Origin: an uncultured Candidatus Saccharibacteria bacterium
GTDB taxonomy: Bacteria; Patescibacteriota; Minisyncoccia; Phycocordibacterales; CSBR16-119
Reading direction: 5' to 3'
NCBI GenBank assembly: GCA_964355515.1
Contig: CAYHDV010000003.1
Span: 7,914 to 71,913 of the forward strand
DNA: 64,000 bases
Both the position numbers and the translations under genes were made by a program. The notes below the pieces were generated by a model. The model saw only the letters and a program-made list of their open reading frames with translations, did no database searches and was not told where the DNA came from. This document shows positions 1 to 64,000 of the stretch, in pieces (position 1 is the first letter of the stretch; the number at the start of each line of letters is the position of its first letter).

Positions 1-88
1 TTATTTTATTCTATTATAGCACAATCAGTATGAGTTTGTCAAGCACCTTTGGATGATCCCCAAAGAATCCTCGAAACCTCGCTTTTTC

Positions 89-105
89 AGAGGTTCAACC
101 TCTGA
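89..105. repeat. REP-like palindrome agaggttcaacctct, embedded in a longer 19-bp-arm hairpin at 79-117
   Basis: Same core palindrome as four copies around the RAYT gene at 10.9-11.8 kb. Confidence 0.6.
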
Positions 106-190
106 AAAAGTGAGGTTACCTATCCCCTAGCATTTTCAAGGTTTTTTGTTATATTAGAAATACTTTTATCTAATTAATCCAACAAAAACA

Positions 191-775
191 ATGTTAATCC
201 CAACAGTTATAGAAAAATCACAATTTGGAGAACGAGCATACGATATCTACTCCAGGCTTCTAAATGAGAGAATTATCTTCCTTGGAGGTGGTATTGATGA
301 CCATGTAGCAAATGTAGTAGTTGCCCAACTTCTTTTCCTTGAATCAGAAGATCCAAAGAAAGATATCTATCTTTACATCAATTCACCAGGAGGAAGTGTG
401 CACGCTGGAATGGCCATCCTCGACACTATGAACCACATCAAACCAGAGGTCGCGACAGTGTGCGTAGGACACGCTGCGTCTATGGGAGCAATGCTTCTAT
501 CTGCCGGTGAGAAAGGAAAACGATTTGTACTTCCAAACTCAGAAGTCATGATCCACCAACCACTCGGAGGTATCGAAGGACAAGCAACCGATATCGAAAT
601 CACCGCCCAACACATCCTCAAAATCCGAGATACTCTAAACAAAATCCTTTCAGAGAACACAGGACAAAAACTAGAGAAAATCGCAAAGGATGTAGACCGA
701 GACTACTGGATGAGTGCCGAAGAAGCAGTAAAATATGGAATAGTAGACAAGGTAATGAAGAAACCAAAGAAATAG
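191..775 (+). CDS. clpP: ATP-dependent Clp protease proteolytic subunit ClpP
   Basis: 194 aa. Characteristic ClpP motifs ([31 protein letters not shown]) and full-length match to the family. Followed by a terminator. Confidence 0.95.
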
Positions 776-793
776 TTTTCTTAATTAAACATA

Positions 794-832
794 AAAAAGC
801 TCGGCGCCTCTGGCGCCGAGCTTTTTTATTCA
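794..832 (+). terminator. Rho-independent terminator after clpP
   Basis: GC stem agctcggcgcc/ggcgccgagct followed by a T-tract. Confidence 0.7.
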
Positions 833-1005
833 CCGCAGGATGTTGGCAACATGAAGGAGAGAGATTTTTTACTTCTTTTGAAAGAGAACAAAGCTGTTTT
901 CTTTCAAAAGAAGTAGTACATATTACCAACATCCTATGGTGACTCATATTTTATTATTATCACATAGCCTGTATCTCTCTTTTTTTATTTCTTTACTTAC
1001 ATCAT

Positions 1006-1083
1006 ACTCGCAATGAAACCTCGAATCTATTACAACTCAAGATTTCAATAACGAGGGCAAGCGATTTTTAAGTCGCTTGCCCG
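1006..1083. repeat. Conserved 52-bp imperfect-palindromic element plus adjacent stem-loop (copy 1)
   Basis: actcgcaatgaaacctcgaatctAttacaactcaagatttcaataacgaggg is 51/52 identical to copy 2 at 1734-1785. It is followed by the hairpin gcaagcgatttttaagtcgcttgc. Confidence 0.7.
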
Positions 1084-1161
1084 TTTGTGATTAACCCTAA
1101 CCCGTTATCAGTCCAGGAAGAATTTGACGTCTACCTGGAGGTTCCATCCCCCCCTCTCACT

Positions 1162-1710
1162 TCAATGGCCATCCAGCCAATTGAAGAAATTGTTCTCCGC
1201 TCCTGCCACCACTTCTGGTGACAGTCCAGCCAATGGGGAGGAGTACCCCATTTGGCCGTAATACATTTTTTTAGTATCAAACGGAGGGCAAAATGCCTCC
1301 GGAAACTGAGCCTCTTTATTTTTTTGGGCTTCAGTCAGCCCGCCCTCCCCAAGGAGGGCCAGTTGCCACCACTTGTTCTGGTGGCCATCAGTTATCTGGA
1401 TGTTCCCCACCCGGAAGGATGGGTTGCATCCAAAGGTAAAGAGGTCCCCTCTCGGATTCCTCTCTTCTTTTGCAGCCTGGAACTGGCTGCAAAATTTAAT
1501 AGTCCTCTCTTCCGAGGGACTATCAAATATTTCTCTCGATATGATTGTCAGGGGAATCTCTTCCGCTAACAGGTAATTAATCATCTCGCCATTATCTGGC
1601 CAGATTGTTCCGTTCGCTAGAACCTGATTAATTTTTATCTTTTTCATACTCTCTTCCCTTGCCATCTCTGACTTGAAACCTGCAATAGCAGGAACTTTCC
1701 ACGGGATCAT
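1162..1710 (-). CDS. Hypothetical protein (182 aa), no recognisable domain
   Basis: Long ORF with a coding-like composition, immediately followed on its own strand by the conserved 52-bp element. Confidence 0.5.
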   Translation of the reverse strand: MIPWKVPAIAGFKSEMAREESMKKIKINQVLANGTIWPDNGEMINYLLAEEIPLTIISREIFDSPSEERTIKFCSQFQAAKEERNPRGDLFTFGCNPSFRVGNIQITDGHQNKWWQLALLGEGGLTEAQKNKEAQFPEAFCPPFDTKKMYYGQMGYSSPLAGLSPEVVAGAENNFFNWLDGH

Positions 1711-1733
1711 GGATTGTTTTTAGTTTAACTTTT

Positions 1734-1809
1734 ACTCGCAATGAAACCTCGAATCTCTTACAACTCAAGATTTCAATAACGAGGGAAAGCAGAAACCATC
1801 TGCTTTCCC
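1734..1809. repeat. Conserved 52-bp element plus adjacent stem-loop (copy 2)
   Basis: Direct repeat of 1006-1057. Followed by a different hairpin, gaaagcagaaaccatctgctttcc. Confidence 0.7.
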
Positions 1810-1819
1810 TATATAACCC

Positions 1820-2569
1820 TTATTCCCTCAGCCACTGCTGGATGAAGGTACCCAACCCTGCAAATTCTTGCAGGTCTTGAATTGTTTTGGGAAAAATATC
1901 CCTGGGGTTTTCAGCCCCTCTTTTCATACCTAGTGAACGACCAAGATAATGGCCATCCGCTATCCTTACTCCGACCTTCTTCTCTTGGAAGAAGGGAAGG
2001 ATTTTTTCTTCCAAAAATTTTTTCTGGAAGAAACCTTCCCAAGATTTCTCTTGGGAGGACTCCCATTCGACTACATCCATTGCGGTGTAGCCAATGTTCT
2101 TTAAGTTTTTGTAGACAAAATCTTTGTCTACAAAAACAGAAAATGGATCTTCTACTAAAGACCCATATCCAGAGAAGTCTCCGGACCACCAGCCTAACTG
2201 GCTGATGTCTTCTCTTGATAACTGGGTTTCTATCCCAGCAATATAAATGTTATCAATATGGATAACATTTATGTTGTACTTTTTATTTTGAACTGGGAGA
2301 TTAACTCCCAATTCATGAAGTACCTCTGGGTTTTTAATCCGGAGGTATCCTCTCCCCACCACTTCGTAGTGGAGGGTTTTCGCAATCTCTCTTGGAAGAG
2401 CAACCACGCTCTCCCATTTTAGATTTTGACCACAATCATAGTGGTCAAGTAGCCCTAAGGCTATCTTGAAGTCTGGGCCAGAGCTTAACTCTGGCAAAAC
2501 TTTTGCAATGTTCCCAAAAGAGGGATTCATCGGGAAAAGATTATATTGATGCACTTTTTTCTCATTCAT
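1820..2569 (-). CDS. Hypothetical protein (249 aa)
   Basis: Long ORF. Not recognised. Followed on its own strand by copy 2 of the conserved element. Confidence 0.55.
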   Translation of the reverse strand: MNEKKVHQYNLFPMNPSFGNIAKVLPELSSGPDFKIALGLLDHYDCGQNLKWESVVALPREIAKTLHYEVVGRGYLRIKNPEVLHELGVNLPVQNKKYNINVIHIDNIYIAGIETQLSREDISQLGWWSGDFSGYGSLVEDPFSVFVDKDFVYKNLKNIGYTAMDVVEWESSQEKSWEGFFQKKFLEEKILPFFQEKKVGVRIADGHYLGRSLGMKRGAENPRDIFPKTIQDLQEFAGLGTFIQQWLRE

Positions 2570-2647
2570 TTTTTCTTGTTTTGGTTACTTTTACTCACGA
2601 AAAATCGCAGACAAAAGTAACCAAAACAAATAGGTTTGAATTCCCTA

Positions 2648-2681
2648 CCCAGCACCAATTTCAATTGAAATTGGTGCTGGG
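2648..2681. promoter_or_regulatory. Perfect 34-bp palindrome cccagcaccaatttcaattgaaattggtgctggg, about 80 bp upstream of the 1820..2569 gene
   Basis: 17-bp perfect arms with no flanking T-tract. An operator or cruciform is more likely than an intrinsic terminator. Confidence 0.4.
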
Positions 2682-3512
2682 ATAAGAAAGGCAAGTTGAT
2701 CTTGCCAACAACAGTCAGACGGATTGAACCGTTTGATGATTGAAGAATTTTTTCCATCTCTTTTTTGGTTTTGAGATGAATACTTTATCCGTCCGAATCT
2801 CGCTCTTTGGATAAATAGCGCCCTGTTTTGTGTCTAGGAATGACAACGGTTTTCACCGCAAATATACACACGCTACACATGCATATATTTGCGGTATCGA
2901 AAAGTGCCTCTCTCCTTGCACTGCTCAATACCATTTAATTTTTTAATAACCAGCTCACAAAAATCCTGTCGTGATTTTCTCACCTGTGCAGATGTGATGT
3001 GCCTGGGTTTATTCTATTGTCAAAGTTCTTTTCTCTTTATTACTCTCTCCTTTTGAGAATCCTAAAGATATTTCTGGGAGTAAGACGGGTTAGTTTCTTA
3101 CTTGCCCAGTCGATATCTCTACGATACGATGTGATACTTTTTTCCGACAGCCGACCAAAGGTTTGACTGCGACCCTACACACTGAAGGAGTGATTGCTTT
3201 TGCGAACAATTTCACTTCGGGAGGATAATATCTATGCAAAACTTTAAAGTTATATATTTGACCACTATCCACTTCTTTGTGCTCTCCTCACTCTCTCCTT
3301 AATTAGAGTGAAGAACGGTCAGCTATATATCTTTTTATTTGAAAGAACTTAATTAACTTTCTTGTCTATATAATAGCATCTATTCCTTGTTTTGTCAATT
3401 AATTGTGATTAAATTTATTAAATAGGTCAAAATACGTTGATAAATAAAGCTTTTTTAGTTATCCACATTGTCACAGTTGTATGACAATTACAAATAATGT
3501 ACCATAAAAGGT

Positions 3513-4337
3513 ATGGATAATGACAATATTCTAAGACAAGCAGGTCTCACAGAAGATCAAGCTCAAATATATGAGGCTCTGCTTGACCGTGGAGTTCAGA
3601 GAGCTAGCACCCTCTCAAAATGGACCGGTATTAAAAGAGGTCTCACCTACAAAACCCTCGAGCAGCTCGAGCTTATGGGTTTGATAAAAAAGACTGAAAA
3701 CAAAGGCTCTGTAGCCACTTTTTCGGCCCAACATCCAAGTAATTTAATGCAGAACATAGAAAGAAAGGAGCGTGAAATAGCCCTCTCAAAGGAGATGGTT
3801 ATTTATTCTCTTGGAAGTCTTGTTTCTAAGTACAATCTTCTGGAAGATAAGCCCAATATTCAGTTTTTCGAAGGAATAGAGGGTCTTAATAAGTTATATA
3901 CAGATATAATCGCAATCAAAAAAAATATCCTCCTAATCCAGTCACCAGATGACCGAAATCATCCAGAAATAGAAAAGTTGATTCAATTACAAATAAAGCG
4001 ACAAGTTGATACTAATATACAAACAAGAGCAATCACACCACTCGTTGAAGATACAAAGATCTTTGTAGAAAAATATGATGAAAAAAATCTTGTAACCAGA
4101 CGAATAGTAAAGCCAGGAAACTTTTCTCCCCCAGCTCAAATAATAGTTTTTGGTAACAAGGTTGGAATAACCTCTTTTGAAGAAAATATGATCACAACAA
4201 TAATAGAAAGTGAATCATTCTCAAAAACATTTGAAAGCATATTTAACTTAATTTGGGAGAAACAATCAGAAGAACACGAGGAGATTATTGCTTCTCTTGG
4301 AGTTCATTCAGATAAAGACGGAACATCTCTGCTATAG
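3513..4337 (+). CDS. TrmB-like winged-helix transcriptional regulator
   Basis: N-terminal HTH (LTEDQAQIYEALLDRGVQRASTLSKWTGIKRGLTYKTLEQLELMGLIKK), typical of the TrmB/MarR-type wHTH. About 270 aa with a C-terminal domain. Confidence 0.6.
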   Translation: MDNDNILRQAGLTEDQAQIYEALLDRGVQRASTLSKWTGIKRGLTYKTLEQLELMGLIKKTENKGSVATFSAQHPSNLMQNIERKEREIALSKEMVIYSLGSLVSKYNLLEDKPNIQFFEGIEGLNKLYTDIIAIKKNILLIQSPDDRNHPEIEKLIQLQIKRQVDTNIQTRAITPLVEDTKIFVEKYDEKNLVTRRIVKPGNFSPPAQIIVFGNKVGITSFEENMITTIIESESFSKTFESIFNLIWEKQSEEHEEIIASLGVHSDKDGTSLL

Positions 4338-5979
4338 AAGCGAAGGTTTCTTCTTCTCCGAACTCAGGAGAAAATGTTTCTGTCGTGTGGTGTGAGTCCA
4401 CGGCTTCTTCAAAAAAATTACCCAAGACATCACCTGTTCGAGATAATTCATCATCTTCGCGGTAAGCCCTCCCCATATCAAGAGATACATGAGCCCGGCC
4501 GGCTTCTTCATGATCCTCTCTATCAATCCCTATTCTTAAATTTGAACCCTCCATTAGATTGTTTTGCTTATGAGATTTTGTTGAATTGAAAAATGCTTTT
4601 TTAAGATTTTCATTTGGTACAACCGTATCAAAATTCAACTCAAAATTTATACGAGCCTGGGCATTTCTTTCTTTTCTTGGACGAACAAATGTCTTGAGCT
4701 CATATTCATAACCCTTTGTCTTGTCATCAACCCTCAACTTAAGACCATTTGCTGTTTTGTTTATAAGAGTAAAATCATAATTTTTTTGTTCTGGCATATC
4801 CGCTAAAATATCCAGCATTGTTGTCACACCCTCAATAGCATTCAAAACATCTTCTATATTTAATTTCGTTATATCTTCCATGGCAATACTGTTTGCCCCC
4901 ACCAAAATATCCTTGGCGCGAATCATTAGAGCTTCATAGAGTTCGTAGGGAAGCTTTTCTTTGGAGGGAATATCCAGGTCTGACCCCTCTATTGATTTTG
5001 AAAGTAATTCTTTAATTTTTTCTGCCGTATCAATAAGTTTTGAATATCCTTCAAATATTTTCTCTGACTCTTCCTGACGAAGCTTCGCACCAAGATCTAG
5101 GATTTTGCCCCCCATTTCTTGCCCACCTTGCTCCATAGACAAAAAGGTTCGAAGACCACTTCCGCCATACTTGTTTAAAAAAGATCTTAATTGACCCGCT
5201 TCTTCATTTGTTTTGTTCTTTATATAAGAAAAAAAGTTAAACAATTCAATTAAATTTGTCTGAGAAAAAGAAATCCCTAGATCTTTTTCTATTGGCGCCC
5301 TTAGGGCTTTGTTAGAAAAAAGTTTCTCAAACAAATCTATTTCTTTCTTATTAGCAGGATTCAAAACACCACTCATACTTAATTCATTATCAATTTCTTT
5401 AGAATTTTTAGAAAAAAAGAGTGTTTCATTAATATTTTTTATGTCACGCTTTGGTACACCAAGCCTTTTCATTCTATCTTTATATTCATTAAATTTATTT
5501 TTTTCTATCAACTTCAAGGAATCATCCAAAACAAGCGCAAAATGATTTTTATCAAAATCAATCTTTCTGACACTATTACCAAAGTTTTCCAAAAACAGCC
5601 CATTGTCTACGGTTGTTAGGTACTGAGAGAGGATATAGTTTGAGCCTTCATCTCCCCCCTGAGTATTGTTCAAATTCTCTATATATTGGCTATAAAAAGT
5701 TTTACTAGTGAGGTCACGGCCAATCATTTGGTCTCTATTTTCGCCAGAGCACGCACCTAGAGATGTGATATTTAGATAACTCTCTTCAAATTTATCAGGG
5801 TCTTTAAGGTCAATCTTAGGTAAAACTACATTCTCAATTCGCTTAGCCTCTCCTTCACCATAACCCCATGCGTACTGCTCACCATCACCCATCGATGGGT
5901 TTTTCCAAATTTCTATTCCCTCAATAACAACAGGACTTTCTTCTTGAGTATGATTGTAATTATTTGACCCTTCTTTCAT
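4285..5979 (-). CDS. Large hypothetical protein (564 aa), no recognised domains
   Basis: Uninterrupted ORF, convergent with the regulator and overlapping it by about 50 bp at the 3' ends. Confidence 0.6.
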   Translation of the reverse strand: MKEGSNNYNHTQEESPVVIEGIEIWKNPSMGDGEQYAWGYGEGEAKRIENVVLPKIDLKDPDKFEESYLNITSLGACSGENRDQMIGRDLTSKTFYSQYIENLNNTQGGDEGSNYILSQYLTTVDNGLFLENFGNSVRKIDFDKNHFALVLDDSLKLIEKNKFNEYKDRMKRLGVPKRDIKNINETLFFSKNSKEIDNELSMSGVLNPANKKEIDLFEKLFSNKALRAPIEKDLGISFSQTNLIELFNFFSYIKNKTNEEAGQLRSFLNKYGGSGLRTFLSMEQGGQEMGGKILDLGAKLRQEESEKIFEGYSKLIDTAEKIKELLSKSIEGSDLDIPSKEKLPYELYEALMIRAKDILVGANSIAMEDITKLNIEDVLNAIEGVTTMLDILADMPEQKNYDFTLINKTANGLKLRVDDKTKGYEYELKTFVRPRKERNAQARINFELNFDTVVPNENLKKAFFNSTKSHKQNNLMEGSNLRIGIDREDHEEAGRAHVSLDMGRAYREDDELSRTGDVLGNFFEEAVDSHHTTETFSPEFGEEETFASIAEMFRLYLNELQEKQ

Positions 5980-6178
5980 ACCCCAAATTATACACCACTA
6001 GCTCAAAATACAACCCTCTGTTATACTTGGCTTGTTATTAGATTAAATATACAGACCTGACCGTAGATACCGACATGACCCGTACCGACAATGAAAACTC
6101 TTTCTTCTTGAATTTTTTCACGACATACCTAAACCGACATAAATAAAACGTATCTAACCGAAGGGTCTTTGACCACAT

Positions 6179-7705
6179 ATGAATATAAAAATAATTATCT
6201 TTTTTGCTCTTACACTTTGTGTGGGAGGAGCTTTGGGATATGCACTACGATATCTCCTTGCAATAGGAAAGCGTGGCGGAGTGGAGCTAGAAATAAAGCA
6301 GATGATAGTAGATGCAAAAGAAGAGGCGTCTAGAATAACCGATGAATCAAAGAAAAAGGCAGAATTAAAAGAGCTAGAACTTAAAAAAGAAGAGAGAGAA
6401 CGAGAGTCAGAATTTAAAAAGACAGAAGACCGATTTATAAAAAAAGAAGAGCTTTTGGATGCAAGACAAGTAGAGCTAGACAAAGAATCAGAAGATATCA
6501 AAAGAAGACTAACAGACATAACAGAAAAACAAGAATTATTAGCTGATCTCGAAACAAAGAAACAAGATGAGCTTTCTAAGATTGCCCAAAAAACAAAGGA
6601 GGAGGCGCTCGAAGAAATATTTATTTCAATAGAAAGACAATACAGTGAAGACTTGCTTGCTCGAACTCAAAAGCTAGAACTTGCAAACAAAGAAAAACTC
6701 GACGCAAGAGCTCGTGATATTTTGACTATGTCTATTCAAAGAATGGCAAACGCCAATGTTTCAGACATCATGACAACAAACGTCACCCTATCTTCAGATG
6801 AAGAAAAAGGTAAGATTATCGGAAAAGAAGGTAGAAATATTCGTGCATTTGAAAGAGCTGCTGGAGTGGAGCTTATTGTAGACGACACGCCAGGGGTTGT
6901 GATTATTTCTGCGTTTGATCCTGTGCGACGACAAGTGGCACGTGTAGCACTTGAACACCTGATCGCCGATGGTAGAATCCAACCAGCAAAAATAGAAGAA
7001 GTGGTGAAAAAATCACAAGAAGAAGTAAACAACATAATCAAACAAAAAGGGGAAGAGGCTGTCTATGAACTTGGAATATATAACTTTGATCCACGAATTG
7101 TGGCTATTCTGGGGCGACTTTATTTCCGAACAAGCTACGGACAAAACGTCCTTCAGCACTCAGTAGAGATGGCACACATCGCAGCCATGATCGCAGAAGA
7201 GCTTGGGGCTGATGTAGCGGTAGCAAAGGCTGGAGCATTGGTGCATGACATAGGAAAGGCTCTTACACACGAAGTCCAGGGATCCCATGTTGATATTGGA
7301 ATAAGAATCCTTACAAAATTCGGAGCAGAAAAAGCAGTGATAGATGCAATGAAGAGTCATCATGATGAGTACCCATATGAAACCCTTGAAGCTCATATCG
7401 TCCAAACAGCAGATGCTATCTCAGGTGGAAGACCGGGGGCCAGACGTGATTCAGTAGAAAATTACTTGAAACGACTAGAGGAGCTAGAAAAAATAGCAAC
7501 AAGCCAAAAAGGTGTTGAGAAGGCTTATGCCCTATCAGCCGGGAGAGAAATCCGAGTGTTTGTAACACCAGAAAATATTTCTGATATTGAAGCCAAAGAA
7601 ACAGCAAGAGAAATTGCAAAAAACATTGAAGCAAATCTCAAATACCCAGGTGAAATACGAGTTGTGGTTATTCGAGAAAATAGAGTGATTGAGTTTGCAA
7701 GGTAG
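6179..7705 (+). CDS. rny: Ribonuclease Y
   Basis: N-terminal TM helix, coiled-coil, KH domain (KGKIIGKEGRNIRAFE) and HD domain (HSVEMAHIAAMIAEELG...HDIGKA). Confidence 0.9.
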   Translation: MNIKIIIFFALTLCVGGALGYALRYLLAIGKRGGVELEIKQMIVDAKEEASRITDESKKKAELKELELKKEERERESEFKKTEDRFIKKEELLDARQVELDKESEDIKRRLTDITEKQELLADLETKKQDELSKIAQKTKEEALEEIFISIERQYSEDLLARTQKLELANKEKLDARARDILTMSIQRMANANVSDIMTTNVTLSSDEEKGKIIGKEGRNIRAFERAAGVELIVDDTPGVVIISAFDPVRRQVARVALEHLIADGRIQPAKIEEVVKKSQEEVNNIIKQKGEEAVYELGIYNFDPRIVAILGRLYFRTSYGQNVLQHSVEMAHIAAMIAEELGADVAVAKAGALVHDIGKALTHEVQGSHVDIGIRILTKFGAEKAVIDAMKSHHDEYPYETLEAHIVQTADAISGGRPGARRDSVENYLKRLEELEKIATSQKGVEKAYALSAGREIRVFVTPENISDIEAKETAREIAKNIEANLKYPGEIRVVVIRENRVIEFAR

Positions 7706-7725
7706 TAGACTCAACATTTGGAAAA

Positions 7726-7754
7726 GACCCGCCCCCTAGGGGGCGGGTCTTTTC
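7726..7754 (+). terminator. Terminator after rny
   Basis: gacccgcccccta/gggggcgggtc hairpin plus T-tract. A second hairpin at 7772-7798 serves the minus-strand gene. Confidence 0.7.
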
Positions 7755-7808
7755 TCTTACCCAACCAAAACAAAAAGGACCACACACGGTGGTCCTTTCA
7801 TGCTTTCC

Positions 7809-8048
7809 TCATGGCTTCTTTTTTCCAAATGTCTTGTTCCAAATGAGGGATAACCCCAAAAGCATCAAAATCAAAGGAATGAGAGCATTCATTACAAGTG
7901 AGTAAATCGCAGTTATGATTGTCTGTTGTAGTTCTGGGCTGAACATGACAATCAAGGTGAGTATGCTCAATATGATAATCACAGTTCTCTTTGGTTCCCC
8001 AAAAAAGAAATCCATCCATTTTTCTCCAGTATTTTTTTCGTCAGCCAT
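7809..8048 (-). CDS. Small hypothetical membrane protein (79 aa)
   Basis: Two hydrophobic helices. Bracketed by terminator hairpins. Confidence 0.4.
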   Translation of the reverse strand: MADEKNTGEKWMDFFFGEPKRTVIIILSILTLIVMFSPELQQTIITAIYSLVMNALIPLILMLLGLSLIWNKTFGKKKP

Positions 8049-8269
8049 GGCTTCTAGATTTTTAAATTTTTTTGATTTATTCTATTATATCAGATAATAG
8101 AATTATGTCAATCTATTATTTTTGCCAAAATCCCTTGCATGAAAAATACGTTGATATATAATGGTTTCTGAGACAGTGAGTATTCCCTACCCACTGCTCA
8201 CAGATAAATCAGAGCTTTGGTCGAGAAGTTATAAGTTAAATATGGCACTTCAAGTGTCAGAATAAAACT

Positions 8270-8542
8270 ATGAACAAAGCATCACTAGTAGAGATTGTTC
8301 ACGCAAAACTTGGTGGAACAAAAGTTCAAGCAGAAGATGTAGTAAATGGAATCTTTGATTCAATTATCGCATCTATGAAAGCTGGAAATGATGTTTCTAT
8401 TGCTGGATTCGGTATTTTTGCCGTAAAAAGACAAGCCGCACGAACAGCTCGAAACCCAAGAACAGGAGATACTGTTCAGGTAAAAGCTAAAAATGCTCCA
8501 AAATTCAAAGCTGCAAAAGCTTTGAAGGACGCAGTTAACTAA
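8270..8542 (+). CDS. hup: DNA-binding protein HU
   Basis: 90 aa. HU signature (GFGIFAVKRQAARTARNPRTGDTVQV). Confidence 0.9.
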   Translation: MNKASLVEIVHAKLGGTKVQAEDVVNGIFDSIIASMKAGNDVSIAGFGIFAVKRQAARTARNPRTGDTVQVKAKNAPKFKAAKALKDAVN

Positions 8543-8697
8543 TACCTTATATTTTTTGTATACAAGAAATATATCGGCGACCTAAAAAATTGCCACCTTA
8601 CAAAAAAGACCCATTGTGAAATGGGGCTTTTTTGTTTCTAATACTTGCCGAACAATCGGTTTTTTGCTACTATACATTTCGTTATTAAGAACACCGA

Positions 8698-8770
8698 GGG
8701 GGTGTAGTATAACGGCTCATTATGCCTGCCTTCCAAGCAGGAGATCGGGGTTCGATTCCCCGCACCCTCA
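8698..8770 (+). tRNA. tRNA-Gly (anticodon UCC)
   Basis: Acceptor gggggtg/caccctc. Anticodon arm cctgc-cttccaa-gcagg. T-arm cgggg-ttcgatt-ccccg. The D-arm is atypical (3-bp stem). Followed by a terminator hairpin. Confidence 0.75.
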
Positions 8771-8774
8771 CAAA

Positions 8775-9215
8775 ACACTAGAGTCACCATGCAACGCATG
8801 GTGGCTTTTGTGTTTTACAGGTAGTAAGGGGAATCGAACCGAGCCCCGACGAAGTCTTTCGAGTATAACGAGAAAGCCGGGGCGAGTGGCGGCTGATGGA
8901 ACGAGATTTTTTGTGAGTGAAACGAAGCAAAAAATCCGTGAGAGGAGCCTATTCCCCGCACCCTCACAAATCTAAAAAGTCATGAATTACTCCATGGCTT
9001 TTTAGATTCTCGAGACGGGGGCGAGAAAGCAAATTTCTTTGCTTTCGTGGGAATCGAACCAGCGGAGCCATATTTCGAACAAAGTGAGAAAAAGCGAGAT
9101 GCGTCCAGCAGTACTTACTTCGCAGAAAATCTTTGATTTTTGAGAAAGTTAGTAACTGCGGGATCATTCCCCGCACCCTCACAAAGAAACAAAGACGCCA
9201 ACCTGGCGTCTTTGT
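8775..9215 (+). repeat. Two decayed tandem copies of tRNA-Gly (pseudo-tRNAs). The 20-nt tRNA 3' end attccccgcaccctcacaaa is directly repeated at 8951-8970 and 9166-9185, each copy followed by its own terminator hairpin
   Basis: Repeats fall at 196 and 215 bp spacing. The units retain D-arm-like (gtgagtgaaacg, gttagtaactgcgg) and acceptor/T-arm fragments. Inverted T-arm-like gggaatcgaacc is present in both units. Confidence 0.6.
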
Positions 9216-9216
9216 T

Positions 9217-9885
9217 TTACCACTCAATCCTCTTCTCATCTCTCCCCTCCAAATACTCATTACACGTAGAGAAATGTTTGCACCCCAGAAATCCTGTGTA
9301 TGCAGAAAATGGTGATGGGTGTGGAGCTTCGAGGACGAGGTGTTTACTTGTGTCTATAAGCGACTTTTTACTTCGAGCAAAATTCCCCCACAACATAAAA
9401 ACCACCCCTTCTCTCTCGTCAGAAATTGTTTTGATGACTGTATCTGTAAAATCTTCCCAGCCATGCCCTCTGTGTGATGCTGGCTGGCCAGAACTCACAG
9501 ACATAATAGCATTCAAGAGAAAAACCCCTTGTCTTCCCCATTCCTCCAAATTACCTTTCGTCACATCTTTTTTAATTCCCAAATCACTTTCAATTTCCTT
9601 ATAAATATTTTTAAGAGATGGTGGCGGAGTGACTCCATCTGGCACAGAAAAACAAAGTCCATGTGCCTGTCCCTCTCCATGATACGGGTCCTGACCAAGT
9701 ATCACCACTTTTACATTATCAAATGGTGTGAACTCAAAAGCCTTGAATAATTCCTCATGTTTTGGATACACAGTCTTTGTTTTGTATTCACTCTGGATAT
9801 ATTGAGAAAGATTTGCCCATGTCTCCGACTGGAAAAACTCCCCCAATCTCCCCTTCCAGCTTTTTTCTATACCAATCTCTTGCAT
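9217..9885 (-). CDS. ung: Uracil-DNA glycosylase (family 1)
   Basis: VVILGQDPYH, GVFLLN and HPSP motifs. 222 aa. Confidence 0.9.
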   Translation of the reverse strand: MQEIGIEKSWKGRLGEFFQSETWANLSQYIQSEYKTKTVYPKHEELFKAFEFTPFDNVKVVILGQDPYHGEGQAHGLCFSVPDGVTPPPSLKNIYKEIESDLGIKKDVTKGNLEEWGRQGVFLLNAIMSVSSGQPASHRGHGWEDFTDTVIKTISDEREGVVFMLWGNFARSKKSLIDTSKHLVLEAPHPSPFSAYTGFLGCKHFSTCNEYLEGRDEKRIEW

Positions 9886-10099
9886 GTGGTAAGTATAACA
9901 AAAAACCTCTTCCCGAGGTTTTTTGTTATAGCCTTAATGGTCTTTCTATTTGTCCGTTACTTAGTCGGGGCTCGGATTATTTTTCTGCGGAATATTTCAT
10001 ATTCCGCTTTATTAAAAAAATAATCCCAGAGTCACTCCGCTACGCGCCACGGAGCAGGAGTATTTGCTCCGGCTTGATTCCTCTAAATTAGTCACTAGG

Positions 10100-10172
10100 T
10101 CGGAGTGCCGGGATTCGAACCCGGAGTCACTCGTACCCAAAACGAGCATGTTAGCCGTTACACCACACTCCG
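10100..10172 (-). tRNA. tRNA-Pro (anticodon UGG)
   Basis: Minus-strand cloverleaf. Acceptor cggagtg/cactccg, D gtgt/acat, anticodon arm ctcgt-tttgggt-acgag, T-arm ccggg-ttcgaat-cccgg. Confidence 0.8.
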
Positions 10173-10202
10173 ACCTAAGGACCAATTTAATTTAGAGAGA
10201 AC

Positions 10203-10240
10203 CTTCGCCCCAAAACAAGCATGCCAGCTGTTACACAATG
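10203..10240 (-). pseudogene. Partial degenerate duplicate of the tRNA-Pro 5' half
   Basis: cgccccaaaacaagcatgccagctgttacacaa versus cgtacccaaaacgagcatgttagccgttacacca, about 80% identical. Confidence 0.4.
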
Positions 10241-10296
10241 CTTTATCGCATATGAAACCCCATTATCTTATCATAATCTATAAGAAATACAATTGA

Positions 10297-10320
10297 AAAG
10301 GGGCTGAACGCCCCTTTTTT
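10297..10320. terminator. Bidirectional terminator hairpin
   Basis: aaaaggggc-tgaac-gcccctttttt. Confidence 0.7.
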
Positions 10321-10516
10321 AAAACTGGATATCCGTGTCATCATGTGGCTCAGGGTCACCTGAAGTAGTATCAAACGAATCCCCATCATCTACATCGAGG
10401 TAGTTTTCTCTTTGGCCATCCTGATTGTGCGAAGATCTATCGATTTTCCCTTGATCATGTTCTCCGTTGGTTTGGAAAATTGAAAATCCTCTTTTCTCTT
10501 TTGGATCTAAACTCAT
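10319..10516 (-). CDS. Small acidic hypothetical protein (65 aa)
   Basis: ORF only. D/E-rich. No homology recognised. Confidence 0.3.
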   Translation of the reverse strand: MSLDPKEKRGFSIFQTNGEHDQGKIDRSSHNQDGQRENYLDVDDGDSFDTTSGDPEPHDDTDIQF

Positions 10517-10546
10517 TTTTTTGAACTATTTTACATTTAGTATATC

Positions 10547-10927
10547 CTAAATACTCAATATTTCAACTTTTGCAGTTTTTTCTTCTTGATTTATTAGGAC
10601 GGATAACAATTTTATCTCTGTTTCACATGAAACATCATTATTCATAATATACATCTCAACAGCCTTCAAAAATCTTTCAATTTTCTTTGGGTGCATGTTT
10701 TCCGCAGGATTATATGTTTCATGTGAAACATCAAGCTTTTTTATACTACTTTTTACTTCAAAAAAATAAATAATTTTAGATTTTTTGGCAATTATGTCTA
10801 TTTCTCCTTGTTTTAAGGTAAAATTTCTCTCAATAATAGAAAAACCTTTACTTTTTAAATACCTAACAGCCAAATTTTCGCCCAATTCCCCTATTTGTTG
10901 AGTTTTTGATGTAAATACTCTAATCAT
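10547..10927 (-). CDS. yraN: YraN/UPF0102-family endonuclease
   Basis: GELGENLAVRYLKSKGFSIIERNF...GEIDIIAKK...FFEVK, the classic YraN N-terminal and PD-(D/E)xK-like pattern. Confidence 0.8.
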   Translation of the reverse strand: MIRVFTSKTQQIGELGENLAVRYLKSKGFSIIERNFTLKQGEIDIIAKKSKIIYFFEVKSSIKKLDVSHETYNPAENMHPKKIERFLKAVEMYIMNNDVSCETEIKLLSVLINQEEKTAKVEILSI

Positions 10928-10933
10928 ACAAAT

Positions 10934-10957
10934 TACTTAGAGGTTCAACCTCTAAGT
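10934..10957. repeat. REP-like palindrome cttagaggttCaacctctaag, abutting the RAYT stop codon
   Basis: 8-bp stem cttagagg/cctctaag with a 5-nt loop. The same element sits at 11406, 11615 and 11751. Confidence 0.7.
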
Positions 10958-10958
10958 C

Positions 10959-11597
10959 TTAGTCCAGCAAAAGATTGTCTAGTTTTTTGTCTTCCTGTCG
11001 CCTTTCTGCAATGGCATGCACAAGACCAAGGCTATTTTCTCGATAGTCTTCACTATTTTGGTATTGTCCTAGAATAATATCTGGATGTACGAGCTTTTTA
11101 GATGTTTCATGTGAAACATATTCAGGCCAACTGGATACATATAAATCCCCTTCTCCAAGGCCATGAACCATATAATTCAGGTTTACATATGCTCCAAGGT
11201 AAAGTAAATATTCGTTTGTGGCAATATGTTTCACTTTATATCGTCCCTGAAAAAGTGACCCCGATCGTTCATATTTATCGTTAAAGTACATAGTATATCC
11301 TGTGCCAACCTTCTGCATAAACTTTTCGATACCACCTTCAACAAGTGGTGTTAAAATCATATGAAAATGGTTTGGGTTTAAACAAAAGGCTACAATCTCA
11401 ACCAACTTAGAGGTTGAACCTCTAAGTTTTCCATACTTCATCACATGCAATCCACCAAATGAGTCAATTGTATTTAATTTGTTTAAATGCCGAAGAAAAA
11501 CCTTCAAATCTTCTTTGTCTTGGAATACCGTTCGTTTATCTACACCGCGATTGTATACATGGTAGTATTCTCCAGGCATAAGTGATATACGTTTCAT
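10959..11597 (-). CDS. IS200-like Y1 (HUH) transposase / REP-associated tyrosine transposase (RAYT)
   Basis: YHVYNRG N-terminal block, HuH motif (NPNHFHMIL) and catalytic Tyr context (QGRYKVKHI). Flanked by REP-like palindromes. Confidence 0.8.
   Translation of the reverse strand: MKRISLMPGEYYHVYNRGVDKRTVFQDKEDLKVFLRHLNKLNTIDSFGGLHVMKYGKLRGSTSKLVEIVAFCLNPNHFHMILTPLVEGGIEKFMQKVGTGYTMYFNDKYERSGSLFQGRYKVKHIATNEYLLYLGAYVNLNYMVHGLGEGDLYVSSWPEYVSHETSKKLVHPDIILGQYQNSEDYRENSLGLVHAIAERRQEDKKLDNLLLD
11406..11426. repeat. REP-like palindrome inside the RAYT ORF (in-frame, encodes KLRGSTSKL)
   Basis: Exact copy cttagaggttgaacctctaag within the coding sequence, between the N-terminal block and the HuH motif. 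Confidence 0.7.
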
Positions 11598-11614
11598 ATG
11601 AAACAGTGTAGCAC

Positions 11615-11635
11615 TTAGAGGTTGAACCTCTAAGT
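11615..11635. repeat. REP-like palindrome 18 bp upstream of the RAYT start
   Basis: Exact copy. Confidence 0.7.
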
Positions 11636-11750
11636 AAAGTCTCTTAAACTTGTTAATAACTAAGGTTTTTATTTTATAAAAGACTTTCTCTAATTATAAA
11701 AGACTGTCCTTTATCCACGTTACACCCAAGCTTTTCCACAGAATAAAGGA

Positions 11751-11771
11751 CTTAGAGGTTGAACCTCTAAG
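11751..11771. repeat. REP-like palindrome
   Basis: Exact copy between the RAYT and tRNA-Arg. Confidence 0.7.
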
Positions 11772-11898
11772 TCATCACCGGGCTGATTGAGGCTCTACTT
11801 ACGCCATTCTTCTGGCAGTTCATCCTTATAGTATCCCTTGATACCAGTAAAAAACAAAGAAAACCCACTGCTTTTGCAGTAGGTTTTCTTTGTTTTTG

Positions 11899-11970
11899 TG
11901 CACCCGGAGGGATTCGAACCCCCAACGACGGTTCCGAAGACCGGTATGATATCCATTTCACTACGAGTGC
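11899..11970 (-). tRNA. tRNA-Arg (anticodon UCG)
   Basis: Minus-strand cloverleaf. Acceptor gcactcg/cgggtgc (one G-U), D gtga/tcat, anticodon loop cttcgga, T-arm ggggg-ttcgaat-ccctc. Terminator hairpin downstream. Confidence 0.7.
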
Positions 11971-12141
11971 ATTTTCTTTTTGATTTGCTTGATATCTCAA
12001 GAATAATCCTTATTCTTACATAGTTTCACATGAAACAGTTATGTACCAACAAAACAATACGAGAATTGTACGATATATCCCCAAATAAAGCAATATTTTT
12101 CTATAAAAGCTGATATAATAAAAGAGTTAATAATTAAATAT

Positions 12142-13716
12142 GTGAATATGTACCAAAGGGGCACTATCAAAGAGTTCGAATCTCTATATCCACACAATAA
12201 ATCAATGCAAACAATGCATTTCCATATACCAGAAGAAGTGATAAAGGCTACAAAAACCCTAAAAGATAGGGGCTTTGAGGCATATCTTGTGGGTGGCTGT
12301 GTGAGAGATCTATTAACAGAGAAAAAACCAAAGGACTGGGATATTGCAACCAATGCAAAACCCGAGGAAATACAAGCTTTGTTCGTAAAAACAGTCTATG
12401 AAAATAACTTCGGGACAGTGGCTGTTGTAAATGAAGAGCTGGGGCTGGATGATCCACTGCGGGTTATAGAGATAACCCCATATAGAACAGAGAGCAACTA
12501 CAGCAACAACCGCCATCCAGACTCGGTGTCTTTTAGTGAAAATCTAGAAGAGGATCTAAAGAGACGAGACTTCACCATGAACGCAATAGCCGTTGAAATT
12601 AAAGGGTTTATAAAAGACATTGATAAAGGACATGAGGTGATTATAAACGACATGTATGGTGGTATAAAGGACATTCAGAGACAAGTCATAAAAGCGGTAG
12701 GGAATGCGGATGAAAGATTCAAGGAAGATGCACTCCGAATTATGCGGGCTATCCGGTTTTCTTCACAGCTTGGTTTCATGGCAGATTCAGAAGTTATGGA
12801 AGCTATGGGGAAAAACAAAGAACTCCTAGCCAATATCTCCCACGAAAGAATCCGGGATGAGCTAATCAAAATAATAAATTCAGATGACCCAATGATAGCG
12901 TTCGTCACTATGCAAAAACTAGGAATCCTACCCTATGTCATACCTGAACTTGAAGAAACAATAAAAATAGAGCAAGGAGGCGAACATATCTATGATGTGT
13001 GGGAACACTCACTTCGAGCTCTCCAAAATGGGGCAGACAAGAAATATGCGTTTCATGTGAGACTCGCGTCGCTCCTTCACGATATAGGGAAGCCAAGGAC
13101 AAGAAGGCCAGATCCACAGGGAAAAGGTTGGACTTTCTACAACCATGAAGTGGTGGGGGCAAAAATGGCAAAAAAGATACTTGAGAGGCTCAACTTTTCA
13201 CGTGAAACAATAAGCACTATTGTTTCACTCGTACGGTGGCACATGTTTTTCTCTGATCCTGATCAAATCACCCTCTCTGCTGTAAGACGACTTATCCGAA
13301 ATGTGGGACCTGAGCTGGTATGGGACTTGATGGATGTCCGGCGTTGTGACCGAATAGGTATGGGACGACCAAAAGAATCTCCATACAGACTAAGGAAATT
13401 TGAATCAATGATAGAAGAAGTAAGTCGAGACCCCGTGTCTGTAAAGCAACTTAAACTCAATGGAGATATCATGATTGCAGAGCTTGGTATGAAACCCGGA
13501 AGGGAAATCGGCTGGATACTGCATGCGCTGCTAGAAGAGGTCCTGGATGACCCAAACAAAAACGAGCTTGAATATCAAAAAGAGCGAGCACTCGAGCTCT
13601 CCAAACTACCGCAAGATGCACTAAGAGAACTAGGCGAAGCAGGGAAGGAAGCCACAGAAGAAGCCGAAGAAGCCGAGCTGAAAGAAATTCGTAAGAAGCA
13701 TAAGGTGGGGAAATAG
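12142..13716 (+). CDS. cca: CCA-adding tRNA nucleotidyltransferase with HD domain and E/K-rich C-terminal tail
   Basis: GGCVRDLLTEKKPKDWDIATNAKPEE head domain. HD motif LLHDIGK. 524 aa. Confidence 0.85.
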   Translation: MNMYQRGTIKEFESLYPHNKSMQTMHFHIPEEVIKATKTLKDRGFEAYLVGGCVRDLLTEKKPKDWDIATNAKPEEIQALFVKTVYENNFGTVAVVNEELGLDDPLRVIEITPYRTESNYSNNRHPDSVSFSENLEEDLKRRDFTMNAIAVEIKGFIKDIDKGHEVIINDMYGGIKDIQRQVIKAVGNADERFKEDALRIMRAIRFSSQLGFMADSEVMEAMGKNKELLANISHERIRDELIKIINSDDPMIAFVTMQKLGILPYVIPELEETIKIEQGGEHIYDVWEHSLRALQNGADKKYAFHVRLASLLHDIGKPRTRRPDPQGKGWTFYNHEVVGAKMAKKILERLNFSRETISTIVSLVRWHMFFSDPDQITLSAVRRLIRNVGPELVWDLMDVRRCDRIGMGRPKESPYRLRKFESMIEEVSRDPVSVKQLKLNGDIMIAELGMKPGREIGWILHALLEEVLDDPNKNELEYQKERALELSKLPQDALRELGEAGKEATEEAEEAELKEIRKKHKVGK

Positions 13717-13727
13717 GAGATATACAT

Positions 13728-13757
13728 AAAAAAGCCTGCGGATAGCAGGTTTTTTTA
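13728..13757 (+). terminator. Terminator after cca
   Basis: aaaaagcctgc-ggata-gcaggttttttt. Confidence 0.7.
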
Positions 13758-13763
13758 CTGTTA

Positions 13764-14552
13764 TTAATATATTCCCGTCTCCTTACTCCATTTATCATAG
13801 AGAAGTTTGTTGTTCTCATAGTAGCCCTGAATAAATGATCCTGAGTATTTAATAATATCAATTTCATTATATCCTTTTGACATAGTAGTTATTTGATCTG
13901 AAGATTGAGTTACAACGTCTTTTGGAGATAGCCAATCCTTGGTGTCAGCTTTTGGTCGAACAGACAGGGCTGATTTTGTTATTGTTGATGTAATATTCAC
14001 AGAAAGACCAGAAAACCAATCGGGGAATCTTCCTACATATGATCTCACATATTCTCGTAGAATAAACTTGGCTTCACAGAACGGTTCAATAACAAAAGGT
14101 GTATATCTATCAGAAACCCCTGCAATAATAACAACCTTTAACTTAATATTATTTTCTTCAATATTGAACACTGATATTTTTGAGACCAAATACCTCAGTA
14201 GATACTTAAACGAATTAACATTTGTATCGTAGATATCCTCATCGATAGTTTTCATTGGCTTAATATCTGGGTAACCACGCGGATTAAATTTATCTGAACC
14301 AATAGTGTGCAAATAGACAATCTGATTATATTCTTTCAGGTTTATTCTGGAAAAAACAATTTCTATGTTTTTTATACTTCTTAGATCACACGTAACACTT
14401 TCAAACAGATTGGAATCGACCCCTTCAACTCTTTTATTTCTAATTACTCCAATAGTGTTTAGACCTTTTTCGATGAAGGCTTTTACATACTCTGTTCCTA
14501 TTTCTCCAGCGGCACCAGCTATGATAACTAAAGTTTTTTTATTTTTGTTCAT
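13764..14552 (-). CDS. NAD(P)-binding Rossmann-fold protein (atypical SDR/epimerase-like)
   Basis: N-terminal glycine-rich loop LVIIAGAAGEIGTEY. No canonical YxxxK seen. Confidence 0.45.
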   Translation of the reverse strand: MNKNKKTLVIIAGAAGEIGTEYVKAFIEKGLNTIGVIRNKRVEGVDSNLFESVTCDLRSIKNIEIVFSRINLKEYNQIVYLHTIGSDKFNPRGYPDIKPMKTIDEDIYDTNVNSFKYLLRYLVSKISVFNIEENNIKLKVVIIAGVSDRYTPFVIEPFCEAKFILREYVRSYVGRFPDWFSGLSVNITSTITKSALSVRPKADTKDWLSPKDVVTQSSDQITTMSKGYNEIDIIKYSGSFIQGYYENNKLLYDKWSKETGIY

Positions 14553-15115
14553 ATTTATATATTCAGTTTAATAATGTATGGTATTCATTTCACATTTTCA
14601 AAGCACTTCAGTAAAGAAATGATCTGAAAAATAGAGGAGAGTGGGCAAAGCCCCTCTCCTGGTTAATATTATTTATCCGCTAAGCCTTGCATAGAGACGC
14701 CTTCTACCGGAAGAGTCCAATAAAATCTTTGCCTCGTACGCAAGAATTCTTCCACCTATTCCGAGACGCATAAATCCTACATCAAGCATGCAGTCGCTCT
14801 TACGCTCAAACTCAACACAGAATTATCAAGTTCAAAACCAGAATCCTCAATAATTAAGTGGAAACCCTGACAAAACTCATCACTTTCAGTGGTGGCACTC
14901 TCTAAGGGTGAGATTGTTAAACTTTCTGAGAATCGGACAGTTTTGATAGCTTGCTCACTATTGTCTCCATAATTATTACCTATGTAGATTTTCATATCTT
15001 TGTTTTTTTAAGTTCATATTTGTTTAACAACATAATACACTAAAGGTCAAATACTTTCATCAAACAAGGCTTTATGGTATACTTTTTAAACTAAAGGTTT
15101 AATTATCTATATGAA

Positions 15116-15946
15116 ATGAACCCATTTGATCACACAATTGAGTCAAAAATTATTCAAAAACTCCATAAGGGGGCTCTTTCTAGTGCTCGACTAGTTCAAG
15201 AGATCAAGGAAGAGCAAGGGGTAACAAAACAAGCTGTATATAAGGAGCTACGAAAATTGCGAAAAAGAGAAATGGTGGTGGCTCATGGGAAAATACTCAG
15301 CCTATCCGTTCTTTGGCTACAAAAAATGTCTTCATTTTTTTTAGAAACTCACGATCTGTATTCAGGAGAAAGTACCTCTGAGCCATATCTTCAGATGGAG
15401 GATGGAGATAGCTTGGTGTATAGATTCTCTAACCCAGACACCATGGACTCCTTTTGGGGTCATGCGGTACTTATATTGTCTGGGAAAATGAGTGAGGGGG
15501 ATTACGCGTATCTATACAACCCGCATGAGTGGTTCCTGGCAGCAAGACCTGAGTCAGAGTTAGAGATCTTTAGACTTATACATGAAAGTAAGAAAAACCT
15601 TGTTATATATGTAGCAGGGGAAACGGATCTTGATAAGAAGCTCGGGAACCTACTCATTCAGGAGTCTCAGCAGTACTTTGCGGGTGGAATATACTTATTC
15701 GAGAAGGAAAATTACTATATAAACATTTTTAATGATTTTATTATAGAGGTTTGGATAGACCCATCAACTGCAGGGAAAATAGAGTCTTTTTTCCAACAGG
15801 AAAAAGAAGTCACAGCCTACGGGATGGATACACTTCAGCATGTTATTTCACAGACAGGAAAGAATAAATTTAAAATATCAAAAAACAAAAAAAGAGCTGA
15901 TCAACTAAAAAGAAAAATAGGAAAATATTTCCAAATAAAAAAATAA
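15116..15946 (+). CDS. Winged-helix domain protein (putative regulator)
   Basis: N-terminal HTH-like segment (LSSARLVQEIKEEQGVTKQAVYKELRKLRKREMV). Same architecture as the 3513..4337 product. Confidence 0.5.
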   Translation: MNPFDHTIESKIIQKLHKGALSSARLVQEIKEEQGVTKQAVYKELRKLRKREMVVAHGKILSLSVLWLQKMSSFFLETHDLYSGESTSEPYLQMEDGDSLVYRFSNPDTMDSFWGHAVLILSGKMSEGDYAYLYNPHEWFLAARPESELEIFRLIHESKKNLVIYVAGETDLDKKLGNLLIQESQQYFAGGIYLFEKENYYINIFNDFIIEVWIDPSTAGKIESFFQQEKEVTAYGMDTLQHVISQTGKNKFKISKNKKRADQLKRKIGKYFQIKK

Positions 15947-16299
15947 AAAAGCCCACTAACGTGTGAGCTTTTGGTGGGTTTAGGGTAAACCCTTGTTGTT
16001 GGGGGGCCTCGGCCGAGGCCCCCCTTACACCTGCAGATAAATCCTGCAAGTGGAATTATCAAATGATGAAACTGGAACAACTTATCCTGCGAAGTTTTTT
16101 GTACTAATTCTGTTTTGCAAGAATCATTCAAAATGGCTTCAAATAAGAAAGTGCGATCTTTGAAAGAAGTTTCTATGGCGACCCGATCAATCGGCCGTAC
16201 TTCTTCAAACAAGAGAATCTCACCATGGTGATTGATTTCTCGTGCCAGCATGCAGGAAATAAAGCCTTCGCATCCCATACCGATTAAGATTATATCCAT
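15901..16299 (-). CDS. Hypothetical ORF (132 aa), doubtful extent
   Basis: N-terminal 70 aa look protein-like. The 3' part reads through a 24-bp all-GC palindrome (ggggggcctcggccgaggcccccc) and overlaps the convergent gene, so the true gene may be shorter or absent. Confidence 0.25.
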   Translation of the reverse strand: MDIILIGMGCEGFISCMLAREINHHGEILLFEEVRPIDRVAIETSFKDRTFLFEAILNDSCKTELVQKTSQDKLFQFHHLIIPLAGFICRCKGGLGRGPPTTRVYPKPTKSSHVSGLFYFFIWKYFPIFLFS

Positions 16300-16812
16300 A
16301 TTGAGAACAATGTTTCAACAGAGAATACGCCCTTTGCAAAATAAAGTCAAGAATCCAAAAACTGTTTCTAGTTTAGGAATATTTACTCATCCAGCTAACC
16401 GTAACTTGCTTGATCTCTTGGAAGACATCCTCTGTTATTTCCACTGGTAATTGACGAATCAAGACCCAGCAAATCAAAACAAAAACTATTATTCCAGTAA
16501 TCACTTTTGGAAATATTCGTCCTCTTACTGTGCTGCTCTTATGCAGATGAGGGGGAATTACGTTTGACATGGCCCTATCGTATTTAGTTGTTTTTATTTA
16601 CTATAGAAAAAAATGGGAAAAATGCAATGGGGGGGTTGTTTAGAGAATGATGAGGCACGCCGAAGGCTCACCCCCTGATGGGATTTTGATAACTATCAAG
16701 GTCCGATCTCTCCTTAAGCCTGAGGATTAGGTGGGAAAATTCTGGATTGCTTCGTCGCGAACTCCTCGCAAAGACGGGCATTGTAACCTTTCTTCATTCT
16801 CCTTACTTATTT

Positions 16813-17604
16813 TTACTTCATCTCCAACACAATAGGACAGTGATCAGATCCCATGACTTCTGCTAAAATATTAGCCTTTTTTATTCTTGATTTTAATTTT
16901 TCAGAAACAAAAAAGTAATCTATCCGCCAGCCCACGTTTCGTTGTCTTGCTCCAGCAAAATGACTCCACCATGTATAGTGACCATTCCCCTCCGTAAACA
17001 TTCTAAAAGAATCCAGGAACCCAGCAGCGATAATCTCATCTGCCCCCTCGCGCTCTTCATTTGTAAAACCCTTTTTACCAACATTTGGCTTTGGTCTGGC
17101 TAGGTCGTCCTCTGTGTGAGCAACATTGAAGTCACCACACATTACAACGGGCTTTTTGTTTTCTAGATCATTGCAATGCTCCAAAAACGCGGGATCCCAA
17201 TTTTTGTATCTCATATTCAATCGCCCTAAATCATCTTTGGCATTTGGGGTATAAACACAAACCAAATAAAAGTCGTTGTATTCTGCTGTGATAACCCGAC
17301 CTTCCGCTGTTGTATCACCAAAAGAATCCTCAAGATTGTATTTTTTGTTTATTTTTTCATTAAAATCATGAAAGACTGAAAGTGGTTTTACTTTAGTAAA
17401 AATAGCTGTTCCACTGTATCCTTTCCGCTGTGCAGAATTCCAGTATTCTTCATACTCCGGCAAATCAAGGGGGGACTGATTTTCCTCTGCTTTTGTCTCT
17501 TGAAGGCAAATAATATCTGGCTTGTACTTTGATACAAAAGGTTCAAAAAACCCCTTTTTGTGAACTGCTCTTATCCCATTTACATTCCAAGAAATAATCT
17601 TCAT
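16813..17604 (-). CDS. xth: Exodeoxyribonuclease III / AP endonuclease
   Basis: MKIISWNVNGIRA...ICLQETK start and the C-terminal SDHCP motif of the EEP family. Confidence 0.9.
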   Translation of the reverse strand: MKIISWNVNGIRAVHKKGFFEPFVSKYKPDIICLQETKAEENQSPLDLPEYEEYWNSAQRKGYSGTAIFTKVKPLSVFHDFNEKINKKYNLEDSFGDTTAEGRVITAEYNDFYLVCVYTPNAKDDLGRLNMRYKNWDPAFLEHCNDLENKKPVVMCGDFNVAHTEDDLARPKPNVGKKGFTNEEREGADEIIAAGFLDSFRMFTEGNGHYTWWSHFAGARQRNVGWRIDYFFVSEKLKSRIKKANILAEVMGSDHCPIVLEMK

Positions 17605-17686
17605 GTGAGCTATTATATCATGAGCGTGCTCATTGACTTTTTATATTTATTATGCATAATTGGATTAAACAAATAAAAAAGAAAAA

Positions 17687-19402
17687 ATGAAGTACCTTGT
17701 AAACATAGTGCTAATACTTACTGTTTTGGTGGGTATTTCAGCATGTCAAACGACACCAAAGGATGACCTCCAGATAGTCAACGCTCTTGTAGATGAATCT
17801 CAAGATGCGATCCAAAATAAACTGGATGACAAGGAAAAAGAGGAAATCCTCGAAAAGCTGTATCCAATGCTTGACGCTATTGATTTTAAAATTGATTCAC
17901 TGGAAAGAGAAATTAAAAATCTTCCAACTGATCATCACAAAAGAAAATCAGGGAGTCAAGATTTAAAAACCCTTGAAGATCTTCGTGGGAAAGTGAATGG
18001 GCAAACCGGAGTCCTCCAATCTTCAATGACAGGACCAGTCCCTGAGAAATATTTGACTTGGGGATTAAGTGCTCATCAGAAAAGAGAGGACGTAATAAAA
18101 GAGAGGCAAGCTGAGATTCGGATTGAAATTAGGATTGACTCTCTTCAGGCGCTGCTTGAGGCGATGCCTGATACAGCTCTTACTCGATCTGCTTTCAGTG
18201 ACTCTCTTTTTGAGAGGGAAGCCTTTCTCCTTAATCAATTGGATAGCTTACAAGGTCTTATTGTGAAAGATTCTCAAGATTCAACCCAAACAATAGCTAT
18301 TATCGATGAAGCTCCTGACGACAAGCAATATCTTACACAATCAGAGGGCACTCAAGTGCCTTCTCCTAAAAAAGAGACCCAGGCTAGCATAAAGAAACAA
18401 GATACTGCTAGTGAAGATTTTTCTCTGAGTAAGATCATTCTCGTATATGGAGGAGTACTGCTTGGCTTTGTTTTTATTTTTCTTCTTTTAATAGAGAAGG
18501 TTCGTAGAGCAATGTGGAGGGGTTTAGTGAGGATTTTTGGAAGAAGACTCCTTGTTCTCGGAGCTTCTGTTACAGCTCTTTATCTCTCTGTAAAAGCAGC
18601 AGGGTTGTGGAATTGGATACTTTCATTGTTGGGAAAGATATTTCTTCTAAGATTTATCGATGGGATTACAACCAAGCTTTGGTTAAGGAGGACTCTAAAG
18701 ACGATTGTCGTTTTTGGTTTATTACTTTTCTTTCTATTTTGCACTGATTATGGAATTGGTGTAAAAAATTGGATCATAAAAAGTGTTTCTCAAATCTCAA
18801 TACCCAACTGGATGGGAGATCTATCATGGTGGAAAGTGGTTTTGGTTGGAGTAGGACTTCTGATTATCTTTCTTATCTACAGGTATTGGTCAGTGATACG
18901 ATTGATGATATCTGGAATTAGTGGAAGAGTTTGGTTTTGGTTAATTTTTCTAAGCCTTCTCTCCTTATTAGTTTTCCTAACTTGGTATCACTGGGATCCA
19001 ATAAAAGATTTCATATATGCCAAATTGAAGACTGAGGAAGTCATAGAAGAGTGGCCAAAAGAAGAAGATTCAAGTCCTGCAGAGGAAAAGAGGGAGCCTT
19101 CTCCAGGGGAGAAAGAGGAGGTGGTTGATCCTAATGAAATAGAAATCATCCCCCCTCCGAACCCTTTTCCGGAAGAGACTGAAGGTGATCAGAAAAAAGA
19201 ACTTTTGGAAAAAAGAAAAAAGAAAGACCAAAAGAAAAAACTTAAACCTGAAAACCAGAATCGGAAAAAGAAGTTTAAAAAGCCTTCACGAAAAAGAGGC
19301 GTAGGAAGAGACCTTGCCGCAAAAAAAGATCTGAAGCTCCTTCCTGGGTACGCACCTGGGACAAGCACAGAAAATTCAAAGCAGGTGAGACGTATTGATT
19401 GA
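17687..19402 (+). CDS. Hypothetical lipoprotein/membrane protein (571 aa) with coiled-coil, four or five TM helices and a K/E-rich tail
   Basis: Lipobox LVGISAC, followed by helical and TM segments and a lysine-rich C-terminus. Terminator at 19407-19436. Confidence 0.6.
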   Translation: MKYLVNIVLILTVLVGISACQTTPKDDLQIVNALVDESQDAIQNKLDDKEKEEILEKLYPMLDAIDFKIDSLEREIKNLPTDHHKRKSGSQDLKTLEDLRGKVNGQTGVLQSSMTGPVPEKYLTWGLSAHQKREDVIKERQAEIRIEIRIDSLQALLEAMPDTALTRSAFSDSLFEREAFLLNQLDSLQGLIVKDSQDSTQTIAIIDEAPDDKQYLTQSEGTQVPSPKKETQASIKKQDTASEDFSLSKIILVYGGVLLGFVFIFLLLIEKVRRAMWRGLVRIFGRRLLVLGASVTALYLSVKAAGLWNWILSLLGKIFLLRFIDGITTKLWLRRTLKTIVVFGLLLFFLFCTDYGIGVKNWIIKSVSQISIPNWMGDLSWWKVVLVGVGLLIIFLIYRYWSVIRLMISGISGRVWFWLIFLSLLSLLVFLTWYHWDPIKDFIYAKLKTEEVIEEWPKEEDSSPAEEKREPSPGEKEEVVDPNEIEIIPPPNPFPEETEGDQKKELLEKRKKKDQKKKLKPENQNRKKKFKKPSRKRGVGRDLAAKKDLKLLPGYAPGTSTENSKQVRRID

Positions 19403-19453
19403 TTGAAAAGCCCGACCAGTATGGTCGGGCTTTTTTGTTTATTTCTAAATATT

Positions 19454-20095
19454 TTATTTTTTCTTGAGCAAGGTGAAAAGGAGGGATGTGCCATCTTCTG
19501 CGAGGAATATATCTTCTTTTACCAATTCATATGTCGGACCAAATATTTCTCTTATTTCTCCTTGTTTGAAAAAATGATACTTCACACCGTATTTTTCATA
19601 ATCTTGTGTATCACTATTTTTTGGATGAAAATCTAGGTATCTCATTGTTTCTTTTGATAAAGAGATTGAGAGATAGAGACCATTTCTTTTGACCACTCTG
19701 TGGACTTCCTTTTTATACAAATCCCAATCTCCCTTATCTATATGGTGTAGCAATCCAGCATCAAGGACTATATCAATAGACTGATCTAGAAGTGGTATAT
19801 CGAAAACATCCCCTGATATAAATGCAAGTTTGCCAGCGAGACCCTTTGCTTTTACCTCTTGATTATTCACGCTTACAATCTTTTCTATATAATCCATACC
19901 AACAACCTTGTAGCCAATTTCAGCCAGAAGAAATGAGAGAATACCTCTACCACAACCAATATCTAGAATAGTTGCTTTCTCATTGAAATACGTAATGTAT
20001 TCCAGAAATTTTGTTTTGAACTTTATCTGCGTCCAGTTGTCTGTCCCAGTATTATACGCAGTTTGGAAATATTCTTTTTGAGAATTGTATTTCAT
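19454..20095 (-). CDS. Class I SAM-dependent methyltransferase
   Basis: Motif I ILDIGCGRGILSFLLAEIGYKVVGMD. Confidence 0.8.
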   Translation of the reverse strand: MKYNSQKEYFQTAYNTGTDNWTQIKFKTKFLEYITYFNEKATILDIGCGRGILSFLLAEIGYKVVGMDYIEKIVSVNNQEVKAKGLAGKLAFISGDVFDIPLLDQSIDIVLDAGLLHHIDKGDWDLYKKEVHRVVKRNGLYLSISLSKETMRYLDFHPKNSDTQDYEKYGVKYHFFKQGEIREIFGPTYELVKEDIFLAEDGTSLLFTLLKKK

Positions 20096-20150
20096 GTATA
20101 AATTATATCATTAAGTTATTTTTTTGAGCTAGAAAAATAACAAAATATTT

Positions 20151-21083
20151 TTATTTTTTATTTCCATGAAACTTTTTATGAATTTCTTTTAGGTGTTTGT
20201 TTGTAACGTGGGTATAGATTTGAGTGGTAGAAATATCTGCGTGTCCAAGCATAACCTGCACAGACCTAATATCAGCTCCATTTGAAAGCAAGTCAGTGGC
20301 GAAACAGTGTCGAATCACATGGGGGGTAACCTTCTTTGTGATGCCGGCGATGGTGGCGTACTTTCTCACAATCCTTCCAACAGATCTTCTATCTAAACCT
20401 TTTTCATCATCTACTTTGTTTTTGTTTTTTGAGACATTTACAAATAGTGCTTCCGAGAAGTCTTTTCGTTGTGTGAAATATTTTTTTAGGGAATCTTTGG
20501 CTTCTGCAGATAGAAATACTACTCGGAGTTTGCCACCCTTTCCTCTAATCGAAAATTCATCTCGAGAAAAATCAATGTCTCTAAAGAGGGAACAGAGCTC
20601 TGACACACGGAGGCCAGTAGAAAAAAGCATCTCTAGTATCGCCTTGTCTCTATATCTGATTTCTAAATTCTTTTCTTTTTCGGGAGCCTCTAGGAGCCTC
20701 TTTAGTTCCTGATCTGAAATAACATCAATTTGTCTTTGGGGGACTTTTCCTAGTTCAATCTGTTCTGAAGAAAGAGTTTTTTCTCCTCGTCTTGTCATGT
20801 ATTTCAAAAAAGACCGCAAGGCAATCAGGTGATAGTTCTGAGTACTCTTTGAGAGTGTTTCTCCTGTTCTTCTGTTGTGGCTGGCTCCGGCTGATTGTCT
20901 GTGAAGCCAAATCCGAAACTCTCTCACCATGTCATCTGTTATTTGCTGTGGCTTGGTGGCCCCTGTTTGTTTCAAGAAGACATTTAGATAGTGGTCGTAG
21001 TTTCTAATAGTATTCAAAGCTCGACCTTTTTCGATTTCTAGATACTCAAGAAACTGTCTTTTTAATTTTTCTAAATCATTCAT
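20151..21083 (-). CDS. Site-specific tyrosine recombinase, XerC/XerD family
   Basis: N-terminal SAM-like core-binding domain. Catalytic R..HxxR..Y region (LRVSEL, HVIRHCFATDLL, TQIYTHV). Confidence 0.85.
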   Translation of the reverse strand: MNDLEKLKRQFLEYLEIEKGRALNTIRNYDHYLNVFLKQTGATKPQQITDDMVREFRIWLHRQSAGASHNRRTGETLSKSTQNYHLIALRSFLKYMTRRGEKTLSSEQIELGKVPQRQIDVISDQELKRLLEAPEKEKNLEIRYRDKAILEMLFSTGLRVSELCSLFRDIDFSRDEFSIRGKGGKLRVVFLSAEAKDSLKKYFTQRKDFSEALFVNVSKNKNKVDDEKGLDRRSVGRIVRKYATIAGITKKVTPHVIRHCFATDLLSNGADIRSVQVMLGHADISTTQIYTHVTNKHLKEIHKKFHGNKK

Positions 21084-21180
21084 TTGTTTATTGTCTCACA
21101 ATATAAGAATAGTGGGGAGCTTGTATCTTGGGGAATAAAGAAGAGGTCTTAGTTTTTTATAAAATATATATCTTTCTTTT

Positions 21181-21608
21181 TTCTTGGTAAAATACCCATT
21201 ACTTTTTTATGAGAAAAAAGTAATCAAAAACTCAGACCTGATTCAAAAAGCCTAAAAAATACTCTTTCTCCCTACACTCAGCAGATCGCTGCGCTAATGC
21301 TTCGTGCTTAACGCTCGAAAGAATGTTTTTCTTAACGGCATTTTGAAAACGGTCGAAAGAGCCATTTAAAGAACATCTTCTCACTTTCCGACACTTGAGC
21401 TTTAACTTTAAAAATATTCACGGTTTTTTTGATTAGTGCGTAGCTTTAGCGATAGCGATCAGCGTAGCACCAAAAAAACCGTGAGTTATTTTTTAGGTAA
21501 AGTGAGGTGTCTAGATTTTTTGTTTCTTTTTTATCGATGAAAAAAGAAAGATAATCTTGTTGTGAAAAATGATGGATATTCTGGATCCCCGCCTGCGCGG
21601 GGAAGACA
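21181..21608. repeat. 428-bp direct repeat, copy A (upstream region of the Xer gene)
   Basis: More than 90% identical to 23326-23753. Contains the palindrome ttacttttttatgagaaaaaagtaa, a long hairpin cacggttttttt...aaaaaaaccgtg, and a terminal GC hairpin ggatccccgcctgcgcggggaagac. Confidence 0.85.
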
Positions 21609-21770
21609 AGAGTGTGTACTGAGAAAAAATGGTTTAGATCCTGAAACCCAACTCTACACAAGGCTACTTTGGATACGGTGAGCTCAGGATGACGAGATTG
21701 GGGTATTGGGATGACCCCACCCAAGGTGGACAGGATTCAGGATGATTTGTAGTGAGTACGGTAGACTTTT

Positions 21771-23252
21771 TTATTCCGAAACTTTATAAAAATATCCGTC
21801 ACGACTTCCAAAATAAATTCCACCATCCCAGATAGCGGGAGTAGATTCTATACATCCATCTCCAACTTTTTTCTGCCACAAAAATTCTGGAGAACTGGGG
21901 TCTGTTAGTGAATATGCTTCGATGCTTCCTGTTTCACAAGTGGCAAAAATAAGTGTGGCATCCACAATAGAGGGTGACGACCATTCGTGCATTCCTATGT
22001 CTTTTCTCCAAACAACCTTTCCATTGTTTTTGTCTACAACTAAAAACTCTCCCAAGTGAGTCGGTACATATATATAATCTTCGTAGATAGCTGGGGTTGC
22101 CCAAATGCCACTTTTTATTTTTTCAGAACCACTTGAGATAGACAGGCTCCAGACCACGGGATTTTTTTTCTTTGGATTCAGTTTTATTAATTGCCCTAAA
22201 TCTTTGCCCCTTTCATTGAATCTCTCTTCTTCCACTGCTACATATATTGCACCTGTCCCATCTGTTACCATGGTGGCATCGATATCATCTCCAACCCAAA
22301 AATCAAAAACCAGGGCCTCCTTTTTGTTTCTTATTTTCTTTATATCAAATCCCATGATCCTGCCACCGCTATTTGCAACATAGACAACGTCATCCACTAC
22401 GAGAGGTGAGTTCTCAATTGAGAGGTTTTGGTCTGTTAGAGAAACCAGCTCCTCATTGTAGCTAATATACTGATAAATAATTTCAGGATTTACCAAGGCC
22501 CTTCCTTCTTCATCATATGTGCGGTTGAGCTCTATTGCATAGAAAATTCCGTTTTCTCCTCCTTCATACATCACACCGTCGACTATTACAGGATTGCTAT
22601 CCCAGTCATTGTTCCAAATCCCATCAGGCAAATCTTCTGAATCAAGAGCCCAAATCTCTGTTGGTACATCTCTATCTAGAGCTATGATGCGAAGCTTGTT
22701 GTCTCGAGACCCACCATAAAGAAGAGGGAATCCATCTGTATCAAGAGTAAAAGATCCTTTGATGATATCTCCAGTCTGGAAATTTGGCCTTGTGTTTTTA
22801 CCTGTTTCACCATTCACAAAGTGTATAGCCCCATCGTACGCACCAAAAATAATTTCTGTGACACCATCCTCACGCTCCCAAACAACCGGCTGGCCTGTCC
22901 AACCAGAACCACACCAATAATTCGTAACTTCTAGTGAAGTTGAATAACGACACATTGGTTTTTCTGGGTATCTCCAAGAAATAGTTGGCTCGGTAGGAAT
23001 CAGACCTTTTCCATAAAAATTCCTCTCTTTGTTTCCCCGAAACATGGTGAGTCCTTTTATTTTTGGTTCGACATCTTTGACTTCTATAACAGAAAGTACT
23101 TGATCAGTGATATCTCCTATCGCCTCTTCTGCAAAAATTTCTTTGTTGTTTAAGTTGAGCGAATATTTCAAATTATATAGGCCTTCCAAAAAAAATAGGG
23201 AAGACCCTATTCCGATAATTAAAGAAACAATTATAGTTAGAAAATTACGCAT
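21771..23252 (-). CDS. PQQ-like beta-propeller repeat protein with N-terminal TM anchor
   Basis: 493 aa. Repeated G-x-hydrophobic-Y/F-A-hydrophobic-D/E/N beta-propeller blades (GAIHFVNGETG, GRIMGFD, GAIYVAV, GSIEAY, GYFYKV). Confidence 0.65.
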   Translation of the reverse strand: MRNFLTIIVSLIIGIGSSLFFLEGLYNLKYSLNLNNKEIFAEEAIGDITDQVLSVIEVKDVEPKIKGLTMFRGNKERNFYGKGLIPTEPTISWRYPEKPMCRYSTSLEVTNYWCGSGWTGQPVVWEREDGVTEIIFGAYDGAIHFVNGETGKNTRPNFQTGDIIKGSFTLDTDGFPLLYGGSRDNKLRIIALDRDVPTEIWALDSEDLPDGIWNNDWDSNPVIVDGVMYEGGENGIFYAIELNRTYDEEGRALVNPEIIYQYISYNEELVSLTDQNLSIENSPLVVDDVVYVANSGGRIMGFDIKKIRNKKEALVFDFWVGDDIDATMVTDGTGAIYVAVEEERFNERGKDLGQLIKLNPKKKNPVVWSLSISSGSEKIKSGIWATPAIYEDYIYVPTHLGEFLVVDKNNGKVVWRKDIGMHEWSSPSIVDATLIFATCETGSIEAYSLTDPSSPEFLWQKKVGDGCIESTPAIWDGGIYFGSRDGYFYKVSE

Positions 23253-23325
23253 GGTGGATATTAAGATGGGCTTAGTTTATCATAAAACTAGTTATGGGGA
23301 AGGATTTAGAAACCTTCTCTATTTC

Positions 23326-23753
23326 TTCTTGGCAAAATACCCATTACTTTTTTATGAGAAAAAAGTAACCAAAAACTCAGACCTGATTCAAAAAGCCTAA
23401 AAAATAATCTTTCTCACTACACTCAGCAGATCGCTGCGCTAATGCTTCGTGCTTAACGCTCGAAAGAATACTTTTCTTAACGGCATTTTGAAAACGGTCG
23501 TACGAGCCACCCAATTAAGAATTGCAATACATCCCGACACTTGAGCTTTAACTTTAAAAATATTCACGGTTTTTTTGATTAGTGCGTAGCTTTAGCGGTA
23601 GCGATCAGCGTAGCACCAAAAAAACCGTGAGTTATTTTTTAGGTAAAGTGAGGTGTCTTGGCTTTTTGTTCCTTTTTTGCCAAGAAAAAAGGAAGGTATT
23701 CTTGTTACGAAAAAGTGATTGATATCCTGGATCCCCGCCTGCGCGGGGAAGAC
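23326..23753. repeat. 428-bp direct repeat, copy B (upstream region of the beta-propeller gene)
   Basis: See copy A. Confidence 0.85.
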
Positions 23754-23941
23754 CCATCCGAGGTGGGCCGGTAGCAGAGATGTCTGAGATATAAGTCTTG
23801 TATTTTTGGAATAACTCATGAGGTAGGAGAGGGAGAAGGTGGAATATTGTTTGGGGGGTAAACGATTCCAAGGTATTGAACCATTACGAGTGCTTGACAA
23901 ATATCTTTTATTATGATAAATTAAAACAAAAATCGAGAAAA

Positions 23942-24289
23942 ATGGAGTTGAAAAAAATAAATAAACAAAATTCTTCATTGCTCAATTCTTCAATGTATTT
24001 GAATCGCATTGGATACCACCATAAGAAGCTATCCCACAGAGACATGCAAACCTTAATAAGTCTCGAACTTTCTAGGGCTACAGGGGGCTTACTTGCGGAG
24101 ATTGAAGTTGTTTCGCATAGATTGTGTAACGATAAACCTGTGAGTGAAGATGAAATTAATATCATCATATCTCGACTCAGAGATCTTCAAAAAGAATTTC
24201 AAAGCTCTGAAGAATTTGAAGCAAATAAAGAGAGTTTCTCTGTCATCGCAGATTCAATCACAGGGCTTATCAAAGCTTTGGAAGAATAA
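23942..24289 (+). CDS. Hypothetical small protein (about 115 aa)
   Basis: ORF with a TTGACA-type promoter upstream and a terminator at 24296-24324. The start was chosen at MELKK. Confidence 0.4.
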   Translation: MELKKINKQNSSLLNSSMYLNRIGYHHKKLSHRDMQTLISLELSRATGGLLAEIEVVSHRLCNDKPVSEDEINIIISRLRDLQKEFQSSEEFEANKESFSVIADSITGLIKALEE

Positions 24290-24328
24290 TCTGGAAAAGC
24301 CCCGCGAATTCGCGGGGCTTTTTATTGC

Positions 24329-24358
24329 TTGACAAATATGGCTAATTCTGATACTATA
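24329..24358 (+). promoter_or_regulatory. Sigma-70-like promoter for rpsO
   Basis: TTGACA, 17 nt, TACTAT. The 14-mer tgcttgacaaatat is also present at 23887. Confidence 0.4.
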
Positions 24359-24447
24359 TCGGCACCTTTTGGTTTATTATAAATATATACAAAATACGAA
24401 AGAAGGAGCTTGCAAAAAAGCCCTTTCTATAGTAGTATTGCTCTACA

Positions 24448-24714
24448 ATGTTAAAGACAGCTAAAAAACAAAAAGTTATAAAAAAGGCACAAATGAGTGA
24501 TGTAGACACAGGTTCTTCACCAGTTCAAATTGCTATTTTAACTGAGCGAATCAAGGAGCTTACAGGCCACCTGAAAAAGCACACTAAAGATCTTCACTCA
24601 CGAAGAGGTTTGATAAAAATGGTTGCCAACAGACGAAAACATCTTAAATATCTCGAGAAGAATGATTCAAAAGTTTATACAAAGATAGTTGCCGACCTTA
24701 AACTTAAATCTTAA
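24448..24714 (+). CDS. rpsO: 30S ribosomal protein S15
   Basis: 88 aa. LTERIKELTGHLKKHTKDLHSRRGLIKMV matches the S15 consensus. Confidence 0.9.
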   Translation: MLKTAKKQKVIKKAQMSDVDTGSSPVQIAILTERIKELTGHLKKHTKDLHSRRGLIKMVANRRKHLKYLEKNDSKVYTKIVADLKLKS

Positions 24715-24869
24715 ATCTTATTTTTTACATCAAAAGGCGCAACAGGGCGCTTTTTGATTTGGTATACTATAGATGCCTTTATTTTATAAAAAGTCTTAAG
24801 TCTATATGGCTAAGCAAAAACTAAAAGGATTTTAATAACAGAATAATGATCATTTGATCAAAATAATTT

Positions 24870-25400
24870 ATGATTACAAAACACAAAGAACAGCGAGTGG
24901 CTGTTTTTATAGATACACAAAATCTATACCACTCAGCGAAAGCGCTTTATAAGAAAAAAGTTAACTTTGGAAACATTGTTAAAGATGCGGTGGGAGACCG
25001 AAAACTTGTTCGAGCTCTCGCATATGTTATCGCCTCTGAAGCAGGGGACGAGGATTCGTTTTTTGAAGCACTTGGAAAGGTAGGAATCGAAACAAAAGTA
25101 AAAGACCTGCAAGTATTTTCAAGCGGAGCAAAGAAAGCTGACTGGGATGTGGGGCTTGCGGTGGACGCAATCACTATTGCTCCAAAAGTGGATGCAGTGA
25201 TAATTGTCTCTGGAGATGGGGACTATGTACCCCTGGTGCACTATCTACAAATACATTCTGGAATCCAGGTGGAAGTGGTATCCTTTGGGAAGTCCACGTC
25301 ATCTTGGCTACGAGAAGAAGTGGATGACTTCTTTGATCTATCTATAAATCCAAATCAATACTTGATAGGAAGTAGACGGCCGATGAAAAATAAAAAGTAA
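24870..25400 (+). CDS. NYN/LabA-like (PIN-fold) domain protein
   Basis: VAVFIDTQNLY...VSGDGDY pattern of the NYN/DUF88 family. Confidence 0.75.
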   Translation: MITKHKEQRVAVFIDTQNLYHSAKALYKKKVNFGNIVKDAVGDRKLVRALAYVIASEAGDEDSFFEALGKVGIETKVKDLQVFSSGAKKADWDVGLAVDAITIAPKVDAVIIVSGDGDYVPLVHYLQIHSGIQVEVVSFGKSTSSWLREEVDDFFDLSINPNQYLIGSRRPMKNKK

Positions 25401-25507
25401 ACAAGAGAAAATCCTCTCACTAAAATGTCCAGTACCCAGTACTGGATATTTTGCTAAAAACAACCTCCCATATAAACATTTTTTATTTCACGGTATAATA
25501 AATCTTA

Positions 25508-26494
25508 ATGGAAAATAATAACGAAAATGAAATAGCAGGAGGGGTGGAATTTCACAAAGAGGTTCCGATAAAAATATCAGGTGAAGAATCAGTATCAGCT
25601 GTTCCGACAGAGACAGTTGGTGGGGTGGAATTTAGAAAAGAGCAAGAATCTCTTTTGGAAAAAGAAAAGATGGCGGAAGATACAAGTGGACTGCATACCA
25701 TGGCAAGAGATATGGGTAAGCAAGCAGAACAAAAACAAGGATCAGCACTCCAAGCAATTCTAAAGCAAGAAAGAGAGCTGAAGGTTGAACAAAAAAGACA
25801 ACAAACAAACCTTATCTTTGGAATCGTGAGTGTGGTCATTTTTCTCACAGCTCTGGGTATATTCTTTTATGCTTCTCAAAAAGAAGAAGTGCTGCCTCCT
25901 ACTCAAACACAAGTGGTCCAAAAATCCATCATCTATGCAGAGAATCATGCTCGAATAGACACTACAGATATTCTACCTCTAACTCTAATCTCCAAGATAA
26001 GCCAAAAATTTTCTGAAATCAAAAATGCACCAGGGGAGGTAACTAATATTTATTTTATTAAATACCTACCCGCAGGAGACATGCAGACACTCAGCGCTAG
26101 AGCATTTCTCGGAGCAATCCAAAGTAGCACGCCGGGGATCCTACTCCCAGAGCTTGGAAAAGATTTTATGCTTGGGTCTTTTGGGGGAGAGGCCCAAACT
26201 CCTTTCCTAATACTCGAAGCCCCAATCCGAACTACCCAAACGATGCTTTCTAGTTGGGAGGTTACACTGCTTCAAGATATGAGTAAGCTCTTTTCTCTTC
26301 AAATAAATGACCCTGATTTATACAATAAGGCCTTTGAAGATATTCAAATAGAAAATAAGCATATCAGAGCGCTTTTGGATGAAGATGGATCTATCCTACT
26401 TTGTTATAGCTATATCAATGATGATCTGCTTGTTATAACAACTGATAGTCAAACATTCAAAGAGATCTTGCAGAGACTTGCAACCAATTTTTAA
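25508..26494 (+). CDS. Hypothetical membrane-anchored protein (328 aa)
   Basis: Single TM helix LIFGIVSVVIFLTALGIFFYA. No known domain. Confidence 0.5.
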   Translation: MENNNENEIAGGVEFHKEVPIKISGEESVSAVPTETVGGVEFRKEQESLLEKEKMAEDTSGLHTMARDMGKQAEQKQGSALQAILKQERELKVEQKRQQTNLIFGIVSVVIFLTALGIFFYASQKEEVLPPTQTQVVQKSIIYAENHARIDTTDILPLTLISKISQKFSEIKNAPGEVTNIYFIKYLPAGDMQTLSARAFLGAIQSSTPGILLPELGKDFMLGSFGGEAQTPFLILEAPIRTTQTMLSSWEVTLLQDMSKLFSLQINDPDLYNKAFEDIQIENKHIRALLDEDGSILLCYSYINDDLLVITTDSQTFKEILQRLATNF

Positions 26495-26512
26495 TCAACT
26501 ATACTTAAAACC

Positions 26513-26881
26513 ATGATGAATAACGAAAAACTACAATACTACAAAGAACTACTTTTAGCGGAAATGGAACAAATTAAAAGTGAGCTCTCACATCTTGGAA
26601 TCAAAAATCCAGAAGATGGAGACTGGGGAGCAGTTATGGGATCAACAAATGAAGGGGACAACGCTGATCCAAATCTTCAAGCGGATAGATCAGAAGATTT
26701 TATGGAGCGAGCAAATATCCTCGGTGAAATAGAAACAAGGTATCGAGAACTAGAACAAGCTTTGTATAAAATAAATCACACACCTGAAAAATATGGCATC
26801 TGTGAAATCTCAGGACAGCCAATAGAAGAAGACCGACTCACTGCAAATCCTTCAGCCAAAACTTGCAAAGCTCACATGTAA
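26513..26881 (+). CDS. DksA/TraR-family C4 zinc-finger protein
   Basis: Coiled-coil N-terminus. C-terminal CEISGQPIEEDRL...CKAH zinc-finger pattern. Terminator at 26887-26917. Confidence 0.7.
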   Translation: MMNNEKLQYYKELLLAEMEQIKSELSHLGIKNPEDGDWGAVMGSTNEGDNADPNLQADRSEDFMERANILGEIETRYRELEQALYKINHTPEKYGICEISGQPIEEDRLTANPSAKTCKAHM

Positions 26882-26929
26882 TCAACAAAAACCACTGTAT
26901 GTGGTTTTTGTTTTTGGTATAATTTTTAT

Positions 26930-28438
26930 ATGTCATTTTCTCGAGTATATTCAGCGCAACCTCATCTACTCAAAGGTGTTATTGTGACGATAGAGACTGA
27001 TCTATCCAGCGGGTCTCTACACGCTTTTACTATTGTTGGGCTTGGAGACAAAGCAGTCGACGAAGCCAAAGATAGGGTTTCCTCTGCAATAAAAAACTCT
27101 GATTTCAAATCTCCCAAAAAAGAGAATCTGAAAATTGTAATATCCCTCTCTCCAGCTGATATGAAAAAGGAAGGGTCATACTTTGATCTTGGGATTGCTC
27201 TCGGATACCTTCTCGCTCATGGAGATATATTGTTTGATCCTGAAAAAAAGATTTTTGTAGGAGAACTCGCTCTCGATGGTGAGGTGAAAGCTCTCAAGGG
27301 AATCCTACCCCTCGTAGAAACTGCAAAACGTGAGGGGTTCTTGGAAATATTTGTTCCCAAAGAAAATGAAGCAGAAGCAGGACTTGTGGAGGGTATTACG
27401 GTATATGGAGTAAAGAATTTACTAGAAGTAATTAATCATCTAAAAGATAGCAAAGAAAATCCTTATACTATTTTACCTACACCTCAGACTCTCATCGAAT
27501 TTAATCAGGATTCTTATTCTTTGGATTTTTCTGATGTAAAGGGCCAGGCGATGGCAAAGCGAGGGCTCGAAATAGCTGCTGCAGGTGGGCACAACATATG
27601 TATGTATGGACCACCCGGGACAGGAAAAACAATGCTCGCAAAACTCTTTACTACTATTCTTCCAAACTTATCCAAAGATGAAGTGCTGGAAGTGACAGGA
27701 ATACATTCTATTGCGGGTATAACAAATGGCGGACTGGTGACAAAGCCACCATTTAGATCTCCTCACCACACAAGCTCATATGTTTCACTTATTGGAGGTG
27801 GGTCAACTCCCAAACCTGGGGAGGTGACTCTTGCACACAAAGGAGTGTTATTTCTAGATGAGTTTCCAGAATTTGAAAAGCGGGTGCTCGAGAGTTTGAG
27901 ACAACCTCTCGAGGATAGGATGGTGACAGTTTCGCGAGCAAAGGGAACCGCGGTGTTTCCTACAAACTTTATTCTTGTTGCGGCAATGAATCCTCCAGAT
28001 AAAGATGCAACCTTCTTAGAAAAGTTAAGACAAAAGAAAAAAATATCTGGACCTATTATGGACCGAATCGACATGTGGGTAGAAGTAAGTGAGGTGGATT
28101 ATGATAAATTAAGTGAAGGAGGACGAGAGGGGGACTTGAGTGAAGATATACGAAAAAGAGTTTGGGGGGCTCGGGATATCCAGAAGAGAAGATTTAAGAA
28201 GGGGGACAAAACAAATAGCAGTATGAATGTCCGAGACCTGCACACACATGCAGAGCTGGAAGAAACAACAAAACAACTGCTAAACCAGTCTGCAGAAAAG
28301 CTTGGTCTCTCAGCCAGAGCCTACCATCGAGTAATCAAGCTCGCTCGAACAATTGCTGATTTAGACAAGAAGAATGTAATCGAAACTAACCATATTCTTG
28401 AGGCTCTTCAATATAGACCAAAAGATTTGTATGAGTAA
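26930..28438 (+). CDS. comM: YifB/ComM-family Mg-chelatase-like AAA+ ATPase
   Basis: N-terminal Lon-like domain, Walker A GPPGTGKT, Walker B LFLDEF. 502 aa. Terminator at 28445-28477. Confidence 0.9.
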   Translation: MSFSRVYSAQPHLLKGVIVTIETDLSSGSLHAFTIVGLGDKAVDEAKDRVSSAIKNSDFKSPKKENLKIVISLSPADMKKEGSYFDLGIALGYLLAHGDILFDPEKKIFVGELALDGEVKALKGILPLVETAKREGFLEIFVPKENEAEAGLVEGITVYGVKNLLEVINHLKDSKENPYTILPTPQTLIEFNQDSYSLDFSDVKGQAMAKRGLEIAAAGGHNICMYGPPGTGKTMLAKLFTTILPNLSKDEVLEVTGIHSIAGITNGGLVTKPPFRSPHHTSSYVSLIGGGSTPKPGEVTLAHKGVLFLDEFPEFEKRVLESLRQPLEDRMVTVSRAKGTAVFPTNFILVAAMNPPDKDATFLEKLRQKKKISGPIMDRIDMWVEVSEVDYDKLSEGGREGDLSEDIRKRVWGARDIQKRRFKKGDKTNSSMNVRDLHTHAELEETTKQLLNQSAEKLGLSARAYHRVIKLARTIADLDKKNVIETNHILEALQYRPKDLYE

Positions 28439-28543
28439 TAATGGAAAAGCACGGCACCCAAAGGGTGCCGTGCTTTTACTCCCAGGGTATTGACATATTT
28501 ATCATTATATGTAATATAGTAATAAACATTTAAAAATTCCATA

Positions 28544-29344
28544 ATGAAAAAAACAGTCAATAAAAGGGCTCGAAAAGGTAATTTCACCCTAGTGGCCAGA
28601 AACCCAAGAGAGAAGGAGGTTCTAAAGACTGCTGGAAAAACTCTAATCAAAAACCTATTTGCAAAGAATGGGATAGATGGAAAACCGGTAATACGACCAA
28701 TAAAAGGCAAAGATGGTCATTTTCGAATCACCTTTCAAGTAGACAAATCTCAAAAAGAGAAAGTGGTGGGGTACGATACCTGTGACGCGGGTAATAGCTT
28801 ATTTATCTGGTCATTTACTTTTGCACTTTTTGGAGAGAGGCTTCCAGAACTGATAGAAACTTGGTCAAATACAAAACCGAGTACTTTTATAGACAAAGAA
28901 GGCCTGCTCTCGATTCTCATCAACACAGAGAATGAAGATGGTGAGGGTTTTCTCATGAAGAAGCTAGAAGAATCTGGTTTTAAGGTGAGAAAGAAAAATC
29001 GCGCCAAGAATGGAGATGGCAAGCCGGGCTGTGTTGTGACCATAGAAACTGGATACAAAACAACGAATCCAGTAAAGCAGGATCCCATTGGAATTGTGGG
29101 AAGCATCATCTCAAAACCCAGAACGATTCCTAAGGGTACTTCTGAAAAGGTAAGCTCAAAAATGCTCGAAGCGTTTGAAAAGACGGTTCTAATTTATCTT
29201 GATGGTTTACCCAAGAAGAAACAATTGGAACTGGGACTCAAACTTATCGAAGGCCAGAATATCGGCCTGTACCTAAATGACGATTCTGTTACACACATCA
29301 AGGGTACAGAGCAAGTCATTGTAACCCCTATTACCAAAGGGTAG
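28544..29344 (+). CDS. Hypothetical protein (266 aa)
   Basis: ORF with flanking terminators (29351-29382, 29394-29426). No domain recognised. Confidence 0.5.
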   Translation: MKKTVNKRARKGNFTLVARNPREKEVLKTAGKTLIKNLFAKNGIDGKPVIRPIKGKDGHFRITFQVDKSQKEKVVGYDTCDAGNSLFIWSFTFALFGERLPELIETWSNTKPSTFIDKEGLLSILINTENEDGEGFLMKKLEESGFKVRKKNRAKNGDGKPGCVVTIETGYKTTNPVKQDPIGIVGSIISKPRTIPKGTSEKVSSKMLEAFEKTVLIYLDGLPKKKQLELGLKLIEGQNIGLYLNDDSVTHIKGTEQVIVTPITKG

Positions 29345-29438
29345 GTTTCAAATCGGAAGCACAATTGTGCTTCCGATTTTTTATTTCTTCCACAAAAAAG
29401 CCGAGAACTTTGTTCTCGGCTTTTTTAATATATTTATT

Positions 29439-30743
29439 TTAGTAGTTTCTATATGTATCGTAGAAAATGTTGTGATCCATTTGTTTTCCATTTGCGTCTC
29501 TTATTTCAAAGTGGACGTGTGGACCGGTCGCTCTTCCTGTTGATCCTACTGTTGCTATCACTTGTCCTTGAACTACTTTTTGACCAACTTTTACAAGGTT
29601 TTTTGTGTTGTGACCATAACGAGTGCTTGTGCCATCTTCGTGAGTAATGATTACATAGTTTCCATAGCCACCGTTGTATCCAGTCTTGCTTAGTGTTACT
29701 TCTCCTGCCTTCGCAGCGAGGACCTCTGTTCCACGGGCAGCTCCGATGTCTACTCCTCCATGGAAGTCCCCCTTGTAATAACCACTTCTACCAGCGAAAC
29801 TAGTGTTTCCGTACCCTTGAGTTACGATACCTCCATTTACTGGCCATATCCATGAACCAAGCTTGTCTTCAGATATTTGTGATGGTGCTGACAAAATAAC
29901 TTTTGCTTTTGCTGGAGTAGAGTTGGCTGTAGATTTTGATGGTGATGATACTGGCGCAACGATTGCTTGTTTACCACCTGGAATAAATATCTCATTACCA
30001 ATCTTCATTTCAGAATCTGAGATTTTGTTAAAGGTCTTTATGGTATCAACATCTCCAGCATGTTTTTTGGCAACAGTACTTAATGTATCTCCTTTTGCAA
30101 TCTTATAATAAACACCATCAACAGGAGGAATTTGAAGTTCTTGTCCGGCTCTCACATATTCTTTGGCTCCAATACTGTTCCGCCACCTTATTGTTTCTGT
30201 TTTTACCCCAAATTTGTCTGCAATGTCAGAAAGAGTGTCTCCAGGACGAACAACATAAAGACTCTCTTCTGTCCCTGAGGTAGATATATATTCACCCGGT
30301 AGAAGAGATAGTAGCCCTGATTCAGCGACAATAGAGGTCTCATCCTCGTTGAAGGTTATTTCTGGACCACCCTTGTCAGCATCTGGGTCAGGGGAAAGAG
30401 ACGCCTCCAAAAGAGGGATATTTTGAGAGTTATGATATGGGAACTGTTCTGCTTCCAGTTTTGTTACAAAAAGGTTTTGAACAAAAGAAAATACCCCAGC
30501 ATTGGTCATTGTGGGAACTAAGAATACCAAAAACGAGAATACTATTGTTTGAACAGTATGCGTGTTTAAAGTATAAAACCCTTTATATATATTCTGGATA
30601 TTCCCTCGGGAGGGAATTATCGTTTCAGAATCTTGTGAATTTGTAGTAATAAGCCTTTGTATTTTGGTTTTTCGAAGAATATCTGCAAAAACCACGGAGC
30701 AGTCTTGTTTTCGTCTATACATATATATGTATAGCAAACCCAA
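29439..30743 (-). CDS. LysM-domain M23-family metallopeptidase (cell-wall hydrolase)
   Basis: Two LysM repeats (DTLSDIADKFGV, DTLSTVAKKH). M23 motifs HGGVDIG and HVHFEI. The true start may be internal (TM segment IVFSFLVFLV). Confidence 0.85.
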   Translation of the reverse strand: MGLLYIYMYRRKQDCSVVFADILRKTKIQRLITTNSQDSETIIPSRGNIQNIYKGFYTLNTHTVQTIVFSFLVFLVPTMTNAGVFSFVQNLFVTKLEAEQFPYHNSQNIPLLEASLSPDPDADKGGPEITFNEDETSIVAESGLLSLLPGEYISTSGTEESLYVVRPGDTLSDIADKFGVKTETIRWRNSIGAKEYVRAGQELQIPPVDGVYYKIAKGDTLSTVAKKHAGDVDTIKTFNKISDSEMKIGNEIFIPGGKQAIVAPVSSPSKSTANSTPAKAKVILSAPSQISEDKLGSWIWPVNGGIVTQGYGNTSFAGRSGYYKGDFHGGVDIGAARGTEVLAAKAGEVTLSKTGYNGGYGNYVIITHEDGTSTRYGHNTKNLVKVGQKVVQGQVIATVGSTGRATGPHVHFEIRDANGKQMDHNIFYDTYRNY

Positions 30744-30896
30744 GGCACCTCCTTTCCAGTCATATCTAATATGTTATACGAGGAGGGAGGGAAGTCAATA
30801 GGACTGGGGAAAAGAAGTGTGGTCTTATAATGATGCCAAAACCCCTCAAAAATTGTTATCAACAAGGGCCTTTTATCGCATGGTATTATTGATTTT

Positions 30897-32873
30897 ATGC
30901 AATATCTCGCCACTCTTAATGAAAAACAAAAAGAAGCGGTTCTCCACACAAAGGGGCCCCTGCTGATTCTTGCAGGGGCAGGAGCCGGGAAAACAAAGAC
31001 TCTTACACACAGAATCGCCCACCTTGTGCATGAAGGAGTGGCTCCCCACCAAATACTAGCGGTGACTTTTACAAACAAAGCTGCCAAAGAAATGCGGGAC
31101 CGGGTTTCTGAAATTCTCTCATATGACACCCTCCTGGGTAGGGGACTTCCTTTTATTTCTACTTTTCACTCACTTGGGGTGCATATTATAAAAAACAACC
31201 CAGCGGTCTTTGGCACAAAGAAACATTTTTCAATTCTTGACCAAAAAGACGCTCTTCGGCTAATAAAAGAGTCCCTCACAGAATCAGGTCTAGATCCAAA
31301 AGAATTTGAGCCCAAAAAAGCAATGTCTATTATTTCAAGACAAAAAAATCTAGGGAATACTGTTCTTGAACTCCGAAATAATGCTCAATCAGCAATAGAA
31401 GAATTGATTGTGGAGGTGTGGGAAAAATATGAAAAAAAGAAAAAGAAAGAAGATGCATTTGATTTTGATGATCTTCTTATTTTGCCGATGAGAGCTCTCG
31501 AAGAAAACAAGCTACTTCGAGATTTTTATCGAGAAACATGGAAGTATATCCATATTGATGAATATCAAGATACAAATGAGGTCCAGTATCGGATAGCACT
31601 TTGTCTTACCGGACCAGAAAAAAATATCTGCGTGGTGGGAGACGGTGACCAAAACATTTACAGTTGGAGAGGGGCTAATCTAAAAAATATTTTAAACTTT
31701 GAACATGACTTCCATGGGGCACATACCGTTCTTCTCGAGCAAAACTATCGCTCAACAAAAAATATTCTTTCTGTTGCAAATACGATAATCGAGAAAAATA
31801 CAAAACGAAAAAAGAAAACTCTCTTCACAGAAAATGAGGTCGGAGAAAAGATACACTACTACACAGCCAGAAATGAATGGGATGAAGCTCGCTTCGTGGG
31901 GGAGTGTGCAGAGGGTCTTATAGAAAAAGAAGGTGTAGACCCAAAAGACATTGCTGTTTTGTATAGAGCAAATTTCCAATCTCGAGTTCTCGAAGAATCA
32001 ATGCTTTCTCTATCGATTCCCTATACCGTTCTTGGGGTGAAGTTTTTTGATAGAAAAGAAGTGAGAGATGTTCTCTCTTATATCAAGGCGGCACTAAACA
32101 AAGACAGCCTTTCTGATATTGCAAGAATTATAAATTTCCCAAAAAGAGGACTTGGAAAGGTTACTCTTATAAAGCTCTTTGCCGGGGAAATGTCTAGCCT
32201 CCCCCTAAAAACCCAATTAAAAATACAAGATTTTTATAATACTTTAGAAAAAATAAAAGAAGTTTTGGAGAACTCTGAGCCGAGCGCTGGTGTGCTATAC
32301 GCAATACAAAAAAGTGGAATTGAAAATGAATACAAAACAAGTGGAACAGAAGACGATTTTGAAAGATTAGAGAACATAAAAGAGCTTATAACTTTTGCAA
32401 AAAAATATGATGGCACAGAAGACGGATTGAGTAAGCTTCTAGAAGATGCAATGCTCGCAAGTGATCAAGATACACTGACCTTGGAGGAAAAACAATCCAA
32501 GCACGCCGTGAAGCTGATGACTGTTCATTCCTCAAAAGGGCTTGAGTTTCCACATGTATTTATTGTTGGTCTCGAGCAAGATTTATTCCCGCATAGGAGA
32601 GATGGGTCGCAGACTGTTGAGGAGTCTGAGGAAGAGAGGCGACTATTTTATGTAGCACTCACTCGTGGAGAAAAGAGGGTTTATATTTCAAGAGCGATCA
32701 TGCGAACGATTTTTGGAGAGACTAAACTTCAGTATCCTTCAGAATTTATTACAGATATCCCAGAAGAGCTTCTTGAGACAAGTCAGTACGAAGAATCATT
32801 TGAAAGAAATACTGACAGGCGAGGTGGGGGTGGAGGAGATTCATTTTTTGATTCTATTGTATATCTTGATTAA
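30897..32873 (+). CDS. uvrD: UvrD/PcrA/Rep-family ATP-dependent DNA helicase
   Basis: Walker A AGAGAGKTKTL and full-length SF1 helicase motifs. 658 aa. Confidence 0.9.
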   Translation: MQYLATLNEKQKEAVLHTKGPLLILAGAGAGKTKTLTHRIAHLVHEGVAPHQILAVTFTNKAAKEMRDRVSEILSYDTLLGRGLPFISTFHSLGVHIIKNNPAVFGTKKHFSILDQKDALRLIKESLTESGLDPKEFEPKKAMSIISRQKNLGNTVLELRNNAQSAIEELIVEVWEKYEKKKKKEDAFDFDDLLILPMRALEENKLLRDFYRETWKYIHIDEYQDTNEVQYRIALCLTGPEKNICVVGDGDQNIYSWRGANLKNILNFEHDFHGAHTVLLEQNYRSTKNILSVANTIIEKNTKRKKKTLFTENEVGEKIHYYTARNEWDEARFVGECAEGLIEKEGVDPKDIAVLYRANFQSRVLEESMLSLSIPYTVLGVKFFDRKEVRDVLSYIKAALNKDSLSDIARIINFPKRGLGKVTLIKLFAGEMSSLPLKTQLKIQDFYNTLEKIKEVLENSEPSAGVLYAIQKSGIENEYKTSGTEDDFERLENIKELITFAKKYDGTEDGLSKLLEDAMLASDQDTLTLEEKQSKHAVKLMTVHSSKGLEFPHVFIVGLEQDLFPHRRDGSQTVEESEEERRLFYVALTRGEKRVYISRAIMRTIFGETKLQYPSEFITDIPEELLETSQYEESFERNTDRRGGGGGDSFFDSIVYLD

Positions 32874-32894
32874 ACGCTGTAATCTAGATAAAGT

Positions 32895-33674
32895 ATGAAG
32901 CCCAAAAAATCACTCGGACAAAATTTTCTTAAATCAAAACAAGCGTTGATGGCTATTTGCAATGCTGGAGAACTCAAAAAAGAAGATAGGGTGCTTGAGA
33001 TAGGTCCAGGGAAAGGCGCGCTGACAAAGTTTCTTCTAGAGCAATCAAACAATGTCTTTGCCTTGGAAAAAGACACTGAACTTATCCCTTTTCTTTCTGA
33101 AAAATTTGAAGAAGAAATCAAGAAAGGGTTTTTGAAAATACAAGAAGGTGATGTGCTAACTTTTGATGAGATAGAAGTCCAAGCTCCTTACAAGCTCATA
33201 GCAAATATCCCTTACTATATAACAGGAGAAATTATGGAAAAATTTCTTTCAAGCAAAAACCAACCCGAGAGAATCGTTTTCCTAATGCAAAAAGAAGTGG
33301 TGGATAGAATTATGGCAAGAGATGGCAAGGAATCCATCCTTTCTATGAGCGTCAAAGCCTATGGAACCCCCAAATATATCCAAAAAGTCCAAGCAAAAGC
33401 CTTTAATCCTGCACCAAAAGTTGACTCTGCTATACTAGCGATAGCTAATATATCCAAAAAAAGATTCACAAATGTAAGTGAAAAAGCCTTTTTTAACACC
33501 CTTAAAACAGGTTTCGCCCACAAAAGAAAGCAGCTAATCAACAATCTTGAAAAACTAACCTCTAAAGAGGTTCTTAATTCTCTGTTTAATGAGCTAAAGC
33601 TAGATCCAAAGGTCAGAGCAGAGTCACTCACACTAGACCAATGGCTCTTTCTAGCGAAAAACTTATCTCTTTAA
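32895..33674 (+). CDS. rsmA: 16S rRNA (adenine1518/1519-N6)-dimethyltransferase
   Basis: SLGQNFL start, EIGPGKGALT SAM motif, NIPY motif. Confidence 0.9.
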   Translation: MKPKKSLGQNFLKSKQALMAICNAGELKKEDRVLEIGPGKGALTKFLLEQSNNVFALEKDTELIPFLSEKFEEEIKKGFLKIQEGDVLTFDEIEVQAPYKLIANIPYYITGEIMEKFLSSKNQPERIVFLMQKEVVDRIMARDGKESILSMSVKAYGTPKYIQKVQAKAFNPAPKVDSAILAIANISKKRFTNVSEKAFFNTLKTGFAHKRKQLINNLEKLTSKEVLNSLFNELKLDPKVRAESLTLDQWLFLAKNLSL

Positions 33675-33760
33675 GGCTGGCCCAAGTCTCATTTCTCCTC
33701 ACTTTCTAGATGTTAATTTCTTTGCAAAGAAGAAATTTTTTAGTGTTATACTATTTTTAT

Positions 33761-34141
33761 ATGAAAACAACTGTAAAACATGGAATCTTTCTTGTCTCAC
33801 TTTTCGCATCTATTGGAATGATGCTTTTTAGCCATTATGCGTATGCCGCTTACGATAGACCTTTTGGATCAAGATTAAAATATGAATATCGTCCACCATT
33901 CTTCTGCCAGTCACAATATGGACCACTTTTACACACTCCAACTGGTAATAGTTTCGAGCCATCAGGCCTGGGGGAATATGGACCATCATCAGAACATGTA
34001 ACAGGATCAATCAAGCCAGATGTTCAAATCTTAGGGCTCTATAGCCCAACGCCATCACAAAACTGCTATATGCAAATCGGTCCATATCGATACACAGTTG
34101 AAACAACAATATTTACATACTTTGGAACAAGTCGTCTTTAA
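33761..34141 (+). CDS. Small secreted hypothetical protein (first gene of the T4SS-like cluster)
   Basis: Signal peptide ending AYA-AY. About 127 aa. Start chosen at MKTTVKH. Confidence 0.5.
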   Translation: MKTTVKHGIFLVSLFASIGMMLFSHYAYAAYDRPFGSRLKYEYRPPFFCQSQYGPLLHTPTGNSFEPSGLGEYGPSSEHVTGSIKPDVQILGLYSPTPSQNCYMQIGPYRYTVETTIFTYFGTSRL

Positions 34142-34156
34142 TAAGAAGATTATTTT

Positions 34157-35041
34157 ATGAATATAAGAGAAAGCCTTCCAAGTAAAAAGTTTCAAAAAAT
34201 AGCACTCGTTGTCATAATTCTTTCTGTTGTTTTCATTTTTATATCTATTAAAAAACCTTTTTCTGGCGGGGGATACGTCCAAAAAATATTTAAGGGAGAG
34301 GTAGAAACAGTAACTATCGGGTCTATTGTTTACAAAGATACAGATGGTGATGGGTTGTTTGACTGGGAGGAGTCTCTTTGGGGGACAGATCCTGAGAAAT
34401 CTGATACAGATGGTGACGGTATTAGTGATAAAGAAGAGGTAGACAAAAAACGACCAGAAACAAGTGAAGGGGGCGATGAATCTCTGACCGAAACATCCTT
34501 ACTCGCAAGAGATCTTTTTAGTACAATAGTTTCTCTAAAACAAAACAACAGCCTTACAGAAGAAAATCTAGAAAGCATAGCAAACCAACTCGCTGGTTCC
34601 ATAAATTCTGCAACATATGATACATACACGTTAGACTCTCTTATTGTTGTAGACTCAAACAACAATTCTTTTATCAAATATTTCAAAGAAACTGATAAAA
34701 TATTTCTAGCCTCGAAAAATAGTCATATTGGGGAAGAGCTTTCTGTCTTAACTGATTTCATTGAAGACCCTACCTCAAATCAATCAAAATTGGAGGTAAT
34801 CATATCTGAATACAAAAAAATTTCATCTGATCTAAGTAAGTTGGATATTCCTGAATCTATATCTAAGGATCATCTAGCTCTTATTAATACCTACGATAAG
34901 ATAGCTCAGTCAATCGAAGAATTCCTGTATATCAATGATGACCCTCTACGAACCTTATCTGGCCTATCAAACTATGAAAGATATTCAACTAATATACTAG
35001 ATATATTTAAGAGGATAGACAGCTATTATCTACCTCAATAA
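34157..35041 (+). CDS. Membrane-anchored protein with thrombospondin-type-3-like Ca-binding repeats
   Basis: N-terminal TM. DTDGDGLFDWEE and DTDGDGISDKEE repeats. Confidence 0.55.
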   Translation: MNIRESLPSKKFQKIALVVIILSVVFIFISIKKPFSGGGYVQKIFKGEVETVTIGSIVYKDTDGDGLFDWEESLWGTDPEKSDTDGDGISDKEEVDKKRPETSEGGDESLTETSLLARDLFSTIVSLKQNNSLTEENLESIANQLAGSINSATYDTYTLDSLIVVDSNNNSFIKYFKETDKIFLASKNSHIGEELSVLTDFIEDPTSNQSKLEVIISEYKKISSDLSKLDIPESISKDHLALINTYDKIAQSIEEFLYINDDPLRTLSGLSNYERYSTNILDIFKRIDSYYLPQ

Positions 35042-35058
35042 GTGTTATAATTATTTTT

Positions 35059-37422
35059 ATGGAAATATCTATCTACAAAACAAAAATTACACTACTACTT
35101 ATTATTCTAAGTATTCTTATTTTTCCAACAATAACCCGTGCTCAAATAAATGCACAAGGAATTGGTGCCCTAATCATCCAATGTGCCACAGCGACAGCTG
35201 CGAACCAAGAAGAGGGTGCATCTTCAATGTCTACAGTAGAACAAAGAAGGGTTGCAACCACTGAAAATAATGCAAAAAAACTAGCCAAGAAAGAGGCCTG
35301 TTCTGATGCGATAGCAAAATATACAATGGGGCAACTTCTCTCAAAGCTGACCCAAGAAACCCTAAACTGGATCAATGGTGGCTTCAAAGGGAATCCTTCA
35401 TACCTGCAAAATCCAGAGGCTTATCTGAAATCAATTGCTAACCAAGAAAGAACTCAGCTTCTGAGTCTCTTGGGAAATGACCCGGTGAACTTCCCTTATG
35501 GGCGAGCTGCTATGCAGGCGATGGTGAATAGAGAACTAAATAAAGGCTTTAGTGGTTTTGCACAAAGGGCTAAATATACTCTAAATAGCTATGTCCCAAC
35601 AGGAAATGCGGCAGACTTTCATAGAGATTTCCGAATCGGGGGGTGGGACGCATTTTTCGCTCAATCATTTCAACAACAAAACAATCCTGTAGGATTTGCA
35701 CTTCTTGCTTCAGAAGAGGAGGCTCGGAGAACAGCGGGGGATGATCTAAACAAATTACAACTAGCACAGAAAGAGCTCGACCAGAATAGTGGGTTCTTAA
35801 ATAACAAACTTTGCTCAGAGTCTTACCATCCATCAGGAGAATACGAACCACCAGAAACTACAAACGACGGTATATTTACAGAAGCAGATTGGATCGCTAT
35901 AGCAAATGATCCAAACAGAACAGAGGCAGAGAGAATTGACGCAAAAAGACATATTTGTAAAACATGGGTAACAAAAACCCCTGGAACGCTTATTGCTCAC
36001 GCCTTAAACAAAACAGTTATTGACGTTCCTTTGGATCAAACAATTTTTGCAGATGAAATAAACGAATCCCTAAATACGGTATTCGCAGCTCTTCTTACTC
36101 AGACATTCCAGAATGGGACAAAGACACTTCAGGGTGGAATAGCCTCACTACAGGAAGAGGCAAATAGTTTCAGTCTTGGGTCAATCGGGCTTGGGGATAT
36201 ACTCTTTGATCCTGGATCAGCAATAGGACAAGGATTAAGTGGTGCTTCAACATACTTTGGAGGAATAGGAGAGAACACTGAGAATATACAGACAACACAG
36301 GGGAGTCTTACTGGCTGGTTAAACCAAGGACAAGAATTCGATATCTACAACCAACTTCCTTACATTATATACTTACAGAAAAAATATATCGGTGACCCAT
36401 CTGCCGTACTACCTCAAGGTATCGATCAAGATACAGGACAGCCTTTTATTGATCCCACCCCAGGTTTCAATGGTGTTCTTTCTCAAAATCAAGCCCTTCG
36501 AAATAGCATCATACAAAGTGAATTACTTGATGTCTGCATACCTGGACCAAACCCAACATTTGAACAAAAGATATTCGAAAAAATACAATCCGGTGAAGAG
36601 GATATACGAGAAACCCTTGCGACATCAACTCAAGTTGCAAGCTTCCTATCTCCTTCGGGAAGTGTTGTTGGTAAGATGACAGAGGCCTCAGAGCAAGCAA
36701 TTCAACTTCTTTATAAGGTTGGAAAGGAGCTAACCCAAAAAATAAAAGATAAGTATAGGACAGATCAACTAGGAAATATGCCAACCGTTACCAATACAGC
36801 ATATAAAGAATTGGTAAAAATTGATAAATATCAAAATATTATCTTAGAGAACCAAGAAAAAGTAGAAGAGATTCAAACATTACTTAGAAATCTAGAGTAC
36901 CTACAAACACGAATAAATTCTCTTAGGGATCAGGTGGAAAGCGGAGTAGTGTCACCAGAGGTTGCAAGCACTGAGGCCTCCGTACTTGTAAATACATTTT
37001 ATGAAGTTGCCCCAGATGCAATAAAAGCTGAAGATCTTATCGAGCTTCGTTCTGTCGCTGAGGTTGCTCTGGGTAATATAGCCTACATCAATACCCTTAC
37101 AGATGCTTGCTGGGAAGAAAGAAATGATCCTGGTTATACTGGAGAAATTAATCAAGTTCCATATAGTTCAATATCAGGGAATACCTTGTACGGTATTGGC
37201 TCAGGAAATACCGCTCACTTCTTAAGCCCTGGGGTTACACTTGATTATGGTACTGATTTTGGTTCAATATTGAATCAAATAACCTTTATTTCAACAGGGG
37301 GTATCGCTGGATCACTAAGTACATTTACAATACTCCAGACTCTTGACTGGTTCGGCTCTGGAGACTTCGATGGATTTAATGTAAATAGCAACTGGTTTGA
37401 AGATTGGACAAATATTCAGTAA
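35059..37422 (+). CDS. Large secreted hypothetical protein (787 aa)
   Basis: N-terminal signal/TM segment. No recognised domain. Co-directional in the cluster. Confidence 0.6.
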   Translation: MEISIYKTKITLLLIILSILIFPTITRAQINAQGIGALIIQCATATAANQEEGASSMSTVEQRRVATTENNAKKLAKKEACSDAIAKYTMGQLLSKLTQETLNWINGGFKGNPSYLQNPEAYLKSIANQERTQLLSLLGNDPVNFPYGRAAMQAMVNRELNKGFSGFAQRAKYTLNSYVPTGNAADFHRDFRIGGWDAFFAQSFQQQNNPVGFALLASEEEARRTAGDDLNKLQLAQKELDQNSGFLNNKLCSESYHPSGEYEPPETTNDGIFTEADWIAIANDPNRTEAERIDAKRHICKTWVTKTPGTLIAHALNKTVIDVPLDQTIFADEINESLNTVFAALLTQTFQNGTKTLQGGIASLQEEANSFSLGSIGLGDILFDPGSAIGQGLSGASTYFGGIGENTENIQTTQGSLTGWLNQGQEFDIYNQLPYIIYLQKKYIGDPSAVLPQGIDQDTGQPFIDPTPGFNGVLSQNQALRNSIIQSELLDVCIPGPNPTFEQKIFEKIQSGEEDIRETLATSTQVASFLSPSGSVVGKMTEASEQAIQLLYKVGKELTQKIKDKYRTDQLGNMPTVTNTAYKELVKIDKYQNIILENQEKVEEIQTLLRNLEYLQTRINSLRDQVESGVVSPEVASTEASVLVNTFYEVAPDAIKAEDLIELRSVAEVALGNIAYINTLTDACWEERNDPGYTGEINQVPYSSISGNTLYGIGSGNTAHFLSPGVTLDYGTDFGSILNQITFISTGGIAGSLSTFTILQTLDWFGSGDFDGFNVNSNWFEDWTNIQ

Positions 37423-37531
37423 ACCTGAAAACAAAAATACCCTAACTGGGTATTTTTGTTTTAGCTGGCTTGCAGTTTTGCACAAAAACAAATAGGGAAG
37501 GGCACGAAAGCTGATATACTTTAGACATAAC

Positions 37532-40516
37532 GTGATACAGCTTTTACAAAACAAATTAGTAAAAGGTGCTGTGCTTACACTTGTTTCTTGTGTGATGCTT
37601 TTTGGTAGTTTCACTTTTGGGGTTAAGGATACCAAAGCTCAAGCCTCAATACTCACTCCTTCAGAGGTAGAAGATGTTATAAGAATTGATTGGTTCCCAG
37701 CCACAGATATAACCTCTGGGTCTTTCAAAAAATTTGGGACTATCACTATTACCGATATTGGATCAAGTATAGACGGTCTTCAGTCAAATAGATTTGAGAA
37801 TGATTATCTTATTATAAATAAAGAGGGAACAGATTTTTGGGTTTTCTTTGGTGAACAAGTTAATTATTCAAATGGTGGTTCCATGGTAATCCAAGAATCT
37901 GAACTTGGTTTAACTAACCCTTCAGGATATAACGAAAATACAATGAGATTCGGGGTTTCCTTTGGCGGATTAAACCCTGAGACTGAATATGATGTTTCTC
38001 TATACTATATCCCTAAAAAATTCGTTACCCAACCAGGGCCTGGTGGGGGCACAAGCCAAACACTAATAGATTTAGACGGATCACCGTGGCCTGGACCTGA
38101 TTCTGGAGAAACAATAAAAACTCTACCCCAAGGCCAGGGAAGCACGCCCGAGACGGAGACTTCAGACCTAGAAGGTCTTACCGGTTTCGACCAGGCAATT
38201 AGTACACACATTAAATGTGGGGCTATTGGTGACTCTTCTTTAAGCGACTGTTTTATTGAGGGTCTTTATTGGATTGTTTATCCGGTTTCTGTTTCAATTC
38301 TTGGAATAGCCGGTAAGTTATTTGACCTACTTACAAGTCTTGCAATCTCAAGCAAGGTATACCGAGATTCAACATTTGTTATTAGTGGATGGTCAATTGT
38401 AAGAGACATTTCAAATATTTTCTTTATTTTCATACTTCTTATAGCCGCTTTCAAAACAATGTTTGGGTCTGGAGATGTCCAAAAAACCATCAAAAATGTA
38501 ATAGTCATAGCCCTACTTATAAACTTTAGTCTCTTTATGGTTAGAGTGGTGATTGATGGATCAAATATTCTTGCCCACCTGTTTTACAATAGAATTAGTG
38601 TTACGGGTGCTTCAAATCAAGAATTACCTCCAAGTCTAGAGTTATCAAATGTGGGGGAGCAAAGAAATCTTTTTGAGGGGATCACTGCTGGACTTAATGT
38701 CCAAAATTTCATGGCTGGGCCTGGGGTAGATCAATTCTTAAAGGAATTGGGTTCTAACAAAATGCCCTTAGTGACAATTATCGTATTTTCTTTGATTGTA
38801 AACTTCGTAGCTGCTTGGATTTTCTTTAAAGTTGGATTTATGATGCTTGGAAGAATTATCGGCCTATGGCTCGCCATGATCCTGGCCCCCCTTGCTTTTA
38901 TTATGCAACTAGTTCCTGGGGCCTCACTGTATCTCAAAGATTTTAGTTTTAATAAATGGATGTCCGACATGGTTCAATATGCACTTCTCGCTCCTGTTTT
39001 TCTATTCTTTGTCTATCTAATTATAATTTTCATAAATAGTCATTTCCTGGATGGATTTTTACAGTCAGCAAATTATGATGGTTATGAAAAACTTGTTGTG
39101 TTATCCCTTTCATTTATGATAATTGTTGGAATTCTAAAAATGGCAGAGAAGACAGCTACTGGTATGGCAGGAGAAGCTGGAAACATGATAGCTGGAGCAG
39201 CGACAAAAGCCTTTGGGGCTGTGGCGGGAGTAGCTGGAGGAGTGGCTCTTGGAGGGGCTGCTGTTGCAGGAAGAACAGTTATTGGAGGAGCTGCAACAGC
39301 GGCAATGGAATCAGGCAAGCTTCAAGAATGGTCAAAGAAGGGAGGTATCAGTGGCTGGATGGCAAAACAAGGACTCAAGGGTGCTGATGGAGCTACAAAA
39401 TCAAGCTTTGATGTACGTTCAAGTGGTATTGGAAAAGGTATTCAGAGCAGCTTGAACTCTGCCCTTGGGACAAATATCAACATGAACAATGCTGTTGTGG
39501 GGGGTATTGGCTATGGAACAGACAAGGGCGCTGGAGGACTGCAAGGAATTCAGAAGAGAAAAGAAGAGGAGCAAAAAGCATACGCAAAACTATTGGAACT
39601 CAAAGGAGAGGGTGCTGTTCAGCAGGATGAGAAGAACAAAGCGTGGCAAGATAAATATCAAGCATCTCTTGCAGAGGCACAAAAGAAGGCTAAAAAAGCG
39701 AAAGTTAATCTAAACGAAGAGGACTTCAGAAAGCAATACGAAAAAGGAGAAGACTTTGCTCTACGAGACAATCTTGGAAGGACGTTTAAAGGTGGTTCAT
39801 CATTCAAGGGTGGTGAAGCTTATGTTAAAAATGCAAAAGAAGTGAGTGCTGAAAATAAAAAAGCTTTTGCAGAAAAACTTAATAGAGGAGGTGATTCATT
39901 CTTGGGTGCAGCCATGGAGTCAGGTGCTGTAGCCAAAAGTGCTATGGGGATAGGCGGATTAGTAGGAGGTGGGTCAGCTGTTTCAAATATCTCTGCAATC
40001 GCAGGTACAGCAGGAGTCTCTGGAGCTGCCGCTGTAACAGGGGTGGCTGCGTTGGCTGGTATTCCAAAGTTTGATGAAGTCTTCACCCAAGGCAGGGCAG
40101 ATAGAGCTGTGGCCAGAGAAATACTTGGCGCAGAAAAGAAGAAAGAAAAAGCCGGTGTAAATCTGGCCGATCTCAAGAAACTTCTGACTGACGCTAAAGC
40201 ACGAACAGGAGCAACATCGGGGGAATCAGATAGTGATGCACTCAAGGGTATGGCAGCAACTCTAAAAGCTCAGCAAGAAATCCAGAAAGCCCAGCTAGAC
40301 CTTGCAAAGAAAGAGTACCTTCTAGCTTTCAAGGCTCATCAGGCAAGCCCTACAGATCCTGCGCTTAAAGCAGAAGTTGATAGACATGAAAAGACATTTA
40401 TGGATATTAGCTTGAAACACACAGAGCTTGGAGATAAGATAGGTGAGTACAAGAACTTCTCAAACAATGAAGAAAGATTCACAAAGCTATTAAAAGGAGA
40501 AGACCCTGAAAAATAA
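37532..40516 (+). CDS. VirB6/TrbL-like polytopic membrane protein with N-terminal extracellular domain and long Gly/Ala-rich, K/E-rich C-terminal tail
   Basis: Signal peptide. Six or more TM helices with the TrbL-like pattern (ISNIFFIFILLIAAFKTMFGSGD). G/A-rich low-complexity region and coiled-coil tail. Confidence 0.6.
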   Translation: MIQLLQNKLVKGAVLTLVSCVMLFGSFTFGVKDTKAQASILTPSEVEDVIRIDWFPATDITSGSFKKFGTITITDIGSSIDGLQSNRFENDYLIINKEGTDFWVFFGEQVNYSNGGSMVIQESELGLTNPSGYNENTMRFGVSFGGLNPETEYDVSLYYIPKKFVTQPGPGGGTSQTLIDLDGSPWPGPDSGETIKTLPQGQGSTPETETSDLEGLTGFDQAISTHIKCGAIGDSSLSDCFIEGLYWIVYPVSVSILGIAGKLFDLLTSLAISSKVYRDSTFVISGWSIVRDISNIFFIFILLIAAFKTMFGSGDVQKTIKNVIVIALLINFSLFMVRVVIDGSNILAHLFYNRISVTGASNQELPPSLELSNVGEQRNLFEGITAGLNVQNFMAGPGVDQFLKELGSNKMPLVTIIVFSLIVNFVAAWIFFKVGFMMLGRIIGLWLAMILAPLAFIMQLVPGASLYLKDFSFNKWMSDMVQYALLAPVFLFFVYLIIIFINSHFLDGFLQSANYDGYEKLVVLSLSFMIIVGILKMAEKTATGMAGEAGNMIAGAATKAFGAVAGVAGGVALGGAAVAGRTVIGGAATAAMESGKLQEWSKKGGISGWMAKQGLKGADGATKSSFDVRSSGIGKGIQSSLNSALGTNINMNNAVVGGIGYGTDKGAGGLQGIQKRKEEEQKAYAKLLELKGEGAVQQDEKNKAWQDKYQASLAEAQKKAKKAKVNLNEEDFRKQYEKGEDFALRDNLGRTFKGGSSFKGGEAYVKNAKEVSAENKKAFAEKLNRGGDSFLGAAMESGAVAKSAMGIGGLVGGGSAVSNISAIAGTAGVSGAAAVTGVAALAGIPKFDEVFTQGRADRAVAREILGAEKKKEKAGVNLADLKKLLTDAKARTGATSGESDSDALKGMAATLKAQQEIQKAQLDLAKKEYLLAFKAHQASPTDPALKAEVDRHEKTFMDISLKHTELGDKIGEYKNFSNNEERFTKLLKGEDPEK

Positions 40517-40530
40517 ATAATTCAACAAAT

Positions 40531-41001
40531 ATGGAACTAACACCAGAATTAATTGAAGAAAAGTACAAAGAGCTACCAAAGGACCTCCGGGAGGCTCTTT
40601 CGGGGAAGCATGTGGAAGAATCTGTTTTTACTATTGGAAAAAGAAAAGGTCTCCACATAGACAAGATAACCACTCTTCTAAATCAAGTGAGATATTTTAT
40701 CCTCGGGTTTACTTCACCTCAAGATTTCAAGGCAAACATCGTAAAAGAACTTGATATACCCGGAGATCAAGCAGGGGAGATTGTGGAGGATCTAAACCAA
40801 GAGATCTTTATGCCAGTGCGTGAGTCACTCCAGGCCATCCACCTCCGAGATAATCCAACTGCTCAAGATTCAACACCAAACCAAGCCAAGAACTTCATAA
40901 ATCAAAGACTAAACCAAACAAGCGGAACCGAACAAAAAACTACAGACTATTCTATCAGGAGGGAGGAGAGGCACGATCCTTATCGGGAACCTATAGAGTA
41001 A
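40531..41001 (+). CDS. Hypothetical protein (156 aa)
   Basis: ORF in the cluster. Terminator-like hairpin at 41057-41087. Confidence 0.45.
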   Translation: MELTPELIEEKYKELPKDLREALSGKHVEESVFTIGKRKGLHIDKITTLLNQVRYFILGFTSPQDFKANIVKELDIPGDQAGEIVEDLNQEIFMPVRESLQAIHLRDNPTAQDSTPNQAKNFINQRLNQTSGTEQKTTDYSIRREERHDPYREPIE

Positions 41002-41141
41002 GTTATCTTGAGATCTTGTATTATCTCTTCATAAAGAATGTGAAATTTTAAGCACAAAAATCAGCCAGAACACTCGGCTGATTTTTGCGCTTATCCCAGA
41101 AGAAAGCTTTGTATAAAACTTTTTCGCGTTATAATAAACCC

Positions 41142-41543
41142 ATGAGATTTAAAGTTCCGCAATTTATAGATATTGAAGACAAAATCTTTGGTCCGCTTAC
41201 ATTTAAGCAGTTCATGTATATGGGAGGAGGGCTGGGTCTCACTTATGTTACATACAGATTTCTTCCACTCTATGGAGCGCTCCCTATCATGGCAGCCATC
41301 CTTGCTCTTTCTTTTTCTCTGACATTTGTCGAGATAAACAAAAAGCCATTCATCTATATTCTAGAGGCCTACATCAGATATATCATTGGCTCAAAAATGT
41401 ATCTTTGGAAAAAGGTTTCCAAGAGAGAGGCGACAGGAGCAGTAAGTAAAAGTGTTCAAAAAGAAAAAGTGGAAACACCAAAACTGACAGAGGGTAGGCT
41501 GAAGTCTCTTTCTCTGGGGCTTAATATTATTGAAGAAAACTAA
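41142..41543 (+). CDS. PrgI/VirB3-like small membrane protein
   Basis: MRFKVPQFIDIEDKIFGPLTFKQFMYMGGG, then two TM helices. Immediately upstream of VirB4, as in Gram-positive T4SS. Start set at the ATG at 41142; the tracked ORF starts at an upstream TTG. Confidence 0.55.
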   Translation: MRFKVPQFIDIEDKIFGPLTFKQFMYMGGGLGLTYVTYRFLPLYGALPIMAAILALSFSLTFVEINKKPFIYILEAYIRYIIGSKMYLWKKVSKREATGAVSKSVQKEKVETPKLTEGRLKSLSLGLNIIEEN

Positions 41544-41545
41544 TC

Positions 41546-42172
41546 ATGGCGACAAAACCTACACAAGAATTTATACCGATCCAAGAAATCCGAAATGGAA
41601 TTCTTGTCTTGCGCGATGGTTCACTCCGAGCAATCCTTATGACCTCTGCAGTAAACTTGGCTCTAAAGTCTTCTGACGAACAACAGGGGACAGTGTATCT
41701 TTTCCAAAGTTTTCTAAACTCTCTTGATTTCCCAATTGAAATTGTGGCTCAATCAAGAAAGCTTGATATCAAGCCCTATCTAGAAGCGCTCAATGTGCGA
41801 GAAACTGTAATAGAAGAGCCTCTTTTGAAACTCCAAATCAGAGAGTATGTAAGCTTCGTCAAAAACTTCACCGATCAGATAAACGTTATGAAGAAGCATT
41901 TTTTTGTTGTTATTCCATTTACACCAAATACTGTTTCATCAAATTCAAGTCTTATTTCTGGGTTATTTGGTGGAAAGAAAGCTAAAACAATTTCAGCAGA
42001 AGACTTCGGTGAATACATGTCTCAACTGGAACAAAGAATTTCTCTTGTTCAGTCTGGACTTTCTCGTGTGGGAGTGAAGAGTTCTCTTTTAAACAACGAG
42101 GAGTCTATCGAGCTTTTTTATACAATATTTAATATGGGAGATGGAAGTAGTTCTCTATCAATGGATAATTAA
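41546..42172 (+). CDS. VirB4/TrbE-family N-terminal domain (split gene, part 1)
   Basis: EFIPIQEIRNGILVLRDGSLRAILMTSAVNLALKSSDEQQ...FLNSLDFPIEIVAQSRKLDIKPYLE matches the conserved VirB4 N-terminus. Confidence 0.6.
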   Translation: MATKPTQEFIPIQEIRNGILVLRDGSLRAILMTSAVNLALKSSDEQQGTVYLFQSFLNSLDFPIEIVAQSRKLDIKPYLEALNVRETVIEEPLLKLQIREYVSFVKNFTDQINVMKKHFFVVIPFTPNTVSSNSSLISGLFGGKKAKTISAEDFGEYMSQLEQRISLVQSGLSRVGVKSSLLNNEESIELFYTIFNMGDGSSSLSMDN

Positions 42173-42177
42173 TACCT

Positions 42178-44238
42178 ATGAGCCTTTTCGACAAACTAAC
42201 AAAAAAAGATATCAAACCAACAGGTCCACAAGCGCTCCCTGTTCTTCCTGAGGAAATATACAAGACTGCAAACCTAGAGTTGCAAGATATCCTAGCTCCC
42301 GGAGCTTTGAAAATCCAACCCAAGACCCTCAACCTCGGAGAGGAGCTTGCTCGAACATATTTTGTGGTTTCCTATCCAAGATACCTGACAGACAATTGGT
42401 TTACACCTATCATCAACCTAGACAAGATTTTCGATGTTTCTATTCATATTCATCCAGTAGATACATCCACAATCCTTAAAAAGTTTGAAAAAAAGGTAGC
42501 CGAAGTACAAAGTCAAATCGAGGCTCGTTCAGAAAAAGGTGTCGTGCGAGACCCAATTCTCGACACCGCATATCATGACTTGGAAGACCTGCGGGACAAT
42601 CTCCAGCAGGCACAGGAGAAAATATTTGAAGTAGGGCTATACATCACAATATACGCAAAGACAGAAAAAGAGCTTTCTGAAATAGAAACAAAGATTAAGT
42701 CTATATTGGAATCAAAGTTGGTTTACCTCAAGCCAGCACTCTTCCAACAAAAAGAAGGTTTCTTGAGTACCATGCCAATTGGCGATGACCAGCTAGCTGT
42801 CCACCAAAAGATGAATTCTGCACCACTGTCCTCTCTATTTCCTTTTGTTTCTTTTGACCTTACAGATGAGAAGGGGATCCTCTATGGGATAAACAGACAA
42901 AACTCAAGTTTGGTTATTTTTGATAGATTCTCTATGCCAAACTACAACTCAATCACCTTTGCCACCTCAGGAGCCGGGAAATCTTTTGCAACAAAACTTG
43001 AGGTATTGCGTTCCATGATGTTTGATACAAACGTAATTGTTATCGACCCAGAGCGAGAGTATGAGTCTCTTGCAGAAGCAGTTGGTGGACGATTCTTCAA
43101 CATCTCTCTTTCTTCAGAGCACCATATCAATCCATTTGATCTACCAAAACCAAGTGAAGATGAAACACCAGCGGATGTTCTTCGGGGGACAACCATTAGT
43201 CTCGTGGGACTATTTCGAATCATGCTTCAGGGTCTAACTCCAGAAGAAGATGCTATCGTGGACCAGGCTATCACCCAAACATACGCCCTAAAGGATATCA
43301 CCGCCGAGGGAAGCTTTGAGGGGAAAGAACCTCCACTTCTTTCTGATTTTGAAATGGTCTTGCAAGGGATGGATGGTACAGATTCTGTTCTACAAAAACT
43401 TTCCAAATTTACAAGTGGGTCTTGGTCTACATTTATGAATAAGCCCACAAACGTGGATATTGATAAGAAATTCATTGTATTTTCTGTACGAGACATGGAA
43501 GACGACCTCAAGCCTGTTGCCATGTATCTTGTAACCCAATTCATCTGGACAGCTATTCGAAAAAATATCCAAAAAAGAATTCTAGTGGTGGATGAGGCTT
43601 GGTGGATGATGAAATCAGAAGATACCGCAAGCTTCCTATATAGCATGGCAAAGCGAGGAAGAAAGTATTACCTAGGGCTTGCCACAATCACCCAAGACGT
43701 GGGGGACTTCATGCGGTCAAAATATGGAGTGCCTATTGTTACAAACTCTTCTATTCAGCTTCTTTTGAAGCAATCACCAAGCACTATTGATGTTCTCCAA
43801 AAAACATTCAACCTGACCGATGAAGAAAAATACCTTCTTCTTGAGGCAAACGTGGGTGAAGGGATATTCTTTGCCGGCCTAAAACACGTTGCAATTAAAA
43901 TCATTGCTTCATATACCGAAGAGCAGATTATCACCTCAGATCCTGCCCAGATTCTGGCAATCCAAAGAGCAAAAATAGAAAAGAGAGAAGTTGCTGCTGT
44001 GGTAGAAGAACAAAACAAAGAAAAAATACAAACTGTCATGAAAGAACAAGCTCAAATCCAAAAAGATAAAGAGCTTGAAGAAAATTTGCGTATCAAAGAA
44101 GAAGTAACTGAGGCCAAAAAAGAAGAGGTTTCTCTCCCCGATAGCACAGCTCCAAAAGAAACTAATTCTCTCCAAAGTTTCTCTGACAATCTAGATAGTG
44201 AAATATCAACACTTGAGAACGAACTTGGGGGATTCTAG
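42178..44238 (+). CDS. VirB4/TrbE/CagE-family T4SS ATPase (part 2, ATPase domain)
   Basis: YPRYL motif, Walker A SGAGKSF, DPEREY, Walker B ILVVDEAWWM. 686 aa. Different frame from part 1, with a 5-bp gap. Confidence 0.85.
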   Translation: MSLFDKLTKKDIKPTGPQALPVLPEEIYKTANLELQDILAPGALKIQPKTLNLGEELARTYFVVSYPRYLTDNWFTPIINLDKIFDVSIHIHPVDTSTILKKFEKKVAEVQSQIEARSEKGVVRDPILDTAYHDLEDLRDNLQQAQEKIFEVGLYITIYAKTEKELSEIETKIKSILESKLVYLKPALFQQKEGFLSTMPIGDDQLAVHQKMNSAPLSSLFPFVSFDLTDEKGILYGINRQNSSLVIFDRFSMPNYNSITFATSGAGKSFATKLEVLRSMMFDTNVIVIDPEREYESLAEAVGGRFFNISLSSEHHINPFDLPKPSEDETPADVLRGTTISLVGLFRIMLQGLTPEEDAIVDQAITQTYALKDITAEGSFEGKEPPLLSDFEMVLQGMDGTDSVLQKLSKFTSGSWSTFMNKPTNVDIDKKFIVFSVRDMEDDLKPVAMYLVTQFIWTAIRKNIQKRILVVDEAWWMMKSEDTASFLYSMAKRGRKYYLGLATITQDVGDFMRSKYGVPIVTNSSIQLLLKQSPSTIDVLQKTFNLTDEEKYLLLEANVGEGIFFAGLKHVAIKIIASYTEEQIITSDPAQILAIQRAKIEKREVAAVVEEQNKEKIQTVMKEQAQIQKDKELEENLRIKEEVTEAKKEEVSLPDSTAPKETNSLQSFSDNLDSEISTLENELGGF

Positions 44239-44275
44239 TGTTTTGTCTCTTGTGAATCCATAGTATGATATACAC

Positions 44276-44662
44276 ATGGATACAGATGATCAAAAAATAT
44301 CTGAAGAATTAGAAAGCTTGGAAAAGGCATTCGAGGAAGAGACTGCTTCCTCTCCCATTGCTGAAATAAAAGTGAATACACCCCAAGCTCAAACAGTTGG
44401 AGGTTTTTCACACACAATAACCTCCCTAAAAGAAACCGATTCCAAAATAGCTGGGAAAATAGAAACCTTAAAGAATCTAGCAAAAAGTGAGTTGGATAAA
44501 CTAAAAGAATTAAAAAATAGTATCGCAAAAAAAATAGCAGATATAAAAGAGCTTGCTGAAACAAGAGAAAAAATCAAAAAAGAGATCGAGAAAATATCGG
44601 GATTAGAATCTGAAGTAAATTCAATAACAGAAGAAGCAACTCATGAACTTGGCAATCTATAA
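44276..44662 (+). CDS. Coiled-coil hypothetical protein (128 aa)
   Basis: E/K-rich heptad-like sequence. Confidence 0.45.
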   Translation: MDTDDQKISEELESLEKAFEEETASSPIAEIKVNTPQAQTVGGFSHTITSLKETDSKIAGKIETLKNLAKSELDKLKELKNSIAKKIADIKELAETREKIKKEIEKISGLESEVNSITEEATHELGNL

Positions 44663-45650
44663 AAAAATATACATTGTTTTTTCTTTCATCTTTGTTTTTG
44701 GTGTGGCTTGTTTTCTTTTCATCTCTACCGCCATGGCTCAGACAGAAAGCTTTTCTTTTGAGGTCTACCCCAAGAATCCAGCACCTCAGGAAGTGGTAAA
44801 AGCTTCTTTGTCGAGTTTTTCTGTTGACTTAGACAAAGCTCACATCACATGGACAGTGGATGGTAATACTATTCTATCCGGAATGGGTGAGAAATCGGCT
44901 AGCATAAAAACCAAAAACCTGGGCGAGGTAACTGTTGTAAAGGCTGTTGCGGTGTTCGCTCAAGGCCAGAGAATAGAACAAACCTTAATCATCCAACCTG
45001 CGTATCTGGATATTCTCTGGGAATCAACAGACTCTTATACTCCTCCTTTTTACAAAGGAAAAGCTCTTCCTTCGCAGGAGAGCACCCTTAAGGTTGTCGC
45101 TATTCCAGAAATCAAAAACTACGCAGGTCAAAAATACAAGCCAGAACACCTCATCTACACATGGAAAAAGGGTATAGAAACTCAAACAAATAACTCCGGC
45201 TTTAATAAGCAATATTTCTCTTTTAAACATAGCGTCTTTGACAAAGAGCAAAGAGTCAACATAGAAGTGGCAAGCCAAGATGGGTATAGTGGTGGAGAGG
45301 GATCAGCATTGATTACTTTTTCTAATCCTCGTGTGGCTGTATATCAAGAAACCTCTCAAAAAGGTATAAACTTTGCCAGCGAGCTTTCTCAAAATTCATT
45401 ATCAAGCAGGGGTAAGACAAGTCTTGTAGCTATCCCATACTTTTTTTCAACAAACTCTCATGGGGAGAGCGGTCTTTCCTATCAGTGGACAGTAAATGGA
45501 AATACAGCCACCCCACAAAATACAAAGAATAAAATTACCTTAGAGAAAACGGGGGAGGATGCTGGTCTTGCAGAAGTAGAGGTATCCATTAAAAGTGTTT
45601 CTAAACTTTTTCAAGATGGGCTTAAAAAATTTAATATAGAATTGCAATAA
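44643..45650 (+). CDS. Secreted/membrane-anchored hypothetical protein (335 aa)
   Basis: N-terminal TM or signal segment. Confidence 0.5.
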   Translation: MNLAIYKKIYIVFSFIFVFGVACFLFISTAMAQTESFSFEVYPKNPAPQEVVKASLSSFSVDLDKAHITWTVDGNTILSGMGEKSASIKTKNLGEVTVVKAVAVFAQGQRIEQTLIIQPAYLDILWESTDSYTPPFYKGKALPSQESTLKVVAIPEIKNYAGQKYKPEHLIYTWKKGIETQTNNSGFNKQYFSFKHSVFDKEQRVNIEVASQDGYSGGEGSALITFSNPRVAVYQETSQKGINFASELSQNSLSSRGKTSLVAIPYFFSTNSHGESGLSYQWTVNGNTATPQNTKNKITLEKTGEDAGLAEVEVSIKSVSKLFQDGLKKFNIELQ

Positions 45651-45651
45651 T

Positions 45652-47370
45652 ATGAAAAAGATTTTCTCATACCTAATAATAACCCTGGTGATGTTTTTCC
45701 AAGTTTCTATTGCTGTCTTCGCCCAGCCTGTACCTACCAGCTCTGAACCTTCTCTTACTATCGAGGCTGGATTATCTTTTGAGCAAACATCTGTTGGACC
45801 ATCAGCAAATCCAACTTTAAATATCCAAGTTTTTGGAGATAACATGGAGCAGGTTTATCAATCTTATGTTTTAGAAGTTTTTAAAAACAATGAAACTGAG
45901 CCACATGCCACAGGAATAAATCTATATACAATAGTTGATGGATCTTTTGAGGGGGAGGTAATACCTTTGGCGACGCAAGCAGATGCAGCTCAATATACTA
46001 TTACGGCAAAAACAGGAACAACTGGCGAGGATCTGCTAATAGAAACTATAATCTTTCAAATGGTTAGAGAGTCGTCTCCAGCACTCTCTATCCCTTCAGT
46101 CACCATCACCCCAGAAACAGGATTAACTACCGGGGTGTCTTACACAGTGAAGGGCTCTGGCCTATTTGGAAATGCCACCTACACCATCCCCGTACAAATA
46201 CGAGCAGGAAGTGAACTTGGAGAGGTTGTCTATTCCGATACATATGAGGTGACCACTGGTTCTGGGGGAGCGTTCAATCTCACACCCAGCTCTTGGAACC
46301 CAGCAACTTTTAATGCTAACCAGGGGGCTGAGGGAGGATCGCTTGAAGGAATACAAGGTGCGGGAACAAACGAGGTGGCGACAGATACTTTTGTGGTACA
46401 AGCATTTCTCCACACAACAGCAAATGCTGTAAAAACAAGTAAGTCTTTTCAAACAAATGGTGTTACAAACGCTATCAATGTTGAAAATGGCGTGGTGACA
46501 AATACAGATGACTGTATCGATGGGCAGGGGACATACTGTCTTCTAGAGCCTATTGGAACGGGGAACAATCTATTAGACCGAGTAAATATCAATACGTCTT
46601 TTGGAAGCTATTTAAATGGACTTTTCCAAATCGGGCTTGCTCTTATTGGGATTCTGGGAGTTCTCCTTATTGTTGTAGGAGGTATAACCTACATGACAAC
46701 AGATGCTATTGGTAAAATGACAGAGGGAAAAGCTCAAATTAAAAAAGCCCTTCTGGGTATTTTCCTTGCTCTTATTTCATGGCTACTTTTGCAAACCATA
46801 GACCCAGGGTTGTTGAAATTTGAAATTGGAGTATATGATGCGCCAACACCTGGGTACCTGGGGGAGGCGACACCAACCGGAACAAATGTTTGCGGGTCAA
46901 GAACACTAAACGGGCAAACAGTCACACAAGGAATGCCTTGGCCTAGTGATCAAACACAGCGGAGCTTACTTGGGAATGCAAATATAAGTATTGCTTCAAC
47001 AGGTGGAAACAATGCTTGCACAACAGCTGGTCAGACAAGTTGCACATCAGTCTATTTCTCAGGGGCAGCATCAAACGTACCCCAAAAAGTGATAGAAATT
47101 AAAACTCAGTGCGAAGAAGAAACTGGAAAAACCTGCCCAGTTGTAATAACAGGGGGAAGCGAATGTTGGGCACACCAAAGCCATGGGCCATCTCTAAAAA
47201 GAGTAGATCTCCGCAATAATACAACTACCGCTGATTTCAATGCTTGGGTGTATAGCAAATTAAATGGAGCAAGCTCGGGCATCATCCCAGGTCTAGGTAA
47301 ATTTACAAACGAAGCCGATGGGGCAACATCAAATACAACCGCCTCTCACTGGCATGTTGAGTTAGATTAG
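45652..47370 (+). CDS. Secreted protein (572 aa) with an internal pilin-like (VirB2/TrbC-like) double-TM hairpin
   Basis: Signal peptide. The segment GLALIGILGVLLIVVGGITYMTTDAIGKMTEGKAQIKKALLGIFLALISWLLLQTI reads as TM, short charged loop, TM. Confidence 0.5.
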   Translation: MKKIFSYLIITLVMFFQVSIAVFAQPVPTSSEPSLTIEAGLSFEQTSVGPSANPTLNIQVFGDNMEQVYQSYVLEVFKNNETEPHATGINLYTIVDGSFEGEVIPLATQADAAQYTITAKTGTTGEDLLIETIIFQMVRESSPALSIPSVTITPETGLTTGVSYTVKGSGLFGNATYTIPVQIRAGSELGEVVYSDTYEVTTGSGGAFNLTPSSWNPATFNANQGAEGGSLEGIQGAGTNEVATDTFVVQAFLHTTANAVKTSKSFQTNGVTNAINVENGVVTNTDDCIDGQGTYCLLEPIGTGNNLLDRVNINTSFGSYLNGLFQIGLALIGILGVLLIVVGGITYMTTDAIGKMTEGKAQIKKALLGIFLALISWLLLQTIDPGLLKFEIGVYDAPTPGYLGEATPTGTNVCGSRTLNGQTVTQGMPWPSDQTQRSLLGNANISIASTGGNNACTTAGQTSCTSVYFSGAASNVPQKVIEIKTQCEEETGKTCPVVITGGSECWAHQSHGPSLKRVDLRNNTTTADFNAWVYSKLNGASSGIIPGLGKFTNEADGATSNTTASHWHVELD

Positions 47371-47386
47371 ATGATATAATATTGTC

Positions 47387-48634
47387 ATGATTAAAAAAGT
47401 ACTAAAAATTCTTCTTATATTTCTTCTGATTATTGCAGTGGTTGGCCTCTACCTTTTCTTCACACAGAAAAGGGTGCCAGGAGACGCACCGGAGAAAAAT
47501 ATATTTTCATTTTTTCCTTTTGGAAACAACTCTCAAACAACCACACAAACAGGTCTACCAAATGAAGGAGGTGAGAATCCCGATGTAGGTCAAAGCCCAG
47601 ATAATCTAAACCAAAGAATAAAACGGCTTTCAAATACAGATATAGCAGGGGCGACACTTTTTGAAAAAGAAAGAATTGTCCCGGCTGTAGATGATCAGTC
47701 AGAAGATACAGTAGAGATGGCGCTTGTGGCAAGGTACATCCAAAAGGAAGATGGACATGTATACGATATCTTTGTTGATACCCTAAAGACAGAGCTTCTC
47801 TCAAGCACTATTATCCCTCGTATTCATGAAGCTTTCTTTGGAGATAATCCAAATGAGCTTATTCTGCGATATCTAAAGAGTGACAACGAAACAATAGAAA
47901 CCTTTGGTGGAACAATAGAGAATGGATCAATCAAAGGTTCGTTTTTCCCAAAGAACATACCTATCCTAGCTATTTCCCCAGACAAAACAAAAGTTTTTTA
48001 TCTCACAGAAGAAGGTGAATACACAAAAGGTACAATAAGTTCTTTCGCAAATAAAAACAAAAAGCCTATATTTGAAAATGCTTTCTCTGAGTGGGTTCCT
48101 TGGTGGGGGACTGATTCTATTATCACCATGACAACTAAGTCTTCTGCAAACATAGAGGGTTCTGTGTATGGTCTATCTGCGACCACAGGGGTCTTGTCTA
48201 AACAATTTGGAGAGAAGGACGGCCTCACAACTCTCGCTTCTCCAAACGGTCAGAAAATCCTGTACTCAGAAAAAATAGATGGTGGAATAAAGCTCTTTCT
48301 ATATAACAAACAAAAAAATACCCACATAAACCTCGGCATCAAAACTCTTCCAGAAAAGTGCATTTGGGATATAAACTCTGTTGAGGTGTATTGTGCGGTG
48401 CCAAAAGACACTCTAAGTTCAAACCTTCCAGATGATTGGTACCAGGGTCTTGTTTCTTTCCGAGATTCAATATGGCTACTAGATACAGACTCCATAGCTC
48501 ACCAAGAGATTTTGGACCCATTTGAGGAGCAGTTCCTATCTCTTGATATCATTAATATTATGGTCTCAGATAAAAAAGATTACATGATCTTTACCGACAA
48601 AAAAACAAGCATTCTATACGGAACAGAAATTTAG
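47387..48634 (+). CDS. Membrane-anchored hypothetical protein (415 aa), last gene of the cluster
   Basis: N-terminal TM. Followed by a strong bidirectional terminator. Confidence 0.5.
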   Translation: MIKKVLKILLIFLLIIAVVGLYLFFTQKRVPGDAPEKNIFSFFPFGNNSQTTTQTGLPNEGGENPDVGQSPDNLNQRIKRLSNTDIAGATLFEKERIVPAVDDQSEDTVEMALVARYIQKEDGHVYDIFVDTLKTELLSSTIIPRIHEAFFGDNPNELILRYLKSDNETIETFGGTIENGSIKGSFFPKNIPILAISPDKTKVFYLTEEGEYTKGTISSFANKNKKPIFENAFSEWVPWWGTDSIITMTTKSSANIEGSVYGLSATTGVLSKQFGEKDGLTTLASPNGQKILYSEKIDGGIKLFLYNKQKNTHINLGIKTLPEKCIWDINSVEVYCAVPKDTLSSNLPDDWYQGLVSFRDSIWLLDTDSIAHQEILDPFEEQFLSLDIINIMVSDKKDYMIFTDKKTSILYGTEI

Positions 48635-48643
48635 TATAAAAAA

Positions 48644-48668
48644 GACCCCTTCTTTAGAGAGGGGGTCT
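48644..48668. terminator. Bidirectional terminator
   Basis: gacccct-tctttagaga-ggggtc, flanked by A- and T-tracts. Confidence 0.75.
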
Positions 48669-48683
48669 TTTTATATATAGATA

Positions 48684-49454
48684 TTAAATCGCGTATTCTT
48701 TCAGGCGAAGGTCAATGTCTTCTTCTATGCTCTTTAGTCTACTCTTAATAACTATCTCCTGACCTATGGTAAATAGGGTGTTTGTGATCCAATACAAGAC
48801 AAGGGTTGAGGGAAACATGAGTCCAAAAATAATAACCATTCCCGGCATAACAAATTTTACAAAAATCCCCATTTGTTTTTGCATCATATCCATTGGGCCA
48901 AGGTTGCTCATGTCTTTTAGAGACATTTTGTCATCCTTTTTAAATACAGGTGAGAGCCAAACTTGAATATATTGGAAGACTCCAGCCAGTATTGCAAGAA
49001 CAATGTTTGAAGAGCTAATATCTCGAATTCCAAGAAATCCCATCTGAATAGTCTCTGGAAAATGTAAAAATGGATAAACTAGTCCTTCTTGGAAAGAGAA
49101 TCCATCTTTTAATAGTGCGTAGAGTGACAAAACAACCACTATTTGAATAACAGTTGGAAGACACCCAGAAAAAGGGTTTACTTTTAGTTTTTGATAAAGC
49201 TCAAGCTGTTTTTGGGATTGTAGCTGTTTATTGTCTGGGTGATCTTTTTTAATCTTTTCAACAAAGGGCTGAATTCTATTGTTTTTGATCTGAGAGACAA
49301 GAGCCTTGTAAGAGAATGGGGCCAGAAGAAACTTAACAATAAGAGTTAACAGCACAATCGCCAAACCAAGGTTGTTTCCTGGTATAAAAAGAATAAGAGC
49401 AATAAGTAGGTTAAAGAGTGGTTTGTGTAAAATTATATTAAAAATAGCTTTCAT
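48684..49454 (-). CDS. yidC: Membrane protein insertase YidC (short Gram-positive/Oxa1-like form)
   Basis: Five TM helices. Conserved LAPFSYKA and P..GCLP region. 256 aa. Confidence 0.85.
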   Translation of the reverse strand: MKAIFNIILHKPLFNLLIALILFIPGNNLGLAIVLLTLIVKFLLAPFSYKALVSQIKNNRIQPFVEKIKKDHPDNKQLQSQKQLELYQKLKVNPFSGCLPTVIQIVVVLSLYALLKDGFSFQEGLVYPFLHFPETIQMGFLGIRDISSSNIVLAILAGVFQYIQVWLSPVFKKDDKMSLKDMSNLGPMDMMQKQMGIFVKFVMPGMVIIFGLMFPSTLVLYWITNTLFTIGQEIVIKSRLKSIEEDIDLRLKEYAI

Positions 49455-49491
49455 AAGAAGTAGTGTATCAAAACAATCTATTAAATACTAG

Positions 49492-49716
49492 TTAAGGGAC
49501 AGGGTCATATTTCTTGGTGGGGCACATCCCACAACGAGAGATTCTTTTTATACCCAAAAATGATCCTTTTATTGCCCCATATTTAATAATAGCCTCTTTT
49601 GTATATTCAGAGCAGGTTGGAAGGTAACAACAATCAGAGGCTATCCCCATAGAAACAAGCGTGTTTCTAATGAAAAGTTGATATATCTTTATTAAAAATA
49701 ATAGAGACTTCTTCAT
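49492..49716 (-). CDS. yidD: Membrane protein insertion efficiency factor YidD
   Basis: YQLFI...CCYLPTCSEYTKEAIIKYGAIKG...RISRCGMCP...YDPVP. Confidence 0.8.
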   Translation of the reverse strand: MKKSLLFLIKIYQLFIRNTLVSMGIASDCCYLPTCSEYTKEAIIKYGAIKGSFLGIKRISRCGMCPTKKYDPVP

Positions 49717-49719
49717 TTT

Positions 49720-50034
49720 TTATTGTTTAATCCTGCTTAATAGACCTGCAAGTTCTAAAAAAGAGTCTTTTTCTGGTGTTTTCTGTAAAAAAATAACCAT
49801 GGAAAAACCCTTGATTCCTTCTAGTTGAGAAGAAACGACATTATATATTTTGCGACGCAAGGCATTTCTTTTGACTGCGCTTTTTGATATTTTCTTTGAA
49901 ACAACCCCAGAGGCCTTTGTTTCTTTCCCAGAAGCTATATATTTCACACGAAAAAAGGGGGAGCTTAAAACCCTCCCTTTTTTCAATATTTCAGCCACTT
50001 CTTCTTTTTTTAGTCTGTTATTTTTAGGAAGCAT
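49720..50034 (-). CDS. rnpA: Ribonuclease P protein component
   Basis: 104 aa. KRNALRRKI RNR-motif analogue. Position between rpmH and yidD. Confidence 0.85.
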   Translation of the reverse strand: MLPKNNRLKKEEVAEILKKGRVLSSPFFRVKYIASGKETKASGVVSKKISKSAVKRNALRRKIYNVVSSQLEGIKGFSMVIFLQKTPEKDSFLELAGLLSRIKQ

Positions 50035-50050
50035 TCTGCCTATTATAACT

Positions 50051-50194
50051 TTATCTATCTGAAGTAGAAAGAGATGCTCGGCCCTTTCTTCGTCGTGCTT
50101 GGAGAATGTTTTTACCAGACCCTGTTTTTGACCGAGACAAAAAACCGTGTGTTTTTGCCCGTTTTTTAGTTTTTGGATTGTATGTAAATGACAT
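50051..50194 (-). CDS. rpmH: 50S ribosomal protein L34
   Basis: Not in the ORF track (47 aa). Manual translation gives MSFTYNPKTKKRAKTHGFLSRSKTGSGKNILQARRRKGRASLSTSDR, matching the L34 consensus, immediately upstream of rnpA. Confidence 0.8.
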   Translation of the reverse strand: MSFTYNPKTKKRAKTHGFLSRSKTGSGKNILQARRRKGRASLSTSDR

Positions 50195-50399
50195 AAAGAG
50201 GAGTATACATCAGCTATTAAAACAAATCAAGTTTTTTCGGAGATATATCCTGTTTGGCTTTTTTGGGTTTTGCATAAAAGAATATGTTTGTCGAATCGAG
50301 TTTGTTGGGTTTTTTATATTGCTCGTGTATAATTATCCACAGGTTTTAAACAGAAAACTCTTTTTCTATAGAAAAGAAAAAGACCGCTATAATGTTTTT
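50195..50399. promoter_or_regulatory. rpmH-dnaA divergent intergenic region with a perfect DnaA box
   Basis: TTATCCACA at about 50330. AT-rich. Divergent promoters expected. Confidence 0.5.
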
Positions 50400-51758
50400 A
50401 TGCAATCAGACACCATCAACAACAAAGAGCTCTGGGGAAGATGTTTAGAGGAGCTGGAGGGTCAACTTTCAAAGGCTAATTTTTCTACATGGTTTCAGAA
50501 CACTCATATATACAAGAGAGATCATGGTATTGCGACAGTTGGTGTTCCAAATGAATTTGTAAAAGAGTGGCTTGGAACCAAATATACAAAGCTAATATTA
50601 AAAACTGTTATGGTTTTTGACCCAGGGGTTCGAAATATTGAATTTACAATATCAAAGTCAGAACCAAAAGAAGAAAAACGTACTCATTCCTTCGGCTCAC
50701 CTTATGGGGGAGAGCTCCCTCTTCAAAATTTATATATAAACAAAGATGACAATCTAAACCCTAGATATACTTTTGATACATTTGTTGTTGGGTCATTTAA
50801 CGAGCTGGCTTATGCCGCCGCTCAAGCCATAATCAAGAACCCGGGGAGTTCTTATAATCCATTTTTTATCTATGGACAAACTGGGCTAGGGAAGACTCAC
50901 CTTATCCAAGCAATTGGAACTGAAATCAAAAAGAAACACCCTGGGAAAAAGGTTCATTATGTTACACTTGAGAAATTCTCCCTTGATTATGTTACCTCTC
51001 TTCAAAAAAATAGACCAAATGAATTTAAACAAAAGTACAGACAATATGATGTGATTATCATGGATGACATTCAGTTTCTTTCTGGAAAAGAAAAAACGCA
51101 AGAGGAGCTCTTCCACCTATTCAACACCCTCTATGAACAAAACAAACAAATTGTCTTTTCTTCAGATAAACACCCAAACTATATTCCTGGATTAGAGGAC
51201 CGTCTGAAGTCTAGGTTTGGTTCCGGTATGATAGTGGATGTTTCTGTACCAGAATATGAGTCCAGACTTGCTATTATTAAGTCCAAGATCAAAGAATCAG
51301 ATGTTGATCTCTCAGATGAGGTCAAAGATTATATAGCTTCATCTATGGAAGGAAGTATCCGAGAGCTAGAGGGAAGCCTAAATACCATATTGTGTCAGGC
51401 TCAGCTAAAAACAAAGCCCATGACCCTGTCTGAGGTTAAAAGCCTTATAAAAAACAATATCAAACCAAAAAGAAATGTATCTATTACAGATATTGTAAAA
51501 ATTGTTACTGATTTCTATAATATAGGAGAACAATCTGTATATGAAAAGACTAGAAGAAAGGAAATTGTTAAGGCAAGACAAATTATAATGTATATTTTAA
51601 GAGAGGACTTTAACATCTCTTATCCGATGATTGGTCAAAAGCTTGGAGGAAAAGACCACACGACTGTTATTCACTCTTGTTTAAAAATTAAACAAGAGCT
51701 GTTGGAAAAAACAGACCTTGTGGATGATCTCGAAAGACTACGTCTTATTTTCAAATAA
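50400..51758 (+). CDS. dnaA: Chromosomal replication initiator DnaA
   Basis: AAA+ Walker A GQTGLGKTHL. C-terminal DnaA-box-binding HTH. Start set at MQSDTINNKELW; the ORF-track extension upstream overlaps rpmH and was rejected. Confidence 0.9.
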   Translation: MQSDTINNKELWGRCLEELEGQLSKANFSTWFQNTHIYKRDHGIATVGVPNEFVKEWLGTKYTKLILKTVMVFDPGVRNIEFTISKSEPKEEKRTHSFGSPYGGELPLQNLYINKDDNLNPRYTFDTFVVGSFNELAYAAAQAIIKNPGSSYNPFFIYGQTGLGKTHLIQAIGTEIKKKHPGKKVHYVTLEKFSLDYVTSLQKNRPNEFKQKYRQYDVIIMDDIQFLSGKEKTQEELFHLFNTLYEQNKQIVFSSDKHPNYIPGLEDRLKSRFGSGMIVDVSVPEYESRLAIIKSKIKESDVDLSDEVKDYIASSMEGSIRELEGSLNTILCQAQLKTKPMTLSEVKSLIKNNIKPKRNVSITDIVKIVTDFYNIGEQSVYEKTRRKEIVKARQIIMYILREDFNISYPMIGQKLGGKDHTTVIHSCLKIKQELLEKTDLVDDLERLRLIFK

Positions 51759-52016
51759 AGTGTGGAAAGGTCTGTGGAAATTGATGAATAACGAAAGAAA
51801 AAGGCGTTGGTAAAAAAAGAATAACTGGTACTTTATAAACAGTGTTATTAAAAAATAAAAAGTTATTATTAGTAATAGTGATTGTGTTATCAAGTTTTTA
51901 ACAAGAGATATCCTAAATAAGCTTTATATAGTCTTACCAAAACCAGTTATCCACTTATTAACACCCCTAATAGTAATAATAAGTTATATATAGAAGAAAC
52001 AAACACCTGCTTTATT
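51759..52016. promoter_or_regulatory. Candidate oriC (dnaA-dnaN intergenic)
   Basis: AT-rich 258 bp with DnaA-box-like 9-mers (TGTGGAAAG, TGTGGAAAT, TTATCCACT at about 51940). Confidence 0.55.
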
Positions 52017-53120
52017 ATGAAAATAAAAACAAACATCCAAAAATTAAGAAACGCTATTATTCAAGCAGATAAGATAACTAGTAAAAACGCTAGTCATCCA
52101 GTTCTTGGTTCTATATTACTGAAGACAAATAAAGATTCTTTGAGTATTAGATCAACAAATCTTAGTCTTGGAATTGATATCACCATAAAAGCCACAGTTA
52201 TTGAGGAAGGAGAGGTGGCTGTATATGGATCTCTTCTTGTGGGTATTTTTTCATCATTATCAAGTAAGGAGGAGGTTTCTCTTGATTTGATAGATAAGAC
52301 TCTTTCTATCTCTGCTCAAGGTGTTAATCTTATTGTTAATACCTTAGAGACAGAGGAATTTCCTTCTATACCACAAGTCCAAGGTCTAACAATCTCTGTT
52401 CCTGTAAAAGTACTCTTAAAAGGACTAAGGTCTGTTTTTTATTCAGCTTCTGTTTCTGACATAAAACCCGAGATTTCTAGTGTTTTTATGTATCCAGAAA
52501 ACCAAGAATCTCTTGTTTTTGTTTCGACTGATACCTTTAGGCTTGCAGAAAAATTTGTAGAGATAGAGACCCTTCCTGATTTTGAGGGAATACTTATACC
52601 ATTTAAGAACATTTCAGAAATAATAAGAGTCCTTGGTGACAATGAAGAAAACTCCGTAGAAGTTATATTTAACAAAAATCAGATATCTTTTAAATCAGAT
52701 GATGTATATCTTACTTCTAGATTGGTAGATGGGGGATTCCCTGACTACAGGCAGATTATCCCAAAAGAGTTCAAAACCCAAGTTATTGTTTTGAAACAAG
52801 ATCTTATAAATGCTCTACGGCTCGCAAATATCTTCTCAGACAAGTTTAATCAGGTAACCATGGTGATTGACCCAAAAGCAAGCATTTTTGAGATCTCATC
52901 GAAAAGTAGCGGAGTTGGAGAAAATAGTACAACACTAGAGGCGACCCTTTCAGGAGAGCCAATTACCTTGAATATTAACTACAAGTATCTTCTTGATTGT
53001 TTCCAATCTATTCTTGAAGATAGTGTGGTTCTAGAATTTACCGAGTCCAGGAAGCCAATGATTGTAAAAGGTATTTCCAACAAAACTTTTATGTATCTTA
53101 TAATGCCAATTAATCGATAG
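52017..53120 (+). CDS. dnaN: DNA polymerase III beta sliding clamp
   Basis: 367 aa. Three-domain clamp architecture. Canonical position after dnaA. Confidence 0.9.
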   Translation: MKIKTNIQKLRNAIIQADKITSKNASHPVLGSILLKTNKDSLSIRSTNLSLGIDITIKATVIEEGEVAVYGSLLVGIFSSLSSKEEVSLDLIDKTLSISAQGVNLIVNTLETEEFPSIPQVQGLTISVPVKVLLKGLRSVFYSASVSDIKPEISSVFMYPENQESLVFVSTDTFRLAEKFVEIETLPDFEGILIPFKNISEIIRVLGDNEENSVEVIFNKNQISFKSDDVYLTSRLVDGGFPDYRQIIPKEFKTQVIVLKQDLINALRLANIFSDKFNQVTMVIDPKASIFEISSKSSGVGENSTTLEATLSGEPITLNINYKYLLDCFQSILEDSVVLEFTESRKPMIVKGISNKTFMYLIMPINR

Positions 53121-53122
53121 TT

Positions 53123-53377
53123 ATGAATAATATCGGAGGAATACTCGCTCTTTTTGAAAAAATAATAGAATCTGAGGTAGGTTCAAAAAAGATAATTCAA
53201 GAAGTTTTATTTGACATAATTGGAGTAAAAATAGATAGTTCAAAAATCAAAGTAAAAGAATTTAGTTTATATATAGAAGGGCACCCAGCTTTAAAAAACG
53301 AGTTATTTTTAAAACAAGATTTATTGAAAACTGAAATAAATAAAAGAATAGGAAAAAGCTTTGATTCTTTTAATTAA
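53123..53377 (+). CDS. Small hypothetical protein, possibly DUF721/DciA-like
   Basis: 84 aa directly after dnaN. Weak pattern resemblance to DUF721. Inference only. Confidence 0.35.
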   Translation: MNNIGGILALFEKIIESEVGSKKIIQEVLFDIIGVKIDSSKIKVKEFSLYIEGHPALKNELFLKQDLLKTEINKRIGKSFDSFN

Positions 53378-55942
53378 TTAAATCCCCAAAGAAACAGGAA
53401 GAGATATTACCGCCTTGTTGTAGCTTTGGTCGAAGACATATGCCTTTAGCTCATATGATCCAGAAGGTATACTAGACTCATTTAGGTGGACTGTTAGAGA
53501 TTTTGAACCATTTCTAGTTGTTCCTATGTAGATGTCATTCATAAAGAAATCTATCTTTAAAAGAGGCGAATTAACTGGACTAGAGAAATTAATTTCAAAA
53601 ACTGCGTCTGTCTCATATGAGATTTTTTCATTTCGGAGAGGTCGAACAAAAGACACGACAGGTTGAGAGCTTGCTGTATGGACGTTGTCATTGAAGGTTG
53701 GAATAGAAGAACCTGTTTGTTGAGGATAGTTTTGTTTATGTGAGTTCCACCAGTTTTGAACACTATATTCCCAGTTTTTATATTGATTGTCTTTTCCGGG
53801 ATTTTCTGGGTAGTTTCCAGTCGGGTTTGTTTTGTCTATCCAATAAAGTTCTGAATGGACATTTGTTATAACAATTTCATTTGTTGTTTCTTTTGGTGTG
53901 TATTCCGTCGCCAATCCTCCAGAAATACTATCTACAAAAGCTGAAAATCCACCAAGCCACTGTCCTCTAATTATGGGCTTGGTATCACTTGGTAGAGCTC
54001 GTGTAAGAGGTGTGAACTTATTATTTTCTGTCTTGGTTAGTGCATAGGACATATATTCTCCAAAGAGAGATCCAGAAATACCAGAACCTTGTTTCATTGG
54101 AGTGTTATCGTTGTTACCAGACCAAACACCAGTCACAATATCTGGTGAATATCCCACTATCCACGCATCAACCTTGTTATCTGTTGTTCCTGTTTTTCCA
54201 GCCACGTCATAACCCGGGAAATAAAGGAAGCTTCGAGAACCCCAAAGAGGTGTTCTCGCCACATTGTCAGAAAGAATACTATTTATTTTAATAGCAACAT
54301 CTTTGTTTAAAACTTGAGCACTTGAATTTTTGTATGATTCTAATACCTCTCCATCTTGTCTCTTAACTTCCAGAATACCTGTTGTTTGATTCCGAACACC
54401 CTCTGTTGCAAATACCCCATAAGCTGAAACCATTTCAATAAGCTGAACTTCTCCACCTCCCAGAACAAGAGTTAATCCATATCTATCAGGATCAGTAAGA
54501 GAACTTATACCTAAATTTTGAGCTGTTTTGATTGCATCACCTATTCCCACCAAATAAAGAAGTTTAACAGCGGGAATGTTTCTTGATTGAGCAAGTGCGT
54601 TTCTAAGAGTTATTGGCCCCACAAACAAACCATCATAGTTTTGGGGGTTATAACATTTATTTGAATCAGTACCTTTTTCATTGGCGCTCGCTCCACAACT
54701 TGGATTAAATTCTGTTTTTACATCAAAAACCACTGACTCTGGCTCGAAACCTTTTTCCATTGCTGTTGCGTATACAAAGGGTTTAAAAGAAGACCCGGGC
54801 TGTCTGAAGGCCGTAGCAATATTGAAATTACCGTCTATTTCTTCATCAAAATAATCTTTCGATCCAACCATACTTAAAACCTGACCAGTCTTTGGATCAA
54901 TAGAAACAAGGGCTGCGTTGCTTGCACCATACAACTCATTGTTTAAATCTGCATGTTTCTTAACGACCTCCTCACCTTTTTGTTGCAGGTCATAATCTAG
55001 GGTTGTTTTTACAATTAGTCCACCCCGAAGAATAGCCTCTTCTCCATATTTAGACTCCAAATATTCTCTTACCCAAAAAACAAAGTGAGGAGCCTTTATC
55101 CCAACCTCTTGTTTTGGTAAAAACTCAACCTCTTCTAACATTGCCATCTCTCCTTCCTCTTTTGTTATAAATCCAAGCTCTATCATCTTTGATAAAACAA
55201 GATCTTTTCTCTTATTTAGAGCCTCTTTGTTTTTTCCGTATGGTGAATAAAATGTTGGGGCATTGGGTATTGCTGCGAGATATGCTGACTGAGCCAGGCT
55301 AACATCCAAAGGATCAACACCAAAAAACGATAGGGAAGCCTCTTTTATTCCATAAATACTCCCACCATAAGGAGCTTCGTTTAGATAAATAGCAAGTATT
55401 TGTTCTTTTGAAAATTCTTTTTCAACCTTAACCGCAAGAATCCACTCCTTTAATTTTCGAGAAATTTTCTTATCTTGTGTAAGAAGGGTGTTTTTAACAA
55501 TTTGTTGAGTGATAGTTGAGCCCCCTTGGGAAAATTGACCAGATTTAAGGTTCGCAAAGACTGCTCTCATTAGGGCTTTGGGTTCGATTCCTTTATGGTA
55601 GTAAAAATTAGAATCTTCAATTGCCACCGTTGCATCTTTTGAATATTTTGAAATCTCTTCAAAGGGAATTACATTTCTTTTAACTTCTTCGTGGATATCA
55701 TAAAGAAGAACCTCTCCGGTTCGGTCATAGATTTTGGTTGAGTTTGCAATAACCCGGTCATTGAAAGCATTGAAATCAGGTGTTTTTAAGGTTGCAAGCC
55801 AAATAAAAATAACTCCTAATATAAAAATAGAAAAACTAAAGCCAAGCCATATCAGAGTGTGCCTATTTTTGCCTACATAAGAAACCACCTCTTTTTTTGA
55901 GGGCAGATTCTTAGATATTTTTTTTATGGGATTATGTTTCAT
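53378..55942 (-). CDS. Class A penicillin-binding protein (PBP1A: glycosyltransferase plus transpeptidase)
   Basis: GT51 motifs (EDSNFYYHKGIE, GGSTITQQ). Transpeptidase motifs (SSFKP, KTGT). Start set at MKHNPIKK to avoid overlap with the divergent tyrS. Confidence 0.85.
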   Translation of the reverse strand: MKHNPIKKISKNLPSKKEVVSYVGKNRHTLIWLGFSFSIFILGVIFIWLATLKTPDFNAFNDRVIANSTKIYDRTGEVLLYDIHEEVKRNVIPFEEISKYSKDATVAIEDSNFYYHKGIEPKALMRAVFANLKSGQFSQGGSTITQQIVKNTLLTQDKKISRKLKEWILAVKVEKEFSKEQILAIYLNEAPYGGSIYGIKEASLSFFGVDPLDVSLAQSAYLAAIPNAPTFYSPYGKNKEALNKRKDLVLSKMIELGFITKEEGEMAMLEEVEFLPKQEVGIKAPHFVFWVREYLESKYGEEAILRGGLIVKTTLDYDLQQKGEEVVKKHADLNNELYGASNAALVSIDPKTGQVLSMVGSKDYFDEEIDGNFNIATAFRQPGSSFKPFVYATAMEKGFEPESVVFDVKTEFNPSCGASANEKGTDSNKCYNPQNYDGLFVGPITLRNALAQSRNIPAVKLLYLVGIGDAIKTAQNLGISSLTDPDRYGLTLVLGGGEVQLIEMVSAYGVFATEGVRNQTTGILEVKRQDGEVLESYKNSSAQVLNKDVAIKINSILSDNVARTPLWGSRSFLYFPGYDVAGKTGTTDNKVDAWIVGYSPDIVTGVWSGNNDNTPMKQGSGISGSLFGEYMSYALTKTENNKFTPLTRALPSDTKPIIRGQWLGGFSAFVDSISGGLATEYTPKETTNEIVITNVHSELYWIDKTNPTGNYPENPGKDNQYKNWEYSVQNWWNSHKQNYPQQTGSSIPTFNDNVHTASSQPVVSFVRPLRNEKISYETDAVFEINFSSPVNSPLLKIDFFMNDIYIGTTRNGSKSLTVHLNESSIPSGSYELKAYVFDQSYNKAVISLPVSLGI

Positions 55943-56038
55943 ATAAGCTAAATATATCATATATGTTGACGTTCTTGCACTATCCAAGCTTACAAAATCA
56001 AGCTTTTTATAAATAGGTAATTCTGATACACTAGCTTT

Positions 56039-57433
56039 ATGACAGAAGAACAAAAATTAAAAGAACTAGAAGAATTATTTACTCGGGGGGTGGGTGAGTT
56101 TGTTGATCCTGACAACACATTCCGAAAAAAACTTGAAGCAAAAATAAAGGGAGAATACGACAAAGACATTGTTATTAAGTTTGGGGTTGATCCAACTAGA
56201 CCAGACATTCACTTGGGTCACGCGGTGGTCTTTCGAAAACTTCGAAAACTTCAAGACCTTGGTTGTAAGGCAATTTTCCTAGTGGGGGACTATACAAGTC
56301 AGATTGGCGATCCAACAGGAAAGAGTAAGGTTCGTCCAGAAATTGAACAAAAAGAAATTGAGGCAAACATGAAAACATATCTGGATCAAGTAGGTAAAAT
56401 ACTCTCAACAGACCCTGCGGTGTTTTCTTGGATTCGAAACTCAGACTGGTTTACATCAATAACTGATATTCAAACCACTCCAGGTTTTAAGGTTAATTTA
56501 AAAGGAAATGGGATGATGGGGTGGTTTGAGGGAAATTCTTTTATTGGGAAAGCCTTGTTGTTCAATAAGACGCGGATGCAAGAAACACATCTACATCGAA
56601 AAGAAATACACTCTGTTTCATTTTCACATGTTTTAAGAACTCTTAGAAAAATAACACACGGGCGGTTGGTTGAGAGAGACATGTTTCAGGCTAGAATTAA
56701 AAATGGAGAAGAATTGTATATGCATGAAATGATGTACCCGGTTCTCCAAGGTCTTGATTCACATATTCTTGCGAAGATTTATGGGTCTTGTGATCTTGAA
56801 ATTGGTGGGTCTGATCAACATTTCAATATGCTTATGGGAAGACATGTTATGAAAATATATGGTCAAGAGGAACAGTCTGTAATCTCTTTTGATCTCCTTG
56901 AGGGGCTAGATGGGAAAGAAAAAATGAGTAAATCTCTCGACAATTATATTGCAATCACTGACGCACCATCTGACATGTATGGAAAAGTGATGTCTATACC
57001 AGACTCACTTATTGTTCGATACTTTGAGCTTTGTACCTTTGAACCACAAGAATTACTTAACGAAAAAAGAGAAGAACTTTCTTCTGGGAAAAACAATCCA
57101 AAAGACATGAAGATGGAACTTGCAAAACAAATTGTTTCTATTTATCACGGCGAGCAATCTTCTCTCCGAGCTGAAGATGAGTTTGTTGAAACCTTTCAGA
57201 AGGGAGGTATTCCAGAAGAGATAAAAGAAATTTTTGTTGGGATAAACGCGCCACTTATAGATATCTTTACCGAACACAACCTTCTACCTTCGAAAACAGA
57301 ATTTAGAAGAAGGTTCGATGCCGGGGCAATCAAAAATGCAGAAACAGGGGAGGTATCTCCTCAAGAGATCTCAGAAGATATTGTTATAAAATACGGCAAA
57401 AAAGACTTTATTAGAATTATCGTCAAGAGTTAA
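56039..57433 (+). CDS. tyrS: Tyrosine--tRNA ligase
   Basis: HIGH-type motif PDIHLGH. KMSKS. C-terminal S4-like domain. Terminator at 57433-57467. Confidence 0.85.
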   Translation: MTEEQKLKELEELFTRGVGEFVDPDNTFRKKLEAKIKGEYDKDIVIKFGVDPTRPDIHLGHAVVFRKLRKLQDLGCKAIFLVGDYTSQIGDPTGKSKVRPEIEQKEIEANMKTYLDQVGKILSTDPAVFSWIRNSDWFTSITDIQTTPGFKVNLKGNGMMGWFEGNSFIGKALLFNKTRMQETHLHRKEIHSVSFSHVLRTLRKITHGRLVERDMFQARIKNGEELYMHEMMYPVLQGLDSHILAKIYGSCDLEIGGSDQHFNMLMGRHVMKIYGQEEQSVISFDLLEGLDGKEKMSKSLDNYIAITDAPSDMYGKVMSIPDSLIVRYFELCTFEPQELLNEKREELSSGKNNPKDMKMELAKQIVSIYHGEQSSLRAEDEFVETFQKGGIPEEIKEIFVGINAPLIDIFTEHNLLPSKTEFRRRFDAGAIKNAETGEVSPQEISEDIVIKYGKKDFIRIIVKS

Positions 57434-57465
57434 AAAACAAAAACCACATAATGTGGTTTTTGTTT

Positions 57466-57708
57466 TTAGCTCCAGTCATCCATGTTTGCATCTTCTAGAG
57501 GGTTGTATCCTTCATCTTCGTCATCTACCCCTCCAAAAAGTTTTGCATCATCTATTTCGTCTTCATCGTCCTCGTCTTCATCTTCTTCAGCAGATTCATT
57601 GCTAGATAAACCAATAAGAGGGTTGTCCTCGTCCTCATCATCCATGTTTTCTTCAAAGCCCTCCAAGACGTCATCCTCTAACTCTTTTGTTTCATCATCG
57701 AAATCCAT
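57466..57708 (-). CDS. Extremely acidic small protein (80 aa, about 50% D/E)
   Basis: ORF between two terminators. Composition MDFDDETKELEDDVLEGFEENMDDEDEDNP.... Confidence 0.35.
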   Translation of the reverse strand: MDFDDETKELEDDVLEGFEENMDDEDEDNPLIGLSSNESAEEDEDEDDEDEIDDAKLFGGVDDEDEGYNPLEDANMDDWS

Positions 57709-57777
57709 TTTGTTATAAATTTAATTAAATAAGTAAGATAGTATGTTTATACACGCATAGACAAATCTTTGCAACCT

Positions 57778-58275
57778 TTAAGACGAGCCCTTGTGGATAT
57801 GTGCATTTTTCATATAAGCAAAAGCAGTTATTCCGACAGCAATAGCATCTATTTCGTCATCAATATACTTTCTTTTTTCGAGCGCACAGATAAGAGAAAC
57901 CATTTTGTGAACCTCTGTCTTGCTTGCTCCTCCGTGCCCCGCAACAGCTGATTTTATTTGAAGGGGGGTGAACTCAGAGACTGTCAGCCCTTTTGTTTTG
58001 GCGGTGTAGATCATTGCTCCACGAGCCTCAGATACCGCCATTACTGTTTTTTGGTTATTGGCAAAGAATAGGTTTTCTATTGCAAAAACAGTAGGCTTAT
58101 ATTCCTCGATAAGAAATTCTAAATGTTGCCCAATATCAAAAATCCTATCAGCCACATCCTTTTTCTTTTCTGTTTGGAAACACTCAGAAAAAACAATCTG
58201 CTCTTTCCCGGAAACTTTTTCCAAAACAGCTATACCCACCCGGTCATACCCAGGATCAATTGCTAAAATTCTCAT
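57778..58275 (-). CDS. ruvC: Crossover junction endodeoxyribonuclease RuvC
   Basis: MRILAIDPGYDRVGIAV. Catalytic acidic residues pattern. Start set at MRIL. Confidence 0.85.
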   Translation of the reverse strand: MRILAIDPGYDRVGIAVLEKVSGKEQIVFSECFQTEKKKDVADRIFDIGQHLEFLIEEYKPTVFAIENLFFANNQKTVMAVSEARGAMIYTAKTKGLTVSEFTPLQIKSAVAGHGGASKTEVHKMVSLICALEKRKYIDDEIDAIAVGITAFAYMKNAHIHKGSS

Positions 58276-58310
58276 GACTTTAGTATACAAGAAATAGGTA
58301 GAGTTTGTTT

Positions 58311-58841
58311 TTACTCTGCACTTGTATACACATCCTGCACATCATCATGCTCCTCGATTGCGTCTATTATTCTTTCTAGTTTTTCACCATCTTCTTCGTT
58401 TATTTCCATTGTGGTGTTTGGTTCCCAGTCTCCAGTCTCTTGATTTTTTGTAAAATTCCAAGCCACTGATCCTTGAGCCCCAAAGGATGCACCGTTTTTA
58501 CTCAAAAGATGTTTGATCTCAGAATTTGTCCTGTTGTTATTATCTGTGAGCGCTGTGATGATGATCCCAATACCTGCTGGTCCATAAGCCTCAAACATTA
58601 CCGGCTGAACATCTCCCATCTCTGATGCTTTCTTGATAGCCCTCTCTATATTGTCTTTTGGCATGTTGGCTTTGTTTGCTTTTTCTATTGCCATTTTAAG
58701 TCCAGGCGAATCTATGTTGCCATTTGATTTTTTTGCTTCAACTTGAATTAGTCTTACAAGTTTACCAAAGATGGCAGACTTTTTTGAATCACTCGCCGCT
58801 TTTTTGTGTTTTATTTTACTCCATTTGTTGTGTCCTGACAT
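58311..58841 (-). CDS. yebC: YebC/PmpR-family DNA-binding regulatory protein (short form)
   Basis: MSGHNKWSKIKHKKAASDSKKSAIFGKL matches the YebC N-terminus. 176 aa. Confidence 0.8.
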   Translation of the reverse strand: MSGHNKWSKIKHKKAASDSKKSAIFGKLVRLIQVEAKKSNGNIDSPGLKMAIEKANKANMPKDNIERAIKKASEMGDVQPVMFEAYGPAGIGIIITALTDNNNRTNSEIKHLLSKNGASFGAQGSVAWNFTKNQETGDWEPNTTMEINEEDGEKLERIIDAIEEHDDVQDVYTSAE

Positions 58842-58855
58842 AAATATAAAATTAA

Positions 58856-59830
58856 TTAAATCTTCTGAATTCCTAAATGCTCATATGCTTTGTCTGTGGC
58901 GACTCGTCCACGAGAAGTTTTGTCGAGGAGTCCCTGTTGGATCATGTATGGCTCGATCACATCTTCTATTGTGGACTCGTCTTCTCCTGTGGCAGCAGCG
59001 ATAGTTTTTAACCCCACAGGTCCACCACTGAATTTTTCTATAATTGTCCGGAGGATGAATCTGTCATTTTCAAACAGACCTAGGTCGTCAACCCCTAGTA
59101 ATTCTAGGGCCTCCTTTACTCTTGCATCATCTAATCCTTCGTTTTTTACTTGAGCGTAGTCTCGACATCTTTTGAGGAAATAGTTTGCTGTTCGGGGCGT
59201 TGATCTACTTCTTCTGGCAATTTCTTTTGTAGCACCCTCGGTAAGTGGAGTTTCTAGTTTTTGTGCGGATTGGGTTATTATTTTCCCTAGTTCTTCTTCT
59301 GTGTAGTATTCAAGTCTGTGAACCCCGCCTGAGAACCGTGAACGAAGTGGGGCAGAGAGAAGAGACATCTTTGTTGTTGCGGCCACAAGTGTGAAGGCTG
59401 GTAGGTCTAGCTGGATAGTTCTAGCTGATGGGCCTTTACCGATAATAATATCCAAGACCCCAGACTCCATGGCAGGGTAGAGGACTTCTTCGATGAGTTT
59501 GTTTAGTCGATGAATCTCATCTATAAATAAAATATCACCCGGCTCTAGGTTTGTGAGGATGCTTGCCAAGTCTCCAACTTTTTCTATAGCTGGGCCACTT
59601 GTTGTTTTTAGGTTCCGTCCAGTTTCTTTGGCTATCAAGTGCGCGAGAGTTGTCTTACCAAGGCCAGGTGGCCCGTAGAATAGCAGGTGATCTGCGGGTT
59701 GGTTTCGCTGTTTAGCAGCCTCAAGAAGAATATGAAGGTTCTTTTTTATACCTTCTTGTCCAATATATGTTTCCCAAGAATTTGGCCTGAGACTTTGATC
59801 CAGATGGTCGATTTTTTGGTTATCTTTCAT
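58856..59830 (-). CDS. ruvB: Holliday junction branch-migration helicase RuvB
   Basis: LRP..W..YIGQE, Walker [12 protein letters not shown], and sensor motifs. Start set at MKDNQKID. Confidence 0.9.
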
Positions 59831-59981
59831 TGTGTATAGTATAGCATTGTATAGTTTTCTTTCGAAAAGCTTGACAAATATATATAAACATGCTAAGATG
59901 TATTTTAGTAGGGTTTTTATTCTAAAAAACCCTTGAAAAATAAAGGCAAAAACCAATCTGCTTTTTTAAATGAAAAAAGTA

Positions 59982-60016
59982 TTGACATTAAAGTGTGGAT
60001 AGGTATGATGTATACT
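59982..60016 (+). promoter_or_regulatory. Sigma-70-like promoter (TTGACA, 17 nt, TATGAT) with no downstream plus-strand gene
   Basis: Consensus -35 with a good -10. The next plus-strand signal is a terminator at 60215-60252. Confidence 0.4.
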
Positions 60017-60214
60017 CATTTGTTTTTTATTGACAAAAGAAGAAAAGAAAGCTCTAACCTCTAAGTAATCAGCGTTCGCTCGCCCTGCAGTTTTAAAAAG
60101 GACGTCTTGGTTTCCGGTCCGCCGGATTTACTGTGGCTATCCTCTGAGACTCTGCTACATTTAAGACACAGTTTTAAATGGATTGTTTGGGGGTTAGAAC
60201 TTTTTTCTTTTTAC

Positions 60215-60252
60215 AAAAAATCCCAAGTACATAATTACTTGGGATTTTTTAT
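60215..60252. terminator. Bidirectional terminator hairpin
   Basis: aaaaaatcccaagtacataattacttgggatttttt. Confidence 0.75.
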
Positions 60253-60259
60253 ATTTATT

Positions 60260-61972
60260 TTAATATACTTCAGACAAGTCAACAGATCGCTCTACTTCTT
60301 CGAGAGTTGTTATCCCTTTAAGAATTTTTATAACCCCGTCTTCTTGCATTGTTAGAAATCCTTGTTTGGCAGCGACTTCTCGTATTTCTCTTTCACTTGG
60401 GTTTGTGGGTATTATTTTTTCTATTTGCTCATCTGCTGCCACAGCTTCAAACACACCGAGTCTGCCTTTATATCCAGTTGGAGCTTTGTCGCAGCCAACA
60501 GGAGAGAAAATCACATATTCCTTTTTTTCTATGAGAGAAATATCTATTCCATATTTACTAAAATCTTTTCCTTGAGAAATTCCATGTTTGAGTACTTGGA
60601 GTATTTTTTTATGCTCGTCTTCTGTTGGAGGTAGACTCTTTTTTGTCTCTGGATAAAGAACGCGAACAAGTCTTTGAGCAATAGCGAGAGAAAGGGCAGA
60701 AGGAATAGTCTTTGCATTTACCCCAAGATCAATAAGCCTGGGGATTGCTCCTGCCGCATTGTTTGTGTGGAGAGTGGAGAACACGATGTGTCCAGTAAGA
60801 GCGGACTCCACAGCAATCTTGGCTGTTTCCCCATCTCGGATTTCTCCCACCATGATTACCTCTGGATCTTGGCGAAGAGCACTTCGAAGTCCTTCTAGAA
60901 AAGTGTAGCCTTTTCTCTGGTCAACCTGAGTTTGGGTGATTCCTCGTAGGTGATATTCGACAGGATCCTCGATGGTGATAATCTTTTTCTCAGTAGAGTA
61001 GATTTTTTGGAGGAAAGAATAAAGACTTGTTGTCTTCCCGGAACCAGTAGGTCCGGTAAGGATTATAAGCCCATTTGGTTTTGATATTTCTAGAGTTACT
61101 CTTTCAAGTAAATATGGATCCATACCCAGGCTTTCCATTCCCACCTGAATATTCCTAGGGTCAAGAAGCCTCATAACGAGAGATTCTCCATAAGCTCCAG
61201 GGATGGCTGAAGATCGAATATTAATTTCTTCACCTTCAATCATGATAGAGAAACGACCATCTTGGTTTTTGTTCATGATGGTGATTTTCATCCCAGATAA
61301 GAGCTTGATTCTTGCTCGAAGAAGTTTAAACATAACCTCTGGAAAAGAAATAATCTCTTGGAGGATGCCATCTATTCGAAGACGAAGACGGATAGAATCT
61401 TCTTCTGGCTCAACATGGATATCAGAGGCACCGAGCCCAATACTTGCAGCAAGAATAGCTTCAAGGAGAGTGGAAACAGAAGAAGATCCTCCTTGGTCAA
61501 CAATTTCTTGAAGAACCAACCTTGCTGTTTTTAGAGTTTTTGTTTTTTCTTTTAAGGTTTCAAGTGATTCATTGTGAATATCAAGACTTCCTTTGCTTGA
61601 TTGCTTGGTTAGAGAGATTTCTTTGTACCTTGCGAGAACTTTGTTTACACTTCTCTCCGACGCCATAAAAAGGTTTGGATGATATCCTTGTTTTTTTAAT
61701 TCTTCAACCAAAAGAGAGGTCAGTTCTGATTCTGGTGAACGAACAGCCAGGTCGACACTCTTTCCTTTTATATGGAAAGCTCCAACCATGGCTTCTCTTG
61801 CCACTTCTTCTGGAACTGTCTCCATAGCTGAGTTTTCTATGATTACTTGCTGGAGGTTTATATAGGGTAGATCAAATTTTGTGCTCGCAAGCATTTGGAT
61901 CAGGTCTTCCTCCTCTTCTTTCCGAAACTCTTGGAGTTTTTGGTTTTGATAGTCGTCTTTAAAAGTTGCCAT
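60260..61972 (-). CDS. pilB: Type IV pilus/type II secretion assembly ATPase, PilB/GspE family
   Basis: Walker A GPTGSGKTT. Asp box, His box. C-terminal Zn-binding Cys pair. 570 aa. Confidence 0.85.
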   Translation of the reverse strand: MATFKDDYQNQKLQEFRKEEEEDLIQMLASTKFDLPYINLQQVIIENSAMETVPEEVAREAMVGAFHIKGKSVDLAVRSPESELTSLLVEELKKQGYHPNLFMASERSVNKVLARYKEISLTKQSSKGSLDIHNESLETLKEKTKTLKTARLVLQEIVDQGGSSSVSTLLEAILAASIGLGASDIHVEPEEDSIRLRLRIDGILQEIISFPEVMFKLLRARIKLLSGMKITIMNKNQDGRFSIMIEGEEINIRSSAIPGAYGESLVMRLLDPRNIQVGMESLGMDPYLLERVTLEISKPNGLIILTGPTGSGKTTSLYSFLQKIYSTEKKIITIEDPVEYHLRGITQTQVDQRKGYTFLEGLRSALRQDPEVIMVGEIRDGETAKIAVESALTGHIVFSTLHTNNAAGAIPRLIDLGVNAKTIPSALSLAIAQRLVRVLYPETKKSLPPTEDEHKKILQVLKHGISQGKDFSKYGIDISLIEKKEYVIFSPVGCDKAPTGYKGRLGVFEAVAADEQIEKIIPTNPSEREIREVAAKQGFLTMQEDGVIKILKGITTLEEVERSVDLSEVY

Positions 61973-62129
61973 AGGTAAATTATAGCTTACTTGCTACTTT
62001 TCCCGCGGGGAATATGGGTAAAAAGCCTCTTTCTAGACAACCCAAAAAGAGACTGAGGGGGTATTGACAATACAATCCTTTTATGCTAGACTTAACAAAA
62101 ATAGAAACAGAACCTTAAAAACCAAGAAC

Positions 62130-64000
62130 ATGAAAAAAACAGTCATGATTTTGCTGATGATGGTTTCCTTTGCTGGAAATCTCTTGGCGCAGAAAAAAGA
62201 TGCTTGCACCAAGCCGTTCGCGGCTATGGGTGAGTATCAGGAATTCCTTGTTGAAGATGGCTTTTCGGAGTCAGAAGCACAAGACGCAGCCGTGGGGAGC
62301 CTCGTGGCTTTTCATACCGGGGGAGACATGAATTACAAAGGGGTCGATTACTCCTTTGTGGGCGCAAAAAGCATCCACAACTCTGACTTCGAGTCAGAGG
62401 GTAATCGACTAACCCTTTTCCATCACCATTTGAGGATGATGGAAAGCGCTCTCCGCATAAGCGGTCAGCGTCCGGTGGATTATGTTCTCTCTGAGGGCGA
62501 GGCCCGTATGATTCTCAAAGATTCAATCTCCATTTCGGTGGAGGTTGTCACACAACCATTCCAAATCATGAACTCGATGTGGGACATGTGTAACGACAGG
62601 GCCACAGAGACCCTGGATACACTGGCTGTTGGAGAAACCTTTGTGAATTTTCTTTTGGGAGACATCGTCCTTTTCAGGGTGAAACTTAAATGTTCAAACC
62701 CGTTTCCTGGCCCGCTTCAAATGAAGGAGGTCTTAGAAAAAGAAGTAGTCGTTCACCTAACATGGGAAGACGATGAAAGACAAAGGAAAGAGAACGTGGG
62801 CGATACAACCATCGTGAAAAAAGAGGCTTCTTCTGGCGGTGCGACCGCAAGCGTTGGAGATATCAATATCACCAACGAGATCAGCGGCCTTGGAGGGCAA
62901 CTATCTCAGGCTGGATATTATCCAGGACCGGGGTTTTATGCTTCTGCATCTGTGGGGATGAGTGCTGGTTACCAGCCCATGTATAGCGGTGGAGGGATGG
63001 TTGGTTTTGGTGGCAATAGCTGCTATGGGCCTTCTTTGTCTCTCAACTTCTTCTGTTACTTGTTCAATTCGAACAATAACACATGGCAACAATCGAACGG
63101 TCAGGGTGGTTATACAAGTTGTGGGAATCCTTTCTACGGAGGGGATACATACAATTACTATTACAACATTTATGAGGACAATTCCACGACAATCGTGGAC
63201 TCATACAATGTTGATGACCATTCTTATGTCGACAACAGCAACGTGATCAATTGGATGGGTGGAACCCTTCCAAACGATTCAACCCCTGGTGGAGGTGGAG
63301 ACAATCCTAATCCATTGCCAAACGATTCAACCCCTGGTGGAGGCAGTGAAAAACGTGATTTCTCAAGTCGAGATCTCGCTGTTAAGACGATTCCAAAGAC
63401 CAAGGAAACAACTGCCTCTAGAGACCTTGCGGTTTCAAGGCAGGAGCCGAGGAAGGTTGATGTTCAGCCAAGCAAGAGTGTTGGGAAAGTGAGCTTGCCT
63501 GCGATGGTGACTGGCACGAGAGATCTTAATGTAAAACAGATCAATCGTAATCCCGGGAAGGTGACAATGGCTACTGCAATTCGAGAATCTGTTCAACCCG
63601 CTAAAAGTCATCAACCTGAAAGGGTGACCATGGCAGAAGCGAGCACAACTAAATCGATTTCAGAACCGACCAAAAGTCCGTCTGGAGGTAGGGTGACCAT
63701 GGCAACTGCTACTCGAAATGCTGGTACAGCATCTTCCTTGCCTCCAAAGTCTGGAGATCGGGTAAGTATGTCAACAGCCACTCGCGGTCAGTCAGTGACC
63801 GAGCCAAGCCGGAATCAACCTGAAAGGGTAAGCATGGCAATGGCAAGTAAGCCGCAATCTGTTGTAAGTCCGACCAAAAGTCATCAGCCAGAAAGGCTGA
63901 CGATGGCAAATACAAGTCGGCCGCAGGTCCAAGCTCCATCTCCAAACAGAGGAGGTCAAGTAGGAAACTCTCCTGGTAAAACCCTTCAAGCTCCATCGGT
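62130..64000 (+). CDS. Secreted tandem-repeat protein, 3'-truncated by the window end (at least 623 aa). GC-rich relative to the rest of the window
   Basis: Not in the ORF track (no stop in window). Signal peptide MKKTVMILLMMVSFAGNLLA. Open frame to the end of the window. The C-terminal half consists of degenerate repeats of about 25 aa (xRVTMAxAxR...PxKS) plus a 48-nt exact tandem duplication (PNDSTPGGG). Confidence 0.6.
   Translation, partial: MKKTVMILLMMVSFAGNLLAQKKDACTKPFAAMGEYQEFLVEDGFSESEAQDAAVGSLVAFHTGGDMNYKGVDYSFVGAKSIHNSDFESEGNRLTLFHHHLRMMESALRISGQRPVDYVLSEGEARMILKDSISISVEVVTQPFQIMNSMWDMCNDRATETLDTLAVGETFVNFLLGDIVLFRVKLKCSNPFPGPLQMKEVLEKEVVVHLTWEDDERQRKENVGDTTIVKKEASSGGATASVGDINITNEISGLGGQLSQAGYYPGPGFYASASVGMSAGYQPMYSGGGMVGFGGNSCYGPSLSLNFFCYLFNSNNNTWQQSNGQGGYTSCGNPFYGGDTYNYYYNIYEDNSTTIVDSYNVDDHSYVDNSNVINWMGGTLPNDSTPGGGGDNPNPLPNDSTPGGGSEKRDFSSRDLAVKTIPKTKETTASRDLAVSRQEPRKVDVQPSKSVGKVSLPAMVTGTRDLNVKQINRNPGKVTMATAIRESVQPAKSHQPERVTMAEASTTKSISEPTKSPSGGRVTMATATRNAGTASSLPPKSGDRVSMSTATRGQSVTEPSRNQPERVSMAMASKPQSVVSPTKSHQPERLTMANTSRPQVQAPSPNRGGQVGNSPGKTLQAPS

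Follow-up and report, generated by a model that had tools for sequence, protein, structure and literature searches.

Twelve genes in the 64-kb window (the whole stretch of DNA analysed here) very likely constitute a chromosomal, vertically inherited and non-conjugative T4SS of a Patescibacterium of the Paceibacteria or Ca. Nomurabacteria type, derived from monoderm MPF_FATA conjugation machinery. The cluster encodes VirB4, PrgI/VirB3 and a VirB6-like protein with exported orphan proteins around them, and its assignment as a Gram-positive-type (MPF_FATA-like) T4SS holds. It is a member of an already described kind, the Patescibacteria T4SS near the replication origin. An earlier note on this DNA had proposed a candidate novel variant; however, chromosomal, relaxase-less T4SSs next to dnaA, dnaN, ksgA and rnpA, with TrsD, PrgI, VirB6 and VirB2-like pilins, are already published from Patescibacteria, Paceibacteria among them (PMC12102498; PMC10633639; review PMC12857230).

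The ORFs (g1 to g12) are consecutive on the plus strand (33710–48634), as the earlier note had it, and encode proteins of 143, 294, 787, 994, 156, 152, 208, 686, 128, 335, 572 and 415 aa. Upstream are uvrD and ksgA; downstream are yidC, yidD, rnpA, dnaA and dnaN. Terminators had been claimed at both ends. The downstream one is present, as a terminator-like hairpin readable on both strands (48646–48664; CCCCTTCTTTAGAGAGGGG followed by a T-run on the plus strand, with a complementary site on the minus strand) between g12 and the convergent yidC, whereas the 35-base gap from ksgA (end at 33674) to g1 (start at 33710) has no terminator-like site, the nearest ones being within ksgA. The cluster edges show neither an integrase nor an att-like boundary or a shift in composition, and no VirB8-like component was identified for the locus. 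The scanned ORFs of the window, and of 10 kb further upstream, include no relaxase, coupling protein (VirD4/T4CP) or VirB11, in agreement with the earlier reading. Because none of these three was found in the window, the locus is probably not conjugative, as had been suggested. Patescibacterial T4CP homologues are mostly far from virB4 (PMC12102498), and a coupling protein elsewhere in the genome is possible.

The core of the machine is encoded by g4 and g6 to g8. The VirB4 ATPase (g8, 686 aa, 42178–44238), which had been recognized from the sequence, is of the MPF_FATA (CD1110) type: it matches NCBIfam NF045971 over profile positions 182–732 (1.7e-110, 370.5 bits; cut-off of 325) and Pfam PF19044 P-loop_TraG (1.8e-26), and its Walker motifs are intact (Walker A, ATSGAGKS, near aa 261–268 of the translation; Walker B, ILVVDE, at 468). 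A PrgI/VirB3 gene had been placed immediately upstream of virB4. The PrgI identity of g6 (41085–41543) is supported by PF12666 (1.6e-8, 35.4 bits; gathering score of 27); its 152-aa ORF probably starts at the ATG at 41142, giving 133 aa, and the public contig annotation has a 133-aa PrgI gene. However, a TrsD-like gene overlooked in the earlier note (g7, 208 aa, 41546–42172) lies between the two. It represents the VirB4 N-terminal domain as a separate gene, with matches to NF045975 (VirB4_plasma, profile positions 103–233; 2.7e-8), NF041427 TrsD (1.9e-4) and positions 1–76 of NF045971; its precomputed annotation is PF26593 TraC-like.

The 994-aa protein g4 (37532–40516) is an extended VirB6-like polytopic channel protein. 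The VirB6/TrbL-like label that it had been given stands at the fold level, but there is no match to TrbL or VirB6 HMMs. It consists of a signal or transmembrane segment, an ectodomain of about 200 aa, around seven hydrophobic segments (aa 254–580) and a G/A- and K/E-rich tail, about 400 aa long, that would sit in the cytoplasm. Its best natural structural match is R388 TrwI/VirB6, with which it shares a polytopic helical membrane domain and from which it differs in having no detectable sequence similarity, an extra N-terminal ectodomain and the G/A-rich and coiled-coil tail; large hydrophilic extensions are shared with extended VirB6 proteins (PMC12857230). The soluble 156-aa protein g5 (40531–41001) has no hydrophobic segment and no significant family match in Pfam or NCBIfam, and homologues of 105–438 aa occur at the same position in 39 of 51 loci.

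N-terminal hydrophobic segments in g1, g2, g3, g4, g10, g11 and g12 bear out the proposal of at least six signal-peptide or membrane proteins. The thrombospondin-like Ca-binding repeats noticed earlier are TSP3 repeats (PF18884 TSP3_bac, 8.7e-9, 35.5 bits; gathering score of 25) in g2 (294 aa, 34157–35041), which has an N-terminal membrane anchor (hydrophobic segment, aa 9–38) and a helical C-terminal region. Of the 51 loci that extend 9 kb or more upstream, 35 have g2, at a constant position. The exported protein g3 (787 aa, 35059–37422; hydrophobic segment, aa 3–31) has a conserved N-terminal half and a coiled-coil-like C-terminal part; it has no Pfam match, a profile of 32 homologues found nothing significant among PDB sequences, and it is present in 41 of 51 loci with sufficient flank. 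Both g10 and g12 occur in every locus with sufficient flank (58/58 each, downstream flank in the case of g10), a constancy that we did not find described in PMC12102498. An N-terminal anchor (hydrophobic segment, aa 3–34) precedes three homologous repeats, each about 100 aa long and arranged in tandem, in g10 (335 aa, 44643–45650; hhalign probabilities among the three thirds of 94, 81 and 72%), which has no Pfam or PDB-sequence match; g12 (415 aa, 47387–48634) combines an anchor (hydrophobic segment, aa 1–30) with an exported domain, conserved and about 380 aa long, and matches nothing in Pfam, NCBIfam or PDB sequences. Two genes are poorly conserved. The E/K-rich coiled-coil ORF g9 (128 aa, 44276–44662), which the public contig annotation includes, overlaps the start of g10 by 20 nt, has only weak coiled-coil-type matches in Pfam and NCBIfam and has a homologue in just one of the 80 loci. 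The small, lineage-specific g1 (143 aa, 33710–34141; hydrophobic segment, aa 22–44) has no Pfam or NCBIfam match and no homologue in the 80 related loci, and it is doubtful that it is part of the machine.

The comparison loci come from the GTDB species representatives with the most similar VirB4, being the best 80 (66–78% identity to g8) of at least 564 relatives; the genomes with the closest VirB4 are all labelled Patescibacteria (Paceibacteria/Nomurabacteria type). In the synteny check against CPR T4SS loci that had been proposed, core gene order was collinear in all 53 Patescibacteria loci in which the core genes could be scored. With sufficient flank, g4 (59/59), PrgI (51/51) and TrsD (51/51) are always present, and g7 is found in 80 of 80 loci with a median identity of 48%. 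Essentially all of the related species-level genomes examined have the locus between ksgA and yidC/dnaA, with its genes in the same order. The same gene order in dozens of genomes means that the clustering is far beyond chance. Median identities in these genomes are 73% for VirB4, 62% for DnaA, 50% for DnaN and 51% for KsgA, a comparison in which the VirB4-based choice of loci slightly favours VirB4; greater conservation than that of DnaA argues for strongly constrained, vertical inheritance.

These results bear directly on whether the cluster could be an ordinary conjugative element, either an ICE or the remnant of an integrated plasmid, with a relaxase and coupling protein beyond the window. 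The VirB4 family NF045971 is named for conjugative transfer, TrsD and PrgI are parts of Gram-positive conjugative plasmids, and the inspected portion of the genome is only about 84 kb. However, the fixed position and gene order largely refute this explanation. The edges, with no integrase, att-like boundary or change in composition, and the conservation of VirB4 also speak against it, and of 3,035 Patescibacteria genomes only 103 have relaxases (PMC12102498); we consider it highly improbable. Neither is the cluster likely to be a DNA-uptake or DNA-exchange machine, similar to Helicobacter ComB or archaeal Ced, that imports host DNA as a source of nucleotides. T4SSs that lack a relaxase or T4CP are capable of DNA import, and uvrD adjoins the cluster, but this uvrD is a conserved housekeeping gene and the cluster encodes neither ComEC nor DprA nor any other DNA-binding component. 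Patescibacteria are without de novo nucleotide synthesis (PMC10633639), which fits such uptake; however, in Saccharibacteria competence needs type IV pili and ComEC, and comEC deletion ends competence without affecting viability, whereas the T4SS is essential (PMC10633639, PMC12857230).

The non-conjugative T4SS proposed here shows no essential difference from the Paceibacteria arrangement of the Patescibacteria-clade T4SS (Quiñonero-Coronel et al. 2025, PMC12102498), which likewise has an MPF_FATA-type VirB4 with TrsD and PrgI/VirB3 next to it, encodes a VirB6-like protein and, close to virB4, a VirB2-like pilin, lacks a nearby relaxase or T4CP and occupies the chromosomal site beside dnaA, dnaN, ksgA and rnpA. 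The T4SS of Southlakia epibionticum ML1 (SEML1_0006–0019; Wang et al. 2023, PMC10633639) likewise has Gram-positive-like subunits, pilin-type genes within the cluster, no recognizable coupling protein or relaxase, and peptidase and lysozyme functions associated with virB4. Its VirB2-like pilins form an array of six small proteins of divergent sequence, and its hydrolases are encoded by separate genes downstream of virB4, whereas our locus has one hairpin gene with a hydrolase-like domain fused to the hairpin. Conjugative MPF_FATA systems of Firmicutes (pCF10 prg/pcf, pGO1 trs, the CTn2 CD1110 family and ICEBs1) have homologous VirB4, PrgI and TrsD, a polytopic VirB6/PrgH-type protein and a membrane-anchored wall hydrolase (PrgK, CwlT, CD419); unlike the chromosome-fixed locus here, with its pilin-type hairpin and no DNA-processing parts, they carry a relaxase, T4CP and oriT on mobile elements and are without VirB2-like pilins.

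The fusion protein, g11 (572 aa, 45652–47370; present in 56 of 58 loci with sufficient flank), comprises a signal peptide, a variable ectodomain that may possibly be a beta-sandwich, a VirB2-like two-helix hairpin (aa ~319–388) and a C-terminal Cys/His domain (aa ~395–572). This last domain has an invariant H-x7-D...H-x-H motif and four conserved cysteines, and orthologues have NlpC/P60, VanY/M15, YkuD, SLT or amidase domains at the same position; it looks like a swappable VirB1-like module. We propose that it is a LAS-type zinc peptidoglycan peptidase. It differs from LAS-fold zinc peptidases (M15 D-Ala-D-Ala carboxypeptidases/VanY, lysostaphin-type, hedgehog N-domain) in the seven-residue His–Asp spacing, the cysteines and the lack of a Pfam family, and has no HMM or profile–profile similarity to M15 or VanY: a PDB profile search and hhalign against the VanY-type tails were negative, and Foldseek gave no significant match in the PDB. 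The earlier statement that the locus has no VirB1-type hydrolase is thus doubtful, as this domain probably supplies the function. We found no literature report of such a hairpin in fusion with an enzyme domain that cuts the cell wall, nor, in PMC12102498, of a VirB2-like hairpin inside a large protein with interchangeable wall-hydrolase domains.

The pilin-like transmembrane hairpin had been spotted in the earlier note, and it matches T4SS_pilin at aa 320–383 (26.0 bits at full length and 28.2 bits on aa 290–572; gathering score of 26.6). It could quite plausibly, although we do not favour this, be a mere two-helix membrane anchor of a VirB1-like wall hydrolase (compare PrgK and CwlT) rather than a polymerizing pilin, in a machine without a pilus. 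The protein is large, with sizeable domains on either side of the hairpin, compared with 70–120 aa for pilins, and orthologues have classical wall enzymes after the hairpin; the window has one hairpin gene, and 64 of 68 loci have one each. Against this, among 71 family members T4SS_pilin matches 68 and TrbC/VirB2 matches 46, the hairpin superposes at 2.2 Å on a solved conjugative pilin and, in known T4SS pili, both termini are outside, so that g11 decoration is possible. Pili are normally absent from Gram-positive T4SSs (PMC12102498), but saccharibacterial pilin arrays are essential (PMC10633639).

In the assembled T4SS, PrgI would tether VirB4/TrsD to the membrane and VirB4/TrsD would drive assembly on the VirB6 platform, and may pull the g11 hairpin out of the membrane to form a short stalk or pilus. 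The two large domains of g11 would face outwards; its zinc peptidase-like wall hydrolase domain would open the wall locally, the job of VirB1, and the anchored or exported g2, g3, g10 and g12 may form the wall-spanning or contact part. Essentiality has been demonstrated in S. epibionticum ML1, in which the equivalent T4SS is required for epibiotic growth (PMC10633639), whereas the locus here is known from sequence. By analogy with that species, the most likely role of the machine is to carry proteins or other material between epibiont and host cell and not to transfer plasmid DNA.

The twelve consecutive plus-strand ORFs at 33710–48634 (g1–g12) encode proteins of 143, 294, 787, 994, 156, 152, 208, 686, 128, 335, 572 and 415 aa, which confirms the gene arrangement described in an earlier note made from the sequence alone. 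Of that note's claim that terminators bound the cluster, the downstream half stands, as a terminator-like hairpin that can be read on either strand lies 3′ of g12 (48646–48664); the upstream half does not, as no terminator-like site was found in the 35 bases that separate ksgA from g1. In a hydrophobicity scan, g1, g2, g3, g4, g10, g11 and g12 each had a signal or anchor segment in the N-terminal region. Overall, the sequence features of the cluster are those of a typical Patescibacterial T4SS of an already described kind.

The ATPase at the core of the cluster is g8 (42178–44238, +), a VirB4 of the Gram-positive CD1110 family and MPF_FATA lineage. The HMM search that the earlier note had asked for bore out this assignment, with matches to NCBIfam NF045971 conju_CD1110 (1.7e-110, 370.5 bits; curated cut-off 325) and Pfam P-loop_TraG PF19044 (1.8e-26), and the translation contains Walker A (ATSGAGKS) and Walker B (ILVVDE at 468) motifs. 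The alignment of g8 to the CD1110 model begins at model position 182, and the TrsD-like g7 (41546–42172, +) matches positions 103–233 of NF045975 (2.7e-8), TrsD NF041427 (1.9e-4) and the newer Pfam TraC-like PF26593. Because g7 thus corresponds to the N-terminal part of VirB4 and g8 to the remainder, we read VirB4 as split between a gene for a TrsD-like N-domain and a gene for the ATPase. The PrgI/VirB3-like protein that had been noted is g6 (41085–41543, +; PF12666 1.6e-8, exceeding the gathering score); it had been placed immediately upstream of VirB4, but g7, which the earlier note did not name, sits between them, and g6 and g7 together adjoin virB4. An HMM search of all cluster proteins for a VirB8-like (PrgL/TraM) component gave no match. 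The ORF that follows virB4, g9 (44276–44662, +), is an E/K-rich coiled-coil sequence that overlaps g10 by 20 nt, resembles in composition the C-terminal tail of VirB4 (aa ~600–686), itself not conserved, and has a homologue in only 1 of 80 related loci.

The 994-aa protein g4 had been called VirB6/TrbL-like, a reading that sequence HMMs did not support and that the polytopic layout and predicted fold did. Neither g4 nor 48 homologues gave a Pfam or NCBIfam match to TrbL, VirB6 or PrgH (E <= 0.01), three homologues carried only a precomputed PF19590 flag, and a g4 profile searched against PDB sequences returned only low-complexity noise (huntingtin polyQ and the like) from the K/E/Q-rich tail. 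The protein begins with an ectodomain, continues as a bundle of membrane helices and ends in a ~400-aa tail rich in G/A and K/E, and about seven further hydrophobic segments lie within aa 254–580. It is thus a polytopic membrane protein (at least five transmembrane helices) with a predicted VirB6-like fold, although a designed helical repeat protein outscored natural structural matches in the fold comparison. We therefore assign g4 as VirB6-like at the fold level with moderate confidence, and it is compatible with the ‘extended VirB6’ class (PMC12857230). The N-terminal ectodomains of some g4 homologues (P0008 among them), as well as that of one g11 orthologue (L012:12870–14111), weakly match Pur_ac_phosph_N, PhoD_N or fn3, and the exposed parts of these proteins may be built of Ig/FN3-like modules.

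The genes that flank the cluster are uvrD/pcrA (30897–32873, +) and ksgA/rsmA (32895–33674, +) upstream, and yidC (48684–49454, −), yidD (49492–49716, −), rnpA (49720–50034, −), dnaA (50106–51758, +) and dnaN (52017–53120) downstream. The cluster is therefore chromosomal and lies beside replication-origin genes; its base composition is uniform throughout. VirB4 has at least 564 relatives among GTDB species representatives. Most of the best 80 (66–78% identity) carry record titles of MAGs from Paceibacteria, Ca. Nomurabacteria or Parcubacteria, and some are titled only generically, as ‘Saccharibacteria’ or ‘bacterium’. The synteny comparison proposed in the earlier note revealed a recurrent order across these loci, ksgA-g2-g3-g4-g5-PrgI-TrsD-VirB4-g10-g11-g12-yidC(−)-dnaA-dnaN. 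Scored only where the fetched flank was long enough, g4 was present in 59/59 loci, PrgI and TrsD each in 51/51, g10 and g12 each in 58/58, g11 in 56/58, yidC in 55/58 and dnaA in 49/53. The core genes were collinear in all 53 of 53 loci, in the same place beside the origin genes; g1 and g9 were not conserved. Median identity across the 80 related genomes was higher for VirB4 (73%) than for DnaA (62%), KsgA (51%) and DnaN (50%), in a comparison of loci that were themselves selected by VirB4 similarity. For a secretion-system gene such conservation is unusual, and it is compatible with an essential role. The window's DnaA is 550 aa long, with the DnaA_N domain starting at aa 108 and thus an N-terminal extension of ~100 aa; the tblastn alignment covers only ~81% of the protein in many of the related loci.

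Conjugative MPF_FATA systems and ICEs, by contrast, have a relaxase, a T4CP and a mobile context, none of which was found at this locus. As the earlier note had observed, a relaxase, a VirD4-type coupling protein and VirB11 were absent from the scanned window ORFs (110 aa or longer), and none was found in the 10 kb upstream of the window on the public contig. A mobile element or ICE was rejected because neither a relaxase nor a T4CP was found in the window or the 10 kb upstream and because the cluster keeps the same place next to the origin genes in the 53 collinear loci. The sole tyrosine recombinase seen (20151–21083, −; Phage_integrase with a SAM-like N-domain) lies 12.6 kb from the cluster, is probably a housekeeping XerC/D-like enzyme and shows no sign of bounding an element. 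An IS200-like Y1 transposase domain protein of 212 aa (10959–11597, −) sits amid three tRNA genes (8698–8771, 10098–10172 and 11898–11970), near a UPF0102/NERD nuclease-like gene (10547–10927). A PilB-type T2SSE ATPase (60260–61972, −) was considered as VirB11 and rejected; its MshEN N-domain and length of 570 aa identify it as an ATPase of type IV pili. The adjoining gene, from 62130 (+), runs past the window end, encodes 674 aa on the public contig and has no Pfam match; the window's highest GC (0.475) is at 62–64 kb. Two ORFs of 564 and 571 aa (4285–5979, −, and 17687–19402, +) belong to no Pfam or NCBIfam family and show none of the P-loop signatures that a coupling protein would have.

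These properties match a published system. VirB4 occurs in 2,417 of 3,035 Patescibacteria genomes and makes up a clade within MPF_FATA; genes for TrsD, PrgI/VirB3, VirB6 and VirB2-like pilins lie close to virB4, relaxases are very rare, and T4CP homologues are usually distant from virB4; in Paceibacteria and Microgenomatia the T4SS lies near dnaA, dnaN, ksgA, rnpA and rpmH (PMC12102498). The window shares with this clade the MPF_FATA VirB4, TrsD/PrgI, a pilin gene, the origin-side position and the lack of a nearby relaxase or T4CP. In Southlakia epibionticum, a T4SS cluster with pilin genes and without a coupling protein or relaxase is essential for epibiotic growth by Tn-seq, a result shown in that organism only (PMC10633639), and a 2025 FEMS review treats the Patescibacterial systems as a recognised new branch (PMC12857230). 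Saccharibacteria have arrays of pilin genes, whereas the window has a single hairpin gene. Because the window matches the tested features of the system of PMC12102498, the functional reading in the earlier note was right or largely right and its proposal of a candidate novel variant was not.

The internal pilin-like hairpin that had been noticed in g11 is a T4SS_pilin match at aa 320–383, and g11 is accordingly a VirB2-like gene near virB4 with a two-helix hydrophobic hairpin. At 572 aa, with ~290 aa before the hairpin and ~180 aa after it, the protein exceeds the size of a small pilin. Its aa 290–572 match PF18895 (28.2 bits; gathering score 26.6), as do 68 of 71 family members, and 46 of the 71 match TrbC/VirB2. 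The model of this region (pLDDT 83.6) combines a long helical hairpin with a compact alpha/beta domain; a Foldseek search of the PDB gave nothing at E <= 0.001, its list being dominated by hairpin-driven histidine-kinase matches. The predicted topology runs from a signal peptide and ectodomain through an out-to-in helix, a short loop and an in-to-out helix to the C-domain (aa ~395–572), and would therefore place both large domains on the outer side of the membrane, the side on which a wall enzyme has to be located. There is likewise one hairpin gene per locus in 64 of 68 related loci. The other four (L021, L043, L056 and L059) have two each; in L059 one carries a confirmed Amidase_2 module and the other appears SLT-like on visual inspection, which suggests duplication followed by module exchange.

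No Pfam model covers the C-domain of g11. A word-indexed homologue search with full-length g11 found three proteins only, and the C-domain alignment was used for the repeat, in which most matches, typically of ~300 aa, also had a precomputed PF18895 flag. The C-domain family comprises 1,597 representatives at E <= 0.001 in a library of 1.84 billion proteins and, among the matches listed, is mostly C-terminal in proteins of 200–700 aa. Numbered from aa 395, the invariant residues are E110, W112, H114, H117, D125, E160, H172, W173, H174 and three cysteines, with a fourth cysteine nearly so. H117, D125, H172 and H174, invariant in sets of 10 and of 21 sequences, make up an H-x7-D...H-x-H pattern; the model puts D125 and H172/H174 on strands, with H117 in the preceding loop (blocks at pLDDT 94–98), which resembles the LAS/M15 arrangement of H-x(n)-D and H-x-H in a central beta-sheet. 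Sequence-level links to M15/VanY were sought and none was found, and a profile search of PDB sequences was negative.

The strongest support for a wall enzyme comes from comparison of orthologue tails. We scanned with Pfam 59 C-terminal tails from hairpin ORFs at the same position in related loci, together with the window's own, and found NLPC_P60 (13 tails), VanY (8), YkuD and Amidase_5 (5 each), Peptidase_M15_4 and SLT_2 (3 each), SLT (2), and Amidase_2, SLT_3, SLT_4 and Extensin-like_C (1 each). Full-length scans showed the hairpin and an enzyme domain on one polypeptide in 7 of 10 orthologues, six through a T4SS_pilin match and one (from L012) through a custom HMM for the hairpin, and a database relative has SLT where the C-domain would be. 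From these scans, the g11 position appears to encode a VirB2-like hairpin and, C-terminal to it, an interchangeable module active on peptidoglycan, and the window's C-domain is most likely a putative zinc peptidase-like member. Association between VirB1 homologues and virB4 is found chiefly in Paceibacteria, and some Patescibacterial VirB1-like proteins contain M23 or LysM domains (PMC12102498); we found no mention of a hairpin–hydrolase fusion in that study or the other literature searched. The cassette is thus a modest lead, unreported as far as could be found. A divergent gene for an M23 peptidase with two LysM domains (29439–30743, −) lies just upstream of uvrD, ~3 kb from the cluster.

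The remaining conserved proteins are a large exported protein (g3), a small soluble one (g5), and the anchored g2, g10 and g12. The thrombospondin-like calcium-binding repeats reported earlier are bacterial TSP3 repeats in g2 (8.7e-9), g10 contains three homologous ~100-aa repeats (hhalign probabilities 94, 81 and 72%) and g12 has a ~380-aa domain. Searches of Pfam, NCBIfam and PDB sequences detected no relative of g3, g5, g10 or g12, or of g2 beyond TSP3, and profiles of g10, g12 and g3 gave nothing significant against PDB sequences.

VirB4 with its detached TrsD N-domain, tethered by PrgI, would act on a membrane platform of VirB6. In the solved R388 system, VirB6 is the base for pilin assembly, and by analogy VirB4 may pull g11 hairpins out of the membrane to build a short stalk on which the wall-cutting domain is presented. 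Another option is that g11 remains in the membrane as an anchored analogue of VirB1. The proteins g2, g3, g10 and g12 could form a wall-spanning or contact part. The cargo that we favour is protein or other material exchanged with the host cell, rather than plasmid DNA, because DNA-processing parts are absent and because of the Saccharibacteria data.

As a T4SS locus, the cluster is nothing new in kind, the system being known as widespread, relaxase-less, origin-near and essential in Saccharibacteria. It is useful as a Paceibacteria reference locus that is clean, complete and well conserved, with three sharpened annotations: a fold-level extended VirB6, a VirB4 split into TrsD-like and ATPase genes, and a hairpin–hydrolase fusion with a species-swapped module. 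In the light of this fusion, some of the ‘VirB2-like pilins’ counted in large-scale surveys may be anchored hydrolases. The fusion also offers a testable handle on wall breaching by wall-bearing epibionts and possibly on host specificity. We put forward tentatively, and regard as rather doubtful, the idea that the Paceibacteria T4SS ‘pilin’ is a variable ectodomain plus a VirB2-like hairpin plus an interchangeable module (NlpC/P60, VanY/M15, YkuD, SLT, amidase or a Pfam-less His/Cys domain), swapped fast at a fixed position among close species (VirB4 66–78%) and aimed at the wall of the host and not their own, a target proposed because it makes most sense of such swapping. If this is true, the T4SS would bear or present a wall-cutting tool matched to the host, and host range could be read in the genome from the type of enzyme.

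Follow-up and report, generated by a model that had tools for sequence, protein, structure and literature searches.

Gene X, which opens at an ATG at position 62130 of the window (the whole 64-kb stretch of DNA analyzed here), encodes what is probably a Sec-exported, modular cell-surface or host-contact protein, rather than a recent import or an antigen varied by slippage. It belongs to an undescribed and extremely fast-diverging family in which architecture is conserved and sequence is not, and it is inherited in place with its neighbors, pilB and Y. The gene comes from an ultrasmall CPR bacterium similar to Paceibacteria/Nomurabacteria. The account as a whole, that of an exported family inherited in one slot and having an envelope-tethered surface or host-contact role, is one that we favor with moderate confidence. 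The envelope-tether and adhesin roles are those we infer from composition and context.

Gene X and its chromosomal slot

The coding sequence of X (62130..64000, forward strand, covering residues 1-623) has no in-frame stop up to the last base of the window, and had been described as possibly continuing beyond it. Extension of the contig in a Logan assembly gives a full-length gene of 2025 nt encoding 674 aa; the stop codon therefore lies 154 nt past the window end, and a stem-loop terminator follows it. This independent assembly is 100% identical to the window across the shared 1871 nt. Scanning placed a sigma-70-like promoter at 62064..62092 on the forward strand (L001 9935-9963), consisting of TTGACA and TAGACT separated by 17 nt, with a TG before the -10. 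The element TTGACAA...ATGCTA(G/C)ACT is conserved at the locus of a homolog, P0003, as is the leader AGAAC(C/T)TTAAAAAC, despite only 30% identity between the X and P0003 proteins. Comparison with a strain allele from an independent sequencing run, P0002 (92% amino acid identity), gives a dS of 0.22, a dN of 0.041 and a dN/dS of 0.19. Gene X is real and under purifying selection, and an assembly artefact is excluded by these same observations.

The left border of the slot is conserved and served as the synteny anchor. It is a divergently oriented gene for a PilB/GspE-family ATPase (60260..61972, reverse strand; Pfam T2SSE, 5e-112), the product of which falls below the cut-offs of both the NCBIfam PilB and GspE models. 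The order pilB⇄X→Y→tsaE→polA is recurrent across Paceibacteria. P0003 and a second homolog, P0004, lie in this slot in related genomes, divergent from pilB; the PilB next to P0003 is 76% identical to that of the window, and the P0004 locus reads PBP1a-TyrRS-RuvC-YebC-RuvB-PilB<->X->919 aa->TsaE->PolA. A search for PilB relatives in GTDB representatives and JGI metagenomes returned no full-length sequence more than 57% identical; two incomplete ones are 62-65% identical. The pilB/tsaE-polA junction measures 20-200 nt in most loci, and in others it holds inserts of 1-1.3 kb (X only) or 4.6-5.2 kb (X and Y). The gene downstream of X is homologous (E-values of 1e-18 to 1e-6) to its counterpart in 11 other Paceibacteria loci, where the counterpart is the gene that follows the pilB-divergent secreted protein. 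The Y product is recognizably conserved; it begins with a signal peptide, contains DUF11 repeats and is anchored by a C-terminal transmembrane segment. We propose that X has one fixed place in Paceibacteria, between pilB and tsaE-polA, and that the large, DUF11-type protein Y, which usually follows it, would sit at the surface by way of its C-terminal anchor.

Architecture and family of protein X

The preliminary description had given X a signal peptide, and the N-terminus does resemble one of the Sec type (aa 1-20, MKKTVMILLMMVSFAGNLLA|Q; 62130..62189, forward strand). As read from the sequence, the cleavage region is MKKTVMILLMMVSFAGNLLA|QKK, NLLA|QKK, and the same N-terminus is found in P0003 (start corrected), P0004 and the positional orthologs. 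The +1 position of the cleavage site carries no lipobox Cys, the first Cys being residue 26, which speaks against a bacterial lipoprotein. Neither a prepilin G|F nor a G|FxxxE motif occurs in X, the N-terminus being a classical n-h-c Sec signal, and a type IV pilin or pseudopilin was rejected for the missing class III signal peptide and for zero matches to pilin families. The full 674 aa contain no LPXTG motif, and within the last 60 aa no hydrophobic run exceeds four residues; a sortase substrate was rejected on these grounds, with only the basic end (KGR) present. We propose that X is Sec-exported and neither a lipoprotein nor membrane-anchored.

Composition, alignment, AlphaFold2 and hhalign delimit a putatively folded, acidic N-terminal domain (aa 21-200; 62190..62729, forward strand). 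Its pI is 4.9 (aa 21-235), a Pro lies close to the mature N-terminus (TKPF), and its C-terminal end, FRVKLKCSNP, includes Cys188-x-Asn190 at 62691-62699. With modest confidence (pLDDT 65.7, pTM 0.62), and in only one of its five models, AlphaFold2 predicted helices and a five-stranded sheet, and no fold matches to this model were found. The sequence and its alignment then mark a charged linker (aa 201-235, EKEVVVHLTWEDDERQRKENVGDTTIVKKEASSGG; 62730..62834, forward strand), followed by a Cys-containing low-complexity segment rich in Gly, Asn, Ser and Tyr (aa 236-375; 62835..63254, forward strand; composition and alignment) with not one Lys or Arg. Its motifs PGFxASA..GY..GF.G..C...N..C.L.N...W and TYNYYYNIYEDNSTTIV are kept in both P0003 and P0004. 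Of 15 positional orthologs, 6 have comparable N/Y-rich windows, versus 14 of 925 background ORFs.

The Gly-rich, K/R-free character of this middle segment, its amphipathic strand-like stretches, its conservation in orthologs with analogs in positional orthologs, and the parasitic lifestyle of CPR bacteria would all suit a secreted, membrane-active effector. In such a protein the small-xxx-small segment (ASASVGMSAGY...GGGMVGFGG...SLSLNFFCYLF) would enter the host membrane as a pore former or toxin that extracts host resources. We consider this highly improbable, as family searches gave no glycine-zipper or toxin match for any X, the surroundings contain no immunity-like gene, polar residues (Asn, Tyr and Ser) abound in the segment, and the argument is one of composition alone.

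A spacer of Gly, Pro, Asp and Thr, with two imperfect copies of LPNDSTPGG, comes next (aa 376-406; 63255..63347, forward strand; alignment and repeat analysis). At this position P0003 and P0004 have collagen-like GPT/GXY triplet runs; X has no uninterrupted Gly-X-Y run, and Pfam Collagen (PF01391) is not matched. The remainder is, by composition, a polycationic tail rich in Ser, Pro, Thr and Gln (aa 407-674; 63348..64000, forward strand, within the window) that ends in ...GGLMKGR beyond the window. Counted over aa 401-674, it has a pI of 11.6, 42 Lys and Arg residues, no Cys and no hydrophobic segment, and it is probably disordered. Three RDL(A/N)V motifs were read from its sequence at aa 414, 431 and 464 (63369..63533, forward strand); short motifs are likewise triplicated in the orthologs, as TVDLS / TIDLS in P0004 and as a REVS-type motif in P0003. 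The proposed order of X is thus a signal peptide, an acidic head of ~180 aa running to the invariant Cys-x-Asn, a Gly/Tyr/Asn/Cys-rich segment, the spacer and a cationic tail of ~270 aa. Once the protein is exported, the tail may bind it non-covalently to the anionic envelope of the cell, or to Y, with the variable acidic head presented outward.

A basic tail with repeated P(S/T)KS motifs, on a protein whose gene adjoins pilB in divergent orientation wherever it is present, might instead capture DNA. X would then be an extracellular DNA-binding accessory of a type IV pilus or competence system that feeds PilB-powered uptake, and CPR bacteria are thought to rely on pilus/ComEC-mediated DNA uptake (PMC8080830). 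We regard this as very unlikely. In most lineages pilB is present without X, and its junction with tsaE-polA is ancestral; no further pilus genes lie nearby in the window, and X has no helix-hairpin-helix or other DNA-binding domain. Moreover, the short positional orthologs lack the basic tail, and the signal peptide is of Sec type I, not of the prepilin type. The adjacency of X and pilB may be historical rather than functional.

Searches of Pfam, NCBIfam and PDB gave no match to X, and among 1.84 billion representative proteins only two homologs were found, P0003 (E-value 3e-22) and P0004 (E-value 2e-13), both at 30% identity. A word-indexed search with the X protein returned only the query cluster, as did word-indexed searches with alignments of 18 and of 3 sequences, which are weak tests. 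A tblastn search of X against 160 PilB-anchored loci found nothing significant. When the positional orthologs were compared all-versus-all with phmmer, only L004/L006/L085 and L027/L105 were linked, and L042 weakly; HMMs built from the three true homologs, whether whole or region by region, did not raise the positional orthologs above background when run without filters. One link emerged from hhalign, in which the N-domain of the X family matched positional orthologs L083, L014, L108 and L088 with a score of 31.4, an E-value of 1.7e-4 and a probability of 49.5%. Reversed controls averaged 10.8 and peaked at 15.4; when columns were permuted around fixed CxN columns (an anchor picked by eye), scores averaged 12.5 and peaked at 18.5, and the real score was reached in 0 of 40 permutations. 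Taken with synteny and motifs, this link supports homology to X for one group of the positional orthologs.

X, P0003 and P0004 have in common a signal peptide and an N-domain that runs to Cys-x-Asn, followed by the segment rich in Gly, Tyr, Asn and Cys, the G/P/T spacer and a polycationic, probably disordered tail. The features by which we propose to recognize the family, namely the signal peptide, the CxN N-domain, the G/Y/N-rich segment and the pilB-tsaE slot, were all found. The short positional orthologs do without the long basic tail, which is therefore not essential to the family. Homology searches miss the family because it evolves so fast.

Within the 64-kb window there is no second copy of any part of gene X. 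The absence there of a template/variable repeat pair disposed of the idea that X is a DGR target, and the scanned ORFs of the window include no RT domain. A lipoprotein encoded at 17687-19402 has a GRDLAAKK stretch, and at an E-value of 19 this likeness to X is a matter of chance; the lipoprotein was dismissed as a paralog.

Composition and origin of gene X

The preliminary description had called the gene markedly GC-richer than its surroundings and different in codon flavor, and a check of GC3 and codon usage bears this out when the reference is the 46-49 ORFs of the 64-kb window, a sample of the genome. The GC content of X is 0.484 versus 0.387 (sd 0.037) for 49 window ORFs, the highest of all (z 2.7). 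Its GC3 is 0.458 (z 2.2). By synonymous-codon log-likelihood, the whole gene has a z of -2.7 and aa 2-240 one of -3.7. The window ORF at 1162-1710 is more atypical than gene X. The N-domain is the region of highest GC3 in the gene (0.533 versus 0.33±0.056 for the window ORFs; z 3.6); the tail has a GC2 of 0.573 and a near-normal GC3 of 0.387. Roughly half of the GC excess reflects amino acid composition and is thus non-synonymous; the remainder is a true synonymous shift. The anomaly is limited to gene X, with AT-rich intergenic flanks on both sides and a GC3 of 0.286 in the downstream gene. We suggest that the raised GC could stem in part from the amino acid composition of the tail and in part from the synonymous shift in the head. 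A surface-protein account alone does not explain why GC3 is so high there.

From its composition the gene had been called a likely horizontal acquisition, taken here in the sense of a foreign insertion. In its broader form, X or its 5' two-thirds would have come from a GC-richer organism, either as a new insertion or by xenologous replacement of the resident allele. In addition to the composition, which ends its anomaly at the gene borders, G- and C-ending codons are raised over many amino acids in a manner that appears mutational rather than translational. The slot is patchily occupied, and recombination acts at the locus, as the dS between the two strains is 0.022 for Y versus 0.22 for X and 0.18 for pilB. 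Mean GC3 across related Paceibacteria ranges from 0.22 to 0.50; suitable donors therefore exist. A few positional orthologs (L042, L088, L027 and L105) are GC outliers too. P0003 and most positional orthologs have no GC3 excess, and a family-wide GC excess was dropped as an explanation because most positional orthologs are compositionally normal.

Nevertheless, we judge a horizontal origin to be rather unlikely. The composition is atypical as expected of a foreign insertion, but the equivalent site in close relatives is not empty; both homologs lie in the slot in the two closest genomes, with the promoter conserved. X equals pilB in dS between the strains, so any import of X predates the strain split, and a recent insertion is not supported because dN/dS between the two strains is 0.19. 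The borders of X (62-64 kb, and L001 downstream) show no mobility genes, tRNA or flanking repeats, tblastn of X against phages and plasmids gave 0 matches, and the 1.84 billion proteins include no donor-like homolog. Furthermore, half of the GC excess lies in amino acid composition, and the reference is a 64-kb sample of the genome in which one ORF is more atypical still. A GC-richer relative may have supplied an allele that replaced the resident one, and a past allele exchange of this kind is our leading guess for the synonymous GC3 shift in the head. X thus offers a caution that outlying, high GC in a gene need not mean that the gene was inserted from elsewhere.

Tail repeats and the proposed surface role

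Motif analysis of the tail finds six degenerate repeats of 21-23 aa with the pattern (K/R)(V/L)(T/S)M(A/S)xAx...P(S/T/A)KSxxxx (aa 477-611; 63558..63962, forward strand). The [KR][VL][TS]M[AS] units start at aa 477, 498, 521, 544, 566 and 589, and at least two such motifs appeared in only 3 of 20,000 shuffles of the tail. The preliminary description had reported degenerate RVTMA...P(S/T)KS repeats of about 25 aa; the repeats exist, but their period is 21-23 aa (63-69 nt). Nor do they make up the C-terminal half of the protein, as the array covers ~20% of it. What had been given as an exact 48-nt tandem duplication is a pair of 42-nt copies in the spacer (63270-63311 and 63318-63359), 83% identical and 48 nt apart, with an exact core of only 26 nt (63270-63295 and 63318-63343).

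An exported protein with in-frame repeat lengths (63-69 nt), a duplication spaced at 48 nt and a fast-diverging family might be expected of a contingency locus, a variable antigen in which slipped-strand mispairing alters repeat number, and the repeat lengths had been said to invite such variation. We hold this to be exceedingly improbable. Tandem Repeats Finder reported 0 arrays over 61900-64000, the unit cores are only 50-77% identical to one another, and exact repeats extend to no more than 16 nt in the tail and 26 nt in the whole gene (in the spacer). In the one strain pair compared, every repeat number in P0002, at a dS of 0.22, is the same as in X, and the indels are of only 1-2 aa and lie outside the arrays. 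Slippage variation is not supported, because repeat number is unchanged between the two strains. The tail may instead derive in part from six old, now degenerate duplications of 21-23 aa, with the repeats setting the length of a spacer or tether rather than acting as a slippage switch. Of the earlier picture of a repeat-bearing surface protein, an adhesin or variable antigen, what stands is a predicted exported, repeat-bearing and fast-diverging protein with an adhesin-like profile; variation by slippage does not.

Several known systems resemble X in part. Collagen-like surface proteins, including Bacillus BclA, Streptococcus Scl1/Scl2 and those of Pasteuria ramosa, have roles in host contact, and the Pasteuria proteins are implicated in host attachment. 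Like them, X appears to be an exported protein with a variable globular head, a low-complexity stalk and fast divergence, and P0003 and P0004 have ~8-17 GPT/GXY triplets at the spacer position. The P0004 run matches the Scl2/SclB model weakly (E-value 1e-5; 24 bits versus the NCBIfam cut-off of 325). Unlike these proteins, X has two LPNDSTPGG copies in place of a GXY run, and neither LPXTG nor a C1q-like C-domain; Pfam Collagen is unmatched in any member, and there is no homology outside the triplets. Gram-positive adhesins of the serine-rich-repeat and MSCRAMM types share with X a signal peptide, a folded N-terminal region (ligand-binding in the adhesins), a long Ser/Thr/Pro-rich repetitive region and high strain divergence. 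X differs from them in having no LPXTG or hydrophobic C-terminal segment, no Ig-like or DEv-IgG domains and no accessory Sec genes, and its tail is strongly basic, not made of the SxSx dipeptide repeats of serine-rich-repeat adhesins. Non-covalent wall binding through cationic regions is known from Lactobacillus S-layer proteins, with their basic binding regions, and from Listeria InlB, with its GW modules. By analogy X, which likewise pairs a high-pI region with an exposed functional domain, may be tethered in a similar way, although it has no SLH, GW, LysM or SH3b motif and its tail appears disordered rather than modular.

To our knowledge, host recognition and attachment by uncultured CPR/Patescibacteria are largely unknown outside Saccharibacteria. 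The surfaces of CPR cells are reported to be elaborate, bearing pili and large proteins that are believed to attach the cells to their hosts (PMC8080830). Vampirococcus lugosii, of the same superphylum, has an elaborate surface with type IV pili, and the DUF11 carried by Y is among the adhesion-type domains listed in the genome paper on it (PMC8080830). The V. lugosii proteins are giants of 1392-4163 aa with recognizable domains (PMC8080830), whereas X has 674 aa and none recognizable. We suggest that X would act in an adhesin-like way at the surface of an episymbiotic cell or in its contact with the host.

A bolder proposal, which we put forward as unlikely, is that X and Y are inherited together as a module dedicated to host recognition in Paceibacteria. 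In it, Y would provide a membrane-anchored stalk, with X as the secreted, envelope-tethered ligand, trimeric and collagen-stalked in some lineages. The head of X would co-evolve with the host surface, because of which X could have diverged beyond recognition while slot, promoter and partner were kept. Occasional exchange of X alleles between lineages, to which the GC3 anomaly and the X/Y recombination break might point, would then switch host range.

The X locus, which its position (pilB, X, Y, tsaE-polA) allows one to locate, is a concrete candidate for host recognition and is paired with a membrane-anchored DUF11 protein. If X is not a host-contact determinant, it is one more lineage-specific surface ORFan; if it truly is one, the slot could mark host-range diversification in metagenomes.

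Extent and architecture of X

The reading frame beginning at ATG 62130 on the plus strand (hereafter, X) is still open at window position 64000. Its missing 3' end is supplied by an exact-match protein, P0001 (674 aa), and by L001, an overlapping contig from an independent Logan assembly that is identical to the window over the shared 1871 nt. As had been supposed, the gene continues past the window: its stop codon lies 154 nt further on, for a full product of 674 aa. X has a sigma-70-like promoter at 62064-62092 (TTGACA, 17 nt, TAGACT, with an upstream TG) and is divergent from the gene for a PilB/GspE-family ATPase (60260-61972). Downstream of its stop codon stand a stem-loop (11 bp, GC-rich, with a T-run) and, further on, a distinct gene that has a promoter of its own; X is therefore a monocistronic unit.

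X matches no Pfam, NCBIfam or PDB sequence, and a word-indexed search of 5.8 billion proteins returned only the query's own cluster, which includes P0002, a strain allele 92% identical to X. Two homologues emerged from an exhaustive phmmer search of 1.84 billion representatives: P0003, of 680 aa (E 3e-22), and P0004, of 709 aa (E 2e-13). Both are about 30% identical to X over the full length. The promoter and leader of X align with those of the P0003 locus (L162), and this alignment shows that the P0003 call begins too late, the genuine N-terminus being MKNIMLILLMVFSVAGKALAQ. The in-frame ATG 24 nt upstream of the call (L162:1390-1430) yields this full signal peptide, which matches that of X.

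The architecture of X was defined from the alignment of these three proteins. All share the signal peptide of the preliminary description, ending LAQ, with T-x-P-(F/I)-A right after the cleavage site; the N-domain ends F(R/I)(V/T)K..C-x-N. Next comes a segment rich in Gly, Tyr, Asn and Cys, in which Cys and Trp are conserved and the motif TYNYYY(N/D)IY(E/N)DNST occurs, and then come a Gly/Pro/Thr spacer and a long, basic tail rich in Ser, Thr, Arg and Gln that ends in Arg or Lys. A run of GPT/GXY triplets forms the spacer in P0003 and P0004, whereas X lacks such triplets; the collagen-like Scl2/SclB model gives P0004 a weak match, far under its cut-off. In X, the head has a pI of 4.9, the middle segment contains neither Lys nor Arg, and the tail has a pI of 11.6 with 42 Lys and Arg residues. 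No anchor of any known kind was found in X. AF2 gave a pLDDT of 28.5 for residues 21-400; for residues 21-198, with four sequences, one of five models reached a pLDDT of 65.7 and a pTM of 0.62. This best model predicts four to five helices, then a five-stranded antiparallel sheet ending just before Cys-x-Asn, and Foldseek matched the head model to nothing in PDB (best E 0.23) or BFVD (best E 0.09).

A conserved slot between pilB and tsaE-polA

The window carries dnaA, dnaN, a PBP1a gene, tyrS, ruvC, a yebC-family gene, ruvB and pilB. Among GTDB species representatives, the relatives of its PilB belong without exception to MAGs of Paceibacteria, Nomurabacteria or other Patescibacteria and do not exceed 57% identity, and JGI metagenomes yielded no closer full-length match, so the host is a CPR bacterium of a poorly sampled lineage. 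The cumulative GC skew minimum of the window falls around 11-23 kb, apart from dnaA/dnaN (50106-53120).

P0003 is also divergent from pilB, and its PilB is 76% identical to that of the window over the 409 residues available. The P0004 locus reads PBP1a-TyrRS-RuvC-YebC-RuvB-PilB, divergent from P0004, which is followed by a 919-aa protein, TsaE and PolA. Across 160 PilB-anchored loci, the commonest order has pilB directly divergent from tsaE/polA with 20-200 nt between, and a patchy subset has an insert of 1-1.3 kb or 4.6-5.2 kb at this junction. In every case the insert opens with a gene for a signal-peptide protein, which we call a positional X; long inserts also carry a second gene, Y, and the gene downstream of the target is a homologue of it (tblastn E 1e-18 to 1e-6, 11 loci). 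That synteny and the homology of Y identify the target as the X of a conserved pilB-X-Y-tsaE-polA slot. Y lies just past the window end at L001:12205-13179 and, on the minus strand in each case, at L015:5438-8245, L027:5358-8219, L088:2086-4419, L108:1480-3858 and L030:6293-8677. Y proteins (770-1070 aa) carry a signal peptide and DUF11/B_ant repeats, and at the C-terminus have a conserved transmembrane anchor (...GFWPxTLIGWL...) with basic residues after it. The strikingly conserved LGAxALFGxGFWPxTLIGWL enters the helix ahead of a basic stop-transfer sequence. It resembles an anchoring or sorting signal of a kind not yet described, and none of the NCBIfam CTERM models matched it.

Neither tblastn, phmmer nor HMMs of the three homologues linked the target to the positional X proteins, but all of them share an architecture. 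In a MAFFT alignment of 18 N-domains, trimmed at a CxN picked by eye, three columns are invariant: a Pro close to the start of the mature protein, Cys188 and Asn190. Of 15 positional X proteins, 6 have an Asn/Tyr-rich window (background ORFs, 14 of 925) and 6 a strongly positive tail (background, 59 of 925). Profile-profile comparison, with signal peptides removed, joined the target group to the proteins of L083, L014, L108 and L088 (score 31.4, E 1.7e-4, 49.5% probability) over 58 columns ending at CxN. Reversed profiles scored 10.8±1.9 (maximum 15.4); column-permuted profiles that kept the CxN columns scored 12.5±1.8 (maximum 18.5), none of 40 reaching the real score. The L083 group links on to L004, L006 and L085. 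There is thus good evidence, short of proof for every member, that the target and the positional X proteins form one fast-diverging family.

Composition, repeats and allelic history of X

X was described as a compositional outlier, and this holds. The final two 1-kb windows have a GC of 0.47-0.48 versus 0.32-0.46 elsewhere, and X, at 0.484, is the highest of 49 window ORFs (0.387±0.037, z 2.7; GC3 0.458, z 2.2), the reference being 64 kb of genome only. Non-synonymous positions account for roughly half of the excess: in the C-terminal 274 aa, GC2 is 0.573 and GC3 0.387, so the excess there reflects amino acid composition (Pro, Arg, Ala, Gly, Ser, Thr). In the N-terminal 240 aa (GC2 0.354, GC3 0.533, z about 3.6) there is a true synonymous shift. 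Synonymous-codon log-likelihood under window usage gives z -2.7 for all of X and z -3.7 for the N-terminal part. The anomaly stops at the borders of X (intergenic GC 0.37 upstream, 0.27 downstream; next gene GC3 0.286). The GC3 excess is present in both strain alleles, and absent from P0003 (0.37 versus 0.42 for its pilB) and most positional orthologues. A slot protein from a Taylorbacteria-like genome, identical in L042:9043-9864 and L115:5043-5864 (both minus), is a far stronger outlier (GC 0.60 versus 0.45; GC3 0.64 versus 0.42, z about 4.5), and from this case compositionally foreign alleles may recur at the slot.

Codon usage in the window is most atypical in ORF 1162-1710 (minus; GC3 0.525), which exceeds X in this respect, has no family match and is flanked by a 58-nt direct repeat (1005-1062 and 1733-1790, 97% identical). 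Direct repeats of about 400 nt (21171-21607 and 23316-23753, 92-94% identical, 2145 nt apart) enclose a beta-propeller (PQQ-like) ORF, 21771-23252 (minus), beside a tyrosine recombinase/integrase gene, 20151-21083 (minus); this arrangement may represent a cassette that is mobile or has been duplicated. Between tRNA genes lies a gene of the IS200-like Y1 transposase family, 10959-11597 (minus) (tRNAs at 8698-8770, 10100-10172 and 11899-11970). The listed ORF 8616-8975 is spurious, and owes its high GC to overlap with a tRNA. Around a VirB4/TraC/TraG-like P-loop ATPase (42178-44238), a same-strand run of signal-peptide or transmembrane ORFs without family matches (35059-48634) resembles a type IV secretion or conjugation-like cluster.

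Degenerate repeats do occur in the tail of X, with a period of 21-23 rather than about 25 aa. Six [KR][VL][TS]M[AS] cores start at residues 477, 498, 521, 544, 566 and 589, in units ending P(S/T/A)KS-like, with three RDL(A/N)V motifs N-terminal to them; only 3 of 20,000 tail shuffles contain at least two such cores. The supposedly exact 48-nt tandem duplication proved to be two 42-nt spacer copies, 83% identical with a 26-nt exact core (63270/63318), encoding LPNDSTPGG twice. Slippage-driven variation is not supported, since the unit cores are 50-77% identical as DNA (longest exact tail repeat, 16 nt), TRF, the suggested check, reports no tandem repeat at 61900-64000, and repeat numbers are equal in the window allele and P0002, from different sequencing runs. 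P0003 and P0004 each have their own short tail repeats, which implies lineage-specific expansions.

The window strain (L001) was compared with the P0002 strain (L164, from another sequencing run). For pilB, dS is 0.18 and dN 0; for X, dS is 0.22, dN 0.041 and dN/dS 0.19 (head 0.11, Gly/Tyr/Asn segment 0.20, tail 0.26). X is thus functional, evolving under purifying selection and diverging in step with pilB. The dS of Y is 0.022, and this ten-fold drop points to a recombination break between X (L001:10001-12025) and Y (from 12205), recent and in or near the intergenic region. Horizontal acquisition, as first proposed from composition, is not supported, given that P0003 and P0004 occupy the same pilB slot and that dS in X resembles that of pilB. 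The best, though tentative, explanation for the remaining GC3 anomaly is an ancient exchange of X alleles with a GC-richer relative, consistent with a recombination break adjoining X.

X as a putative surface protein

The protein X is real and looks exported; it is modular, belongs to a family not described before and has been inherited in place. Judged by sequence identity (30% versus 76% for PilB), it evolves far faster than its neighbours, and its partner is a DUF11 protein with a membrane anchor. From its charge layout without a known anchor, the collagen-like stalks of its orthologues and the elaborate surfaces of CPR episymbionts (PMC8080830), we infer that X is a surface or host-contact protein; on the same grounds an adhesin-like role is plausible. 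The cationic tail would serve as a non-covalent tether to the anionic envelope or Y, with the repeats supplying length. The positional family is seemingly unreported in the literature searched, and no described family matches. CPR genomes commonly contain secreted ORFans restricted to single lineages, and X would fall among bacterial modular surface proteins.
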